Positions 1-64,000 of a DNA stretch of 64,000 nucleotides are shown here, one piece after another. How positions within the stretch are numbered: the first letter of the stretch is position 1; the number at the start of each line of letters is the position of its first letter. The notes beneath the pieces were generated by a model. That model did not search any database and had not been told where the DNA came from. It saw only the letters and a list, made by a program, of their open reading frames with translations. Both the position numbers and the translations under genes were made by a program. Source of the DNA: Nitrosopumilus sp. (GTDB lineage: Archaea; Thermoproteota; Nitrososphaeria; Nitrososphaerales; Nitrosopumilaceae); the NCBI GenBank assembly GCA_965214775.1, contig OZ243974.1, forward strand, positions 384,001-448,000. Direction: 5' to 3'.

Positions 1-1494
1 GTGATGCCCTTCCTGCTCCATCTTTTGGATGTGCCTGCTCTTGTCTCCAAAGAAGACCATCCCAATCATTCTCGTAGTATAAAACGCAGTAATTATCGCA
101 GTCAGCACCGCGACTGCAAACAGTGGCAGCGCCCATTCGCTTCCCGACGTATGCACCGATGCGAAGATCGCATCCTTGCTCCAAAAGCCCGTGGTGATAA
201 ATGGCGCCCCCATCAGGCCAAGGCCTGCAGCCCACATGAATGCGTAGGTCTTCCTCATCTGCTTTCTCAGGCCTCCCATGTCGGTCATAAACCTAGAGCC
301 GACAACATGCAGCAGCGAGCCTGCTGCCATGAACAGCGAGGCCTTGAACATTGCGTGGGAGATCAGGTGGAAGAATCCCGCAGTATAGCCGTCAACGTAC
401 TGGTGGGACAGTCCTGCAACGCCTAGTGCCATCATCATGTAGCCAATCTGGGAGCCGGTAGAATAGGCAAGGACCTTCTTGATTTCCGGATTTACCATCC
501 CCTGCGTTGCAAGCAACAGGGCAGTTATGGCGCCAACCCATGCGACAATCTCAAAGAACTGGTTTGCCATGATTCCGGCAGCCCCCAATGCAAAGACGAT
601 GGGGCCGATTCTTGCAACCAGGAATACGCCTGCCTTGACCATTGTGGCAGCATGGATAAGGGCAGAGACTGCAGTCGGGCCGGTCATGGCCTCCAGGAGC
701 CACTCGTTGAGCGGGAACTGCGCTGATTTGCCCACAGCGCCGCCAAACAGCAGTACAAACGCAGGAACAAGCATGCCTTCTGCATTCATTGCTATTGCCC
801 ATTCGGTTCCTCCCATGAGTTCCTTGAAGCCAAATGTTCCGGCATACAGGAATATCAAGAGCATGCCTGCAATCATCATCACGTCGCCGACCTTGGTCAT
901 GATGAAGGCCTTCATGCCTGCATGTGTCGGCGCATAGTAGTCCAGCAGGCCAAGCGCAGTGCGTCCCTCCTGTCCTACATGATCCCTCTTTTTGTCACGG
1001 TACCAAAAGCTGATCAGCATGTACGATGCAAGACCGACGCCCTCCCAGCCAAAGAAGACCTGCAGCAGGTTGTCAGACAGTACGATCAACTGCATCGAAC
1101 CAATAAAGAACATCATCCAGAACCAGAATCTCATAATGTCCCTGTCGCCTTTCATGTAGCCGGTGCTGTAAATCATGATGAGAAACGAGATCCAGCCGAC
1201 TACATTTGCCATGATTACTGACAGCGGGTCGGCCAGTACGCCGCCCTTTAGCCCGATTGCCTCAATCCACATAATCTGTTTGTGAATCTCAGAGCCCTCG
1301 ACTGCAATCGGCAGCAACGATGCGGCAGATAACGCGCTCATTAATGCAAATCCGACTGCAACGTATCCCGTTGCCTGCCTGGACAGTCTTCCAACGCCCG
1401 GCATGATCATCGCGGCTGCAAACGGCAGAATCCAGACCAGCCATGCCGCAGCTGACGTTGCTTCAAACGGTAATCCGACAGATTCAGTTGCCAT
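1..1494 (-). CDS. nuoL: NADH-quinone oxidoreductase subunit L (5' part; runs off window)
   Basis: Manual translation from ATG at 1494: MATESVGLPFEATSAAAWLVWILP..., later GKSAQFPLNEWLLEAMTGPTAVSALIHAATMVKAG (NuoL motif); follows nuoM. Confidence 0.95.
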   Translation of the reverse strand, partial: MATESVGLPFEATSAAAWLVWILPFAAAMIMPGVGRLSRQATGYVAVGFALMSALSAASLLPIAVEGSEIHKQIMWIEAIGLKGGVLADPLSVIMANVVGWISFLIMIYSTGYMKGDRDIMRFWFWMMFFIGSMQLIVLSDNLLQVFFGWEGVGLASYMLISFWYRDKKRDHVGQEGRTALGLLDYYAPTHAGMKAFIMTKVGDVMMIAGMLLIFLYAGTFGFKELMGGTEWAIAMNAEGMLVPAFVLLFGGAVGKSAQFPLNEWLLEAMTGPTAVSALIHAATMVKAGVFLVARIGPIVFALGAAGIMANQFFEIVAWVGAITALLLATQGMVNPEIKKVLAYSTGSQIGYMMMALGVAGLSHQYVDGYTAGFFHLISHAMFKASLFMAAGSLLHVVGSRFMTDMGGLRKQMRKTYAFMWAAGLGLMGAPFITTGFWSKDAIFASVHTSGSEWALPLFAVAVLTAIITAFYTTRMIGMVFFGDKSRHIQKMEQEGHH

Positions 1495-1497
1495 AAC

Positions 1498-3101
1498 CTA
1501 CACTCCCAGCACTCCGCTCATGTAGCCCATGATGGTCTTCAGGAAGATGTCAGGATAAATCCCCAGGACAACCGTGAATCCTGCCAACACCATCATCGGT
1601 GCAGTCATGTACCAGCTGCCGCCTTCCCTGAGATTCTCAAGATGCTCGGCGTTTTGCCAAAGAATACGCGCTTTAGCATCCATAGCATGTAGGACATTGT
1701 CAGGGCCGTTGCGACCAGTCCGAGGCCAAATGTCACTGCCCGAAGTGTCGAGCCCTCTGCAACTGCGGTTTCCAATGCCCCGTAAAACAGAATCCATTCG
1801 CCCATAAATCCGCTGGTTGGCGGAATGCCCATTATTGTAAGTGCGCCAATTACCGCACATACGGCGGTGATCGGCATCTTTCCTGCAATGCCGCCAAGCT
1901 TTGAGATGCTTCTGGTGCCGGCTTTGACGATGATTATTCCTGCCATCATGAAGAGTATGCCTTTTCCAAGTCCGTGGGTGATATACATCATCTCGGCTCC
2001 TGCCATGCCCATTACAGACATCGAGCCTATGCCAAACAGCAGGTACCCCATCTGGCTGATGCTAGAATATGCCAAGAGCCGCTTGATGTCGTCTTGCATC
2101 AGGGCCATTGCGCCGCCATAAATCATGGTGACAAGCCCCCAGACATGGAACCAGATCGAGAGTTCTGAAAATGTTGCAGGCAGGAACTCGACAATCAGCC
2201 TAAAGATCCCATAGGCACCGATTCCGATCATTGCCGGTGACAGCAAGGCACTGATCGGGGTGGGGGCCGAGCCGTGAACGTAAGGCAGCCAGATGTGGAA
2301 CATAAAGACTGCAAGCTTGACGCCCAATCCCACTGCAATTGCAATCGCGGAGATCAGCACGACGTCTGGCGGGATCTCAGATTCCCGGATGTCTGCAAAG
2401 TCAAAACTGCCAATAGTCAGGCCTATCATCAGAAAGCCCAGGAGCAAAACGACTGCGCCGGCATGGGTCCAGAACAGGAACATCAGGCCAATCTTTCTTC
2501 TTGGGCCGTCTCCCCACAGTGCAACAAGGAAGAAACCGGGAATCAGCATCACCTCAAAGAAGATGTAAAATTCAATCAGGTTGGTTGCAAGTACCGTGCC
2601 AAGCATTCCCATTGCAAAGACAAGATAAAGTGCAAAGTACAGGCCGGACTTTGCATTCACGTAATTAGAAAGTGCAGGTGACTCAACAACCAGGCTTGTT
2701 CCAGAAGGGGTGGCAGTAGTAGAGATAGTAGCAGAGGAGGAAGCAGAGGAGGCAGAAGCAGTATTCTCTTTTTGTTCCTCCTCAAACTGCTCATGGAACT
2801 TGTGAATCATGTATGGTTTTGAGTACAGAACCAGGATTGTTGACAATACATAGATGATTATTGCAAATGGCGATGCAAGGCCGTCCAGCAGGAATCCAAA
2901 CTCGCCAAACTGCCCGGTCCACGGATAGTGCTCCTCGACTGTTCCAGACAGCGCCGCGTTTATGATGATAACTGTGGCGTAAAGCAGGACTGCAAACGTA
3001 AACCACATTGCCAGGGTAGGTCCTGCCCTGCGTCCCAGAACATAGGCAATCGGAGACAACAGTAAAGGCAAGAAGACTGCCTGCAATAACGCGTATTCCA
3101 T
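1498..3101 (-). CDS. nuoM: NADH-quinone oxidoreductase subunit M, with apparent 1-nt frameshift near 1648
   Basis: ORF 1605..3101 has FHIWLPYVHGSAP and KRLLAYSSISQMG; the natural C-terminus (EHLENLREGGSWYMTAPMMVLAGFTVVLGIYPD...) is in the 1498..1860 frame. Confidence 0.92.
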
Positions 3102-3406
3102 TATCCCTTCAAGCTCCTAAAGTTGGCAATATCGACGTTCTGGTACATGCGATATGCCACGATGATAAGTGACAGTCCGACGCCGACTTCTGCGGCGGCA
3201 ATTGCAATGGAGAACAGTGCCAGGGACTCGCCGGCTGCATGAGACAGGTATCTTCCAAACGCGACGATGTTGAGGTTTGCAGCATTGATGATGATCTCGA
3301 CTGCAAAAAGCATCCTGATGAAGTTGCGTTTTACTGCTAGTCCGTAGATTCCAATGCCCAGCAGTGCCACGGAGACCAGCGTGAAATCAACTAGTTCGTT
3401 GGTCAT
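3101..3406 (-). CDS. nuoK: NADH-quinone oxidoreductase subunit K
   Basis: MTNELVDF...RMLFAVEIIINAAN...AIAAAEVGVGL; operon position. Confidence 0.95.
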   Translation of the reverse strand: MTNELVDFTLVSVALLGIGIYGLAVKRNFIRMLFAVEIIINAANLNIVAFGRYLSHAAGESLALFSIAIAAAEVGVGLSLIIVAYRMYQNVDIANFRSLKG

Positions 3407-3944
3407 TCTCCACATCCTCCTCCTTCTCCTTCTCCTTCTTCTCATCCTCTTCTTCCTCCTCTTCGCGTCTGGCCAGAACCAGGGCCCCCGTAACTGAGCC
3501 TGCCAAAATCAGGGCCATCAGAATTAATGCCGGCCAGTAATAGGTAACAAAACTCATGCCAATGTCCCTAAACTCGGCTGCCGGCTCGTCAGTCGTGATT
3601 GTCTTGATTCCCGAGTCCAGGAAAACTGCACCCAGTGCAACCATGACTACCAGCATAAGCCCGATGCCTGCAAACTTTCTTCTCCTATCCTCAATCTTCT
3701 TGAAGATGAGTTCCCTCTTTACGAGCATCACGGTAAAGAGAATCAGTACTGCAATAGAGCCGACGTATACTGCCAGCTGGAACAGCGCGACAAACGGCGC
3801 GTCTAACAAAAAGAAGAATCCCGCAATACCCCCAAGGGTTCCCATTAATGCAATGGAGCCATAAACCAGGGATCTTAGCTCAAGTGCGGCAATTGCAGAG
3901 CCGATTGTAATTACGGTTAATGCCAAAAATGCCGCATCAGCCAT
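3387..3944 (-). CDS. nuoJ: NADH-quinone oxidoreductase subunit J (acidic/charged C-terminal tail)
   Basis: FQLAVYVGSIAVLILFTVML motif; start MADAAF at 3944. Confidence 0.93.
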   Translation of the reverse strand: MADAAFLALTVITIGSAIAALELRSLVYGSIALMGTLGGIAGFFFLLDAPFVALFQLAVYVGSIAVLILFTVMLVKRELIFKKIEDRRRKFAGIGLMLVVMVALGAVFLDSGIKTITTDEPAAEFRDIGMSFVTYYWPALILMALILAGSVTGALVLARREEEEEEDEKKEKEKEEDVENDQRTS

Positions 3945-4434
3945 GTGTTGCGCCTCTGTCAGTAATTTGGATTTCACTGTCTTGCCGAACGTACGGCTTG
4001 ACTGCAAGCTGTGCAGGAGTGTAAATCAGCCCCTCCTTGCTAAAGGAGGACAGTTCATAGTCATTAGTCATGTAAAGTGCATAAAACGGACATGCATCGA
4101 CACACAGCCCGCAAAAGACGCATTTTCCGTAGTCAATCTGCGGCATGATGGATTTCTTGTTCTGTGTCTGGTTGTCTGGAACCTTGACCATTGCAATGGC
4201 TTCTGCAACGCCCTCGCATGCAATCGAGCACAGCTGGCATCCGGTACAATGATCATGAAACAGCATGTGCCGTCCCTTGATTCCCGCGATTCCCACCCCG
4301 GTGGAGGGATCAAACTGATAGCCGTCCCCGGCAAACTTTAGCTTTTCTTCGGGATAGCGCAGGGTGAATCGCTTGACTGCAATGTGCTTGATTCCGGAGT
4401 TTAGCGCTTTGATGATGCCTGTTGCAGTTCCCAT
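3937..4434 (-). CDS. nuoI: NADH-quinone oxidoreductase subunit I (2x[4Fe-4S])
   Basis: CTGCQLCSIAC and CVFCGLCVDACP motifs. Confidence 0.95.
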   Translation of the reverse strand: MGTATGIIKALNSGIKHIAVKRFTLRYPEEKLKFAGDGYQFDPSTGVGIAGIKGRHMLFHDHCTGCQLCSIACEGVAEAIAMVKVPDNQTQNKKSIMPQIDYGKCVFCGLCVDACPFYALYMTNDYELSSFSKEGLIYTPAQLAVKPYVRQDSEIQITDRGATHG

Positions 4435-5735
4435 TATTGCAAGCCTCCCGGTCCTAGCACTCCGGCGTAAAGCAGGGCCAGAGCAACAAAGATGTTGACG
4501 AATGCAAGCCCGATGAGCTTGGTCCATCCAAGACTCAGCAACATGTCGATTCTGATTCTCGGAAAGACGCCCCTTGGCAGCAGTATGAAGAATATCACCC
4601 CGACAGTCTTGATAACAAACCAGAGGGTTCCATTCAGCATTGCCTGATCAAACAACGGCAGTCCGGGGAACGGTCCGACTTTGACAGGCCCCATCTCGAC
4701 TCCTACAAGAAGCTCCTCGGGGAACGGAGGTACGATCATCGGGCCGTTCCATCCGCCCAGGAACAGCACCACAAACAGGGCTGCAAACGCATAAAGTTTC
4801 AGATAGGTTCCCAGCTGAACCAGGCCGTACATCATTCCCGAGAATTCAGTCAGCCATCCGGCCACGATCTCGCTTTCGGCTTCAGGCAAATCAAACGGAA
4901 TTCTTTCAAGCTCGGCCAGCATCGTAATGAAGAACACGATCGCCCCAACAGGCAGGAATACAATCCACGGGAAGAATGACTGGCTTGCCGAGATTTCTGA
5001 CAGGTTGAGGGTTCCCGTGACTATTACGACTCCCAGCAGCGACAGAATCAACGGAATTTCAAATGAGACCATTTGGAAGAGGGCCCTGATTCCCCCAATG
5101 AAGGGGAACTTGCTGTTTGCAGACCATGCAGAAAGAATGGTGATGATTGGGAAGAATCCAATCACTGCAAAGACGCCAAGCAGTCCCATGTCCACGTCTG
5201 CGACAACCCAGCCGCCAGGCGCCACCGGAATCAGTGCGACAAATGCAGCTGCGGCCCCCACAAACAGGACAGGTGCCGCCCAGAAGATCGGCTTGTCGGC
5301 TTTTGCAGGAATGATTATCTCCTTGGAGATCAGCTTTAGTCCGTCGCCCATCAGCTGTAAGATTCCCTCAATCTTTCCACAGTAAAAGGGGCCGACCCTG
5401 AGTTGTAATTTTGCCAGCATCTTTCTTTCGACAAAGATGGTTCCTGCAGCAAGCAGTGCGGCAAAGCCAAATCCGGGAAAGGCCGCAATTCTGAAAAGGT
5501 CTGTTGCCATCAGGGCATGAATGACCGGAAGAAGCCTGGTCGGGTCTGCCAGCCAGGTAAATGCAAGGAACGGGGTAAGCAGTTCGCCATAGATTACAGG
5601 CATTTCAATGTAGAACAGGGCGATCTGGACTGCCGGAATTCCAACAATTGTCATCAGCAACAGAACCCAGAAGATATTGTCAAGCAGGGACTTGACAAAT
5701 TCGCTTAGTTTGAACTTTGGCGCAATTACCGACAT
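4434..5735 (-). CDS. nuoH: NADH-quinone oxidoreductase subunit H
   Basis: ERKMLAKLQLRVGP, RIPFDLPEAESEIVAG. Confidence 0.96.
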   Translation of the reverse strand: MSVIAPKFKLSEFVKSLLDNIFWVLLLMTIVGIPAVQIALFYIEMPVIYGELLTPFLAFTWLADPTRLLPVIHALMATDLFRIAAFPGFGFAALLAAGTIFVERKMLAKLQLRVGPFYCGKIEGILQLMGDGLKLISKEIIIPAKADKPIFWAAPVLFVGAAAAFVALIPVAPGGWVVADVDMGLLGVFAVIGFFPIITILSAWSANSKFPFIGGIRALFQMVSFEIPLILSLLGVVIVTGTLNLSEISASQSFFPWIVFLPVGAIVFFITMLAELERIPFDLPEAESEIVAGWLTEFSGMMYGLVQLGTYLKLYAFAALFVVLFLGGWNGPMIVPPFPEELLVGVEMGPVKVGPFPGLPLFDQAMLNGTLWFVIKTVGVIFFILLPRGVFPRIRIDMLLSLGWTKLIGLAFVNIFVALALLYAGVLGPGGLQ

Positions 5736-6871
5736 TATCTATCTGCCTCCACCGGCCAGTAATTAAGACTCCAGTAGACGGAGGGCATGTTTCCAAGCTT
5801 TTCGCCTTTTAGCAGATATGGCAGTGCAATCAGGTTTCTAAAGGAACCGACGCTCATCTTTACCCTGTAGGGTTCTGGCTTTCCATCAGATACGATGTAG
5901 CAACCCAGGGAGCCCCTGCCTGATTCTACGCGCTTGTATACAGTCTCTGGGCCCTTGGTTTTTGGATTTGGTTTTAGTTTTTTTCTGACCGAGCCGGACT
6001 TTGGCATCTTTTGTAATGCCTGCCTGATGATGTTGCAGCTTTCCATCATGTCAAGCCACGGAACCCTGGATCTTGCATAAGAGTCGCCTTCCTTCATCAC
6101 ACTGGTATGAACGTCTAGTTCGTCATAGACGTCGTACGGTTCCTTTACGCGAAGATCGTAATCAACGCCGCTTGCCCTCAGGACAGAGCCGGTGGTTCCC
6201 AGTCTGATTGCATCCTGCCTTGACAGAACGCCGGTATCCCTTGTTCTGGAAATCAGAATCGGGTTGTCATAAAATATTGCGGCATATTCTTTGATTCTTT
6301 TTTCAAAGTAGTTTACCTGACGCAAACACACATCCTCAAAGTTGGGAGGAAGATCGTTTCTTACGCCGCCTGGAACAAAATGCGCATGTGTGACTCTTGC
6401 ACCGGTCATTTTTTCCATAAGATCAATCAAGAGCTCGCGATCACCGGCAGGCCACATGAACATCGTAGAGTGTCCCAGGAAGATGCCGTAAATTGCAAGC
6501 CAGTACATCGTATAGATGCAACGGTTAAGCTCCGAGGCAACAACCCGGACATACTTTGCGCGCTCTGGAACCTCAATTCCTAAAATTTCTTCAGCTCCCA
6601 AGACATACGGATAAAGGACGTTGCAAGAGTCGTGAATTACCGGCCTTTCCAAGTGCGGAATGTTTGTGACATAGTTTCTGTATTCTGCCATTTTCTCTTC
6701 TCCGCGATGTACATAGCCGGGATCAGGGTCACATGCGACAATATAGTCGCCGTCAATCTGTACAACAATTCTCATGTGGCCAGAGCCCGGATGCTGCGGT
6801 CCGACGTTGAGAGTCATTATCCTCTCATCTGCTTTTTGGAGTGCTAATCCCGGAGGCAGTTCTGCTGTCAT
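5735..6871 (-). CDS. nuoD: NADH-quinone oxidoreductase subunit D
   Basis: LNVGPQHPGSG, GYVHRGEEKMAE. Confidence 0.96.
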   Translation of the reverse strand: MTAELPPGLALQKADERIMTLNVGPQHPGSGHMRIVVQIDGDYIVACDPDPGYVHRGEEKMAEYRNYVTNIPHLERPVIHDSCNVLYPYVLGAEEILGIEVPERAKYVRVVASELNRCIYTMYWLAIYGIFLGHSTMFMWPAGDRELLIDLMEKMTGARVTHAHFVPGGVRNDLPPNFEDVCLRQVNYFEKRIKEYAAIFYDNPILISRTRDTGVLSRQDAIRLGTTGSVLRASGVDYDLRVKEPYDVYDELDVHTSVMKEGDSYARSRVPWLDMMESCNIIRQALQKMPKSGSVRKKLKPNPKTKGPETVYKRVESGRGSLGCYIVSDGKPEPYRVKMSVGSFRNLIALPYLLKGEKLGNMPSVYWSLNYWPVEADR

Positions 6872-6872
6872 T

Positions 6873-7601
6873 TTATCTTCCCTTTATTGCAAAGTCCTTT
6901 CTAAGCGGCGGCAGGTCTGCCCAGTCCTCAGGCAGGAGCAAGCGTCTGTTGTCTGGATGGCCCTCAAAGTAAACTCCCAACATTTCAAAGACCTCCCTTT
7001 CGCCAAACTCAACACTGTAAAAGACGTCTCTAAGGCTCGGTAGTTTTGTGGAATCCTTTCCCGGGATTGGATCTTCCTCTCTTGGGGCCCTTGTTGCCAA
7101 GACAAGAATCTGTCTTGCCAACGAGGAATCGGTGTAGGAGCCAATATGATAAACAACCTCGATTTCGTTATCGGCAGGAAAATCTACGCCCGTGACAGAT
7201 TCGACATGATCATAGTTTAGGCCATCACGGACAAATTCAGCGACTTTATGGACGTTTTCTTTACTTGTGTTGATTCTGACCCGGTCTTCTTTAACAAAAC
7301 CGACTTTTACCTTATCTCCAAACTTTTCAACTAGTTTGTCAGATATTCCTTTTTCAAATGCAGGCAATTCAACGGGTTTTTCTTCAGGTTTCTTTGGTGC
7401 GGGTTTTGCCGGGGCCGGTTTTGCATCTGGTGCGGGTTTTGCCGGGGCCGGTTTTGCATCTGGTGCGGGTTTTGCATCTGGTGCGGGTTTTGCATCTGGT
7501 GCGGGTTTTGCATCTGGTGCGGGTTTTGCATCTGGTGCGGGTTTTGCCGGGGCCGGTTTTGCATCTGGTGCGGGTTTTTCAGAATCACTACTACTCATCA
7601 T
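6873..7601 (-). CDS. nuoC: NADH-quinone oxidoreductase subunit C with Pro/Ala/Lys-rich N-terminal repeats
   Basis: EREVFEMLGVYFEGHPDNRRLLLPEDW...PLRKDF. Confidence 0.95.
   Translation of the reverse strand: MMSSSDSEKPAPDAKPAPAKPAPDAKPAPDAKPAPDAKPAPDAKPAPDAKPAPAKPAPDAKPAPAKPAPKKPEEKPVELPAFEKGISDKLVEKFGDKVKVGFVKEDRVRINTSKENVHKVAEFVRDGLNYDHVESVTGVDFPADNEIEVVYHIGSYTDSSLARQILVLATRAPREEDPIPGKDSTKLPSLRDVFYSVEFGEREVFEMLGVYFEGHPDNRRLLLPEDWADLPPLRKDFAIKGR
7396..7578. repeat. Coding tandem repeat in nuoC (7x PDAKPA, 18 bp; 3x PAKPA, 15 bp)
   Basis: Repeated ggtgcgggttttgcatct units read directly. Confidence 0.95.
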
Positions 7602-8122
7602 ACAAACTTCCTGGCCTTCATTCTCTTGATTTTTTCTTGTAACAACATGCATCCTTGGATGAGAGTCTCAGGTCTGGGCGGGCAACCTGGAACATAGACA
7701 TCGACTGGAATTACCCCGTCAATTCCCGGAAGAACGTTGTAAGAGTCAAAATACAATCCCCCAGTAATTGCACATGCTCCCATGGCAATTACATACTTTG
7801 GTTCTGGCATTTGATCATAAACTAATCTGAGACGCGGTGCCATTTTTCTAGTGATCGTTCCCTGAACAACAATCAGATCACACTGTCTGAGTGATCCAAA
7901 CGCTTCAATGATACCGAATCTTTCAACATCGTATCTCGGACTTGATGCTGCGCCAAATTCAACACTGCAGCAGGCCGTTTCAATGTGCACAGGCCAGAGT
8001 GACCAAATTCTGCCCCAGTTTATGGCGTAGCCCAGCGGTTTGTCGATTGCTTTTTCTAAAATATCGCCCAACTTTCCAACAAAGACATTTGCGTTTTCTG
8101 GCGTAACCAAGTCCTTTAGCAA
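7598..8122 (-). CDS. nuoB: NADH-quinone oxidoreductase subunit B
   Basis: TACCSVE, MGACAITGG, VDVYVPGCPPRPE. Confidence 0.96.
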   Translation of the reverse strand: MLKDLVTPENANVFVGKLGDILEKAIDKPLGYAINWGRIWSLWPVHIETACCSVEFGAASSPRYDVERFGIIEAFGSLRQCDLIVVQGTITRKMAPRLRLVYDQMPEPKYVIAMGACAITGGLYFDSYNVLPGIDGVIPVDVYVPGCPPRPETLIQGCMLLQEKIKRMKARKFV

Positions 8123-8165
8123 TCTTATCCCCTATCCTCCTCGTAAATGTAATTTGTATAAATAA

Positions 8166-8585
8166 CTACCAAATCTTTCGTCTCCCTGATTGATACAATG
8201 CAAATGCCATTGCTCCAAACATTATTGCCAGGAATCCTATCATCGGCAAGGTTGCGACTTTGGGAATTTCCAATATTGCACTTCCCCATGCATAAAGGAA
8301 GATTGCCATTACGTCAAATACTACAAACATCAGAATGTACGGGTAATACTGCATCATAAAATGAGTACGTCCCTCACCACTCGGAACTTGGCCACATTCC
8401 ATCGGCAAAAATTTGACAGGATTGCTTCGTTTACGGGGCGAAACCATTCTAGAAATTATCAGTGCAGGTGCCATAGCTGCGCATGCAAACCCAAACATAA
8501 GTACCACGGTACTGTAACTGCCTGCTAATTCCCCGACCAATTTAGCTTTTGACCCTGATTTTTGTATAAAAAGGTATGCCTCCAA
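8166..8585 (-). CDS. nuoA: NADH-quinone oxidoreductase subunit A (true start probably downstream, about 8540)
   Basis: ECGQVP...YILMFVVFDV; first gene of the operon. Confidence 0.92.
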   Translation of the reverse strand: MEAYLFIQKSGSKAKLVGELAGSYSTVVLMFGFACAAMAPALIISRMVSPRKRSNPVKFLPMECGQVPSGEGRTHFMMQYYPYILMFVVFDVMAIFLYAWGSAILEIPKVATLPMIGFLAIMFGAMAFALYQSGRRKIW

Positions 8586-8712
8586 TTTTCAAGATGCAGA
8601 ATCCCATAATTGATTCCTCCTGACAAAACATTTGCAAAATCGATCTTTTTCAAATGCGTAATTCATAAAACAAACTTTTTGATCCATCTGTCTGTATGTA
8701 TGTCTGCTTGTA

Positions 8713-8862
8713 GTCTGTCCATCCTCTGTCTGTCCATCCTCTGTCTGTCCATCCTCTGTCTGTCCATCCTCTGTCTGTCCATCCTCTGTCTGTCCATCCT
8801 CTGTCTGTCCATCCTCTGTCTGTCCATCCTCTGTCTGTCCATCCTCTGTCTGTCCATCCTCT
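8713..8862. repeat. Perfect tandem array, 10 x 15 bp (GTCTGTCCATCCTCT)
   Basis: Counted directly; set in TGTC/GACA-rich low-complexity flanks. Confidence 0.97.
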
Positions 8863-9717
8863 GTCTGCCTGCCTGCTTGCCTGTCGTCTGCCCGTCTGCC
8901 CACACGTCTTTGCTTTCGTTTGACAATGTGTTTTTCCCTTGGCCTGTTCATCAATACGTGCTATTTGGTTTCTTCTTTGGATGAATTGAAGGCATTCCAC
9001 GCTTGTTCACAATGCTGTACATTGTATTGTGCGGCACGTTGATTTTTTTCCAAACATCCAGTTCTCAAAGCAGCGTAGATGTCTTGTGCAGGTATCTTTG
9101 GTTCCATCAGTAATTGATTTGAGACATGTCTGTTTGTCTGTATGTATTTCTGTATTTCTGTCTGTTTGTCTGTTTTTGCTGTCACTTTCACAAAGTTGGT
9201 TTCCGGGGTATGCCACGCTAGAATTTCAGAAAATTGTCGTACAGAATTGGGCAAATCAGTTCTAATTTCTTTTGCCATTTCAATTTTCTTGCCAATTGAG
9301 GTTGTAAAGGAAACTGCATCTAGAACTGCTTTCAAAGTATTTTTCTTCTTCTTCTTATTCATATGCGGCGCTCATTTGCAAATCGGTTTGGCGTAATGGA
9401 TCGGCCTGTCTTGGCGGCAGTTGTCAGGCACAAAAAAACGCCTGTGCGACAAAATTTGTGCCTGCAGTACGCCAAGGTGGCTTTTTGACTGCTTGTTGCC
9501 GTGTAACTGCAAAAAAGACCTATAGTTCAAATTCTTGGCGGCATTTCTCGCATTTGCCTCTCTCTTCTCCCGGAGGGCCCAAGAGAAACACCTTGCCAAT
9601 CGTGTTACACACAGGGCACCTTCCCGTGGTTGCATTTTTAGGACCGGTGCGTATGATTTTTTGAGTTTTTCTTCGTCCCATCGGCAGAACTTTGCGTTTT
9701 GGCCTATTAAGGTTTAA

Positions 9718-9804
9718 TGGCGCGGGGAGGGGGATTTGAACCCCCGTGTCCTTGCGGACATGGGATTAGCAATCCCACGCCCTACCAGGCTAGGCGATCC
9801 CCGC
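9718..9804 (-). tRNA. tRNA-Ser(GCT), CCA encoded
   Basis: GCGGGGA/TCCCCGC acceptor stem, anticodon arm TGGGA-TTGCTAA-TCCCA, long variable arm GTCC-GCAA-GGAC, GGTTCAAATCC T-arm. Confidence 0.95.
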
Positions 9805-9837
9805 ACAAGGAGGGTCAGAATTAGTCTGTAAATAAAT

Positions 9838-10584
9838 TCAATCGTCGTGAAACCGGCTATAATTCTCAACAATCTCACGCATGGGCAGCCTTTTGCCGCC
9901 TACAATCTTAAGATCTACGTGAACCTTGCCATCAGAAATTGTCAGGATGTTGTAAGTGTTCTCAAACAATCCCCTCGCACGTTCAGAGGTCGCGGTTCCG
10001 GCATTTACTACGTGGAGCTTGCCAAAATTCCATACCCACGGCCTGTGTTTATGGCCGCAAAGGACAACATCCACGTTTGTCCCCAATACTGTTCGCAAGA
10101 CGTCACCTGCATCAACAACTGTCAGTTGATCAGAGCCAGTGTCAGGAATTGCAATCAGATGATGATGCATTGCAACAATCTTTACCTTGTCTTTGTATTT
10201 TCTCATGGTTCTTTCCAGCCAGAGATTTTGTCGATAGCCGACCTCTCCCTCATTCCTGTCAGGTCTTGCAGTTCCAACAGTCACCAAAGCCACATCATCG
10301 CCAAGTTCGTTGATTGCTTCAAACGGGAAGTATCTTTTGAATAACAGGTATCCCGTATTTCTATAATCATGATTTCCGCTAATTGCAATGATTTTTTTTG
10401 TGTTAAACCGGGTCAAAAGTTCCTTGCACCTCTCATATTCCTTCATCAATCCCTCGTTTGTAAGATCACCCGTAATGACAATTACCTCAGGATTCAGATC
10501 ATTGACTTCCCTGACCAGCGTATCAAATTTCTCTTGTAAAAATTGTGAGCCGATGTGTAGATCGGAGATTTGAACTATCTGCAA
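9838..10584 (-). CDS. Calcineurin-like metallophosphoesterase (CpdA-like)
   Basis: SDLH, TGDLT, GNHD, HH, GHKH motifs. Confidence 0.92.
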   Translation of the reverse strand: MQIVQISDLHIGSQFLQEKFDTLVREVNDLNPEVIVITGDLTNEGLMKEYERCKELLTRFNTKKIIAISGNHDYRNTGYLLFKRYFPFEAINELGDDVALVTVGTARPDRNEGEVGYRQNLWLERTMRKYKDKVKIVAMHHHLIAIPDTGSDQLTVVDAGDVLRTVLGTNVDVVLCGHKHRPWVWNFGKLHVVNAGTATSERARGLFENTYNILTISDGKVHVDLKIVGGKRLPMREIVENYSRFHDD

Positions 10585-10703
10585 TGAATTAATTTTATGA
10601 AGCTGGGTATTAAAAACATCCCCATGGAGGAGGAGGAAGTCACGAAGTTTTTGTCGCCCATCAAGGTAGAATTAAATAATAATCGGCTCAAAAACCTCCG
10701 GTT

Positions 10704-11735
10704 TTGAGCAAAAAAGCTGCCGTAATAAGGGGGGACGGAATCGGGCCCGAAGTTGTAGACTCGATGCTTAAAGTTCTAAGAGAATGCAGCCTTCAATCAG
10801 AACTTGTCTTGTGTGAGGCAGGCTCAGAGCAGTGGGACAAAAATGGCAGAAAAGACGCGTCCTACATTCCCGATGCAACGATGAAGATTCTAGAAGAGTC
10901 TGACTGTTGTTTTAAGGGCCCGACAACTACGATTCCGGTTCCAGGTGCGCCCAGAAGTGTGGCAGTAACACTAAGACAGAAATTTGATCTTTATGCAAAC
11001 ATCAGGCCCACCAGGACATATGACAGGCTAACGCCTGACAGAAAGCTTGATTGCGTCTGTTTTAGAGAGGCCACCGAAGGGCTCTATACGGGAGTAGAGG
11101 CAAAAATTACAGATGATGCGGCAATCGCGATTAGAAAGATTACAAGACGTGGAAGTCGAAGGCTGGTTGATTCGGCCGTAGATTGGGCAAACAAATTCAA
11201 CATGAGGAAGATGGTTGCAGTTACAAAAAGAAACATCCTAAAGCAGACTGACGGGATTTTTTGGGATGAAACACAAAAGGCTGTCAGGGGAACAGGAATC
11301 GAGTTATCTGAAATTTACATAGACAACATGGCCCAGCAGATGGTCATTGCAACTGAGCAATTCAACGGCTCAGTACTGGTAAGCACAAACCTGTTTATGG
11401 ACATTATTTCCGAACTGGCATCGGCGCTTGTGGGATCGATCGGATTGATTTACTCTGCAAATATCGGAGACAGATATGCAATGTTTGAAGCAGCACATGG
11501 AAGTGCACCGCAATTTGCAGGACAGAACAAAGTAAATCCGACTGCCACTGTGCTGTCTGGAGCTTGGATGGCAGACTATCTTGGCGAAGGGGAGATCAGG
11601 GATGCAATTTTTGATGCAACAGACAAGGTAATCAACGAAGGAAGAGCAGTCACGTGGGACATCGGAGGCAGTGCATCAACTACGCAGATGACTGATGCAA
11701 TCATACGACACGCAAAAGAAAATCTAAGAAAATAA
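10704..11735 (+). CDS. Isocitrate/isopropylmalate dehydrogenase family protein
   Basis: GDGIGPEV, REATEGLY, FEAAHGSAP. Confidence 0.93.
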   Translation: MSKKAAVIRGDGIGPEVVDSMLKVLRECSLQSELVLCEAGSEQWDKNGRKDASYIPDATMKILEESDCCFKGPTTTIPVPGAPRSVAVTLRQKFDLYANIRPTRTYDRLTPDRKLDCVCFREATEGLYTGVEAKITDDAAIAIRKITRRGSRRLVDSAVDWANKFNMRKMVAVTKRNILKQTDGIFWDETQKAVRGTGIELSEIYIDNMAQQMVIATEQFNGSVLVSTNLFMDIISELASALVGSIGLIYSANIGDRYAMFEAAHGSAPQFAGQNKVNPTATVLSGAWMADYLGEGEIRDAIFDATDKVINEGRAVTWDIGGSASTTQMTDAIIRHAKENLRK

Positions 11736-12278
11736 TGATCGTTTTTCTGCCTTTACCAGAATCAGCTCTTCAAAGAACATCCTTTTTTTGGCGATGATCC
11801 CGGTTTTCAGGCCCAATTTTTGTGCGTAACTGACTAGTTTTTGATGGTTTGAAAGCGAGGATGTAACAAACACGAATTTCCCATCATATCTAATGAGAGG
11901 AACGACAGAATCAAGGATCATTTTTGGAATCTCAAAGCCTTCGGCGCCTCCATCAGTGGCAACATCCAATATTTCATCAGTTGCCAGATAGGGCAGGTTA
12001 CACACCACAAAATCAAATTGAATGTTTAGCGCATCAGAACCGTTACAGCATACCAAGTTTGATGTCTTGTAGGCAGTCTGATTTTTCAGTACTTTGAAAT
12101 TAATATCGGTTCCAACAACAAACTTGAAATTTTCAGTCAACAGCTTTGTCAGATAGCCAGAACCGCTTCCAACATCCAAGGCACAGTCCCCTTTTTCATT
12201 CCCAATGTTATCTGCGATGAAAAAGGTATCCTCGGAAGGAGGATATTCATCATTTTTGTATTTGTTTTGCAAGTTCAA
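11724..12278 (-). CDS. HemK2/PrmC-like protein methyltransferase
   Basis: YPPSEDTF, LDVGSGSG, NLPY, DGG. Confidence 0.85.
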   Translation of the reverse strand: MNLQNKYKNDEYPPSEDTFFIADNIGNEKGDCALDVGSGSGYLTKLLTENFKFVVGTDINFKVLKNQTAYKTSNLVCCNGSDALNIQFDFVVCNLPYLATDEILDVATDGGAEGFEIPKMILDSVVPLIRYDGKFVFVTSSLSNHQKLVSYAQKLGLKTGIIAKKRMFFEELILVKAEKRSLFS

Positions 12279-12960
12279 TTAGCTCGTCTCCCGAGAGATC
12301 GTCTACCCGCTTGTCACTTTTGGAATCCACCCCAAACTGACTGAGGACGTTTTTTACAGTTTTTCTCCTGTACGAGAAGATTTTGTTGATTGTCTGGATT
12401 GTCTTTTTGTCGAGATTTGCCCTTTGCTTGATTTTCAGTGCGACAGAATCGATTTTTGGAGGCGGTAAAAAATTATTTTTGCCTACTTTGAGCACGGGTT
12501 CGATTGAAAAGCAGTGTCCTGCAATCACAGAAATTGCTTTTCTTTGCCCAGACGCCTCTTTTTTCACAAGTTTTTCTGCAAACTCCTTTTGGACCATTAT
12601 CACGCCATGAGAAAAGCTGGTTTGGGCCAGCCACTCTATTGCATCCCTGCTTTTAGAATAAGGCAAATTTGAGACAAAAATCGTAAAAGGGTCTTTATTT
12701 TTTTCAAGGCCGTCCCCCGTCCTGAGTACGAGGTTTTCAATTTGGGAGAATCTTGATTTTGCATCCCTTATCAGCTGTTTGTCTGCGTCTACGGAAATTA
12801 CTTTGGATGCCCTTTTGCAAAGTAACGGAGTCAGGATGCCCTTTCCGGTTCCAATCTCAAATACGACGTCATTTTTGGTGATTTTGGCCTCGGAAACTAT
12901 CTTTTGTGCAAGGATTTCAGAGCTGAGAAAGTGCTGTCCCAGGCGTTTTCGCTTTATCAT
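12250..12960 (-). CDS. rsmA: 16S rRNA adenine dimethyltransferase (KsgA/Dim1)
   Basis: LGQHFL, EIGTGKG, SNLPY, MVQKEFA. Confidence 0.93.
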   Translation of the reverse strand: MIKRKRLGQHFLSSEILAQKIVSEAKITKNDVVFEIGTGKGILTPLLCKRASKVISVDADKQLIRDAKSRFSQIENLVLRTGDGLEKNKDPFTIFVSNLPYSKSRDAIEWLAQTSFSHGVIMVQKEFAEKLVKKEASGQRKAISVIAGHCFSIEPVLKVGKNNFLPPPKIDSVALKIKQRANLDKKTIQTINKIFSYRRKTVKNVLSQFGVDSKSDKRVDDLSGDELIELAKQIQK

Positions 12961-13526
12961 CTCTTAACGAAGAGATTCATCCTGCTTTGGCCGGTGATTT
13001 CGTCAATGATTCGATCTGAGATGTGTTTGATTGGTTCTTTGAATCCAACTCTTTGTTGCAGGTCTTCATAGCTTGTAAATTTTTGTTTTTCGCGTTCCTC
13101 AAGCATTGTTTTCATGTACGTCTTGCCAATTCCCGGGATTAGTTCAAGTGCATGTATCCTTGGCGTTAACGGTCTGGCATTGTTCAGATATTCAACAAAT
13201 TTTTCTTCGTTTGCAGTTACAATGCTTTCAACTACAGCCGGAAGTTCGGTTTGAGCCGTAGGAGAGATTTTTTCATATTCCATTTTTCCCAGAACAGACA
13301 TTACTTTTGTTCTTCCTTCTTTTCCAATGTAGATTTTCTCTCCCGCCTCAAAAGTGGAGTTTTCCACTCCAAGAATTTCCAATAGTGTGAGTCTGTCCTC
13401 CCCAATAGCAGTTACAATGACTCCCTCTCTTCCCCTAACGGCAGTGGATTTGCCACGCGGGGTAAAATCAAGAACGTATGCATGTTCCTCATATTTCCTA
13501 GATGGCGGGTTGTTTGCCCTGTACAA
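12957..13526 (-). CDS. DUF655 RNA-binding protein
   Basis: EEHAYVLDF, RIHALELIPGIGK; conserved rpl21e-rpoF-DUF655-ksgA order. Confidence 0.9.
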   Translation of the reverse strand: MYRANNPPSRKYEEHAYVLDFTPRGKSTAVRGREGVIVTAIGEDRLTLLEILGVENSTFEAGEKIYIGKEGRTKVMSVLGKMEYEKISPTAQTELPAVVESIVTANEEKFVEYLNNARPLTPRIHALELIPGIGKTYMKTMLEEREKQKFTSYEDLQQRVGFKEPIKHISDRIIDEITGQSRMNLFVKR

Positions 13527-13548
13527 GATAAAATTCGCCCCTGAAAGA

Positions 13549-13875
13549 CTAGGAATTCTCCTTGATGATTTTGAGCATTTTTTCTAGAGTTTCTGCAAGA
13601 ATCAGTTTCTTCCAACCAAACGTAAAGGAACGTAACTCTGCCAGGCTGGTTGGTCTAATGTTAACAATTTCAACGGCTTCCTCCTCTGTCAATTCACATT
13701 CTTTGATGAGTCGTTTTTTCATATTTTTTGCGTCCTTTGGCTCAATTGATACAAACTTGGAAACATAATCATGGGTCCAACGTTGAATTTGGTCCATCTC
13801 TTCAGGATCAACCTTGCTCAGAATTTCTTTTACCTCTGAAAGAGAAGTTGCCTGTTTCTTTTTTATTTCTTCCAT
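13549..13875 (-). CDS. rpo4: RNA polymerase subunit Rpo4 (F)
   Basis: EAVEIVNIRPTSLAELRS; operon context. Confidence 0.88.
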   Translation of the reverse strand: MEEIKKKQATSLSEVKEILSKVDPEEMDQIQRWTHDYVSKFVSIEPKDAKNMKKRLIKECELTEEEAVEIVNIRPTSLAELRSFTFGWKKLILAETLEKMLKIIKENS

Positions 13876-13879
13876 CTCT

Positions 13880-14179
13880 CTATACACCGAATGGTTTTAT
13901 ATGATCCAACCTAGTGATTAAGGTTTTCGATTTATCGCCTAATTTCACGTCAAGAGTGATGGCACGTCTTCCAATGTCGGTAATTACGCCAACTTTGCCG
14001 TGATATCGCCTGTGTGGCAACCCCTTGTGCTGTCTTGGATCAAGGATGACAAGTGCCTGCTGGCCTTTTTGGTATTCACGCAACAGGAATGAGACGCCTC
14101 TTGGAGCCTTTTTCTTCATTACAGATCGGGATTTGTGCCTAAATCCGTGTGAGCGGCCATGAGACTTTTTAGTTGCCAT
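13880..14179 (-). CDS. rpl21e: 50S ribosomal protein L21e
   Basis: HKGLPHRRYHGKVG...HIKP. Confidence 0.95.
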   Translation of the reverse strand: MATKKSHGRSHGFRHKSRSVMKKKAPRGVSFLLREYQKGQQALVILDPRQHKGLPHRRYHGKVGVITDIGRRAITLDVKLGDKSKTLITRLDHIKPFGV

Positions 14180-14228
14180 GTAGTGTTGAGCCTTCCAACG
14201 CCCTATTTTAACACTTAGGACAAAAATA

Positions 14229-14655
14229 GTCTGTTGCATAACTCCGACTAGAGCCAAGTCAGTCCGCCCGGATCACTACCGGCACCAGGTTCCCACATGG
14301 CAGCCACCACCGCCTCTGCGATCCACTTGTTGTACAGCCATATCCTCAGCTTTACCTCATATTCAGCAAATTGTTCATGTGCGTATCCATCTTGTTGTAC
14401 AGCCATATCCTCAGCTTTACCTCCTGCACCACATTGGACCACTTGAGGGCCATTACGCCCTCGCCGAACATGCGCTTTATGGACGATATTACGATCTCGA
14501 CTATCCATCTGCTACCAAAGCCGACAGTGCTCTTCGAGTACCGCAGGTTCTCCTGTCTTTCCTCCTTTGAGAGGTTGCCCACCGACACCTCGGGGCCGCC
14601 CCCGAGCTGCCACCGTACAAGCATGCCCCACTTGTCGCCTGTGCCCTTGCTCTAG
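14229..14655 (-). pseudogene. IS5-family transposase C-terminal remnant with small internal duplication
   Basis: RWIVEIVISSIKRMFGE; EVKLRIWLYNK encoded twice; putative end gtctgttgcataact near 14229. Confidence 0.7.
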
Positions 14656-14662
14656 TAAATTC

Positions 14663-14744
14663 GTACAACTTCAGGTCCTATTTAAACCGCCTAGGAATCT
14701 AGGAAGTATTTGCTTGCCAGTATAAATGGGACCTGAAGTTGTAC
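14663..14744. mobile_element. 82-bp MITE with IS66-type ends (family A)
   Basis: Ends GTACAACTTCAGGTCC...GGACCTGAAGTTGTAC identical to the IS66 termini; 8-bp TSD GTAAATTC at 14655-14662 and 14745-14752. Confidence 0.92.
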
Positions 14745-14879
14745 GTAAATTCCAAGCCTGCAATGACTGGCCACAGATGTTTGATGCCCAACTATGTCTG
14801 CAATGGAGCCTGATCATAAGATGCCGCCCAGAAAATGTAAAATGTTTGCAGCCAGTATAAATAGAACCTGACGTTGTAC
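14745..14879 (-). mobile_element. Diverged left end of an IS66-like element (inverted orientation)
   Basis: Aligns by eye to the reverse complement of about 39125-39252. Confidence 0.8.
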
Positions 14880-14903
14880 ATAAAATATATATTTTATGTA
14901 TAC

Positions 14904-15746
14904 ATGCTGCCTTTGAAAGATAGGATGGTTACATATAATATAAGACTCGGGCCACAGGAGACCAAGCTTTTGTTCAGTCTGGAAGAGAATGGAGTAAGCG
15001 TCTTTACTACAGAAGATGCCAAAAAAATACTTGCTTCAGGATCAGCATCGACTTGGTCGGTAGTTAGCGGCCTTAAGAAAAAAGGCCGGGTCAGGCAAAT
15101 CGAGAGGGGAAAATACCTGCTTATACCTGCAAGAGCAGGGGTGGAAGGTTACTGGGCCGAATCGCCATGGGTCATAGTCCCACACCTAATTGATGTCTAC
15201 TATGTTGGATTTTGGACGGCTATGAATTACTGGGGGATGACAGAACAAATCCCCTACACGGTTTTTGTGGCAACAACAAAAAGGAAAAAGAAAAGGATCT
15301 TAAAATTTGGAAATCAAAAATTTGAATTTGTAACTTTATCAAAGAAAAAGTTCTTCGGGTTTGTTGAACAAAAAGCAAGCAAAACAGAAACCTTCAACAT
15401 CTCTTCAAAAGAAAAAACAATAGTTGACGGCTTAACGCACTCTGAATATTGTGGTGGCATGCCTGAGGTCGCAAAGGCGATGTGGAATGCAAGGGATGAT
15501 GTAAGCTGGCCAGCAGTGTTAGAGATGTCAAAGAGATCCGGGGTTAGTGCAGTCTTGAGGAGGTTGGGATACCTTCTAAGCATTTTAGATATCGAGCAAG
15601 GAATTGCAAATGATCTAAAAAACGCCTTCAAAGGATATCACTTTCTTGATCCGAACGCGACAAAGGAAATACTGGATTATTCTAAAGAATATGGACTGAT
15701 CATCAACAGGAACAGGAATCGGCTATTGGGTTGGAGGGAATACTGA
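14904..15746 (+). CDS. Type IV TA antitoxin, AbiEi family transcriptional regulator
   Basis: N-terminal wHTH (LKKKGRVRQIERGKY), SSKEKTIVD, LRRLGYLL; upstream of AbiEii. Confidence 0.88.
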   Translation: MLPLKDRMVTYNIRLGPQETKLLFSLEENGVSVFTTEDAKKILASGSASTWSVVSGLKKKGRVRQIERGKYLLIPARAGVEGYWAESPWVIVPHLIDVYYVGFWTAMNYWGMTEQIPYTVFVATTKRKKKRILKFGNQKFEFVTLSKKKFFGFVEQKASKTETFNISSKEKTIVDGLTHSEYCGGMPEVAKAMWNARDDVSWPAVLEMSKRSGVSAVLRRLGYLLSILDIEQGIANDLKNAFKGYHFLDPNATKEILDYSKEYGLIINRNRNRLLGWREY

Positions 15747-16503
15747 TGGATGATAAAATGATGCGAAAATTAGCTACAAAAAAAGAGTCCCGATTGGAAC
15801 AATCGAAAAAGATTACGCAGTCACAGGTATTCTTTCCGTAATCTCAGAACTTCCGAATATTGGCAAAATGGTGTTCAAAGGCGGCACTGCGCTAAAAAAA
15901 GTCTATTTTGACGATTTTCGATTTTCAGAGGACATAGACTTTACATGCTTGGAAGACGTGTCTGAAGAATTGCATTCATTGTTAGACCGCAAAAAGGACA
16001 GTCTCGGGTTTACTCTGACTGATATTAAAAAAGAGACCACGGCAGGAAACAGCAAAAAGCTTACGGTAAAATACCGCGGATTTAACAATTATCCAAACAA
16101 CGTGAGAGTCGACTTGAGTTTAAGAGAAAAAGCACAAAACGAATCTCGTAATCTCAAAGTCTTGCACAATTACAATGCAATTCCATCTTTCAGCATCCCG
16201 TCAATGGCCGTAGAAGAAATGATGGCAGAAAAGGTCAGGGCAGTAATTTATTCTGGTGCTCCTCGACATCTTTATGATTTGAGTTATCTTTTGGCTAAAC
16301 AAATACCGTTAAATCCCGGCCTAGTCAGAATCAAAATCCGCCTTTATGGAGAAGATTTCAGTATTGAGAGATTCCGCAGAAGCATAGAAGCAATGGAGAA
16401 GGAGTGGGTTGGAGATTTGAGTCCGTTGCTACCTCAGGATCCGCCTCCGTTTAACGCAGTCTCTGGTAATGTTTTACAAAAAATATCAGAGACAATGAAA
16501 TAG
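15746..16503 (+). CDS. AbiEii/AbiGii nucleotidyltransferase toxin, frameshifted at an A7 run (15778-15784)
   Basis: FKGGTALKK, RFSEDIDF, AEKVRA, RHLYDL; the N-terminal IEKDY motif is reachable from ATG 15746 only by a -1 shift. Confidence 0.85.
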
Positions 16504-16532
16504 CATCATGACTCTAAAGTTTTGATTGTCAG

Positions 16533-16650
16533 GTAACAGGATAGCCCCTGCCCAGGCAGCAATCAGGCACGAATCTGCCTGCAGCTGTGATTTTCATGCC
16601 TGACCTGCAATGGACGTGACTCCAACTCTAGGCAGGGACTATCCTGTTAC
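16533..16650. mobile_element. MITE (family C variant, GTAACAGGATAG ends)
   Basis: 12-bp terminal inverted repeat; core aatcaggcacgaat shared with 20424 and 55854 copies. Confidence 0.75.
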
Positions 16651-16671
16651 TGTATTGTGATCGTCAGAAGG

Positions 16672-17724
16672 TGTCTTATATGGAAATTAGGTTCGCCTAA
16701 GCTTTTGAGAAAAGCCAAGGAATACTTTACCCTTTACCGATCAAGAAAAAAGATGAAAAAGACAGCACTTACAGAACGACAGATAAAGTACGCCACGAGA
16801 CAGCGCAAGAAGGGCAGGACGCTAAAGGCAATAGCAAAGGAGCTGGAAGTGACACCCCAGTACGTGGGCAGGTTGTGCTCCGAGTTTGAAAGGACCGGCG
16901 TGATACACGTGCAAAAGAGCTCCGGGAGACCCGCATCACCGCCGCCCTCCAACGACGAGATCCAGACTGTGCTTCGCCTGTACGCCGAGCAGGACATCGG
17001 CGTGGTGCGCACGGCCAGGCGTGCAAGGGAGGAACTGGATATAAGCTACGACTCTGCATACAGGATAATGAGGGAGAACAATCTGGTATCAAAGTCTGCT
17101 GCAAGATCCGCGCAGCGCAAGTGGCTGCGTTATGAGCGCAAGTACTCTAACGCAATGTGGCACGTGGGCTGGCACGATATGAAGGATCCACGCCTGAGAG
17201 GGTTCAAATTAGTCACGTTTTTGGACGATTCCTCCCGGTGTATCACGGCAGCACGGACGTTTGCCGAGGCCACATCCGAGAACGTGGTGATAACACTCAG
17301 GGAGGCCATAGGCAGATTTGGCACACCGGCTACCATACTGTCTGACAACGGCAGGTGCTTCAACGGCGGCCGTAGCAAGAAGAACATACCCAAGGGGGCA
17401 TGGAAGCCGACTGCATTTGAGGCCGAGCTGCTGGACAGGGACATCGGGCTGATAAACTCAAGACCGTACCACCCAGAGACCAACGGCAAGCTGGAACGGT
17501 TCCATGGCACCATCGAGAAGGAAATCCACCACTATGAGAGCCTGGCAGTATACGTGGAGTACTATAACGAGCGCAGGCTGCACTTTGCACTAGATATGGA
17601 CAAGTGTGAGACTCCGTTGCAGGCCTTCTCGGCAAGGGAGGCCACAGAAACGATCAGAAAAAGCGACCCAAAATGGATGGAGAGGGACATCAATGACTAA
17701 CGAACCTAATTTTCATATAACACA
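16672..17724 (+). mobile_element. IS481/IS1202-like insertion sequence, complete, 15-bp TSD
   Basis: 24-bp IRs TGTCTTATATGGAAATTAGGTTCG (2 mismatches); GTGATCGTCAGAAGG at 16657-16671 and 17725-17739. Confidence 0.9.
16753..17700 (+). CDS. IS481-family transposase (rve core); first catalytic Asp replaced by Gly
   Basis: WHVGWH (WHVDWH in the second copy), LSDNG, NGKLERFHGT. Confidence 0.9.
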   Translation: MKKTALTERQIKYATRQRKKGRTLKAIAKELEVTPQYVGRLCSEFERTGVIHVQKSSGRPASPPPSNDEIQTVLRLYAEQDIGVVRTARRAREELDISYDSAYRIMRENNLVSKSAARSAQRKWLRYERKYSNAMWHVGWHDMKDPRLRGFKLVTFLDDSSRCITAARTFAEATSENVVITLREAIGRFGTPATILSDNGRCFNGGRSKKNIPKGAWKPTAFEAELLDRDIGLINSRPYHPETNGKLERFHGTIEKEIHHYESLAVYVEYYNERRLHFALDMDKCETPLQAFSAREATETIRKSDPKWMERDIND

Positions 17725-17768
17725 GTGATCGTCAGAAGGTATAAAAGAAAATAAACAAAAAATAACTT

Positions 17769-18389
17769 GTGGCATCTCTAGATAAAGATCTTATGATATT
17801 TAATAAGATTGATGCTGAAAAAATCAAGCAAGTCTTCGACAGGATTGATGAATCCATTGTGCGTAAACCGTTAAAAAAACAGGTGCTGGATGAGATAACA
17901 TGAGACAATTTGTCGGATATGGATGTACTTAGCATCAACCGAATATGCTTTAACTTTACAATATCCGATCAGCCATATGAGATGACCAAAACGATAGACC
18001 GTTCTGATATTGACAAAGATAAGCAAGACGTTCTTAAACAATGCTTAAGCTCGCTGAAGAGCAGGCTGTCAAAAGAGATACTAGAAACTGAGTACAACAT
18101 AATGCATTTGCACGACTTTGGTCATTCGCATATAAGGCACCTTCAAATTGCTTCCGAATTTAGGCCGATCTCAAACGATGATGGCAGGATAATCAAAATA
18201 ATCCCATCCCTGGTTTTTTCGGGACATCTTCACAACCTAGGCAGCGAGGACATAAGGCCGCTGAACTTTCATCTTGATCTGCAACACGCCAAAAGATTAA
18301 TGACGGATATACAAAACAGTATCACAAACGTGGAAAAGGAGATACGTACGTTTCGGGAAAAGTTTGGAGATGATGCAATTGCAATATGA
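17769..18389 (+). pseudogene. Hypothetical protein with in-frame TGA at 17901-17903
   Basis: Frame from GTG 17769 (MASLDKDLMIFNK...) continues past one TGA into ORF 17910..18389. Confidence 0.55.
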
Positions 18390-19095
18390 AATAGAATATC
18401 ACGATCCAGAAAAAATTATGGATTATGGACAAGATTCCTCTGCAAAGTGGTTAAGATCATCCCATGAGAGAAATATCGCAGATTGCTACGAAAAGGAATC
18501 CGAGAGGAAGTTAATGCACGGTAGGCGTTATTGGAGAGATGAGTATTATGAGACCGTACTGGACAAAATTAGGATTCGTCTGCCACAGAAAATGTTTGAA
18601 AATGAGTCGTGTTTTATCCTTTTGCCCGAAACGAGCCATATGGAACATCTTCATAATGCTATCAATGATTTGCCATATATGGTACGAGTTTTTACTAATG
18701 CAAGTGAGGTAGACAACAAATCATCCACTGCCATGCCTATGTCTGCTAGACATGTGAAAACGTCAGAAGGCGCAAGTGAACCGACTGCACATGTCTTGGA
18801 GAATCTGGCAGATGACTGCGGACTGCCGCGCGAATATGCCTCAAAAATTAGAGACTCCTTGGAGGACGCATCACGGTTCATATCTGACAAGGGAGCCAAG
18901 TACAGCATACTGCACGAGCTGTTCACAGATCCGGAGTTTCCAGACTGGAAGATGATCAAAGTCACCTTCAAGATAGACACGGAATCATCACACGCCGCCC
19001 ATGACGAGCTCAAAGATCAGATCTATGAGATCGTCAGCTCGAAACTGACCGATCACATACTTGAAAACATAATCATAAAATTTGACAGGCCATGA
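18364..19095 (+). CDS. Hypothetical protein, coupled to the HEPN gene
   Basis: 243-aa ORF with ATGA overlap to the next gene. Confidence 0.65.
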   Translation: MEMMQLQYEIEYHDPEKIMDYGQDSSAKWLRSSHERNIADCYEKESERKLMHGRRYWRDEYYETVLDKIRIRLPQKMFENESCFILLPETSHMEHLHNAINDLPYMVRVFTNASEVDNKSSTAMPMSARHVKTSEGASEPTAHVLENLADDCGLPREYASKIRDSLEDASRFISDKGAKYSILHELFTDPEFPDWKMIKVTFKIDTESSHAAHDELKDQIYEIVSSKLTDHILENIIIKFDRP

Positions 19096-19559
19096 TCAAG
19101 CCCACGGAGTTCCTAGATCATGCAGAGAGGATAATCACAAATGAAAACTGCCCACAGGAGGTGGAGTTCAGATGTGCCGTGAGCAGGGCATATTATTCCC
19201 TGTATCACGAGGCGTACGCAAAGGTCTTCAAATACAAATCTGTGCTGTCTGACGTGATCTGCGAGATTCTGGACAAAAAAGGCCGACCGTATGATAAATC
19301 AAGGATCGAATCGCTAGACCAAAATTACATATTGAGAATAGGCACCAACCTTCACCAAACAATACCCAAAACATTGACAATGATGGGAGAAAAAAGGATA
19401 GGGAACGATTTTACCGCATTCAGGGATGATAGAAACGTTGCAGACTATGACATACATGATCGGTATCCCGACAACAGGGCACGCGAAAAGGTAGCGGCGA
19501 TGAAAAAATTAATTCTAGAGATAAAAAACATCAACGGTGTCAAGTGTGGTAAGTTTTGA
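19092..19559 (+). CDS. HEPN-domain protein (UPF0332-like)
   Basis: AVSRAYYSLYH and RNVADY motifs. Confidence 0.8.
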   Translation: MIKPTEFLDHAERIITNENCPQEVEFRCAVSRAYYSLYHEAYAKVFKYKSVLSDVICEILDKKGRPYDKSRIESLDQNYILRIGTNLHQTIPKTLTMMGEKRIGNDFTAFRDDRNVADYDIHDRYPDNRAREKVAAMKKLILEIKNINGVKCGKF

Positions 19560-19964
19560 TAAACCGATCATCATGATTTAGCCGCAGGCCAGAACAGAAC
19601 CAGAAAACGATTCGTACTCTTGTTATTCGGCATCATACTCCCATGAGACGGAAGCGATCAGGAACCGCACAAATTGGGGGCATATTGACAAGAGTGGGCG
19701 TTCAAGTCATCTGCCTGTAACTGCCAACCGACCATTGTAGGATCTGGTATGAGGCGTGTACGAGACGTTATATCAAATCTTATCTGTAGCGGACGCCATA
19801 TTATCCGTGTTGGGCCCAAGAGCCGAAGTAAACTTGCCACACATGAGGGCGTGTATGAGACTGGCTCAGAGTAGGCGGACGACGAAATGCCACATAATCG
19901 AGGGTAAATGGGAGTTTTCCGTTCAGTTGGGCACACACACTTTGATCAAAAAGGAGGTGATAAA

Positions 19965-21124
19965 ATGATCAACATAGGAATAGATGTTCATAAGAAGACA
20001 TGTATAGTAACCGTCAAGGACCAGACTGCAAAGATACTGGAGCAGACGGAGTTTTCCAACACGTCATACGGGATAAAAAAATTTGCCGTACAGATCAAAA
20101 AGAGATATGCACGACGCAAGATCCGGGCAGTCTACGAGGCAACAGGAAACTATTGGATACTGCTGCATGATATGCTTGAAGACAACAAGATAGACACAAA
20201 GCTTGCGCATCCTGCCAAGACCAAGGCCATAGCGCATGCAAAACTAAAGGACGACAGGGTGGACTCTGAAGTGCTGGCAGACCTGCTCAGGACGGACATG
20301 GCGTACGAGTCGTTCGTGCCTGACAGATACTACAGGGACCTGCGCGGCCTCTCAAGGGCCAGGATCGACGCCGTACGCCTGGGAACCGGCGAAAAGAACA
20401 AGATAACTGCCATACTTGCAAAGGTATGTGGTCACCTATCCCCGCCAATCAGGCACGAATTAGTATACACAATTATGATTTCCATGCCTAGCCAGTAAGG
20501 GGACGTGACCACATACTTGCAAAGTATGCCGCAAAGCCCCCTACAAAGGGAAGATTCACCGTACAGGGAATCCAGTGGATGCACGAGCTCTGCAGAGACG
20601 ACGGCAAAAAGAAGTACAACATCTCAGAGATGGACAAAATGATGATAAGCACAGGACTGGACAGGATTGAGATGATGCGACAGCAGGTAGTGGAATTTGA
20701 GCGCAGGATTGCAGCCATCTGCATTAACGATCCCAGAATCAAGCTCCTGATGACGGTTCCCGGAATAAGCTACGTGACCGCACTTGCCATAATATCCGAA
20801 ATAGTGGACATAAAGAGATTTGCCACAGCAGAAAAGCTTGCAGCATACGCGGGCCTGATACCGTCACATCACAACAGCGGTGAGACCATACGGGGCGGAT
20901 CCATAACTCGGACTGGTTCTGCATGGCTTCGGTACGCCATCGTAAACGCAGCCACGGTAGGGGTGCAATACGATACCAGGATGGGTGAGAGATACGACAG
21001 AATAGCCAGACGCAGGGGAAAGCAAAAGGCCAAGGTGGCAGTAGCCAGAACGCTTGCAAAGGTGATCTGGCACATGCTGACTGATGAAACGGAATACCGC
21101 ACGCAGGACAAGGAACTCACGCAA
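19965..21124 (+). pseudogene. IS110-family recombinase, interrupted by a MITE and by the IS6 cargo transposon
   Basis: GIDVHK, YEATG, KDDRVDS (DEDD), TVPGIS, AYAGLIP...SG; SD GGAGGTG at 19953-19959. Confidence 0.93.
20424..20516. mobile_element. 93-bp MITE (family C) inserted in the IS110 gene
   Basis: TIR GTATGTGGTCAC/GTGACCACATAC; 8-bp TSD TTGCAAAG; removal restores the frame. Confidence 0.93.
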
Positions 21125-21137
21125 GGAACTGGGAAGT

Positions 21138-22286
21138 TTACGGTAGATGATTCTCCCTGGGAAATGCCGGTAGACTGGATTTTGAGGCGTTCTGAATGAT
21201 GGTCTTCCACTTGTCCTTGCCCTGAATCCTGATGCCTGCCCTGTCTGCTGGTGTATCGCCTTCCAGTCCTTGGTGGGGCCTGATGTAGTTATGGTGAATC
21301 TGCATTCCTGTGAATATGGCAGAGTCATCCTTCTTGATTCCCCTGACTACCTTTTCCCTTGCCCTCAGTGTATTTCCGTTGAAGGACTCCATCTGGTTGT
21401 TGTTCATGTCACCCGCCATGTGGATGTGACGGCGGTGCTCGGTGTCCTTGTGAAGAAAGTTCTTTGGCCTGTACTGCTCATTCCACGCATGGTGAAAGTT
21501 GGCAGCTCCGTCAGAGATCAGGGTCTTTGGGATTTTTTTGGCCTTTCTTTTGGCATCTGTAAACATCGGGGAGACATCATCATTTCCCTTATGTTCTGCC
21601 ACCATCTGGGATAGCCAGAAACGGGTCTCGCTGTCCAGCATCGCAAAGAGGTATTTTCTGTCGCCCTTGATTTTCAGGTAGAGCTCGTCTGTCCTCCATT
21701 GCTCACCTACTTGTGGAGTTATCCTGTCTAGATACTTCTCCATGAGGTTTACATATTTCTTGACCCAGTTCTGAACCGTCCTGTATGTGACGGTAATTCC
21801 AGTCAGTGTCAATGATTGTGCTGTCTTTCTTGATGATTCCCCGTTAAAGTAGAGGTTCATTGCCATTGTGATTTGGTCTGGGGTGGCACTCATGTTTTCA
21901 AATCCTAGGTTGATTGAAAACTTGCGTTTACAGTCATTACATCTGAACATCTGAACATCATGGTTCTTGTTGTGTCGTACACCCATTTTTACTATGTTTG
22001 CAGAATTGCAATACTTGCAGGAGTCAATGGTGACTTCAGGGATTACAACATCATCTTTGACTTTTTGGTGAATCTTGGCAGATATTTCAACTGCGTGGAC
22101 ATGCTTGCAGCAAGTCCTGCGGAACTGGTGATCCTCGCAGGAGCAGGCCCAGCCATATTCAGTGGAAATAACGTCATGCTGTTTGTCTCTTGATTGTGAG
22201 TTTACTTTGTAATGGCTTTCATTTATTCGTACAATTTGGTTTTGTTTTTCTGCTATCTGCTTTCCTCTGATCTCTCTTTGGTTCAT
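21138..22286 (-). CDS. IS6-family DDE transposase with N-terminal SWIM-like and Zn-ribbon motifs
   Basis: CSCEDH..CCKH, CKYC..CNDC, WRTDELYLKIKG, ISDG, NNNQMESFN. Confidence 0.88.
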   Translation of the reverse strand: MNQREIRGKQIAEKQNQIVRINESHYKVNSQSRDKQHDVISTEYGWACSCEDHQFRRTCCKHVHAVEISAKIHQKVKDDVVIPEVTIDSCKYCNSANIVKMGVRHNKNHDVQMFRCNDCKRKFSINLGFENMSATPDQITMAMNLYFNGESSRKTAQSLTLTGITVTYRTVQNWVKKYVNLMEKYLDRITPQVGEQWRTDELYLKIKGDRKYLFAMLDSETRFWLSQMVAEHKGNDDVSPMFTDAKRKAKKIPKTLISDGAANFHHAWNEQYRPKNFLHKDTEHRRHIHMAGDMNNNQMESFNGNTLRAREKVVRGIKKDDSAIFTGMQIHHNYIRPHQGLEGDTPADRAGIRIQGKDKWKTIIQNASKSSLPAFPRENHLP

Positions 22287-22493
22287 GCGGATCGCACCTC
22301 AAAAATTAATATTGGATTGGAATCAAAGAGATTCAAGGACTCGGTGTCAACCGCGTTCTTCGTCATTGGGAGGATCATTCCCTCTGACTCTTGATTTTTC
22401 TTCATAGTCTTTCTCGCTCCTTGATTCATACCAATAAATAGTTGATATATCATATAAATCTATACCAATAATTAATTGACATAAAAACATATA

Positions 22494-22736
22494 ATGGGAG
22501 GTTGTGTGATTCATTGTATGGGGACTGTCGTATACCGCCAGCGTGGAGACAAAGAATATGTTTACTACGTCTATTATGATGAAAAGCGAAGAACAGAGGT
22601 TTATTGCGGACTGTCTTCAGATCCGGAATCTGACAAAAAAATCCTGCAATGCAAAAAAAACGATCTTACCAAACAGAAAGCCAACATTACAAAAGAACTT
22701 GAAGTAATTACAAAAAAAATCCAACGTGGAACATGA
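22494..22736 (+). CDS. Small hypothetical protein (beta-rich N-terminus plus coiled coil), first gene of the R-M operon
   Basis: 80-aa ORF with ATGA overlap to the MTase; divergent from the transposase across an AT-rich promoter region. Confidence 0.6.
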   Translation: MGGCVIHCMGTVVYRQRGDKEYVYYVYYDEKRRTEVYCGLSSDPESDKKILQCKKNDLTKQKANITKELEVITKKIQRGT

Positions 22737-23762
22737 TGTCTGCTACAAAAAACACCCCGAAAACAATGATCCCGTTCATAAACACAATCCAGTGTGGCGA
22801 CAGTGCTAGGATTCTAAAACAGATTCCAGATGATTCGATAGATTTGGTTATCACGTCACCCCCCTACTTTCGGCAACGGGAATACGCTGGCTGTGAGGTG
22901 GGTGGTGAAAAACACGTGGAAGACTATATCGATGCGGTCATGGATGTGTTCCGTGAATGTGTGAGAATTACAAAGAGGTGCGGTAGCGTTGTCTTCAACA
23001 TGGGTGACAAATATGAAAACGGTTCTTTAATGCTGATCCCTTACAAATTTGCAATCCAAGCCATGAATGTAAAAAATGTAAAACTGGTAAATGATATAAC
23101 TTGGATCAAAAAGAATCCCACACCTAGACAGTTCAAAAGGCGCCTTGTAAGCAGTACTGAGCCATTCTTCCACTTCGTAAAATCATCCGATTACTACTAT
23201 GACATAGATGCATTTCAGGTCCGTAAAGACGACGACAGCCTGCCACCCACCAAAAACACGACGATTGGTAACAGATACAGAACAATGATCAGGGATTCGG
23301 AGCTTACCGCATCCGAAAAAAGAAAGGCGGTAAGAGAGTTAAACAAGGCCGTCAAGGAAGTGAAGGACGGCACAATAACAGGATTTAGAATGAAGATACG
23401 CGGCATACACGCACCTGCATTCGGCGGACAAAATGGTGGCAGAAAGATTCAGCTTGACAAGAACGGATTTACAATAATCCGGATGTCTGGAAATCCTCTA
23501 AAGCGGGATACGATAACCAGTAGTGTAGAAAGCCTCAGATGGAACAAACATCCTGCCATATATCCAGAGGTCGTAATATCGGAGATGATCCATCTCCTCA
23601 CACCCCCCCCCCAACAAGACCATAATCCTTGATCCATACATAGGAAGCGGCACTACGGGAGTGGTTGCCAAAAAGACAGGCAGGCAGTTTATAGGCATTG
23701 ATATAAATCCCGAATTTTGTGATATGGCCGCCAAACGTATTGAATTGGTTGATGAAATATGA
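22733..23762 (+). CDS. Beta-class N4-C/N6-A DNA methyltransferase, frameshifted at a C10 tract
   Basis: ITSPPY motif IV; motif I ([10 protein letters not shown]) lies one base out of frame after 23603-23612; the restored stop overlaps the ATG at 23759. Confidence 0.88.
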
Positions 23763-24862
23763 ATGTAGAACATCACCACTGTCTGAAAATATTAAAAAAG
23801 TGCCTCAAGGAGGCCGGTGTGCATGTGCCAGTATGTGGTGATGACGTAAAAAAACACCTAGATGTCATTATTTCAAACAGTGAAAAAAAGAAGGCGGTTT
23901 TGGCAGTAACAGTGACATCGCTGACAAAGAAGGCGGTAGACCCGCAACAAGACATCCGGCGTCATCAGAGTGGGCTTGATGGTGGATATTCAGGAAGAAC
24001 CCTTGATACCAAGACAGTCACCCCGTTTCTCAAGGCCAATCAGTTTCCAGCCATGTCGGAGTCCGGATGGCTTACACGATCCTTGGAACAGAATCAACCA
24101 TACACATTGGATTACAAAGGCAGTGTCACTCCACATAAACTAAAGCAGGCATTCTTGTGCACGTTGGACAGGGTGCAAAACCACGATGAATCCCCCATAG
24201 AACTGCTAACATATTTGTTGAGTGGATTAATCAAACAACGAGATGAAAATACCAAACTCAGACTAGCCAAACCCGTAGACCTGCCAATCAGGACAATCAT
24301 GTCATATCTAAATAAGCATTTCATGTCTCAGTATAGCAGTGCAGGAGGTTCCAGACTACCGGTGTTGGCGATATACGCTGCATATCAACAGATGATTTCC
24401 GAGGTGGGGCGATATAGAAAACATGTCCTAAAACAACTCGAATCACACACATCACCAGACAGGCGTTCTGGTGCAACTGGAGACATTGAGGTTGCAGACG
24501 AGCAATCCAAAATTTTTGAGGCCGTAGAGGTGAAACATCGGATTAGAATAACGCCTTCTTTGGTAAGAGAAGCACATATGAAATTCAAATCAGAGCCAAT
24601 CAAACGGTACTATCTATTGACCACGGATGAGCAGGATCAGAACAGTGAAGAGATAACTGCCGAAGTTGTAAAAATCAGTCAGATTCATGGATGTCAGGTT
24701 ATTGTAAACGGGGTCATGAACACCCTGAAATACTATCTTCGTCTATTAAAAACACCCGACGACTTTGTGCATAATTATGTGCGTCTGATAGAAAAGGATG
24801 AGTCAGTAAAGTTCGAACATAGACAACGCTGGAATGACATTGTTCAAAATCAGGGAGCGTGA
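23759..24862 (+). CDS. Putative type II restriction endonuclease (PD-(D/E)xK)
   Basis: TGDIEV...EAVEVK motif; coupled to the MTase. Confidence 0.72.
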
Positions 24863-24869
24863 CACTCCA

Positions 24870-25088
24870 ATGGGACGGATTTATCATGGCAGACCAACCA
24901 CTCACACCAACGGAAAATGTCCAAAATGCGGAGTAATTGGATTAATGGATTTGTTGGGTACCGCAACCATATTTGATCTTTTTTGCGTTCCAACAATTGA
25001 GTTTTACACGCCTGATTTAGGTATTACGCAACAATACGCGACAAGAGTCTTGCCCCCTCCGGAAGATATCGCGTGGAAGGCACGGTAG
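24870..25088 (+). CDS. Small hypothetical protein with CPKC motif
   Basis: ATG 8 nt after the REase stop; weak evidence. Confidence 0.35.
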   Translation: MGRIYHGRPTTHTNGKCPKCGVIGLMDLLGTATIFDLFCVPTIEFYTPDLGITQQYATRVLPPPEDIAWKAR

Positions 25089-25252
25089 TAAAGACCCCGG
25101 CAGGCAGTGTCACCTGTGGGGCATGCCGGCAATCACAAATCCTTGAATGCCATCGACCGTTTGCAGGGGTGTCTGATCATAAAGCACTTCAAGAATTTTT
25201 ACCGGCCGGTACAAGCCCTTGCCGCAGGTCGGGCCCGCCGTGATCGCGCTGG

Positions 25253-28200
25253 CTAGCCGAGGCCTGCCGCATGCAGCAGCCGCACCTGCCGGGCCGACAG
25301 CTCGGCGCCGTACACGCGCAGCTCGTCAAGAACCGAGTCGATCCTGTCGGGATCCCACCAGGTGGTGGTCCTCACGGTGAACGCATGGTCGTTTGTCGTG
25401 CTGCCTGCCAGCCCCAGGCCCCTGCGGTATTGGCCATAGTCCCGGTGCTCGCCGTCGATATACGCATTCAGGCCCTCCTTTGCGCCCGAGCCGTCGTACG
25501 TGAATGCGATATGGTGCCAGGCCCCGTCTGACATGTTCAGGTGGTTGGGGGTGTGCACGTTTATGAACGTGGAGTTGTCGTGTATCAAAAGCAGGATCCT
25601 GTTGGGCGCCCCTCCCCATATCCACACGTACAAGCCGGTATGGCCGAACGACTCTGCCTTGGACATTATCATGGTGCTGTTGTTGACGGGCACGTCCTGC
25701 CTGAGCCAGAACGCTATGCTGAACGGGTCGGTGCGCCCAAAGTCAAAGTCGGCCTCGCCCGCAAGGGCGACGTTCGTAGAGCCGTCAAGCTGCAGCCCCC
25801 TGCCTATCCTGCCAGGCACGTACGTGACATCCCCTGCAGCCGCCGTGCCGTTGTTGTCCCCCGTTGCATCTGTCAGGCTGCCCTCAAAGGACAGGCCTGC
25901 CACGAGCTCCTCGTAGGGGGCCGTTACGGCCACGGGATCGGCGATCGTGACCCGTATGCCGCCCATCGGACTTCCGTCCCCGTCCACCAGCCCGACCCTG
26001 AACGTGCCTCCCGCCGCTGCGTCCGCGTCGTCGGCGGTCCTCAGCAGTATCGTATACTGGGAGCCGGGCGCGTTGATCGTGTGGTACCTTACGTCGTACG
26101 CGGAGCCTGCGTGGTTGTCAAGCTCCATCGTGCGGCGCCGCTGCCCCGGAAAGTCCGTGCACACCGCAGTGTCGCACCCGGAGCCCTCCGGGAATCCCCC
26201 AAAGTCGTCCACGGTAAGCGAGCTGCTGTATATGGCAAGGGCGTCGTGCTGGTGCCTTGCGCCATCAACGGTCACCGTATACTCGAAGGTCTGTCCCGGA
26301 AATATCCTGTCGGGGCCCGTGATCCTCCAGGTGGTGTCCCCGTCCGTTATCGTCCTCGTGGACGGCGGCATCACCGTTACCGGTATGCCTCCCACCTGGT
26401 TGTTGTTGCTGTCCATCATGCCGACTGTGGCCTGCGTGCCCGCCGGCGCATCGGCTGCCGGCTGCAGCAGTATGGTATGGCTGGATCTGGACTTTTTCAT
26501 CTTGTTGTGCATGGCAGTATACGGCGAGTCCTCGTCACTGGCTATCTTGTACGTGTCGTGCTTTTGCTCTGGAAACCCCGCGCATATCACGGTCTGGCAG
26601 TCCGTATCGGAATCGTGCCATCCGAGGTCCCGCTCTGTACACGGCAAGGGCCTCCTCTCGCGGCCTTGCCCCGTCCTCGAGTGTTACGGTATACTCGAAG
26701 GTCTGCCCCGCAAACACCCTGTCCGGACCCGTGACGCTCCACGTGGATCGGCCCGTGCTCACGGTCTGGGAGACGTCCAGGACGGCGTCAGAGGCGTCCA
26801 CGTGTATGACAAACCAGTCCCTCTGCGAGTTTGCAGAGCCGTCTGTCGCCGTGCATACTACCTCGGTGAATCCGGGAGCAAACGTCGATCCGGACTCGTG
26901 CGTGCACGATACTGCCACGACCCCGTCTACGAGGTCGGAGGCAGTCGGCGCATCGTAGCTGACTGCCATTCCACGGCCCGCCGGATCATCTACGTCTATG
27001 TCGCGCAGGCCGGAGATGGCAGGCGGCGTGGTGTCCCGTATCGTAACAGTCTGGGTGGCCGTCGCCGCGTTGCCTGCAGAGTCGGTGGCAGTCCACGTGA
27101 CTGTCGTGTTGCCCAACGGGAACGACTCTGGGGCGTCGTTTGTAATTGTGGGGCTGGGATCGGCAACGTCGGTAACAGTGGAAGTCCCATAGTCGCCGGC
27201 ACTCAGGACCGTCATGATGCCGGCAGCCTCGGCCGTATGATCGGCGGGTGCCATGATCCGGGGCGGCGTGGTGTCCTGTATCGTAACAGTCTGGGTTGCA
27301 GTAGCCGCGTTGCCCGCAGAATCGGTGGCAGTCCATGTCACTATGGTATCGCCAAGCGGGAACGATTCCGGTGCGTCGTTTGTGATTGCCGGATCCGGAT
27401 CCGCAATGTCGGATGCAGTGGCCTGCCCTATGGATACGGCAGTCAGCACGCCGGAAGCCTCGATTGTGACATCTGGGGGTGTGGTGATGCTCGGCAGTGT
27501 CGTGTCCTGTATCGTAACAGTCTGGGTTGCAGTAGCCGCGTTGCCCGCAGAATCGGTGGCAGTCCATGTCACTATGGTATCGCCAAGCGGGAACGATTCC
27601 GGTGCGTCGTTTGTGATTGCCGGATCCGGATCAACATCGTCTGAGGCCACGGCGTCGCCCAGACCCACGTCGGAGGCAGGGGTGAGGACGGCAGTCGCCT
27701 CGGCCGTCACGTCCTCTGGCGCCGTGATTGAAGGCGGCGTCGTGTCGCCTGCGTCACCGTCGTATATCCGAATGTCGTCAAGCTCCGCATCCTCGTTGTT
27801 TGAGCTGGAACGCGCCTCGAACCTCACCTTGAAGGAGTCCGACGCGTTTGAGAGGACATAGCTGTGGTGATGCCAGGCGCCGTCGTCGCCTGCGTTGTTT
27901 GCGGTAAAGTTTGCAAGTTGGATCCACGTGGTGCCGCCGTCACTGGAGGTGTGGACGTATATCCCCTCGTTGTTTGAGACGTCGGCCCCCGTCGCGACGA
28001 ACCTGTAAAAGCTGAGCACGGGCTGGGACATCTGCGTCAGGTCCACCACGTCTATCATCGTCATCGAGCACACGTCGTCGCAGTCCTCGGCTCCCCCCAC
28101 CTTGTTTCCGGGCTGGGATCCCGGAACTGGCTCTGTCGGGTCTGGCCTGATCGACCAGTACTCGTCATCGCCCGTGGTCAGATGCCACCTTGAGAGATCC

Positions 28201-29897
28201 ATCCCCTCAAAGTCCTCTGCAAAGGAGTCGACGGTGGCCTGCACCGGCGCATCAAGCGTCACGGTGACGCTGCTTGTGGCGGTTGCGCCGTCCCCGTTTG
28301 CCGATTCCACTGCGATGGTGTGGTTGCCGTTGTCCAGTCCGGTCAGGACCGATTCAAAGCTTGCAGTGACGTCGGATATGTGGGTCACCTCGACGGGATT
28401 CGTGGCAGGTACAATGCCGTCTACGTAGACCTTCACGTACTCTATCCCAGAGCCCTCAGGCTCGTAGACCCACCCCGATACTGCGATGTCTGGCACGGTT
28501 ACGGTGGATCCTGCTGCCGGGGCCGTGATCGTTATGACTGGCGGCGTGGGATCCTCGATGTTTACGTTCACCAGGTTCGAGGCAGGCGACAGCCCGTGCG
28601 CGTTTTTGGCAAATATCCTAAAGTACATGTCGTAGCCGGGATATCCGGTATGCTCGATGCTCGTGGTCGTTTCAGAGACGGTGTCGTGAAGGTTCCATCT
28701 CTGGGTGTCCGGCGACCTTTCTATTCTAAACGAGGTGATGTTAGAGCCCCCGTCGTCCGGGATGCTCCAGGCAAGCGTGATGTTGTTTCCCGACAGGGTG
28801 TAGGAAAGGTCGTCGACCGGGTCGGGTACGGTCTGCGTGGACGGCCCGACGATCGAGATCACCCCCTCCCTTGTGTGGCCGATTCTCTTGTCCGTGACGG
28901 TGTACCTTATGGTGTCAGATTCCGGCGTGGAGCTTGCCGGGGTGTACTCGAGCCGGATGGCCGTGCCGTTTGTGGTCGGGATCTTTTCGGTGGTGCTGGT
29001 GTGGCTCAGGCTTCCCTTTGTGGGGTGCTCTTTGAGATAAAACGTCAGATAGTCGCCGTCGGTGTCTATTGCGTTTATGTCGACTGTGACCCTGTCGTTT
29101 GTGGCCACGTCTATGTCCCTGTTCTGGACCGTGGGAACCTGGTTTCTGGTTGCGATGTTGTTGCAGTCAAGCGATGTCACGGTTCCTGCGATAAACGAGT
29201 TGCCCCGGCATTCCTTGCCGATGTACCCCTCCGAGACGGACGGCTGGGACAGGGAGGCTGAGGCGGGAAGGTTTGTCCAAGAGCCGTTCTGCCTTATCTT
29301 CATGCCGGTGAACTTGCTCATCGGAATTGACGAATAGTCGTCTGTGGCAGAGACGGTTCCCTCTATTCCAAAGTTGCCATGGTAGACATTATTTGGATTC
29401 ATGAAAAGCTGCGCCTGTGGGTACGGGATTGTCACGTCCGGGGTCGTGACATACACCTGGACGTTGCTTGTCAGGTACTTTTGTATCTTTACTGATATGT
29501 CATCGCCGGGATCAACGCGACCGTTTGATACTAGGTATTCTTGGTAAACATCAAGATCGCCTATCACATAATTAAATCCATAATAGGTGCTCAGGACGGC
29601 GACGCATCCAACGTTTAGGAAATGTCCTTTTGTAACTCCTGCCTCCACCCATTCCCCGGTATTTGCAACCAGCCAGCCGGCAGCTGCTGCGGTATTGTCG
29701 CATTCCGTCCTGTCTATCCACAGATCCGGCGAATCCAGCTGGTACTCTATGCCTTCGATTGGGGTAAGACGGCTGGTCTGCTGCCATACATGGCAACGAG
29801 GGTCAGCACAGTCAAAGATTCCAAATGCGTCCTGGCCATATGCAACAATACACAGTGCAAAGACTGCAAAAAACAAAACGGGAAACTTGGTCATCAT
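25253..29897 (-). CDS. Large secreted multidomain protein (signal peptide, possible peptidase domain, Ig/cadherin-like, FN3, HYR repeats, LamG); frameshift near 26640
   Basis: ORFs 26535..29897 and 25253..26647 share a duplicated module (TWxVTGPDRxFxGQTFEYTVT); HYR-like DTTPP...FPLGDTIVTWTATD; LamG DGAWHHIAFTYDG...LDELRVY. Confidence 0.8.
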
Positions 29898-30889
29898 TTT
29901 ACCGCCGACAAGCTGTTAAAGACGGGCAACAGCTCATCAAGCGTGTGATAACGTGAATTTACGCCCATCGACGTATGTTCATCATGATGGAAGCTGATGC
30001 CTGCACGATAATGATTCAGGGCATTTCCGCCCTCAAATGCACTTACCGTTTTCCCGTCATGCGTCATCTCCCTGAAGCCCTCCCCGTAGTTGCCGGGCTG
30101 GGAACCAAAAACTTCTTTGATATATTCTATCTCATCTTCAATCTCGTCAAGAGGAACAACGCTATACTCGGCCCAAACCCTAAATCCCTCGGAGAACTTC
30201 AATTCATAGTTGGTCACGTTTTCGTTTAATACAAAGGTAGTTGGAACAAACTGTATCCTCAGCTTGCAGTCACCTGAAGGGTAGCAAGTATTGTCTGCAT
30301 ACAGCAACCGCTGCCCATCAGGAATGTATGTGGGCATCCAGTCCTCAATATGGAACCCTACTCTGGGGGTTATGGAGTATTTTTCATGCTGTGTTGCAGA
30401 CAGTCTTATCAGGTTGTCGGGGCCGACATCGTCGGGGGTTATGTCACTGTCCATGATATTTTCATAGTAGGGCCACGGGGGAGGGTATCTTGCAAGTGTG
30501 GATCTTTTGATCTCCCGCCCGTCATCGACGAACTCCACGGGAGACGAGGCACTCAGCACCACAAATCCGTCGACTTCTCCGGCATCGGGGCCGTCGATGT
30601 TGCTGCCGTGCCCGGCTTTTGCCGCCTCCGGCAGCTGCAGGTCATGGCGTTCTGCTGCCTGTGCTACCGGCACCCATCCCTTTTGCAGCAGTTTTTGCAC
30701 CGAGCCCTCACTGACGCAGGCAGGCGTTCCGCGCGTGGTCTCCATCAGCGTCTTTGAATCCCGGCACTGTATCTCCTCTAGCGCGATACCGCTTTGAAAT
30801 TGTTTGTAGGGAGTGTCAGTTTCTGCAAATGCAGGCATTGCAGATAATCCGATTGCCAGGAACAGTCCCAGTAGCGTCTTGTAGATCAC
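29894..30889 (-). CDS. Secreted protein with thaumarchaeal N-terminal Cys motif (PxKQ..GI..IxC...GxPACV)
   Basis: Signal peptide; the same motif occurs in 41252..42894; ATGA-coupled to the downstream gene. Confidence 0.75.
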   Translation of the reverse strand: MIYKTLLGLFLAIGLSAMPAFAETDTPYKQFQSGIALEEIQCRDSKTLMETTRGTPACVSEGSVQKLLQKGWVPVAQAAERHDLQLPEAAKAGHGSNIDGPDAGEVDGFVVLSASSPVEFVDDGREIKRSTLARYPPPWPYYENIMDSDITPDDVGPDNLIRLSATQHEKYSITPRVGFHIEDWMPTYIPDGQRLLYADNTCYPSGDCKLRIQFVPTTFVLNENVTNYELKFSEGFRVWAEYSVVPLDEIEDEIEYIKEVFGSQPGNYGEGFREMTHDGKTVSAFEGGNALNHYRAGISFHHDEHTSMGVNSRYHTLDELLPVFNSLSAVK

Positions 30890-31008
30890 TGGTTTTTCAT
30901 AAAAGGGATTCTATAAAAGTGATCCCTGCAATCTAGTCGTAAGTTATGCCCCATCAACGGATCAGATCTGGTTGTTGCGTAATTCCACTTGATTGATTTC
31001 TACAACAT

Positions 31009-31128
31009 CAGTCTTCCCAGAAGTTACCCACAAGACGGCTCCAAACCTGAAATAACACAGATCAGACTGCCTGCAGGCCCGCATGTAGCCACCTGCACCG
31101 CCATGAGTCTGGCACATCCGGGAGACTG
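31009..31128. mobile_element. About 120-bp MITE (family D, CAGTCTTCC ends)
   Basis: Similar to 55721-55838 and the split copy at 52084-54318. Confidence 0.75.
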
Positions 31129-31289
31129 ACTTAACAGTCCCATTCATAAAATCCCGCCAAACGACAGTGAACACGGCAAAATACCAAACGCAGATTACAC
31201 AGAACCTTGTAACTATTTTTTATTTATTAGATCTACCGACATTTCCCAAGGAGAATCATCTACCGTAAACTTCCCAGTTCCTCACGCAA

Positions 31290-31334
31290 AGAAAGTATAA
31301 AGCGATGGAATGTCTAGTAGATACGTCTGACTGA
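31290..31334 (+). pseudogene. Displaced C-terminal 14 codons of the IS110 recombinase
   Basis: After the TSD reads RKYKAMECLVDTSD*, in frame with ...DKELTQ at 21124. Confidence 0.85.
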
Positions 31335-31382
31335 ACAACGCACACTCGCAGCGGCCCGTGCAGGGAATCAGCATAATTTGAT

Positions 31383-31473
31383 ATGGGAGTTTACCCCTCA
31401 GGCGACACTGCTGGTCGGAGCCTTGATCACCGTGCCTACCACGTCGTATTTTCTGGAGGGGGTGAGATCTTAC
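31383..31473. mobile_element. About 91-bp MITE (family B), degenerate, inverted
   Basis: Reverse-complement similarity to 45775-45865. Confidence 0.75.
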
Positions 31474-31684
31474 TGGCTGTGGTACAAATTTGCCCCTTGG
31501 GCAGCACTGCCAGCTATGGCCTTCAGGACCATGCCCCCGCGCCGTATCTTCCAAAGTGGGTAAATTCTTACTGCAGGTTCGGCCTGCCGTGATCGCGTGC
31601 AGGATGTAATACGTGCTACGGGCGTCCTATGGCAGACCGTGCCGGGCGCTACATTGCAGGAGTTGCCCTGCGGTGATCGGCAGT

Positions 31685-34600
31685 TCAGCCCCGCAGCCGT
31701 CTTGCGGCGACGATGGCGGCCACAGGAGCTGCTACATACATGCCGATATTCAGGGCAATAACCGAGGCGCCCAGCGCCAGCACCGAGGACTCTGAGCCCT
31801 CCTCTGCAAGCGACATTATCGACAGCGTCGAGATCATCGGGGATATGGCAATCCTTACGGCCTCGCGAAATACCGGGCTCTGGCGCTCCAGGTCGGCTAT
31901 CGCAGGTGAGAACGAGTAGTATACAGAGTTGAATCCGGCAACAAACGAGGAGCCCGAGTCAGTAGAGAGCAACGTACCGTCGCGTATCTCCCTGAGTGCC
32001 TGCACCTGCGGCGCCATCTCTGTTCCGTATGCTGCAGTCGCTATCAGACACGAGCCGCCTAACTCCGAACCTGCCTGCTGCTCGGGCTCGGGCTGTGCCG
32101 GCGTATGGGGCTCCTCTGGCATCTCCGGTTCGGGCTCGGGCTGCACCACGGTTTCGGGCTCGTCTGGTACCGGCGGCTCGGTTTCGGGCTCGGGCTGCAC
32201 CACGGTTTCGGGCTCGTCTGGTACCGGCGGCTCGGTTTCGGGCTCAACTATTGCATCACGCGGCTGGCCGGCTGCTCCTTGGTCGATATCTGCAGACAGG
32301 GACATCGGAGTGTCGTACGTGCGCTCGCCCACACATGCGTCCACGTTTACCGACTCATAGTCAGAGGTCAGGCTCTCCCCAGAATGCAGGATTGCGCTAA
32401 CGCCGATGTATGTCTCGTTCTGGTGCATGGATGCCGTAAACACCAGTCCCTCTTCTGTCTGGCCTGCCGCCGTAGTCGCGTCTGTACCAGTCAAGGTGGT
32501 GCGCACCGAGACCGAGAGATCATCGGAGACGGGTCCGGCGGTAACCGTTACGAGTCCGGCGGTGCAGTCCCACGATATGGAGGTTATGTATGCCAGATCC
32601 GCGTCGGCTGTGGTTGAGATGATGCCGATGCGGCCGCCTCCGCCTCCGCCTCCGCCGCCTCCGCTGTTGGTGCGGCCGGCAGAAGGCTGTGATCCAGTGC
32701 TGCTACCGCCGTCATCGTCACGGGTCTGGACCCGCTCGGCGAGTACAATCGGGTTGTCCGGCGAGTCGTCTATCTGGTTGCCCAGCAGATCCGATACGGC
32801 GCCTGCTGCAATATCGAGCTGCGGCGTGCCCATCGGGGTTATCTGCCGTATCTGGGACTCTACAAGCGTGAGGGAAAGGGTCTCAACATCAGCGGATGCA
32901 AAGTCAAAGCCGGCGCCTGTCAGCGGGACTGTGTCTGCCTGGTTTATGTCACTGACATACAGCAGGGACAGGCTGGTAGCAGAGACGTCTACGGTCTCGC
33001 TGAAGGTTATGGTCATGGCACCCGTGTCCTCGTTGAGGGTTGCAGATTCAAAGGAGAGCCCTGGGTCGTCTGCGGTTACCGTGATCGGGTTATCCGGCGA
33101 GTCCCCTATCTGGTTGCCGAGTATATCAGATACGGCACCAGAGGAAATGTCGAGCTGCGGCGTGTCCATCGGGATTATCTGCGTCAGCTGGGACTCTACA
33201 AGCGTGAGTGAGAGGGTCTCTGTATCGAGTGTCGCATCGTCAAAGCCGGCGCCTTCCAGCAGGACGGTATCTTCCTGGTTTATGTCGCTGACGTACAGCA
33301 GGGACAGGTTGGTTGTCGATACGTCTATCGTCTCGCTGAAGGTTATGGTCATGGCACCCGTGTTCTCGTCAAGGGTTGCAGACTCAAATGTCGGGGGGGC
33401 GGTATCGTGCACATACACTATCCTGATCGCCGTTGCCGTGTTGCCGTCATCGTCGGTGGCAGTATATGTGACCAGATAATCCCCGAGCACGTTGACGTCG
33501 ACCTGTGATGTATCCGTTGTGACTTCAGAACCGTCGTCGGTCGTGGCACCTGGATCTGCGTACGGGGTGCCCAGCTCATGGATCAACGGGTTGTCTCCCA
33601 CAAGTGATATGACAGGCGGGATGCTGGATGCGGCCTCATCTAGCCTCACCACCTGCAGACCGTCATCGTATTCGGAGGCCACTGCGGCGTAGGTGCTGCT
33701 GCCCATCGTGAATATGTCCACGTCGCGCGGGCCGTCAAGCAGCAGGGAGGTCGTGTCTGCAAGATTCCCGGCACCTACCGGGCCGGCAGGATCGGTGACG
33801 TCGATAATCTGGAGGCCGTCGTCGGCAAAGGAGGCAGCTGCCACGTAGGTGCTGCTGCCCATCGTAAATGCATCTATACCGTTGACGTTGCCAAGCAATA
33901 GTGAGTTCGTGTCTGCAAGGCTGCCGGCGGCGGCGGGGCTGGCAGGGTTTGTGACATCGACAATCTGGAGGCCATTGTCTGTCTGTGAGGATATCGCCAC
34001 GTAGGTGCTGCTGCCTATCACAAAGCTGGTCACGCCTTGAGGGCCGTCAAGCCGCAGGGTGTTGTTATCCCCCAGGCTGCCGGCGGCGGCGGGGCTGGCA
34101 GGGTTTGTGACATCGACAATCTGGAGGCCGTCGTCGGCAAAGGAGGCCACTGCGGCGTAGGTGTTCGAATTTATCTCAAAGATGGCCACTGCGTTGGCGC
34201 CGTCAAGCTCCCTGGAGCCATCATCATCCAGACTGCCGGCAGCGGCAGGGCTGGCAGGGTTTGTGACATCGATAATCTGGAGGCCGTCGTCAATGCTGGA
34301 GGCCACTGCGGCGTAGGTGCTGCCGTTTATTGTAAAGATGTCCACGCTGCGGGCGCCGTCAAGCAAAAATCCTTCTATCGGAATGTCCCCCACCTCATCT
34401 ATGGTGTCTTCCAGATTCCCGACTGCCACAAGACTGGAAGGGTTTGTGACATCGATAATCTGGAGGCCGTCATCTGTGCGGGAGGCCACTGCAGCGTAGG
34501 TGTTAGCCCCTATAGCAAATATGTCCACGCTGCGGGCGCCACCAAGCAGCAGGGTGTTGTTATCCCCCAGGCTGTCGGCAGCTGTCGGATTGGATGGATC

Positions 34601-37054
34601 TGTGATGTTGACAATCTGGAGGCCGGCGTCGCGGGATGCGGCGACTGCAGCGTATGTGTTCTGCCCGATCGCAAAGACGGCCACGCCTTGGGCGCCGTCA
34701 AGTTCTCTGGAGCCGGTATCATTCAGATTCCCGACGGGGGTAAGCGTGATTTCAGAGGTGTCCATGTCGGCCACGACTATGTCAAAGGTTTGCGAGTTTG
34801 TGCCACCTCGGTCGTCGTTTACGGTTATGGTGACTGTGTGGGTCTGTCCTGCGTCTGCCTGGACAGGCGTCCAGATGAGGAGGCCACCAGAGGTGGAAAA
34901 TACGGCAGCTGCCGGCAGCGTGCCGCGCGATATGGAATACGTGTGCGTGTCAGTCGGATCATCGTCAGTTACCGTAGGCGTTATGACCAGCTGTATGCCC
35001 GGCGTCGCGTTCTGGTCGCCTATTGTACCCATTACGGGGGCGTTGTTGTCGCGCGTTACGGTTACCGTTACGGTTCCCTGCGCCGTGTCTGTTCCATCAG
35101 ATACCGTATATCCGAACGTGTCCGTACCGTCATAGTCCTGATCAGGCGTATAAGTTATCGTATCATCATCATGAGTGGCAGTCCCGTTTGGCGGGTTATC
35201 TACTGCCGATATCACCGGTGTGTCCGATGTGTCTGGATCCGATATGGCAGGCGTTATGGTAACGGGTGTATCCTCTGCGGTGGTTGCCGTCTCGGCTGGT
35301 GCCACCGGCGGAGCGTTTGGCGTCTCTGTCACCGCTATGTCAAAGGTTTGCGAGTCGGTGCCGCCGCGGCCGTCATTTACGGTTATGGTGACTGTGTGGG
35401 TCTGTCCTGCGTCTGCCTGGACAGGCGTCCAGGTGATGCTGCCATCAGATGTGTTGAATACGGCAGCTGCCGGCAGCGTGCCGCGCGATATGGAATACGT
35501 GTGCGTGTCAGTTGTGTCGGCATCAGTTACCGTAGGCGTTATGGTCAGCTGTGTGTCTGGCGTCGCGTTCTGGTCGCCTATTGTACCCATTACGGGGGCG
35601 TTGTTGTCGCGCGTTACGGTTACCGTTACGGTTCCCTGTGCCGTGTCTGTTCCATCAGATACCGTATACCCGAACGTGTCCGTACCTTCATAGTCTGCAT
35701 CGGGCGTGTAGGTTATCGTATCATCGTCATGGGTGGCAGTCCCGTTTGGCGGGTTATCGACTGCCGATATTACCGGGGTGTCCGATGTGTCGGGATCCGA
35801 TACGGTAGGCGTTATGGTAACGGACGTGTCCTCTGCAGTAGTTGCCGTCTCGGCTGGTGCCACAGGCGGGCTGTTGGGCGTCTCTGTCTCCAACCTCACT
35901 ATCTGGAGGCCATCATCTCGGATGGCAGTCACTGCAGCGTAGGTGCTTTCACCTATCACAAAGACGTCTAGGTTGCGGGCGTTGGCAAGCTTCCTGGAGC
36001 CGTTATCCCCCAAATTCCCGGCTGGGGCGGGATTGTCAGGATCGGTGACGTTGACTATCTGTAGTCCGTTGTCGGATCCCGAGGATACCACCACATAAGT
36101 GCTGCTGCCTATCGTGAATACATCCACGCCCTGGGCGCCGTCAAGCCTCAGTGAGCCGCTATCCTCCAGACGCCCGGCTGGGGCGGGATTGTCAGGATCG
36201 GTGACGTTTACAATCTGAAAGCCGTCGTCAGTCCAGGAGGCGACTGCGGCGTATGTGTTGCCGCCTATCACAAAGGTGGTCACGCCGCGGGCGCCGTGAA
36301 GCTCCATGGAGCCCGTGTCACTCAGTTTCCCGGCCGCTGCCGGGTTGGTCGGATCCGTAACGTTGACTATCTGGAGGCCGTTGTCATCAACTGCGGCCAC
36401 TGCAGCGTATGTGTTGCTGCCTATCGTGAATACATTCACGCCCTGGGCGCCACTAAGCTCCAGGGAGCCGTCGCCATCGGCCAGATTCCCGACGGCGGCG
36501 GGATTGTCAGGATCGGTGACGTTTACAATCTGGAGGGCATTGTCCACGTGGGCTGCCACTGCGGCGTAGGTGTCGCCGCCTATCGTGAATACATCCACGC
36601 CCTGGGCGCCGCCAAGCTTACTGGAGCCGCCATCAGACAGATTCCCGACGGCGGCGGGATTGTCAGGATCGGTGACGTTTACAATCTGGAGGCCCTGGCT
36701 GTAGGCGGCCACCGCTGCGTAAGTGCTGCTGCCTATCGTAAAGGTGTCCACGCCCTGGGCGTCGGAAAGCCGCGCGGATCCCCCGTTTGCCAGACTGCCG
36801 GCGGCCTGCAGACTGGCAGGGTTGGAGACGTTTACAATCTGGAGGCCGTCGTCACCTTCGGAGGTCACCGCAGCGTAGGTCCGGCTTCCTATTGTAAAGA
36901 CATCCACGTCATGGGCGGCATCAAGCAGCAGGGTGTTGTTATTTCCCAGGCTGCTGACGGCAACTATCTCGATCTCGCTCTGCTGCGCGTACGCACCCTC
37001 CGGCAGGGCCCCGGCAGCAGCAAGGCCCAAGACGGCGGCCGCAACAAACGCCAA
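31685..37054 (-). CDS. Giant surface protein: LVIVD-like repeats, cadherin/Ig-like domains, PEPE linker, CFI-box-CTERM anchor
   Basis: About 15 repeats of TYAAVA..DDGLQIV(N/D)VTDP; duplicated Ig-like block; C-terminal SCLIATAAYG...LREIRD plus TM helix. Confidence 0.9.
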   Translation of the reverse strand: MAFVAAAVLGLAAAGALPEGAYAQQSEIEIVAVSSLGNNNTLLLDAAHDVDVFTIGSRTYAAVTSEGDDGLQIVNVSNPASLQAAGSLANGGSARLSDAQGVDTFTIGSSTYAAVAAYSQGLQIVNVTDPDNPAAVGNLSDGGSSKLGGAQGVDVFTIGGDTYAAVAAHVDNALQIVNVTDPDNPAAVGNLADGDGSLELSGAQGVNVFTIGSNTYAAVAAVDDNGLQIVNVTDPTNPAAAGKLSDTGSMELHGARGVTTFVIGGNTYAAVASWTDDGFQIVNVTDPDNPAPAGRLEDSGSLRLDGAQGVDVFTIGSSTYVVVSSGSDNGLQIVNVTDPDNPAPAGNLGDNGSRKLANARNLDVFVIGESTYAAVTAIRDDGLQIVRLETETPNSPPVAPAETATTAEDTSVTITPTVSDPDTSDTPVISAVDNPPNGTATHDDDTITYTPDADYEGTDTFGYTVSDGTDTAQGTVTVTVTRDNNAPVMGTIGDQNATPDTQLTITPTVTDADTTDTHTYSISRGTLPAAAVFNTSDGSITWTPVQADAGQTHTVTITVNDGRGGTDSQTFDIAVTETPNAPPVAPAETATTAEDTPVTITPAISDPDTSDTPVISAVDNPPNGTATHDDDTITYTPDQDYDGTDTFGYTVSDGTDTAQGTVTVTVTRDNNAPVMGTIGDQNATPGIQLVITPTVTDDDPTDTHTYSISRGTLPAAAVFSTSGGLLIWTPVQADAGQTHTVTITVNDDRGGTNSQTFDIVVADMDTSEITLTPVGNLNDTGSRELDGAQGVAVFAIGQNTYAAVAASRDAGLQIVNITDPSNPTAADSLGDNNTLLLGGARSVDIFAIGANTYAAVASRTDDGLQIIDVTNPSSLVAVGNLEDTIDEVGDIPIEGFLLDGARSVDIFTINGSTYAAVASSIDDGLQIIDVTNPASPAAAGSLDDDGSRELDGANAVAIFEINSNTYAAVASFADDGLQIVDVTNPASPAAAGSLGDNNTLRLDGPQGVTSFVIGSSTYVAISSQTDNGLQIVDVTNPASPAAAGSLADTNSLLLGNVNGIDAFTMGSSTYVAAASFADDGLQIIDVTDPAGPVGAGNLADTTSLLLDGPRDVDIFTMGSSTYAAVASEYDDGLQVVRLDEAASSIPPVISLVGDNPLIHELGTPYADPGATTDDGSEVTTDTSQVDVNVLGDYLVTYTATDDDGNTATAIRIVYVHDTAPPTFESATLDENTGAMTITFSETIDVSTTNLSLLYVSDINQEDTVLLEGAGFDDATLDTETLSLTLVESQLTQIIPMDTPQLDISSGAVSDILGNQIGDSPDNPITVTADDPGLSFESATLNEDTGAMTITFSETVDVSATSLSLLYVSDINQADTVPLTGAGFDFASADVETLSLTLVESQIRQITPMGTPQLDIAAGAVSDLLGNQIDDSPDNPIVLAERVQTRDDDGGSSTGSQPSAGRTNSGGGGGGGGGGRIGIISTTADADLAYITSISWDCTAGLVTVTAGPVSDDLSVSVRTTLTGTDATTAAGQTEEGLVFTASMHQNETYIGVSAILHSGESLTSDYESVNVDACVGERTYDTPMSLSADIDQGAAGQPRDAIVEPETEPPVPDEPETVVQPEPETEPPVPDEPETVVQPEPEPEMPEEPHTPAQPEPEQQAGSELGGSCLIATAAYGTEMAPQVQALREIRDGTLLSTDSGSSFVAGFNSVYYSFSPAIADLERQSPVFREAVRIAISPMISTLSIMSLAEEGSESSVLALGASVIALNIGMYVAAPVAAIVAARRLRG

Positions 37055-37847
37055 ATACAGGACGTTGATCCGTGCCGGTGCACGGGTGGACGGATGCTGC
37101 AGTATAGCAGTTATTGGATGCCACCTCCTCGGGACTTTTGGGTGCTATTCCCTCCTCCCATACAGCCGGGCTTGCCGTCATATACAAGCCGTCTGCTACA
37201 GGACATGCTGGTGGAGATCCGTCGCGTACCGGCCCTCATGACGCCAAGATACGAACTAGATGCCAATACGCCATCACAGCCGCCCGGACGAAAAAGTCCT
37301 CTTGTCCCTACAGCGGGGCTTGGTTGACCACACCCTCCAACACTGCCACCGCCCCCCCCCCCAATGATTATTGGGGTGTGGGCAGGAAAAAGTCATGGCA
37401 TGCAAATCTAGGTCAGGCAGATCAACTTCCCCTCCAATTTCTCCCCCAACAAGGATTACCGGGGCATCGACAGAGGAACACATCATTATGCCTCACAGCA
37501 GCGTGTAAAACGTTCATTCTGATATCATGATTAAATTGTAAGTGGTTATTAAATGTGCACAAAGTGCCTGTTCTGCATGTAACTGGTGCAGTTATAGCCT
37601 CAGATTCACTGCGTGTGGGTCGACGGCCCTTCATAATGCTGATGTTTTGCAGGAATTGTATTTGATCAGCGGGATAGTGTACAAAAAGATCAGCGAGCTG
37701 CGGCACACCATATCCGAATCTACATGGCGGTGTCATTTGCCCACCTTTGCATGTACAAGTACATTTACAGATCGCCGGTCAAAGTCCTCAATTACTTGTG
37801 ACCGTTGCCATATATGATAATTTAATCAAAAAGGGAAAAAGGGAAGA

Positions 37848-39083
37848 TTACTCTTCTACAGGTTCTGCTTTATCAACTTCAGCATCGACAGTGGTGTCCA
37901 CTGGTTCTGCTTTAACTGGTTCTGCAGGAGTTTCAGTTGCTGTCTCTGGTTCCGGGGTTTCAGTTGCTGTCTCTGGTTCCGGGGTTTCAGTTGCTGTCTC
38001 TGGTTCCGGGGTTTCAGTTGCTGTCTCTGGTTCCGGGGTTTCAGTTGCTGTCTCTGGTTCCGGCTCTTTGACATTTTTGGCAGTTGCCTTTTTGGTAACT
38101 TTCTTTGTCTTTTTCTCGGCTTCCTCAGGATCCATGACACCTGCTTCGCCAAGGGCAAAGATTACTTCCTCTTCAGGGTGATGAGGACTGTCTACCATTC
38201 TAGCAATCCTTTTCTTGCCAGATTTCTTAAAGTAGATTCTGTAGGTACTAGTGTGTGCAACCACATTGCCGCCAATTGGTCGTGTCGGGTCACCAAAGAA
38301 TACATCTGGCGATGCCATGACTTGGTTTGTTGCAATTGCAGCACAGTTGTATGTCTCTGCAATTCTGGATAACAGATGAACAAAATGATTTAATTTTTGT
38401 TGTCTGTTTGAGAGAGTTCCACGTCCCAGATATTCAGAACGGAACAATCCAACTGCAGAGTCAGCTACAATCAGTTTTACGTTATTTTCCTCGATTACAG
38501 GCCCTGCTTCTTCCAAAATCAATGTCTGATGTGCACTGTTGTATGCACGTGCAACAATGATGTTGTCTAGAACTTTTTCAGGATCCATTTCGTGAGCTTG
38601 TGCAATTGATACAATTCTTTCAGGTCTGAAAGTATTTTCAGTATCAATGTACAACACACTGCCTTCCAATCCACCTTCTTCTTTGGTTTTTTGAACCATT
38701 ACAGACATTGTATGTGCAAATTGTGTTTTGCCACAGCCAAATTCGCCATAAACTTCTGTAAGTGCTTGAGTTTCAATCCCTCCATCAAATAGCGTGTCAA
38801 GACAGTTAGTACCGGTAGTAATTTTACCAATACTTTGACGGTGTTTGTAAATCTCACTTGCACTTGTAAAGTGTTTGGCAATCAAACCTCCATCAACTAA
38901 ATGCTGTCTGGCTTTATTGACAATTTTTTCAGCTGTGTCCTTTTCCATTCCAGTTATCTCTGAAATCTCTACCGGACCTCTGACGATGAGATCCATGACG
39001 TTGTGTACACCTGCATCGGATAGTTTTCTTGTAGTTACAGGACCTACGCCCTCCAAACTATCTAATCTTAGATCTTCTACCAT
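37848..39083 (-). CDS. radA: DNA repair and recombination protein RadA with repetitive acidic tail
   Basis: GEFGCGKTQ, YIDTENTFRPER, GGNVVAH, RIARMVDSP. Confidence 0.97.
   Translation of the reverse strand: MVEDLRLDSLEGVGPVTTRKLSDAGVHNVMDLIVRGPVEISEITGMEKDTAEKIVNKARQHLVDGGLIAKHFTSASEIYKHRQSIGKITTGTNCLDTLFDGGIETQALTEVYGEFGCGKTQFAHTMSVMVQKTKEEGGLEGSVLYIDTENTFRPERIVSIAQAHEMDPEKVLDNIIVARAYNSAHQTLILEEAGPVIEENNVKLIVADSAVGLFRSEYLGRGTLSNRQQKLNHFVHLLSRIAETYNCAAIATNQVMASPDVFFGDPTRPIGGNVVAHTSTYRIYFKKSGKKRIARMVDSPHHPEEEVIFALGEAGVMDPEEAEKKTKKVTKKATAKNVKEPEPETATETPEPETATETPEPETATETPEPETATETPEPETATETPAEPVKAEPVDTTVDAEVDKAEPVEE
37927..38061. repeat. 27-bp tandem repeat x5 (PEPETATET) in radA
   Basis: ggggtttcagttgctgtctctggttcc units. 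Confidence 0.93.
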
Positions 39084-39124
39084 ACCGTATGGTACGGTAC
39101 CAGTACTTTATAAGAGTTTTGTTT

Positions 39125-41251
39125 GTACAACTTCAGGTCCTTTTTATACTGACAGTCAAACATTTTTGGGCAGCATCTTATGATCAGATGCCCCTCCGAA
39201 CATGGCTGAACATCAGACATTTGTGATCAGACATTGCAGGTTTGGAATTTACGGGAGTGACATAATATCGGCATCTTGGTCAAAGAATTTCGATGGAAAT
39301 CTTTTTTGATCTTGCCTGTCTGATGTAACATATGGACTCCAAAGCCGTGCTTGCACACTGTACGGATCCTGGAAAGGCACTTGTCATGATCATGGAGCAG
39401 GATGAGAAGATCTCCGGGCTGGAAAAAGAACTCTCTATTGTCAAGAAGGAGAATGCTGATGTCAAGAAGGAGAACTCTAAGCTTCAGGCAAGGCTTGCCC
39501 TGTACGAGAGTCCCAACATGCCCACGTCCACGCCGTCATTATACAATGATGCCAGAAGAAAGTTCAGGGAGAAAAGGGGCGAGGATCCCGGCGGCAGTCC
39601 CGGCGATGCTGCTCGGGGCAAGAAACGCGGCCCTCCGTGCGGACACCATGGTACATCGCACGGCAACCGGCCATCAATGACATTAAGGTACGATCTTGGC
39701 TCCAAAATATGCCCAAAGTGCAACATCCAGTTACGGATGCTCAAGCCGATCCACAAGCTTGTAAACGACCTGGACGGTTTTATGCGCATGCTCACTGCCA
39801 ATGCCATCATCCAAAACGCGGTGTGTCCACAGTGCAATACCGTGCATGTCGCAGCTACCCCGTTTCTAAGCGGCACGTCACTTGGGCCCGTCTCACTCTC
39901 TCTAATCATGATGTTCTTTGAGAAGGGAAACACAGACGAGGACATTGCAGAGTACTTTCAGTATATGTTTGGATTCAAGATGGCCCCAAATACCGTGACT
40001 GCCGCCCGGCACGCAGTGGCAGAGGCGATTCAACAAAACATGATACAACGCATACAGTCATTCATTGCGGGCAGGCCGTGGATACAGATGGACGAGACCG
40101 GATTTAAGCGCGGCGACGGACACATGGGATACGTCTGGGTGCTCAACTGCGAGGGGGCGTGCTTTGTGGTATTTGCAGATTCCCGGTCCTCTGAGGTACT
40201 GCACACGCACTTTGGATGGCTGGATCCCAAGACTCCCATAGTCGTAGACGGACTGGCCCAGTACAAGCTGTTCTTTGTGACAATCCAGAGGTGTTGGAGG
40301 CACCTTCTGGCGTATGCAGAAAAGCTTGCAGTAAAGATGCCCGAAGGCGATAACGAGAAAAGGTATGACTTGCTGCTGGAATTCTACAGGAAGATAGATA
40401 AAATCAAGACGCTTGCGCCGCTTACATGCATGGAGCTTTCCAGGGAAGTATACAAAATAATCAACCCGTATGAGGACGTTCACGTGCGTACACACCTGCT
40501 AAACGCCATACATAACATGTTTACGTGTCTGGCGCATCGGGGAATGCCGCTGCACAACAACGATACGGAGCGGTGCATACGCGACGGGATCATACCACAA
40601 CGCAATGCACGTCACAAGATTGTAACTGACGGGGGAAGAAAGACGGCTTCTGCGCTGCTGACATTTTCGATGACATGTCGCAAGCAGAATATACATCCTG
40701 CCGGCGGACTCTTGAAATACCTGCGGAATCCGGGCTGGGATGTCTTTGCAGAAGCAGGAGATGATGATGATAATGCGCGCCTGCTGTCCTCGCTTGCCAA
40801 TACGGACGGTACAAGATACAGCGTCTTTGAGTGTCCCGGGCCGCCGCCGGCGTGGCCGCCTGTAGTCGATGATGACGCAGGCAGTGAAGGAGGAGCGGTA
40901 CGCCGGAACCGGACGGCCGTCGTACCAGCAGCAGCAGCTCCCATAACAACATGATCCGTCTGGCGCCTACGGGACGGCGTAACCCGTAGCTTTATGTCAA
41001 AGAATCCGGCCGTGTAGGCAAGTCTGCCAGTCAACAACGCCTGACAAATCTGACAATGCTGGTTTCCTGCAGGTGCCGTCTGCCAATAATCTGTTGTCTG
41101 CCAATAATCTGTTGTCTGCGCGCTGCCGGTCTTGCATATACAAGGGACGTGTGATGATGATGTAGCGGGTCTGTCACAGCAGATGCGGAAGGATCAAAAA
41201 GTTCCGGGCAAAAAGTTCCCTAGTCAGTATAAAAAGGACCTGAAGTTGTAC
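39125..41251 (+). mobile_element. IS66-family element (single ORF), copy 1, no matching TSD
   Basis: Perfect 29-bp IR GTACAACTTCAGGTCCTTTTTATACTGAC; flanks TTTTGTTT and TTTGAACC differ. Confidence 0.92.
39332..40954 (+). CDS. IS66-family transposase
   Basis: Coiled coil, CPKC..CPQC, QMDETG, QRCWRH, NNDTERCIR. Confidence 0.92.
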   Translation: MDSKAVLAHCTDPGKALVMIMEQDEKISGLEKELSIVKKENADVKKENSKLQARLALYESPNMPTSTPSLYNDARRKFREKRGEDPGGSPGDAARGKKRGPPCGHHGTSHGNRPSMTLRYDLGSKICPKCNIQLRMLKPIHKLVNDLDGFMRMLTANAIIQNAVCPQCNTVHVAATPFLSGTSLGPVSLSLIMMFFEKGNTDEDIAEYFQYMFGFKMAPNTVTAARHAVAEAIQQNMIQRIQSFIAGRPWIQMDETGFKRGDGHMGYVWVLNCEGACFVVFADSRSSEVLHTHFGWLDPKTPIVVDGLAQYKLFFVTIQRCWRHLLAYAEKLAVKMPEGDNEKRYDLLLEFYRKIDKIKTLAPLTCMELSREVYKIINPYEDVHVRTHLLNAIHNMFTCLAHRGMPLHNNDTERCIRDGIIPQRNARHKIVTDGGRKTASALLTFSMTCRKQNIHPAGGLLKYLRNPGWDVFAEAGDDDDNARLLSSLANTDGTRYSVFECPGPPPAWPPVVDDDAGSEGGAVRRNRTAVVPAAAAPITT

Positions 41252-42894
41252 TTTGAACCAAGGGTTACGTCAACGCGAACTATTCTGTTCTCCGTGTTTG
41301 GGATGCTGGTGGGAGGGCCGTTCTGGTACACCTCGATGACGTCTCCGCTGCCGGGAGAGTCGGGATCTGTAAATTCAACCACCTTTACCACGTCGTTTTC
41401 CATCCTCAAACCGACGACCAATTCTACCCCTGTGTCGTCGTCGGGATCGTCGTTTATCGCACGAACCGAATAATACCCCGAATTATGATTCACCATATTG
41501 CATGCGTCCATGCTGTCTCTCTTCAGAACATCGTGTGAACCTGTATTATCCCAGTCAAACAAACACACCTTCATGCCGACAGGTGACACAAGCCTTCCCC
41601 CTGCATCAGTAATCCTGAAATTTCCATATACAAACAAATCATGATCATCTCCATGTGTGGCATGGGCCTCTGGTAAAAAATAGGAGGGGAGTACAAACAA
41701 CCCCGCCAATTCCGGGTACTTTTCAAAGAACTCCTCCAGGACATCCGGTGGAACATCCAGAGTTCCCGCCAGGTACTCCCTGATGTTCTCTGTGATGCCG
41801 AAAACTTCGAGCAATTCCTTCAGGGTCTGTACCGTACCGTTCTGCACGCTGTATTCCCTCTGGTCGCACTGGAACGTGTTGTATGTTACCATGTGCCTCT
41901 TCTGGTCGTAGGTGTATCCGTTCCATCGCTCGTCGGAGATGCACTCGCTTGGCTTCTCGACCTCGGCCCTGACATTCCGTTCCGAGTCAAAGAACCGTAT
42001 CATCTCCGTTCCGATGTGTCCTGTCTTGCCGTCAAAGTGGACGTACAGAGGATAGCCTCCGTAAAGTCCGATGCTTATTCCCAGCGTGTGTGCGTAACGA
42101 AGATCGCGTCTGGGATGGATGGGCTCGTCGATTCTCAGCGTAAAGTTCCCATGGTTATCTTCTATCTGGTTATATGGGTAGACGAGGAACCTTTTTGCCA
42201 GATCGTGGTCTGGTCGATACCTGTCCTGGCCAAAAATACCGTCTGTGTATCCCTCGGTCAACAAGTGCGCTCTCCTGTCGGTTCTGATCCCTATGACAAC
42301 TTGATCATAATCACTTCCGGTTGTTATCTGCCACCATGCGTTGCCGTCCTCGTCATCCCACGTGTTATTCAGACCCCAGCCATACGCCCACGGGTACCTC
42401 TCAAGGTTTGCCGGCGGATACTCATCGCCGTGCAGCTCGGAGAATGTCTTGAGGAACGACCACGTGTAATTTATGGTAAACGGCTGTCCCAGCTCGAATG
42501 TCTCCGGATAACTGAGGGTGGTCCACGGCTGCGTAAATATACGGGGTGCCACTGTGTCTGCATGGCCCTCGTGCAAAGGCGGGCCGTAAAGCGTCACCGT
42601 CTTTGTTTCTGATCTCCCGTAAGTGGCGTCGTCTGCAGTGGGATCAGTCCGTTCTTGTACATGGCTTGTGACCGCCGGCTGCCAGCCCATCCTCTGCGCT
42701 GTCTTGGTATACACGCACGCAGGGGAGCCGCCGTCGCGCATTACAAGAACCCTGTCGTGGCTGCACCGGATGTCCTCTGGAGAGACGCCGGCTGCAAGCT
42801 GCTTTAGCGGGGACGGTACCTCCGCGTATGTAGCTGCAGTGAAGGCCGTAGCCAGAACTAGAAAGAGTCCTGCTGCTGCAAAGCGTCTAATCAT
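41252..42894 (-). pseudogene. Secreted protein with thaumarchaeal N-terminal Cys motif, 3'-truncated by IS66
   Basis: MIRRFAAAG signal peptide, SPLKQLAAGV..IRC..GSPACV; the ORF runs into the IS66 IR. Confidence 0.75.
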
Positions 42895-42907
42895 GGCAGA
42901 ACTACGG

Positions 42908-43773
42908 TGTGTTATATGGAAATAATGTCCGCTATTCATTGATGTCCCTCTCCATCCATTTTGGGTCGGATTTCCTGATCGCTTCTGTGGCAGTTTTGTC
43001 CGAGAACGCCATGATGGGTGTCTGGCGGTGGGCTATGTCCAGCCCAAAGTGTAGCCTGCGCTCGTTGTAATACTTGATGTATGCATCCAAGCTCTCATAG
43101 TGGCGGATCTCAGCCTCTATGCTGCCGTGGAACCGTTCCAACTTGCCGTTGGTCTCCGGATGGTACGGCCTGGAGTTTATCAGCCCGATGCCCCGATCCA
43201 GCAGCTCGGCCTCAAAGGCAGTCGGCGTCCACGTCCCGCGTGGCATGTTCTTCTTGCTGCGGCCGCCGTTGAAACACCTGCCGTTGTCAGACAGTATGGT
43301 GGCCGGCTTGCCAAACCTGCCTATGGCCTCCCTGAGTGTTATCACCACGTTTTCTGATGTGGCATCTGCAAACGTCCGTGCCGCCGTGACACACCGGGAG
43401 GAATCGTCCAAAAACGTGACTAATTTGAGCCCTCTCAGGCGTGGATCCTTCATTTCGTGCCAGTCCACGTGCCACATTGCGTTGGAGTACTTGCGCTCAT
43501 AGCGCAGCCATTTCTTTTGGCCCGACTTGGTATCTGATGCGGCAACGAGTCCCTGCTCCTTCATTATCCGATATACGCTGTTGTAGCTTATAATGTGACC
43601 TGCATCCTGCAGGCGCATGGCAGTGCGCATCACGCCCACGTGCTCTATACAGTGCATGTCCAAGACTGCCTGCACCTGGCCTGCCGCGGGCTGCGGTGCG
43701 GCCTTTCTTCCAGCCTTTTGTTGCACATGCATCTTTCCGGTCCGGCGGTACCTGGCGTAAATCCTCCTCACGT
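42908..43773 (-). mobile_element. IS481-like element copy 2, 5' end removed at the ISH3 junction
   Basis: Transposase ORF 42932..43771 similar to 16753..17700; end TGTGTTATATGGAAAT at 42908. Confidence 0.88.
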
Positions 43774-45283
43774 CAGTAGTTCCTAGGTGTACTTTTGCAG
43801 ACTGCCTCCTGACACGGCACCACTGCCGCCGCTACTACTACTACTTTCCGCGATCGTTTACAAACGAGTCAGCTGCATCTGTAATGCACGCGGCAAACAA
43901 CATCATGGTAAAATCCTTGCCTCCCGCAAATCCGTCCCACTTGGATTCCACATCAATGAATATGGCAGTCCTCCAGAGATTGTACAGTATGAGGGGCATG
44001 TAGAATAACAACATCCTGACGACCGGCGAATTACTGCATGTCTTGCCCATTACTCCCTTGATCACCCTGAACCCGGTCTCGATTCCCCACCGCATGCGGT
44101 ACTCTTCTGGTATCTGAGCTATGACGTCCTCTACGCTTTTGGCAGGCATGTTGGTGGCAAAGACCAGGTATTCGTCTGCCGTTTCTTTTTTCTTTTCCTT
44201 CTTTTTTTCTGTGCATTCCTCTTTTGCTGTGTCATTGTTTTCATTTTCATTTTCATTTTCGTCTTCCTCCTCCTTTTTTACAATGACCAGCCTGAGCGTG
44301 ACGTTTTTGCCCTCCTTGTTAGTCATGGTATAGTCAGATATCGCGTCGCGCTTTTTATGGTGGTGCTCCTCTATTGCCGCCTTTATCCTCTTGTTCTTGG
44401 CGGCAGGCATGACGTAGAAGCCCTGGCTTTTGCCTGCAGCCACCATGCAGTTGACATTAAAGAATCCCCGGTCATACAGGAACATCCTGATCTTCGTCCC
44501 TGATCTGGACGCTTTGCGGATCATTTTAGGCACGAAATCGGCCAGTTTTGCATCTTTTGGAAGCTGCAGCGAGGAAAGCACGAGGTCTGAGCCGTCATCT
44601 GATCCTACTCCGTGCACGGTAATGTGCGAGAGAAAAGTAGACGTGCCGTTCTTGGGCTTTGACTTTCTGGCGACGTCCTTTAGGCCCTTGCCATAGTATT
44701 CGACGTCGGTGACATCCACTGCCACTACGTCCGTGTTGTGTAACATGCCGGACCTGCGGCCGTTTCTTACCGTGTGCTGTAGCATGGAGTTGCACCACCT
44801 TTGCATCCGATCCGGGCTGACGCTCCGGATGGTCTTTAAGATCCACTCCGGGTGGGGCGTACGGGAGCTGTATGCGCCGCCCTTCTTGGAGAAGGTAGCA
44901 GCAGCAGCAGCAGTAGTAGTAGCAGTCCCGCCGTCATGCTGCTGCTGCCTGCGGTATTTTGAGGCCTTCCTGCGAAGATGCGTCACGGCAGACCTGAAAA
45001 ACATCTTCCTATCAGACATGAGGCTTAGCACGCGCAGTACGTCGGCATGGCCGTACACCGCGTTGTGACTCTTTGAGACTGCCATTTCGAGCTTGTGGAA
45101 CCGCCGTCGCAATGTTTTAAACTGTCGTGATGCTATGTCATACTGGTGTGCAAACACATCGTTTTGTGTTGGTATCATCATGATGATGTTTGACACACCT
45201 TCTGATCTAAGATCGTAATGGTCAAAAAATCTCGGCAAATTACGTAATTATCGTGCCTTCAAAAGTACATCTGGGAACTACTG
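43774..45283 (-). mobile_element. ISH3/IS4-like element A, no matching TSD
   Basis: 23-bp IR CAGTAGTTCC(T/C)AG(G/A)TGTACTTTT. Confidence 0.85.
43841..45238 (-). CDS. ISH3-family transposase (start uncertain)
   Basis: VAVDVT, YDRGFF, YRMRWGIETGFR (YREK-like). Confidence 0.88.
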   Translation of the reverse strand: MPRFFDHYDLRSEGVSNIIMMIPTQNDVFAHQYDIASRQFKTLRRRFHKLEMAVSKSHNAVYGHADVLRVLSLMSDRKMFFRSAVTHLRRKASKYRRQQQHDGGTATTTAAAAATFSKKGGAYSSRTPHPEWILKTIRSVSPDRMQRWCNSMLQHTVRNGRRSGMLHNTDVVAVDVTDVEYYGKGLKDVARKSKPKNGTSTFLSHITVHGVGSDDGSDLVLSSLQLPKDAKLADFVPKMIRKASRSGTKIRMFLYDRGFFNVNCMVAAGKSQGFYVMPAAKNKRIKAAIEEHHHKKRDAISDYTMTNKEGKNVTLRLVIVKKEEEDENENENENNDTAKEECTEKKKEKKKETADEYLVFATNMPAKSVEDVIAQIPEEYRMRWGIETGFRVIKGVMGKTCSNSPVVRMLLFYMPLILYNLWRTAIFIDVESKWDGFAGGKDFTMMLFAACITDAADSFVNDRGK

Positions 45284-45606
45284 AAGCGGTTTTAACTGTT
45301 TAGTTTAGAGATTGTCAGTTGTGCTCCCTCAGTTTTGAGTTTCTCGTGGGCGTCAAAAAATTTATCGAAGTCTGCTTTCCATTCGATTTTTTTAGCTGTC
45401 ATCAGATTTAACCTCCGAGTTACTATTTATTAAGATATAGATGCCAATGATCAGATTTGAGTTGTATTTCATAATTATAATACATGAAATTAGTATAAAA
45501 GAACAGTATGAGGTCACCTGCCCCTAAATTATTTTGGCTGCCTCAACCATGATGGACTTGCCCTGCAGCTTCCATGTCGAGGTGCATGTGTTGAGCCATC
45601 CGTACC

Positions 45607-45762
45607 GTATGTGGTCACCTATCCCTTGCCGCCATTTCCACTCTGGTCATAAAACAGTGTAATTTTGTTCCAGTTTGATGTGCAGATTCATCATGCTTGG
45701 GTTAATTGAGAACTTTTCGTGCCTAGAGAGGAATAATGGTAAAAGGATAGGTGACCACATAC
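45607..45762. mobile_element. 156-bp MITE with family C ends
   Basis: 18-bp IR GTATGTGGTCACCTATCC/GGATAGGTGACCACATAC. Confidence 0.8.
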
Positions 45763-45774
45763 TACGATCCGGAT

Positions 45775-45865
45775 GTAAGAGTTTACCCCTCCCCCGAGAT
45801 ACGATGTGGCAGGCGTGACCATGAAGGCTCCGGCCAGCAGTACAGCCTGAGGGGTAAACTCTTAC
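45775..45865. mobile_element. 91-bp MITE (family B)
   Basis: IR GTAAGAGTTTACCC/GGGTAAACTCTTAC; 8-bp TSD ATCCGGAT. Confidence 0.92.
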
Positions 45866-46204
45866 ATCCGGATAGTTTGTTGCATAACCCTTCCTAAAAT
45901 TTGAAATCTGACTGAAAATCACCAAAATGATCAACTAATCCTTACCGAAAAAGTGATGGATCATGAGGATGCCTCGTATGGTATACATTGACACAAACAG
46001 ACAATGCAAAGTACGTAGAGGGGGGCAGGCCTGGTCGTCAGGCACAACCCGGCCTGGGAGAAGGATCTCAAGGATGCCAACTGCCACAAGGAGGGGGGGT
46101 TGTCCCGTTCCTGTATGCCAGCTTGTTGCATGACCACACCTAAGCGCGTAAAAACAGCCAATCTTGTGCCTGAAATCAGGGTTATTTATGAAACAGTCTA
46201 GTTT

Positions 46205-47450
46205 CAGTAGTTCCGATTGTGACCCCGGCCTGCCCTAGCCCGGATCGGGGGGCTTTTTGTTCCATGGTCTCATACACCATCTTATAATCCGGGCAAGCAG
46301 CACCTTGAGCTTGATCTTCTTTTTTTTGCACCATGATCTTGCGATCATCCAGATGTTAGACATTCCAAGCGACAGGTAGAACAGTATGAGTCTTATGGCA
46401 TCGTTCCGACTGCAGGTGCGCGGCATGGCCCTCTTGACGTCCCGGTATCCGGTCTCTATTCCCCACCTCTTGCGGTACTCCTCGGGAAGCTCAAACAAAT
46501 CCTCCGGCATGCAGTTGGTCATGTTGGTGACAAAGGCGATGTGGAACTTTTTCTTGTTTTTATCCTCCCTTTCCAGTATTATCAGGTTGCATCTTATCTT
46601 GCTGCTGCCAGAGGATATGGTATACTTGCTGACTGCATCCCTGTGCCCGTCTATGTGCTCCTGTATGGCCCTCTCAACTCCCTTGGTGCATACTGCAGGA
46701 GTCATGAACCGCAATCCTGCATTATTTATCGTGTTGAGTACGTCAACTGAGTAAAACTCCTTGTCCATCAGGACCATCTGCGGCCTGATGTGCATTCTCT
46801 TGATGGTTTGCAGCAATTTACGCACGAATTCGGGGTTAAACGCGTCCCTGGTCACCGGAAGGCACGCAAGGTGCGTCTGGTGCTTTTGTCCTACTGTTCT
46901 TGCAGTGATGTATGCCTCAGCCGTGCGGGTGCCCGGCCCCCTGTACTTTATCTTGTGGGTCATGTCCGGATTGCGGTCGTACCGCGGGATCTTGGTCTTG
47001 TCGATGGCTATGATCGGGGATTTTCCAATCAGGCCACCTTTGATGGAGTCTGTGACGGTCCTGCGCAGGATCTTGTCGGCCCTCTTGTGCATCGTCTCAT
47101 AGTCCACCTGGCCCAGCTTGCCAAGCAGCCAGTCGGCGCCGGGGCTGCGGCCTGCAGAGTCCCGGAGTATCTCTGCGGCCTGTTCTGCGCACATGCGCTC
47201 CTTGGACATCGTTGCCAGAAGCGCAGCTGCATCCGTTTCATCGTATATTGCGTTGTGTCTGTCAGAGAACTTCATGCCTACTGCCGAGACGGCGTTCTGG
47301 AACATCTTGCGCTCCCTGTGTCCGTACGGCTTTTGAGCGGCCCTGGCACTTTTTGTCATGGAGAAATTGCTAAAAGTTCCCCCTATAGATCCAAGTGATC
47401 ATAAAAATCTGTCAATTTGCCTTATTTTCAGGCCACAATCGGAACTACTG
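46205..47450 (-). mobile_element. ISH3-family element B, complete
   Basis: 17-bp IR CAGTAGTTCCGATTGTG; 5-bp TSD AGTTT. Confidence 0.92.
46235..47359 (-). CDS. ISH3-family transposase
   Basis: IAIDKT, MDKEFY, YRKRWGIETGYR. Confidence 0.9.
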   Translation of the reverse strand: MTKSARAAQKPYGHRERKMFQNAVSAVGMKFSDRHNAIYDETDAAALLATMSKERMCAEQAAEILRDSAGRSPGADWLLGKLGQVDYETMHKRADKILRRTVTDSIKGGLIGKSPIIAIDKTKIPRYDRNPDMTHKIKYRGPGTRTAEAYITARTVGQKHQTHLACLPVTRDAFNPEFVRKLLQTIKRMHIRPQMVLMDKEFYSVDVLNTINNAGLRFMTPAVCTKGVERAIQEHIDGHRDAVSKYTISSGSSKIRCNLIILEREDKNKKKFHIAFVTNMTNCMPEDLFELPEEYRKRWGIETGYRDVKRAMPRTCSRNDAIRLILFYLSLGMSNIWMIARSWCKKKKIKLKVLLARIIRWCMRPWNKKPPDPG

Positions 47451-47536
47451 AGTTTTAGGGTTCGGTTAACTTGAGTTGCCTTTTTCTTCTGTAAAGATAG
47501 GCCGCTTTAATCCCTCTTGATCACAAGGAGAATCAG

Positions 47537-49201
47537 TCATCCTGCCCGCTTTGATATTTTGGCATGATCAGGATCCAAATCCCTCCAGACTACATCATAG
47601 CCCATCCTTGATAACAAGTCAGCATGACACGAATCAGGGATTGCCTGTGATGCCAGTATCTTGCATGCCTCAGCAAACGCAGAAACTCCCTCAAGACCAG
47701 GTTCCAGTGAATTGATCATCTTTTTGGAGATCAGATGTCTTTCTGCAACAACATACTCATCTGGATAATCCCTCAGAATAATCTTCAACGCTGCCTCCTC
47801 GGGCAAAGAGTTGTCCAGGGCAACCTGCCTTACGGAAATCAAATCCGGATTCTTTTCATCGAGTCTTATCTTGACATGGCTTTTTTCTTTGAGAATCCTT
47901 GCATCGATTTTTTTTAGATGTTCCAAGATAGGCTTGATTGAAACATCCTTTTGGAAGGTAAAAATCCTATCCTTGGAAATTGCTTCAATCTGTGATGAAC
48001 ATGACAGTTCGGAGTTTACTGCAACCAACAAATCCACATTTTCGTTGTTATTGCCAAGCAGCGCTTCCAATTTGGCAGCCTTTCTCTCAAGATAGTCCTT
48101 TGTCCAAAAACCCACAATTTCAAAATATACCTTATGCCCAAACCGCTCAAAGAGAAAGTCAGGAATCATGGCCTTGCCATCTGCAATCAACGGATCAGGC
48201 TCCCTGGAAATTTTCCAGCCAAACCTGTCATTTTGATCAAAGTGCTGATTGAATCTCCTTGCAAATGCAGCTTCTGTGGAACTATCATAAACATAACTGT
48301 CATCATTTTGAAATGGCGAATCTGTTATTGATCCAAGAAATTCCCGAGTGCTTTCACTTGATAGTTCAAACGAATATATCTTTTGGCCGTCCTCTGTTCT
48401 TCTCACTATGGAGCCACTGATTTTCCATGCAGGCGTGCCTACAATTGATGGCAGCAACTTGGCAATTGATGTGCCGTATCTGTCAGTCATTTTGAAAAGG
48501 CTGAGCGGTCCTTCCAAGACACATTTGACGGAGTTTTCTTCCCCTCTGCTGCCCTCTGGGTTGTTTTTTGTGTGATATTCCAGACTGTACATCAGCCCAT
48601 ATTTCTTGACATTACGCAAAACCTGCTTCCAATGCAACCCGCCTTTGACATGGAATTCTAGCTTTGTACACTTGAAGAGAAGTGTCTGAAATAACGAAAG
48701 ATTGTACCACAAGATCAGATTCTTGGCAGTAATTACATCAAACTGGGCAAGTACAAGATTCTCATCTTTGTCACCCCACATGATAGTCTCGATCTCCTCT
48801 GAGGAAACATGCATCTGCCTTGCAACATCCTGTATAATGCCCTGTCTCTGGGAACCAGACAAGGCCCAACCCTGCCTTGAGGATTCCTCAAATAATTTCT
48901 GCCTTATGAGCGTCGGCGTGGCGTTAGATGAATTTGCGTCCAGCTGTACAAAAACAGAGCGTCTCTCCAACAACGTAAAAAATCCGCGTACCAGCTTGTA
49001 ATCATATTCAGATTCAAGAGATTCCATCTTTTGCAGTAAATCCCCCTTGCATTGCTTGTCTTTTTGCGCATTCGTAAAAAACACAATTAGTTTGTCTGCA
49101 AGCTCATAATCAGCACCGCCATTATCAAAATCAGCAGTACAAAACAAAGGAGTCATCCTGCCCCTGTTAATCTTGATCCGTAGCAGTTCAGATGAAAGCA
49201 T
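47537..49201 (-). CDS. bax1: Bax1/DUF790 nuclease
   Basis: LEGPLSLF..TDRYG, IPDF...FEIVGFWTKDYLERK; downstream of XPB. Confidence 0.88.
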   Translation of the reverse strand: MLSSELLRIKINRGRMTPLFCTADFDNGGADYELADKLIVFFTNAQKDKQCKGDLLQKMESLESEYDYKLVRGFFTLLERRSVFVQLDANSSNATPTLIRQKLFEESSRQGWALSGSQRQGIIQDVARQMHVSSEEIETIMWGDKDENLVLAQFDVITAKNLILWYNLSLFQTLLFKCTKLEFHVKGGLHWKQVLRNVKKYGLMYSLEYHTKNNPEGSRGEENSVKCVLEGPLSLFKMTDRYGTSIAKLLPSIVGTPAWKISGSIVRRTEDGQKIYSFELSSESTREFLGSITDSPFQNDDSYVYDSSTEAAFARRFNQHFDQNDRFGWKISREPDPLIADGKAMIPDFLFERFGHKVYFEIVGFWTKDYLERKAAKLEALLGNNNENVDLLVAVNSELSCSSQIEAISKDRIFTFQKDVSIKPILEHLKKIDARILKEKSHVKIRLDEKNPDLISVRQVALDNSLPEEAALKIILRDYPDEYVVAERHLISKKMINSLEPGLEGVSAFAEACKILASQAIPDSCHADLLSRMGYDVVWRDLDPDHAKISKRAG

Positions 49202-49248
49202 CAGTGCATGACTCCGATTATTTTTTTTATCTTATCATACATTGCCAG

Positions 49249-50697
49249 TCATGCTCCATATGATGAATCAGTGTAATTGTCAGCAGAATTTTTTCTCAGG
49301 GAGGTTATTCTTTTTGCACTGGTGCTGGTTTCCCTAGTATGTTTTGATACCAATTCAACCAGCCTGGCCTTCCTGCCATCCTTTTTTGGCCTCAGAATCC
49401 TGCCCAGTCTTTGAATTAGTTCCCTTCCACTGCCAGTCCCGCTCATAATTATGCCCAATGCAGCATCAGGAACGTCTACTCCCTCATCTAGGACCCGGGA
49501 AGTGACTATTGCGTTGTATCTGCCGGATTTGAAGCCTTCTAGGACGTCTCGTCTTTCATCTTTTGCAGTCCTGTAAGTAATGTGTGGAATCAGAAACCTG
49601 TTTGAAAGATCATAAACCATCTTGTTGTTTTGGGTAAAAATTATTGTCTTTGTGTCCTTGTTTTGTTGCAGTATTTTTTGCAATTCATTTACTTTTGACT
49701 TGCTGTTTAGCGCAATCTCGTTTGCTTTGTTTCTTGCAAGCATTGCTTCCCTTGCAACCTTGTTTTTGTTTGACATCATGATTAATCGCTTGAGGTTGTA
49801 CATGGTTGGAACTTTGAATCCCAACTGTCTAAAATTTGTTAGAAATTTGGAATGGCTGATTTCATACTGTTCCTGTTCTTCTTGAGTGAGATTGACCTGT
49901 ATTCTGTCAATGACATATTCTGCCAAATGTTTTCGGTTTGATAACTCTTGTGAGCCAAGACGAAACACGACTCCGCCCGTAAGATACGGGATCAACTCAT
50001 GCAGTTTGTCTTCTCTTTCTATTGTGGCAGTCAGGCCCAGCCTGTATGGAGCAATGAACTGTTCTGCAATTAGGCGATATCCCGGGGCCGGAAGATGGTG
50101 GACTTCGTCGAAAATAATCAACTTGAACCGGTTTCCAATGGAAGGCGCCCGAATATACGCAGAGTCATAAGTGGCTATGGTAATTGCCTGTATGTTATCA
50201 TCTCCCCCGCCCAGTTTTCCAACAGAAATGTTTTGATTCGGATTGTTGTTGTCGCTATTTGTCAGATATTTGGAGATGTTGTTTTCCCATTGTTCCATCA
50301 AGTCAATTGTTGGGACCACCACCAAGGTTGAGGCATTTACTGCCTGAATTGCCCTGATTCCAATGGCGGTCTTTCCAGCACCGGTAGGCAGGATAACACA
50401 TCCTTTCATGGAGGATTTTTTCCAGTTTTGTATGGCTTGCTGCTGATAGTCACGTAATTCTAAATTTGTCATTTGTAATGTTGGCATATAGACAAAATCA
50501 GGCACAAAATCATCAAAGTCCAGATCACTGTTTTTCAGATATTGAACTATCTCCGAATAATAAAGCCCGTAAGATCTTAAGGATTTAGCTCTGTTATCAT
50601 ATTTTGTATTTGGAATTCCAATTAGATTGCCATCATCAATGCGAATGGAGCCTTTTTCAAAGAAGAGTTTGGGTTTTGATGTTGGATTTGATGACAA
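49249..50697 (-). CDS. xpb: XPB/Rad25-like SF2 helicase
   Basis: LPTGAGKT, DEVHH, GLTAT, QRLGRILR. Confidence 0.9.
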   Translation of the reverse strand: MSSNPTSKPKLFFEKGSIRIDDGNLIGIPNTKYDNRAKSLRSYGLYYSEIVQYLKNSDLDFDDFVPDFVYMPTLQMTNLELRDYQQQAIQNWKKSSMKGCVILPTGAGKTAIGIRAIQAVNASTLVVVPTIDLMEQWENNISKYLTNSDNNNPNQNISVGKLGGGDDNIQAITIATYDSAYIRAPSIGNRFKLIIFDEVHHLPAPGYRLIAEQFIAPYRLGLTATIEREDKLHELIPYLTGGVVFRLGSQELSNRKHLAEYVIDRIQVNLTQEEQEQYEISHSKFLTNFRQLGFKVPTMYNLKRLIMMSNKNKVAREAMLARNKANEIALNSKSKVNELQKILQQNKDTKTIIFTQNNKMVYDLSNRFLIPHITYRTAKDERRDVLEGFKSGRYNAIVTSRVLDEGVDVPDAALGIIMSGTGSGRELIQRLGRILRPKKDGRKARLVELVSKHTRETSTSAKRITSLRKNSADNYTDSSYGA

Positions 50698-51084
50698 TCT
50701 TATTCCTCTCTTGCAGATATTGTTATAATCATTTTTTGATCGTTGAAAACAATGTACTGGTCAATAAATAAACAAGTTGGCTATTTTTTATAATATCGGT
50801 TCATTTTAGATCCAAATAAAAAAGAGAGATAGTGTGCCTCCTATTTCTTGGCAATATGCCGGCTTTGGCTAGTCGATTTTCACTATAAAAAGAAGCGAGT
50901 CGCATTGAATCGCCTTCACCTGATTCTAGCATAACCAATGATGCAGCAGTCCTTTGGAAACTTTCTAGTCTCTCGAACTTGCTTGAAGTTGTTTTAATGG
51001 TTGCAAAAATGGCGGCCATAAAAATGGCTAGTTGCAATGTTTAACCATTAATCAGATTCCACAATACAATTAATTAATCAATTA

Positions 51085-51160
51085 GACTTTATGCGTGATT
51101 GGTACAGATCAAAAAAACCAGGCAGTTTTTACATCATTTTTGGCAAATACGCATAAAGTC
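51085..51160. mobile_element. 76-bp MITE (family F), flanked by TA
   Basis: IR GACTTTATGCGT/ACGCATAAAGTC; second copy at 51957-52030. Confidence 0.75.
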
Positions 51161-51265
51161 TACTTTATCTGCCTCTGGTATGACCATAAAATAATCGATC
51201 ATAATTTTGGCGCATGTGTTTGTTTCGATAAAAAAATATTCGATTTTCAACTGTGCTCACTGTTA

Positions 51266-51361
51266 GTGCCGTCTTTTTCATTGTTTTTCTTGATCGGTAC
51301 AAGGCAAAGCGCTCCTTGGCTTTTCTTAAAACATTAGACGAACCTAATTTTTGTACAAGCA
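51266..51361 (-). mobile_element. Left-end remnant of an IS481-like element
   Basis: Reverse complement resembles 16672-16770 (aaattaggttcg...MKKTAL). Confidence 0.75.
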
Positions 51362-51373
51362 TTACGCTGACAA

Positions 51374-51464
51374 GTAGGAGTTTGCCCCTACCACGAAATA
51401 CGGCACAGCAGGCGTGATCATGAAGGCTCCGGCCAGCAGTTTCGCCTGAGGGGCAAACTCTTAC
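51374..51464. mobile_element. 91-bp MITE (family B)
   Basis: IR GTAGGAGTTTGCCCCT/AGGGGCAAACTCTTAC; 9-bp direct repeat CGCTGACAA. Confidence 0.9.
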
Positions 51465-51956
51465 CGCTGACAATCTTTAAACAATTATAAACAATCAAAA
51501 TATTATCAGTACATGTCAAACAACCCTGCCTATGGACTGTGGACAACGGATGAAACAAACTGGTCACAAGACGATACTGATTTCATCCGAGAAGCTCTTG
51601 GCCAATTAAGCAATGGATCTCCAACGTCATACGAAGAACTAGAACAACAAAATGAAGCAAAACTAAAGTAAGGGGTTTTGTTTTCAGTTGGACATCAGAT
51701 ACAAACTGCCGGTATTTACTGCCAAGTTTGAGAAGGAATCATACACTCGTGGTGCAATCGTATTACTTTGTATGAATAATATTCGTAATTTCTCGGATAT
51801 TAAATCTATGAAAAACATATCAAGATGCGTAATGATGGATGATGACATTTATTTTACATACAACGCAGTATGTAAGTTATACTTCAAACATCACCCTGCT
51901 GAAAACAATGTGACACTGATGGACTATCAGTTCAACAATCATGACTTTTAGCATTA

Positions 51957-52030
51957 GGCTTTGCATAGTCGGCACAGATCAAAAAAACCAGGCAGTTTTT
52001 ACATCATTTTTGGCAAATACGCATAAAGTC
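51957..52030. mobile_element. MITE (family F), second copy
   Basis: About 60 bp nearly identical to 51101-51160; TA on both sides. Confidence 0.7.
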
Positions 52031-52163
52031 TACCATATCAACGAGCAGAAATAATTGAGGTTTTTTACGTGTAGTTATGACCTCAGTCTTCCTAGGTGTA
52101 CACGACTCGTGTCGGTGGAGACGACGATGTGCGGATCTGCAGGAAGTCTAGTTTGAACTGTTT

Positions 52164-54269
52164 GTACAACTTCAGGTCCTTTTTATACTGACAGTCAAAC
52201 ATTTTTGGGCAGCATCTTATGATCAGATGCCCCTGCGAACATGGCTGAACATCAGACATTTGTGATCAGATATTGCAGGTTTGGAATTTACGGGAGTGAC
52301 ATAATATCGGCATCTTGGTCAAAGAATTTCGATGGAAATCTTTTTTGATCTTGCCTGTCTGATGTAACATATGGACTCCAAAGCCGTGCTTGCACACTGT
52401 ACGGATCCTGGAAAGGCACTTGTCATGATCATGGAGCAGGATGAGAAGATCTCCGGGCTGGAAAAAGAACTCTCTATTGTCAAGAAGGAGAATGCTGATG
52501 TCAAGAAGGAGAACTCTAAGCTTCAGGCAAGGCTTGCCCTGTACGAGAGTCCCAACATGCCCACGTCCACGCCGTCATTATACAATGATGCCAGAAGAAA
52601 GTTCAGGGAGAAAAGGGGCGAGGATCCCGGCGGCAGTCCCGGCGATGCTGCTCGGGGCAAGAAACGCGGCCCTCCGTGCAGACACCATGGTACATCGCAC
52701 GGCAACCGACCATCAATGACATTAAGGTACGATCTTGGCTCCAAAATATGCCCAAAGTGCAACATCCAGTTACGGATGCTCAAGCCGATCCACAAGCTTG
52801 TAAACGACCTAGATGACTCCATGCGCATGCTCACTGCCAATGCCATCATCCAAAACGCGGTGTGTCCACAGTGCAATACCGTGCATGTCGCAGCTACCCC
52901 GTTTCTAAGCGGCACGTCACTTGGGCCCGTCTCACTCTCTCTAATCATGATGTTCTTTGAGAAGGGAAACACAGACGAGGACATTGCAGAGTACTTTCAG
53001 TATATGTTTGGATTCAAGATGGCCCCAAATACCGTGACTGCCGCCCGGCACGCAGTGGCAGAGGCGATTCAACAAAACATGATACAACGCATACAGTCAT
53101 TCATTGCGGGCAGGCCGTGGATACAGATGGACGAGACCGGATTTAAGCGCGGCGACGGACACATGGGATACGTCTGGGTGCTCAACTGCGAGGGGGCGTG
53201 CTTTGTGGTATTTGCAGATTCCCGGTCCTCTGAGGTACTGCACACGCACTTTGGATGGCTGGATCCCAAGACTCCCATAGTCGTAGACGGACTGGCCCAG
53301 TACAAGCTGTTCTTTGTGACAATCCAGAGGTGTTGGAGGCACCTTCTGGCGTATGCAGAAAAGCTTGCAGTAAAGATGCCCGAAGGCGATAACGAGAAAA
53401 GGTATGACTTGCTGCTGGAATTCTACAGGAAGATAGATAAAATCAAGACGCTTGCGCCGCTTACATGCATGGAGCTTTCCAGGGAAGTATACAAAATAAT
53501 CAACCCGTATGAGGACGTTCACGTGCGTACACACCTGCTAAACGCCATACATAACATGTTTACGTGTCTGGCGCATCGGGGAATGCCGCTGCACAACAAC
53601 GATACGGAGCGGTGCATACGCGACGGGATCATACCACAACGCAATGCACGTCACAAGATTGTAACTGACGGGGGAAGAAAGACGGCTTCTGCGCTGCTGA
53701 CATTTTCGATGACATGTCGCAAGCAGAATATACATCCTGCCGGCGGACTCTTGAAATACCTGCGGAATCCGGGCTGGGATGTCTTTGCAGAAGCAAGAGA
53801 TGATGATGATAATGCGCGCCTGCTGTCCTCGCTTGTCAATACGGACGGTACAAAATACAGCGTCTTTGAGTGTCCCGGGCCGCCGCCGGTGTGGCCGCCT
53901 GTAGTCGATGATGACGCAGGCAGTGAAGGAGGAGCGGTACGCCGGAACCGGATGGCCGTCGTACCAGTAGCAGCTCCTACAACAACATGATCCGTCTGGC
54001 GCCTACGGGACGGCGTAACCCGTAGCTTCATGTCAAAGAATCCGGCCGTGTAGGCAAGTCTGCCAGTCAACAACGCCTGGCAAATCTGACAATGCTGGTT
54101 TCCTGCAGGTGCCGTCTGCCAATAATCTGCTGTCTGCGCGCTGCCGGTCTTGCATATACAAGGGACGTGTGGTGATGATGTAGCGGGTCTGTCACAGCAG
54201 ATGCGGAAGGATCAAAAAGTTCCGGGCAAAAAGTTCCCTAGTCAGTATAAAAAGGACCTGAAGTTGTAC
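52164..54269 (+). mobile_element. IS66-family element, copy 2, complete
   Basis: Same 29-bp IR; 8-bp TSD AACTGTTT. Confidence 0.95.
52371..53990 (+). CDS. IS66-family transposase
   Basis: Nearly identical to 39332..40954. Confidence 0.92.
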   Translation: MDSKAVLAHCTDPGKALVMIMEQDEKISGLEKELSIVKKENADVKKENSKLQARLALYESPNMPTSTPSLYNDARRKFREKRGEDPGGSPGDAARGKKRGPPCRHHGTSHGNRPSMTLRYDLGSKICPKCNIQLRMLKPIHKLVNDLDDSMRMLTANAIIQNAVCPQCNTVHVAATPFLSGTSLGPVSLSLIMMFFEKGNTDEDIAEYFQYMFGFKMAPNTVTAARHAVAEAIQQNMIQRIQSFIAGRPWIQMDETGFKRGDGHMGYVWVLNCEGACFVVFADSRSSEVLHTHFGWLDPKTPIVVDGLAQYKLFFVTIQRCWRHLLAYAEKLAVKMPEGDNEKRYDLLLEFYRKIDKIKTLAPLTCMELSREVYKIINPYEDVHVRTHLLNAIHNMFTCLAHRGMPLHNNDTERCIRDGIIPQRNARHKIVTDGGRKTASALLTFSMTCRKQNIHPAGGLLKYLRNPGWDVFAEARDDDDNARLLSSLVNTDGTKYSVFECPGPPPVWPPVVDDDAGSEGGAVRRNRMAVVPVAAPTTT

Positions 54270-54339
54270 AACTGTTTCAAGATTGGAGCCGCTTTTTGGG
54301 TTACTTTTGGGAAGACTGGACCTACTTTGACTCAAAGAC

Positions 54340-55225
54340 TTCTGCCCGTTGCTATATTTATCTTCACTGGAGGGGTCGAATTTGTACGCTTGCACGATTA
54401 CTACCGTATCCTTGCAAGCTCCGTGACATGCCTTAGATCCTCCTCGTAAAAGCACGTGTCGCCGATGCACTCGCCCTGCACGCCGTACACTACTGTCAAT
54501 AACAGAGTCGCCACGTGACACGCCGCCGTTGTCTTCAAGAATTGCCGTCCCGACCCTGCCGGTTCCGCCTGCCCTGACATATTCTGATAGCGATGAATCC
54601 AGATGCATCGGCAGCGGATGATCCGTGTTGCCGCTGTAATCCCTGATGTTGCTGGGAAACACGTTCTGATGCCAGCTGTCCCATGCTGCATGATTTCCTG
54701 AATCCACATGCACTATTCCTATTTTATGTCCCGTGCCACCCAGCGTATCAGAGTGCGTGTTATCAGCAGAGTCATAGTATTTGGAGACATATTGTGCAGT
54801 CAGGTTTCGCGCGTGTATGACCTCCTCTCCCGGAATCCCGTCAAGGGGGTTATCGCCTAATTCACCAGAATTCCTGAAAACCGCTGAGGTGCCATATCGA
54901 CTAGGCGTGCAAGTGGGGTGAAAATTCAGAAAAACGTGCAGGTTGAGTCAAGTAGGTGGAATTACGCGACAAACCCCCCCCCACGTCAAGTGCCGCAAAT
55001 ATTATTTGGATCGGTCTGCCGCCGTCGTTGCGTATTGTAACTGATGCTGCAAGCGTGTCTACTACGCCCGCATATATCTCAGGAGTTATCGTCAGTGTCA
55101 CTGTCACCGCCAACGTTGAGAAGTGCCCGATCCAGTATGCCTCCTGACAGAAGCGCGGTAGCGGCTCCTGCTACTGCCACTGTTATTCCCATACGCGTTA
55201 TCACCTCCTTTGTAAGCTGTGCCAT
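54340..55225 (-). pseudogene. Degraded gene, possibly archaeal pilin-like
   Basis: MAQLTKEVITRMGITVAVAGAATALL hydrophobic start, then SVTIRNDG in another frame; several frameshifted pieces. Confidence 0.35.
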
Positions 55226-55306
55226 ATGCCGGATACAGTGTTTGGGATTTAAGCGCAGGCAACATCAACCTAACAGAATCCTATGTGCCTGTTGAAATGC
55301 TCATTG

Positions 55307-55381
55307 CGGGGACGGAAGGATTCGAACCTCCGATATCCGGTTTCGAGTCCAGGTGCCTTATCCAGACTAGACCACATCCCC
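55307..55381 (-). tRNA. tRNA-like gene with a defective anticodon arm (Arg-TCG-like, probably pseudo)
   Basis: GGGGATG/CGTCCCC acceptor, D-loop GGATA, GGAGG-TTCGAAT-CCTTC T-arm; anticodon arm CCTGG-ACTCGAA-ACCGG has 2 mismatches and lacks U33. Confidence 0.6.
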
Positions 55382-55625
55382 ATAAAACTGAATTTTCCCC
55401 CACCCTCGAAAGCGGGCGATCCTGCAGGGTCACCCGGTGGGGGACTTGAAATCCTAATCTAGAACGACAGGATACAAGGAAGAACGACTTCGACTTTTAT
55501 GGGTGGTCGTCACATATAATTATTTGTCAGCTTGCCTGCCTGAAGGCGTGAGAGTTACATTGGAAAACAGATACTGCCGGCATCGTGCATGCAGTCTTTT
55601 TCCTCAATACTCAATACAAGTATGG

Positions 55626-55716
55626 GTACGAGTTTACCCCTCACCTGAGATACGATGTGGCAGGCGTGATCATGAAGGCTCCAGACACCAGTGACGCCTA
55701 AGGGGCAAACTCGTAC
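55626..55716. mobile_element. 91-bp MITE (family B)
   Basis: GTACGAGTTTACCCCT/AGGGGCAAACTCGTAC; core as in the 45775 copy. Confidence 0.85.
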
Positions 55717-55720
55717 CCAG

Positions 55721-55838
55721 CAGTCTTCCCAGTTCCCCGCAAAACGGCTCCAAATTCGAAACAATTTAGACTAGGCGGCACGCAGATCCACACATCGCCG
55801 CCTGCGCCGCCGTGAGCCGGGCACATCTGAGAAGACTG
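55721..55838. mobile_element. Family D MITE
   Basis: CAGTCTTC/GAAGACTG ends; similar to 31009-31128. Confidence 0.8.
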
Positions 55839-55853
55839 CTGGAGCCACCGGAC

Positions 55854-56060
55854 GTAACAGGATATGGTACCAACATCAAAAAATGGAATGTGATTTTGAC
55901 ACATCGTGCCTATTTCGCCAAAAAAATATTCCATTTTCAACTGCACGCGCTATAGCCCCTGCCTGGCCGGCAATCAGGCACGAATCTGTCTGCAGTTGTG
56001 ATTTTCATGGCTGACCGCCGGCAAGGGACGTGACTTGAACTGGCCAGGAGATCCTGTTAC
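55854..56060. mobile_element. Family C variant MITE with an internal insert of about 85 bp
   Basis: GTAACAGGAT/ATCCTGTTAC ends; 55951-56060 resembles 16541-16650; the insert resembles 51178-51260. Confidence 0.65.
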
Positions 56061-56131
56061 TGCGTGCGTCTTTGAGCAGCAGCTGCTCTAGAAACTGATC
56101 TTGTATTTTTTTGGCAAAAACAGATAGTTGA

Positions 56132-56314
56132 CTAGCGTTTTCTGCGTTTTTGACCTGGTTTGTTCTGACCTGGAACCCTTCCTAGAACAAACCTCTTCTT
56201 GAAATTACTCTTGTTTCTAAGGCTGGAGTTTGTACCTACGATCTTTCTTCCTTCGACTTTGGGGGTTTGCCCTCGTACCTTGCCAGCTTTGGTCAGCGAA
56301 CCGTGAGTTGCCAT
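56132..56314 (-). CDS. rps30e: 30S ribosomal protein S30e
   Basis: HGSLTKAGKVRGQTPKV. Confidence 0.95.
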   Translation of the reverse strand: MATHGSLTKAGKVRGQTPKVEGRKIVGTNSSLRNKSNFKKRFVLGRVPGQNKPGQKRRKR

Positions 56315-56367
56315 GAATCAAGCACCAGACTAGGAAATTTATGTATTTGGATATTCAATTCGTTTGC

Positions 56368-58107
56368 CTACCAGTACTTGGCCTTGACAGTCTCAATGAC
56401 TTTTTCGTGCTCCCTTCCCTTCTTGCGTGCGTATCTCTCCATTGCGCCAAGAGGGACGCCTCCAAGAGAACGTGCAATGGCGTTGAAAAAGTATCTCTGA
56501 GGACCCTTAGAACCGGTTTTGGTCATGAATTTTTGAATGCCGTACTTGAAGTTATGCTGCCAGGTCTTGTACAGGACTCCCAGTTGGGCAGGAGTCATCT
56601 CATTTCCGATATTAAAAAAGTCAGATTTTTCAAGCAGACCGATCGGAACAAACGTCAACGCAGTTGCAGTAAACATCGATTCGGGCTGCTCTTCTTCCAG
56701 CTCGTTGATTAGTCGGATTGTCTCCCAAGAATCTTCTGGAGTTTCGTCGTTGTCAAGGCCCATAATGAGAGTGAATGCCGGAATCCAATAGTCCTTGTTG
56801 AGGGTCTTTACACCTTCCTTTACAACCCAGTGCCACTCGTCAGGCGAATATGGTGCAAGTTTTCTATCAGCATACTTTCCAATCAGTCTCAAGCTGCCTG
56901 TTTCAAATCCAGCCTGAACGCCAATCATGTTATCAGGGCCGGCCCTGATGATTTTAGACAGGTTTGGAATGAGCTTCTCATCGGCAATTGCTCCGGCCAG
57001 CGTGCCATGTGTCGGATTTGTGTGTTCGACACCAGTTGACATGATTGCAGTAAAGAGTTCCTCTAATGCCTCTCTGTTTGGCTCCATGCCCTTTGCAGTT
57101 CTTGGATCCATTCCATAAACGAAGATATCATCACTGTGAATCCATGCAGATTTGGAGCCGCCTTTCCTTATGTTGACTTCAATCTCCTTTTTGACTTTTT
57201 CAGGGGAATAGTATCTCAATGATCTTAATGTGACATCACAGAACTTGCAGCCTCTTCCGCATCCGCGCATTACCTCCACCATTCCGTGCATGCTTGGTTC
57301 GACAATGTCAGGGATTTCCTCTAGTTCTGGTCTGTCCCAAAAGTTCACAAACCTGCCGTGAAGCTTTCTGCCGTTTCGCTCAAACTCCTTGATGTTAACC
57401 TTGAAATCACTTCTCTTTCTGAAGGGATCCATGTTTTCAAAATCACCGTTAATCAGATAGTTAAAGAATCGCCCTGCATGTCCGTCAATCTCAGGGGCAA
57501 TGCCTCCAAGCTCACCCTCCAAAATAGCATAGATTCCAAACTCCTCAATCTTTTGAGGATCATAGTTGTATTGCCAGGTTCCAGACGCGCCAGAAATTAC
57601 CTTGGCTTTGCTTCCGGTCTTTTCTTTTGCAGCTTTAATCCTGTGATGAAGTTCGGTGTTATAGTATTCGTCATATGACATTTGCTTTCTGCCATATGTG
57701 AAGGTCATCGTAACTGGACCCATTCCCAATGGATCCATCTCATAAGTTCCGACAACTAGTGTTTGAGGGCCAATGAATCTTTCAATATGATCAGGATGTG
57801 CCACGACAACATCCTGCCTGCTAAAGCCGTCTCTTAGAAGCCCTGCCTCTAATTTTCTGAGTCCATAAGGGGCATAGTTTGCAACGCCGTTGGTGTGCGG
57901 AATGTAATTACAGATGAAATCAAACAGAATCTTCGGAGTAACCTGTTTTCCAAGGATTTTGTGCCAAAAGCTCTTCGGATCCCTGTTAGGATCCAAGGCC
58001 GGGGCACATCCAAAAAACGTGGCAAGTGACAATCCCCTATACGGAGACATCAAAGTACGATCGGCAGTCAGAACGATCTTTGGAGTAGTAGCACCCATTC
58101 CCTTCAT
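56368..58107 (-). CDS. Radical SAM protein (B12-binding/radical SAM-like)
   Basis: RGCGRGCKFC (CxxxCxxC), GFETGS. Confidence 0.9.
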   Translation of the reverse strand: MKGMGATTPKIVLTADRTLMSPYRGLSLATFFGCAPALDPNRDPKSFWHKILGKQVTPKILFDFICNYIPHTNGVANYAPYGLRKLEAGLLRDGFSRQDVVVAHPDHIERFIGPQTLVVGTYEMDPLGMGPVTMTFTYGRKQMSYDEYYNTELHHRIKAAKEKTGSKAKVISGASGTWQYNYDPQKIEEFGIYAILEGELGGIAPEIDGHAGRFFNYLINGDFENMDPFRKRSDFKVNIKEFERNGRKLHGRFVNFWDRPELEEIPDIVEPSMHGMVEVMRGCGRGCKFCDVTLRSLRYYSPEKVKKEIEVNIRKGGSKSAWIHSDDIFVYGMDPRTAKGMEPNREALEELFTAIMSTGVEHTNPTHGTLAGAIADEKLIPNLSKIIRAGPDNMIGVQAGFETGSLRLIGKYADRKLAPYSPDEWHWVVKEGVKTLNKDYWIPAFTLIMGLDNDETPEDSWETIRLINELEEEQPESMFTATALTFVPIGLLEKSDFFNIGNEMTPAQLGVLYKTWQHNFKYGIQKFMTKTGSKGPQRYFFNAIARSLGGVPLGAMERYARKKGREHEKVIETVKAKYW

Positions 58108-58149
58108 CGAAATAATTTTCTGATTTATTTTAAACCTTGCTGGTTTAAC

Positions 58150-58965
58150 CTAGTAATTCTCTAAAATTCCAGCCTTGTTTCTGTGAAAATGCCCAAATTC
58201 CTTGTTTTCTGCAAGATGTGAACCGTCAAAAACGGTTCCGTCACGACAGACCAGGTCTTCTCCGGTACAGCAGCTGCCACAGATTCCAACACCGCACTTC
58301 ATCATTCTTTCAAGGCTTGCCTGAACAAAGATTCCTCTAGAATGGGCAGATTGGACTGTTTTGTACATCATGACTTCAGGGCCACAGGCATACACCCCGT
58401 CAAATTTGGTTTCAGAGACCAGTTTTTCTGCCAAATCAGCAACATTGCCTTTTTCACCGTAACTTCCATCATCAGTGGAAACAATTACCGTGTGGGAATC
58501 GTTATTTTCCAGCAATTTGTTTGCCAGATCCTCAAAAAACACCTCATCTTTGGACTTGGCGCCGATTAGAACGGTAACATCATCAGTTGGCTTTACAAAT
58601 GTCAGCAATCTCATCATCGGAACAAGACCGGTTCCGCCACCGACCAAAAGCAATTTGCCTTCTTTGACATCAAAGGCATTTCCGTATGGGCCCCTGATTC
58701 CAATCTGCCCTCCAACCTTCACATTAAACAGCCCCGTAGAAGAAGGCCCGTGTTTTCTAACAGTAAAGGCTGCCTTTCCGGATTCTTGGGCAATCATCAC
58801 GCTCATGGGCAGTTCATTTACACCGGGAATCCAGACCATTGCAAACTGGCCAGGCAGGACGTCTGGCATTACATCGTCAGAATAAACAAGCGTTCTGACA
58901 GTCGGTGTTTCGTCAATTACTTTTTCAATCGTAACAATTGTCGGGTGATCAGGATTTCTTTGCAA
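58150..58965 (-). CDS. pyrK: Dihydroorotate dehydrogenase electron transfer subunit
   Basis: PGQFAM, RGPYGN, GGGTG, CGPEVM, MKCGVGICGSC. Confidence 0.93.
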   Translation of the reverse strand: MQRNPDHPTIVTIEKVIDETPTVRTLVYSDDVMPDVLPGQFAMVWIPGVNELPMSVMIAQESGKAAFTVRKHGPSSTGLFNVKVGGQIGIRGPYGNAFDVKEGKLLLVGGGTGLVPMMRLLTFVKPTDDVTVLIGAKSKDEVFFEDLANKLLENNDSHTVIVSTDDGSYGEKGNVADLAEKLVSETKFDGVYACGPEVMMYKTVQSAHSRGIFVQASLERMMKCGVGICGSCCTGEDLVCRDGTVFDGSHLAENKEFGHFHRNKAGILENY

Positions 58966-59860
58966 GTCCCACCATTTCCCTTATGCTTGAATAGTTTTTA
59001 CGTTTCATGTACTGTATGATTCCGTTGTTGATATCCTCAAAAACCCCAACCCAGTTATCGCCTATCGCACTTCCGAGCTGGACTGCAGATGCGCCTGCCA
59101 GGAAGAATTCCACTGCATCCTCCCAGGTGGAGATCCCCCCACACCCAACAATCGGAACCTCGTATTTTGAAGAGATCTCATACACACATCTTTGTGCGAT
59201 TGGCTTTATCGGAGTTCCGGACAGACCGCCGAATTTGTTGCTAAGAATTGGTCGCCGGGTTTCGACATCTATTGCCATTGAACGGACCGTATTGATTGCG
59301 GTAATGGCGTCAACTCCAGAGTCGACAGCTGCGCCGACGGCATCTAGATAATTGCTTGTACCCAGTCCGACCTTGGCAATTACCGGAACGCTTGTAGATT
59401 TTTTTACTGCAGACACAATTTCTTTAACGAGTCCATGATCATCGCCTACCTCTAAACCGACTTGGGCAACATGAGGACATGACAGGTTAAGCTCGTATGC
59501 CTTGATCTTACAGTTTTCAAATTCCTTGATCATTGTCTTAAAATCATCTGGCACCGAACCTACCAAGCTGACAACAACAGGAACGTCTTGATTGGGCTGA
59601 ATCATCTTGGCAAAGTTTGCAGCGCCGGGATTTGACAATCCGACGGCATTAATCCAGCCTCCGCCCTTTACGCTAATGATCGTAGGGTTTGGATATCCCT
59701 CCCAGGGAGCTATGCTAAGAGATTTCGTAACAACTGCACCTGCACCGGATCTATAAAGTCGGTTAAACACGTCTAGTGATATGCCTAAAATTCCCGAGGC
59801 CAACATTACAGGTCTGTCTATTTGAATAGGGCCAATAGAAGTTGCAATACTGGGCTCCAC
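58949..59860 (-). CDS. pyrD: Dihydroorotate dehydrogenase, family 1B catalytic subunit (start approximate)
   Basis: NAVGLSNPG, ELNLSCPH, AINT, GGLSG. Confidence 0.94.
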   Translation of the reverse strand: MEPSIATSIGPIQIDRPVMLASGILGISLDVFNRLYRSGAGAVVTKSLSIAPWEGYPNPTIISVKGGGWINAVGLSNPGAANFAKMIQPNQDVPVVVSLVGSVPDDFKTMIKEFENCKIKAYELNLSCPHVAQVGLEVGDDHGLVKEIVSAVKKSTSVPVIAKVGLGTSNYLDAVGAAVDSGVDAITAINTVRSMAIDVETRRPILSNKFGGLSGTPIKPIAQRCVYEISSKYEVPIVGCGGISTWEDAVEFFLAGASAVQLGSAIGDNWVGVFEDINNGIIQYMKRKNYSSIREMVGLAKKS

Positions 59861-59945
59861 TTTGATTAATGGGATCAGGTTCGAATATAATAGTTGATTT
59901 GCGGTTCTGGTACCTTTTTTAAAGGTGATTTGGGCTGAACTAGTC

Positions 59946-61250
59946 ATGTATTCTGTAATTTTGACAGAGTTGGGAATTTCAGTTTTCAAGGAAGAGAAAC
60001 TGGAAAAGGCATTCAGATTTAACAATCCAGTAAAAGACTATCTTGAAATTAAAAACAAGGATGCAAAGCTCAATGAACTGATAAACTACTTGGGTTCGGT
60101 TCAAAGAGGCGTTTCTGTAAGTGACGAGTCGCTGCTGTCTATTTTGAAAAGAAATTCCATCGATTCCCAGCTAATGGATTCAGAGGATCGAGACAGAGTA
60201 CAGTCTTCAAAACCAGAAATAATTGTAGAATCTGAGTTTGCAAGCAATCCACAGGATGCACTAGGGAAATTAAGGGGCTTTGCTTTGGGCATTTCGTCCT
60301 CAAGGGTTACTGAATTTTCAGAAAGCCCGGATTTGCACATCATTCAGGCAATTAACTCGCTTGACGAGATTGACAAGATTGCAAATGCACTTGGTTCCAG
60401 GCTAAGGGAATGGTACGGATTACATTTTCCAGAACTAGATAACATGATTGACAGCATCAACGGATATGCACAAATTGTGATGGCAGGAAAAAGGGAATCA
60501 TTATCAAGGCAAGTTTTTGAGGACGCAGGTTTTCCAGAATCCAAAGTCGAGATGCTGACATTGATTGCATCAAAGAGTGTGGGAGGAGACATTTCAGATG
60601 CCAATTTAACAATTGCCCAGTCAATTGCAAGGCAGATTTTGGACTTTCATGATTTAAGAAAGAGGCTTGAAGGACATGTTGAGTCAGAGATGGCAGCAAT
60701 TGCGCCAAATCTTTCGGCAATTCTTGGAACGGCAGTCGGAGCCAGAATTTTGGATAGAGCCGGCAGCTTGAAAAGACTAGCATCGCTTCCTGCAAGCACA
60801 ATTCAAGTCTTGGGTGCAGAAAAGGCACTGTTTAGATCACTGAAAACAGGCTCCCAACCGCCAAAACACGGGCTGTTATTCCAGCATGCCATGGTTCATG
60901 CTGCACCGCGCTGGCAAAGGGGAAAAATTGCTCGTGCAATTGCAGCCAAGGCAGTGATTGCTGCAAGAGTGGACGTGTATGGCCAAGGATTAAACGAAAC
61001 ATTGCTTGACAAGCTAAACGTCAGGGTTGGGGAGATTGGCAAAAAGTATGAGAACCCAACTGAAAAGGACATGAGAAAGCCCCAATCATTTAGAAGAGAC
61101 AGAGGAGGCAACTTTAGAGACAATCCAAGCAGAAGAGGAAGAGGAAGAGGAGAAGACAGAGGAGACTCCAAATACCAGAGTCCAAAGAACAGGGGCAGAT
61201 CAGGATCAAAGAACAAGAGCAAAAAGAGAAAGAGGCTTGGAAAAAGATAA
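59946..61250 (+). CDS. nop5: Nop5/Nop56-58 box C/D RNP protein
   Basis: LREWYGLHFPEL, PASTIQVLGAEKALF, PKHG. Confidence 0.95.
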   Translation: MYSVILTELGISVFKEEKLEKAFRFNNPVKDYLEIKNKDAKLNELINYLGSVQRGVSVSDESLLSILKRNSIDSQLMDSEDRDRVQSSKPEIIVESEFASNPQDALGKLRGFALGISSSRVTEFSESPDLHIIQAINSLDEIDKIANALGSRLREWYGLHFPELDNMIDSINGYAQIVMAGKRESLSRQVFEDAGFPESKVEMLTLIASKSVGGDISDANLTIAQSIARQILDFHDLRKRLEGHVESEMAAIAPNLSAILGTAVGARILDRAGSLKRLASLPASTIQVLGAEKALFRSLKTGSQPPKHGLLFQHAMVHAAPRWQRGKIARAIAAKAVIAARVDVYGQGLNETLLDKLNVRVGEIGKKYENPTEKDMRKPQSFRRDRGGNFRDNPSRRGRGRGEDRGDSKYQSPKNRGRSGSKNKSKKRKRLGKR

Positions 61251-61911
61251 CCGATCATTTTTCTGGATCAAGTCAGATGGTGAGCAAAAGCTGGCCACTG
61301 AAAATTTGGTTCCAGGAAATCAGGTTTACAAAGAAAAGACGGTAACAAAGAAAGGAATCGAATTCAGATTATGGGATCCTTTCAGAAGTAAATTGGCTGC
61401 AGCAATAATGAACGGGTTGGATGATTTTCCGTTTGAAAACAAATCAAGGGTTCTTTATCTCGGGGCATCTACCGGAACGACGGTAAGTCACATATCTGAC
61501 ATCGTGGGTCCAAGCGGAATTGTCTTTGGCGTGGAGCATGCAAGCAGGGTTGCAAGAGATTTTCTAGACAGAGTTGCATCATACAGAAAGAACATCATTC
61601 CGATCCTGCAGGATGCCAGAAGACCCTCCGAATATTTTTCAGTTTTTGGAAAAGTGGATATAGTCTATGCAGATATCGCACAGCCTGATCAAACAAAAAT
61701 TGCTATTGAAAATTGCGAAATGTTTCTGAAAAAAGGAGGATACTTTTTCCTGGTAATCAAGACAAGAAGTATCGATGTGACAAAATCCCCAAAAAAAATC
61801 ATCAAAGATGAAGTTCAAAAATTGAAAGGCAGGTTTGAAATCATTCAGTCTATTGATTTGCATCCATATGACAAGGATCATGAAATGGTAATTGCAAAAT
61901 TCAAGAGCTAG
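61237..61911 (+). CDS. flpA: Fibrillarin-like 2'-O-methyltransferase
   Basis: WDPFRSKLAAA, VLYLGASTGTTVSH, DIAQPDQ. Confidence 0.96.
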   Translation: MEKDNRSFFWIKSDGEQKLATENLVPGNQVYKEKTVTKKGIEFRLWDPFRSKLAAAIMNGLDDFPFENKSRVLYLGASTGTTVSHISDIVGPSGIVFGVEHASRVARDFLDRVASYRKNIIPILQDARRPSEYFSVFGKVDIVYADIAQPDQTKIAIENCEMFLKKGGYFFLVIKTRSIDVTKSPKKIIKDEVQKLKGRFEIIQSIDLHPYDKDHEMVIAKFKS

Positions 61912-62531
61912 TTTTTTGAGACTATGGCCCGAACAGGCCTCCAACTTTTACGCACAAATGCGGGCAAAGATTTGTTTTTTTGGTAATATCTAGTAACGAA
62001 TTTCACCGTAGTTAGATCAGAGGGATAGCCGCTTCCCAAGAAATCATGAGTCTTTTGCAACCTCTCAATGGCTTTGTCCCTAGTTACTTTTGCAACAATG
62101 GAGGCAGCAGAAACAACAACAAATCTGCTGTCAGCGTGATGGTAGGATTTGATTTTGTGGTTATCTGAAAGTTTTGAAATTTCTTTGCCAAATCTTGCAG
62201 GATTTACATCGCACGAATCAACGTAAGACGTATCAGGATCAAGCTTTGAAACAACTTTTGCCATGTATCTTGCCTCCAATCCATTCAAACAGTGTTTTTT
62301 AACACTTGCATCAATTGATCTTGGGGGTATTTTTGCCACATGGTAATTATCGACTAGTTTAATGATTGATTTGTAAAGCTCTTTGCGTTTTTTTGGGGAA
62401 AGTTTTTTGGAGTCTTTGACTTTTAGCCCTGAAAGTTTCCGTAGATTTTTTCGTTCTAGTGAAATTCCGGCAATGACAAGAGGGCCCAGCATGGATCCGC
62501 GACCAGCATCATCAACACCGCAAATTTGCAC
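61908..62531 (-). CDS. rnhB: Ribonuclease HII
   Basis: GVDDAGRG, DSKKL, SAASIVAKV, GSGYPSD. Confidence 0.95.
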   Translation of the reverse strand: MQICGVDDAGRGSMLGPLVIAGISLERKNLRKLSGLKVKDSKKLSPKKRKELYKSIIKLVDNYHVAKIPPRSIDASVKKHCLNGLEARYMAKVVSKLDPDTSYVDSCDVNPARFGKEISKLSDNHKIKSYHHADSRFVVVSAASIVAKVTRDKAIERLQKTHDFLGSGYPSDLTTVKFVTRYYQKNKSLPAFVRKSWRPVRAIVSKN

Positions 62532-62583
62532 GAATGTTGTCTTTAGGCACAAGTATTAAACAGTATAGAGCCAAACAAGGCAG

Positions 62584-63735
62584 ATGGAATTTTCAAAAGA
62601 AATTTTCGAGGAGATTGTTGAAGGAAAAACAAAGATACTGGTTCCAAAAAAATCAATCACAGATAAGGTTCCACCAAAAAAACCTGCATTCTTTAATCCC
62701 AGAGCCAAACTCAACAGGGATTTTTCAATAGTAGCATATGCGGCGTTTTTAAGAAAATTTCAAGGGCCTAAAATTTTCTTGGAAGGGCTTGCGGGAATTG
62801 GGGCCAGGGGCCTCAGGGTTTCAAATGAATTGAACATAGAGCATTTGGTGATAAATGATCTGAATCCCACGGCACTGGAAATGGCCAGACATTCTGCAAC
62901 CGCAAATGGGATTCAGAGCGTAGAGTTTTCAGAAAAAGAAGTCTGTAGATTTTTGAGCAGGTATTCTGAAAAAGGCAAAAGAGGCACGATAGTAGACATT
63001 GATCCATTTGGTTCCCCGGCAGCATTTTTTGACTGTGGAATTAGGGCTACCATACATGGCGGAATGCTATCTGCTGCTGCAACGGATTTGCAGGTACTGA
63101 ACGGACTCTTTCAGGCTGCATGCAAGAGAAAATACGGCGGAATTCCAGTAAGAGCAGAGTACGGAAATGAGATTGCAATAAGGCTAGTTCTGGGTTGTTT
63201 GAGAATGGTGGCATCAAGACTAGGAGTAAAGGTAGAACCCGTGTTTGTTGAAAGTGACATGCATTACTATAGAACCTATGTCAAAGTGTACAACAAACCT
63301 GATCAAGAAGAAAATATCGGATACATCTTGCATTGCAAAAATTGCGGGCATCGAAAAATTTCATTAGAACAACACCAAACCGAATGCGAGTTATGCAAGT
63401 CAGAAATCAGTGTTGCAGGTCCGTTATGGATTGGAAAGATTTTTGACAAAGAATTCGTACAAAATATGTCTGATGAGATTTCAGAATTAAATGTGGATAA
63501 AATTTGTGTTAAAACCATAGAGAAAAACCTTGATGAGGCAAACCTGCCGGCTGCATATTATACGCTTGACGAGATTGCTTCTAAAACAAAATCCTCGCCG
63601 CCAAAGTTAGATAGTTTCATAAATGAATTAAGAAAAAACGGTTTTGTTGCAGGTCCAACAGCATTTAATCCAACTGGATTTAGAACTGATGCAAACATTT
63701 TAGAAATTACAAGAATTTTTCAGTCTATCCGATAA
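62584..63735 (+). CDS. trm1: tRNA (guanine26-N2)-dimethyltransferase
   Basis: FFNP..LNRD, DIDPFGSP, GPLWIG. Confidence 0.93.
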   Translation: MEFSKEIFEEIVEGKTKILVPKKSITDKVPPKKPAFFNPRAKLNRDFSIVAYAAFLRKFQGPKIFLEGLAGIGARGLRVSNELNIEHLVINDLNPTALEMARHSATANGIQSVEFSEKEVCRFLSRYSEKGKRGTIVDIDPFGSPAAFFDCGIRATIHGGMLSAAATDLQVLNGLFQAACKRKYGGIPVRAEYGNEIAIRLVLGCLRMVASRLGVKVEPVFVESDMHYYRTYVKVYNKPDQEENIGYILHCKNCGHRKISLEQHQTECELCKSEISVAGPLWIGKIFDKEFVQNMSDEISELNVDKICVKTIEKNLDEANLPAAYYTLDEIASKTKSSPPKLDSFINELRKNGFVAGPTAFNPTGFRTDANILEITRIFQSIR

Positions 63736-64000
63736 ATCCCAGGCAAACATGGTATAGCTCACTGCTTTGTTTCCTGCTTGCCTTTGGTTTTGTTAAATTA
63801 ATTCTTGCAAATTTCTTTTTAACGTAATCCTTGAATTCCATAGAGTACTGACCGTCAAACACCTTGAAGACAGCGTTTCCTTTGTGGGCCAAAACCCTGT
63901 CCATTATCTTTGTACAATCATAGTTTAACGAGATTTGTTTGGCATGATCAACAGACCAATTTCCGCTAACATTTGGAGAAAGATCACATATGACAGCATT
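63725..64000 (-). CDS. rlmE: RlmE/FtsJ 23S rRNA methyltransferase (3' part)
   Basis: Manual translation: VICDLSPNVSG...VFKVFDG...KPKASRKQSSELY. Confidence 0.9.
   Translation of the reverse strand, partial: NAVICDLSPNVSGNWSVDHAKQISLNYDCTKIMDRVLAHKGNAVFKVFDGQYSMEFKDYVKKKFARINLTKPKASRKQSSELYHVCLGFIG

Follow-up and report, generated by a model that had tools for sequence, protein, structure and literature searches.

The window analysed here is a stretch of 64,000 nt from Nitrosopumilus sp. (assembly GCA_965214775.1, contig OZ243974.1, positions 384,001-448,000 of the forward strand), and positions below refer to it unless the genome is named. Within it, an IS110-family insertion sequence is interrupted by a block of 10,157 bp (21125-31281), which is delimited by 50-nt inverted repeats (IRs) and holds one transposase gene, a restriction-modification (R-M) module and a cassette of surface-protein genes.

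Ends of the block and the interrupted IS110 copy

The repeat at the transposase end (21125-21174, plus strand) contains the stop codon of the transposase gene, and the distal arm (31232-31281, minus strand) is complementary to it at 48 of 50 positions. Both repeats start with GG, as GGAACTGGG..., and the two tips of the element read GGAACTGGG.../...CCCAGTTCC. Directly outside them lie the left (21117-21124) and right (31282-31289) copies of an 8-bp target-site duplication (TSD), TCACGCAA. GG-starting repeats and an 8-bp duplication are features of the IS6 family. An earlier reading of this DNA, the first-pass annotation, had described the repeats and the duplication just as they are found here. 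It had also claimed that removal of the block rejoins an IS110 reading frame exactly, and the paralogs bear this out: the left-flank frame ends ...VIWHMLTDETEYRTQDKELTQ and resumes after the right TSD copy as RKYKAMECLVDTSD*, while two uninterrupted IS110 paralogs in the same genome read across the insertion site as ...TQDKELTQRKRKAMECLADASD* and ...TQNKDLTERKYKMIECLVNTSD*. At the DNA level, the paralog matches to the left and right flanks overlap by 8 bp (genome 2382308-2382315).

The left part of the IS110 target (19757-21124, plus strand) matches the Pfam models DEDD_Tnp_IS110 (2.8e-24) and Transposase_20 (1.8e-24), and multi-copy paralogs of its end run from 19757. Its transposase ORFs occupy 19908-20498 and 20579-21199, the second extending into the inserted block; a MITE-like repeat of about 93 bp with its own terminal inverted repeats (20424-20516; 49 genome matches) splits the gene. 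The right part (31290-31473, plus strand; paralog matches over 31281-31473) comprises the final 14 codons with the stop codon, and the 3' end. Just inside the distal repeat is a subterminal region (30995-31231) that holds a dispersed repeat of about 120 bp (30997-31130; 39 genome matches).

The transposase and its passengers

The transposase gene (21138-22286, minus strand) is intact and encodes 382 aa with a match to Pfam DDE_Tnp_IS240 (PF13610; 1e-13, 52 bits against a cut-off of 27). The first-pass annotation had proposed a lone transposase with a SWIM-like and zinc-ribbon N-terminus. Indeed, tblastn gives a single transposase match inside the block, and the motifs can be located: a SWIM-like CxCx9CxH (C48, C50, C60, H62), a zinc ribbon (C90, C93, C116, C119) and a DDE core (D200, D259, E300, R308/R310). 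All residues invariant in a 17-sequence alignment of relatives, D200, D259 and E300 included, are present.

Family placement is less tidy. The NCBIfam IS6 model (NF033587) is by far the top model, with IS1 second at 43 bits, and the IS1/IS1595 zinc domain scores 26.8 bits. The assignment to the IS6 type made earlier stands on the IS240/IS6 core, the GG tips and the 8-bp TSD, but not on the NCBIfam cut-off, which the protein misses (100.9 bits against 125). The transposase of paralog B1 reaches 123.2 bits on the same model, and paralogs of type B have tips GGTTCTGTG..., containing the cTGT motif of the IS6 family. Judged from sequence, membership of the element's transposase in IS6 is loose. 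The element shares with IS6/IS26 the core, the tips, the TSD and a transposase gene whose end falls within the terminal repeat, and differs in its SWIM-like and zinc-ribbon domains, its 50-nt IRs and its 9-kb cargo; at 10,157 bp and 382 aa, it is not a compact IS of about 0.7-1.7 kb with a lone transposase of 210-250 aa. In the portion of PMC6807381 available, known IS6 members are 0.7-0.9 kb long, the archaeal ones 696-853 bp with transposases of 211-237 aa, and in that of PMC7986276 the only member listed with a passenger, a single gene, is ISDsp3. Clostridial IS6 clade h/i (ISCpe7-like), compared by description only, likewise extends an IS6-type core by an N-terminal zinc finger and has transposases of 340-350 aa (PMC7986276, in part), but its members are bacterial ISs of 1.2-1.3 kb that, in the available text of PMC6807381, carry no cargo.

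The first set of passengers is an R-M module with a GC content of 0.39-0.46 (genome, 0.471). The first-pass annotation saw here an operon of a small ORF, a methylase and a nuclease; all three ORFs are there, but the methylase is frameshifted. The small ORF (22494-22736, plus strand; 80 aa) overlaps the methylase start by 4 nt and has no Pfam match; blastp single-linkage clustering (E<=1e-5) makes it kin of cargo methylase ORFs in relatives. The methylase (22733-23758, plus strand) is a type II DNA methyltransferase of the N6/N4 class (Pfam N6_N4_Mtase 1.6e-24 over profile positions 1-181 of 221; PADLOC MTase_II 6.6e-35). Its ORF is cut short (22733-23632) by a frameshift within ten consecutive Cs (23603-23612), and AdoMet motif I continues in the next frame, which ends just before the nuclease ATG; no single frame contains the complete catalytic and AdoMet-binding set. 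The frameshift may reflect genuine disruption of the gene, phase variation or an error in the homopolymer.

The adjoining intact ORF (23759-24862, plus strand; 367 aa) encodes a putative SacI-like restriction endonuclease. RE_SacI accounts for 29 of its 30 nearest clusters in the atlas (score 0.98), and the precomputed domain PF09566 is on the nuclease's own record and on 105 of 120 homologs among the matches listed. PF09566 is absent from an hmmscan of the protein even at E<=10, searches of Pfam, NCBIfam and PADLOC gave no matches, and PDB chain sequences gave chance matches only (E about 0.9).

The second set of passengers is a 6-kb cassette. Its main gene (25253-29897, minus strand) encodes a giant surface protein with HYR repeats, Ig-like domains and a C-terminal LamG domain (Pfam HYR 5.9e-29, Laminin_G_3 2.7e-17). 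An 11-nt deletion near 26625-26634 splits this gene into ORFs of 1120 aa (26535-29897) and 464 aa (25253-26647). The deleted nucleotides are retained in all four aligned paralogs, and in five of six paralog loci the LamG part is the C-terminus of one long ORF (1221-1828 aa). The second gene (29894-30889, minus strand) encodes a 331-aa protein with a WING-49 domain (NCBIfam 6.5e-15) and, by eye, a signal-peptide-like N-terminus; in the paralogous cassette this gene lies upstream, and two paralog loci have comparable ORFs there (312 and 299 aa). The two secreted-protein genes reported earlier comprise three ORFs, two of them halves of one gene. A short dispersed repeat (24943-25107; 10 genome matches) borders the R-M module, homology to the cassette paralogs begins at 24946-25032, and at the other side 30674-30999 is 92% identical to genome 2037078-2037403.

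The GC richness noted earlier for these genes is real (0.59-0.64 over 25000-29000, against 0.471 for the genome). A 1789-aa neighbour gene outside the element has 0.56-0.63, however, so that high GC is a trait of the host gene family and not a foreign signature. With at least seven host paralogs at 84-89% identity and dispersed repeats at the cassette borders, sequence comparison places the surface genes as paralogs of a host family rather than foreign DNA.

Relatives, and a copy in another genus

Including the 10,157-bp element, the Nitrosopumilus sp. genome contains seven single-transposase elements whose IRs have GG tips and whose 8-bp TSDs match, ranging from 2,366 to 53,577 bp. Further cargo in this set is HNH plus methylase genes, an EcoRI-like methylase plus GmrSD, a BglII fragment and an HYR propeller protein. 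Between B1 and B3, the transposase module is 96% identical and the cargo unrelated. For the p864k paralog (55% identical), no partner for the GG-tipped end was found.

Beyond this genome, 5 of 20 copies in relatives are TSD-bounded, at 2.3-3.8 kb, with cargo such as HinP1I plus a D12 methylase or CfrBI plus a methylase; a TSD-bounded pair is absent in 12. Other species contribute 79 loci, of which 23 are bounded by TSDs (2.3-6.7 kb, none smaller), 28 have IRs without a TSD and 28 have no detectable IRs. The search covered flanks of 10-18 kb, with many contigs short, and paired ends were not found in 9 of the 20 copies and 28 of the 79 loci. No element with defined ends is a bare IS; all carry passengers. 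DNA methylases (12 of 70 cargo ORFs in the 79-locus set, which also has several nucleases) are, with nucleases, the commonest recognisable cargo across the clade. An all-against-all blastp of 92 cargo ORFs brought out only a cluster of methylases and the pair L099/L107; a second gene common to all cargo is thus absent. The clade seems always to bear cargo, often R-M genes.

A copy of the whole unit is present in another genus of the same family. Window positions 21129-31267 align to it with no mismatches and two indels over 10,150 columns, in a comparison of two assemblies whose independence is not assured. The flanks of the two copies are unrelated, and chromosomal genes of the two genomes are only 70-77% identical. 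A substitution-free 10.1 kb in such a background argues that the unit travels whole. The genomes also share other ISs at 99-100% identity. The other-genus copy lacks a TSD, differs in its first 4 nt and is missing its last 14, so that its insertion is not demonstrably the work of the transposase; moreover, its transposase has a 4-aa deletion adjoining E300. An empty site for this copy was sought in the Nitrosopumilus sp. genome and not found. The methylase frameshift is present in both copies, and the giant gene is broken in the window copy while the other-genus copy retains the 11 nt; the cargo may thus be decaying.

Movement of the element, and alternative histories

What class of element is this? 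As in transporter ISs and unit transposons, passengers and a single transposase lie within one pair of terminal repeats, move together and were inserted whole. The layout of an IS6 composite, in which cargo sits between two complete, directly oriented IS copies, is not seen; the ends are inverted single repeats. Tn3-family unit transposons have a large TnpA, a resolvase or res site, and a 5-bp TSD. Here, the ORFs have no Pfam match for a large TnpA or resolvase, and the TSD is 8 bp. We consider it likely that the block at 21125-31281 is a transporter IS, an autonomous transposon with cargo, whose lone IS6-like transposase recognises the 50-nt ends and which inserted as a 10,157-bp whole. The first-pass proposal of a unit or transporter class moving defence and surface cargo is supported by the other-genus copy, the six further elements and the many relatives.

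In such a mechanism, the transposase would act on the two 50-nt repeats and make an 8-bp staggered cut, here in a resident IS110 copy, with cargo accommodated in the interval from the distal repeat to the start of the transposase gene. That cargo is a type II R-M module (small ORF, N6/N4 methylase and SacI-like nuclease) and a cassette belonging to a multi-copy family of surface proteins of the host itself. If IS6/IS26 is a guide, movement would proceed through a replicative cointegrate of donor and target replicons, which the host's homologous recombination could resolve, acting on the pair of long copies. The R-M genes may be retained through host protection or punishment of loss; the first-pass annotation had suggested an addiction module, which the frameshifted methylase qualifies. 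The surface cassette perhaps goes back to a single capture out of a host genome that preceded the most recent transfers. In the Nitrosopumilus sp. genome the 10,157-bp element was not found a second time, although a purely intragenomic replicative mechanism would leave a further copy. This is a point against the transposon reading, as are the missing TSD of the other-genus copy, the broken cargo genes, the copies and loci in relatives that lack TSD-bounded ends and the IS6 score below the cut-off.

The element is a new, cargo-bearing variant of IS6-like transposons. R-M units described by Furuta, Abe and Kobayashi in 2010 (PMC2853133) resemble it, in the portion of that paper available, in that imperfect IRs enclose their R-M genes and insertion duplicated a short stretch of target, but here a transposase is present and the pattern recurs. 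The thaumarchaeal mobilome survey of Krupovic et al. 2019 (PMC6563490) deals with the same phylum and describes IS-like transposons and R-M genes on mobile elements; its available text treats IS-like transposons as one- to two-gene elements and holds that passenger-carrying DNA transposons other than casposons were undetected in archaea, thaumarchaea included, as of 2019. No description of these elements was found in the accessible article texts of the literature searched. More tentatively, with confidence somewhat short of even, we propose that SWIM/zinc-ribbon IS6-like transposases of Nitrososphaerota and Bathyarchaeia form a widespread, obligately cargo-bearing family, the first unit transposons recognised there, in which passengers are swapped quickly around a constant transposase module, R-M and other defence or addiction genes and surface cassettes are shuttled between genera, and the methylase C10 run is an on/off switch for R-M. 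Here one element without substitutions has been caught in two genera, in a clade whose passengers are most often R-M genes. It offers a specific carrier to account for the patchy spread of R-M that is known in ammonia-oxidising archaea, and a route by which host surface-protein cassettes turn mobile. The compact system of transposase and 50-nt ends is also a candidate genetic tool for a group that has few.

Perhaps a larger vehicle or recombination spreads the 10-kb unit, and transposase and repeats matter little for its present distribution. The altered tips, missing TSD and shortened transposase of the other-genus copy are consistent with this, as are the other shared ISs and the presence of relatives on five viral contigs. 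We regard it as improbable, however: the window tips are perfect, an exact 8-bp TSD interrupts known sequence, and homology between the two genomes ends at most 4 nt from one IR tip and at most 14 nt from the other, with no larger shared island.

A still less probable history begins with two IS6 copies flanking the cargo, the distal one having lost its transposase and kept its outer repeat. The classical IS6 arrangement does have passengers moving between a pair of copies (Varani 2021, PMC7986276, in the portion available), and the distal end retains 289 bp that recur as a solo end at genome 1879765-1880053 (97.6% identity with 30995-31282). Nevertheless, tblastn found no transposase remnant at the distal end, and no inner IR partner was found within the block (the best local score was 11, where shuffled sequence averaged 11.2 and reached 15). 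Against its own reading, the first-pass annotation had named relatives in which a second IR always lies right beside the transposase; no such IR is present here, and relatives with defined ends enclose their cargo. Functional IS6 composites, moreover, have direct rather than inverted copies, according to the same text. The one-transposase layout recurs in the seven elements here, the 5 of 20 copies and the 23 of 79 loci, with distal ends conserved over 29-122 bp only, so that independent identical decay is unlikely.

It is very hard to credit that a transposon of about 4 kb with the R-M genes inserted here and later recombined with paralogs in the host to gain the surface cassette. Sizes of 3.2-6.7 kb among the closest relatives, the host paralogs and the bordering dispersed repeats described above would suit such an event, but the other-genus copy holds the identical cassette between the same modules, which contradicts it at this locus; capture therefore predates both insertions.

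An assembly artefact at a repeat is scarcely conceivable: Logan contigs do break at the IRs, none bridging a junction by 31 nt, but a mis-join would not yield an exact 8-bp duplication or an exactly rejoined frame, and contigs from two studies agree with the assembly over 21183-25015 with no differences. Among the Logan contig joints listed, neither the empty-site joint (21124 to 31290) nor a circle joint occurs; these are contigs only, and neither the breaks nor the joints bear on mobility or expression. A joint from 20002 to 31387, considered as an excision product, was rejected; it belongs to another locus (genome 834788-835123).

Ends, target site and transposase of A1

The window corresponds to G000:C1:384001-448000 of a source genome that is a single contig of 2,833,656 bp. 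The block that we call A1 (window 21125-31281) interrupts an IS110-type gene and is bounded by inverted repeats (IRs) at 21125-21174 and 31232-31281, which are complementary at 48 of 50 positions, both begin with GG, and are 10,157 bp apart from tip to tip. The 8-bp sequence TCACGCAA directly abuts the block outside both arms. The IS110-type ORF to the left stops at ...DKELTQ and, after the right-hand 8-bp copy, reads on as RKYKAMECLVDTSD*; two unbroken IS110 paralogs in the window genome read ...DKELTQRKRKAMECLADASD* and ...NKDLTERKYKMIECLVNTSD* across the insertion site, and the DNA matches of such paralogs to the left and right flanks overlap by precisely the duplicated 8 bp. The arms and the unbroken paralogs thus confirm the repeats, spacing, target-site duplication (TSD) and exact IS110 rejoining described in the first-pass annotation.

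Could A1 instead be a decayed composite? As first claimed, only one transposase is matched in the block, a 382-aa ORF on the minus strand at 21138-22286; a second transposase gave no match inside A1, and no inner IR-like sequence was found there, beside the transposase or elsewhere (best score 11, versus a shuffled mean of 11.2 and a shuffled maximum of 15). A1 is not a decayed composite; very probably it is an autonomous cargo transposon with a single transposase and moved as a whole. Its distal 289 bp (30995-31282) share 97.6% identity with a solo end at another position in the window genome and include a dispersed repeat. Short dispersed repeat families occur in the window at 20424-20516 (49 genome hits), 30997-31130 (39) and 31387-31473 (50); clear terminal inverted repeats bound the first of these, which interrupts the IS110 transposase gene.

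The transposase scores 52 bits against Pfam DDE_Tnp_IS240 (cut-off 27) and 100.9 bits against the NCBIfam IS6 equivalog, with the next model, IS1, far behind at 43 bits. IS6, the family first proposed, therefore stands as the best-scoring model, but membership is loose since the equivalog cut-off is 125. Across 17 aligned relatives, the SWIM-like CxCx9CxH residues (C48, C50, C60, H62), the Zn-ribbon cysteines (C90, C93, C116, C119) and D200, D259, E300, R308 and R310 are invariant, and all are present in the A1 enzyme; some homologs have a precomputed SWIM Pfam match.

A1 combines a DDE enzyme, long GG-tipped IRs and an 8-bp staggered target cut with movement of everything between the IRs. By analogy with IS6/IS26, a copy-in cointegrate would form between replicons; host recombination acting on the two long copies would then resolve it, leaving a simple insertion with a TSD. 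Incoming DNA as the donor would account for each element being single-copy in the window genome.

Restriction-modification and surface-protein cargo

The restriction-modification (R-M) module of A1 lies on the plus strand and consists of an 80-aa ORF, an N6/N4 methylase and a 367-aa ORF. The 80-aa ORF groups by blastp with the cargo methylase ORF cluster of the relatives, while the methylase matches the Pfam N6/N4 methylase (1.6e-24) and PADLOC MTase_II (6.6e-35). RE_SacI is assigned to 29 of the 30 atlas clusters nearest to the 367-aa ORF (score 0.98), and 105 of the 120 homologs among those listed carry precomputed PF09566; direct hmmscan of the ORF itself gave no PF09566 match. The methylase, first described as part of a small ORF-MTase-REase operon, reads as frameshifted: its ORF stops at 23632, and AdoMet motif I lies in the next frame, beyond a C10 run at 23603-23612, in a frame that closes just ahead of the nuclease ATG. 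Contigs from two studies match the assembly over 21183-25015, C10 run included, and the run is identical in an A1 copy from another genus (see below). A true break, phase variation and a shared homopolymer error are all candidate explanations.

The GC-rich block of A1 (24946-30997) has a GC content of 0.59-0.64 over 25000-29000, versus 0.471 for the genome, and encodes a 331-aa WING-49 protein and a giant HYR/Ig/LamG surface protein. In the window copy the giant gene falls into two ORFs (1120 and 464 aa) because it lacks 11 nt found in all four aligned paralogs; at five of six paralog loci, a single ORF of 1221-1828 aa has the LamG part at its C-terminus. The C-terminal 2.4-2.8 kb is common to at least seven genome loci at 84-89% identity, and a 1789-aa neighbouring ORF outside A1 has a similarly high GC content, so the surface cargo is host-type and not foreign. 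The high GC of the two secreted-protein genes first described is upheld, but they amount to one broken giant gene in a host-type cassette. With this broken gene, the frameshifted methylase, the host-type cargo and the loose IS6 membership as corrections, the original reading of a unit or transporter IS6-like cargo element is supported.

The giant surface-protein family is multi-copy (window 31685-37054 and genome loci near 1226k, 1448k, 2043k, 2489k, 2692k and 246k), with a conserved C-terminal HYR+LamG module of ~2.7 kb and variable N-terminal parts. A gene of ~300-330 aa often precedes its members.

A copy in another genus and sister elements

Window 21129-31267 is also present in a 3.2-Mb genome from another genus of the same family, and the 10,150 aligned columns show no mismatches and two indels. 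The first, an in-frame deletion of 12 nt in the transposase of that genome, removes NTLR just after E300, where the window enzyme follows the family consensus; the second is the 11 nt absent from the window copy, which the other genome retains, so that its giant gene is unbroken. The flanks of this copy are unrelated to those in the window, and chromosomal genes of the two genomes are just 70-77% identical. Among 400 other family genomes sampled, the R-M module is found at high identity in this genome alone (100% over 2,651 bp), and the four remaining matches are at most 67% identical. Near-identity within unrelated flanks, in the two assemblies compared, reads as the signature of a very recent whole-block transfer between genera, and the surface cassette would have been captured before both insertions. 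No TSD surrounds the copy in the other genome, where three of the first four nt differ and the last 14 nt are missing, and the transposase is therefore only a possible agent of the insertion there. Mobile elements at window 42908-43773 and 46204-47450 are also 99-100% identical to copies in that genome, and the two lineages apparently have a mobilome in common.

A search of the window genome by IR types and flanks counted seven elements with matching 8-bp TSDs, A1 among them. A2 (G000:C1:1942716-1996292; 53,577 bp; TSD ATAATGAG) has IRs of the A1 type and a decayed transposase, reduced to a C-terminal remnant. Its GC content is 0.553 versus 0.471 for the genome, it contains one tRNA-Met, and one third of its sequence also occurs at other sites. 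Either A2 is a cargo transposon of very large size, or insertions that came later have enlarged it.

The other five are single-transposase elements with IRs that begin GGTTCTGTG: B1 (G000:C1:133208-136539; 3,332 bp; TSD AGTTCTGT), with HNH and a methylase; B2 (G000:C1:591908-598351; 6,444 bp; TGGGTTGC), with a HYR/propeller protein; B3 (G000:C1:1032248-1038595; 6,348 bp; AAGAAAAA), with an EcoRI-like methylase, GmrSD-N/HNH and GmrSD; B4 (G000:C1:1293463-1295828; 2,366 bp; CTCTCTGA), with a BglII fragment; and B5 (G000:C1:2289845-2297554; 7,710 bp; TCAGGCCG). B1 and B3 are 96% identical over 1,186 bp that begin exactly at the transposase ATG, and they have 122 bp of the distal end in common, yet their cargo is unrelated; cargo turnover therefore outpaces transposase divergence. 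Two loci, L001 (genome 136467) and L003 (genome 1032320), have a second IR-like sequence of a sister IR type 72 bp inside the distal tip, which could serve as an additional binding site for the transposase or mark the scar of a former end.

Known IS6 elements and relatives in other genomes

In the portions of the literature drawn on here, IS6 members are compact, the archaeal ones being 696-853 bp with transposases of 211-237 aa (PMC6807381); Zn-finger-extended IS6 transposases are described from Clostridia, and ISDsp3 is the only member given with a passenger (PMC7986276). The pertinent part of another study describes bacterial R-M units that lie between IRs and have short target duplications, with no clear transposase and no archaeal case (PMC2853133). 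The sections used of a thaumarchaeal mobilome survey treat ISs as one- to two-gene elements and report that passenger-carrying DNA transposons were not detected in archaea (PMC6563490). No later description of such cargo elements was found in the literature searched. Given the compact known members and the lack of an earlier description, A1 is classed as a cargo-bearing variant of IS6-like transposons, which is new, and not as a separate kind of system.

Of 40 other genomes, 12 contain a match to the A1 transposase; the same genus accounts for 24 of the 40 and for 10 of the 12. Among 20 near-full copies from 18 regions of these relatives, five sit within TSD-bounded elements 2.3-3.8 kb long, and three, from a distant clade (31-34% identity), are plain 1.6-1.7-kb ISs with 9-bp TSDs; one has IRs without a TSD, two have doubtful partners and nine have no partner. 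Their cargo includes HinP1I with a D12 methylase, CfrBI with a methylase and, in the TSD-less element, BsaWI with a methylase.

When each species is represented by a single genome, at least 533 stretches encode a transposase relative. The best 79 loci were kept: 23 have IRs with 8- or 9-bp TSDs (2,332-6,670 bp; L044 duplicates L026), another 28 have IRs but no TSD, and for the last 28 no IRs were detectable, many of the contigs being short. No bare IS was found among the TSD-bounded elements. Their 70 cargo ORFs of at least 90 aa match (Pfam, E<=1e-4) N6_N4 methylase (seven ORFs), D12 methylase (four), HNH (three), N6_Mtase, HinP1I, MvaI/BcnI, Mrr, SocA antitoxin and Cyclase (one each), and M10 peptidase, proteasome-subunit-like proteins and other, nested transposases (two each). 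At least nine of the 23 carry a methylase, and a defence benefit, post-segregational killing or both are candidate reasons for the recurrence of R-M cargo. The proteasome-subunit-like ORFs are L081:3734-4543 and L096:9001-9738 (Pfam Proteasome 5e-18 and 3e-14). Another locus, L029 (G021:C1:1780559-1788397), has three full-length transposases in 8 kb, with an IR pair and TSD detectable for the middle one only.

Transposase relatives are also encoded on five viral contigs. One of them, a 55-kb predicted viral contig from IMG/VR, contains a 2,583-bp relative (L124, locus 6555-9137) with IRs and a 9-bp TSD, and is a possible vehicle between cells.
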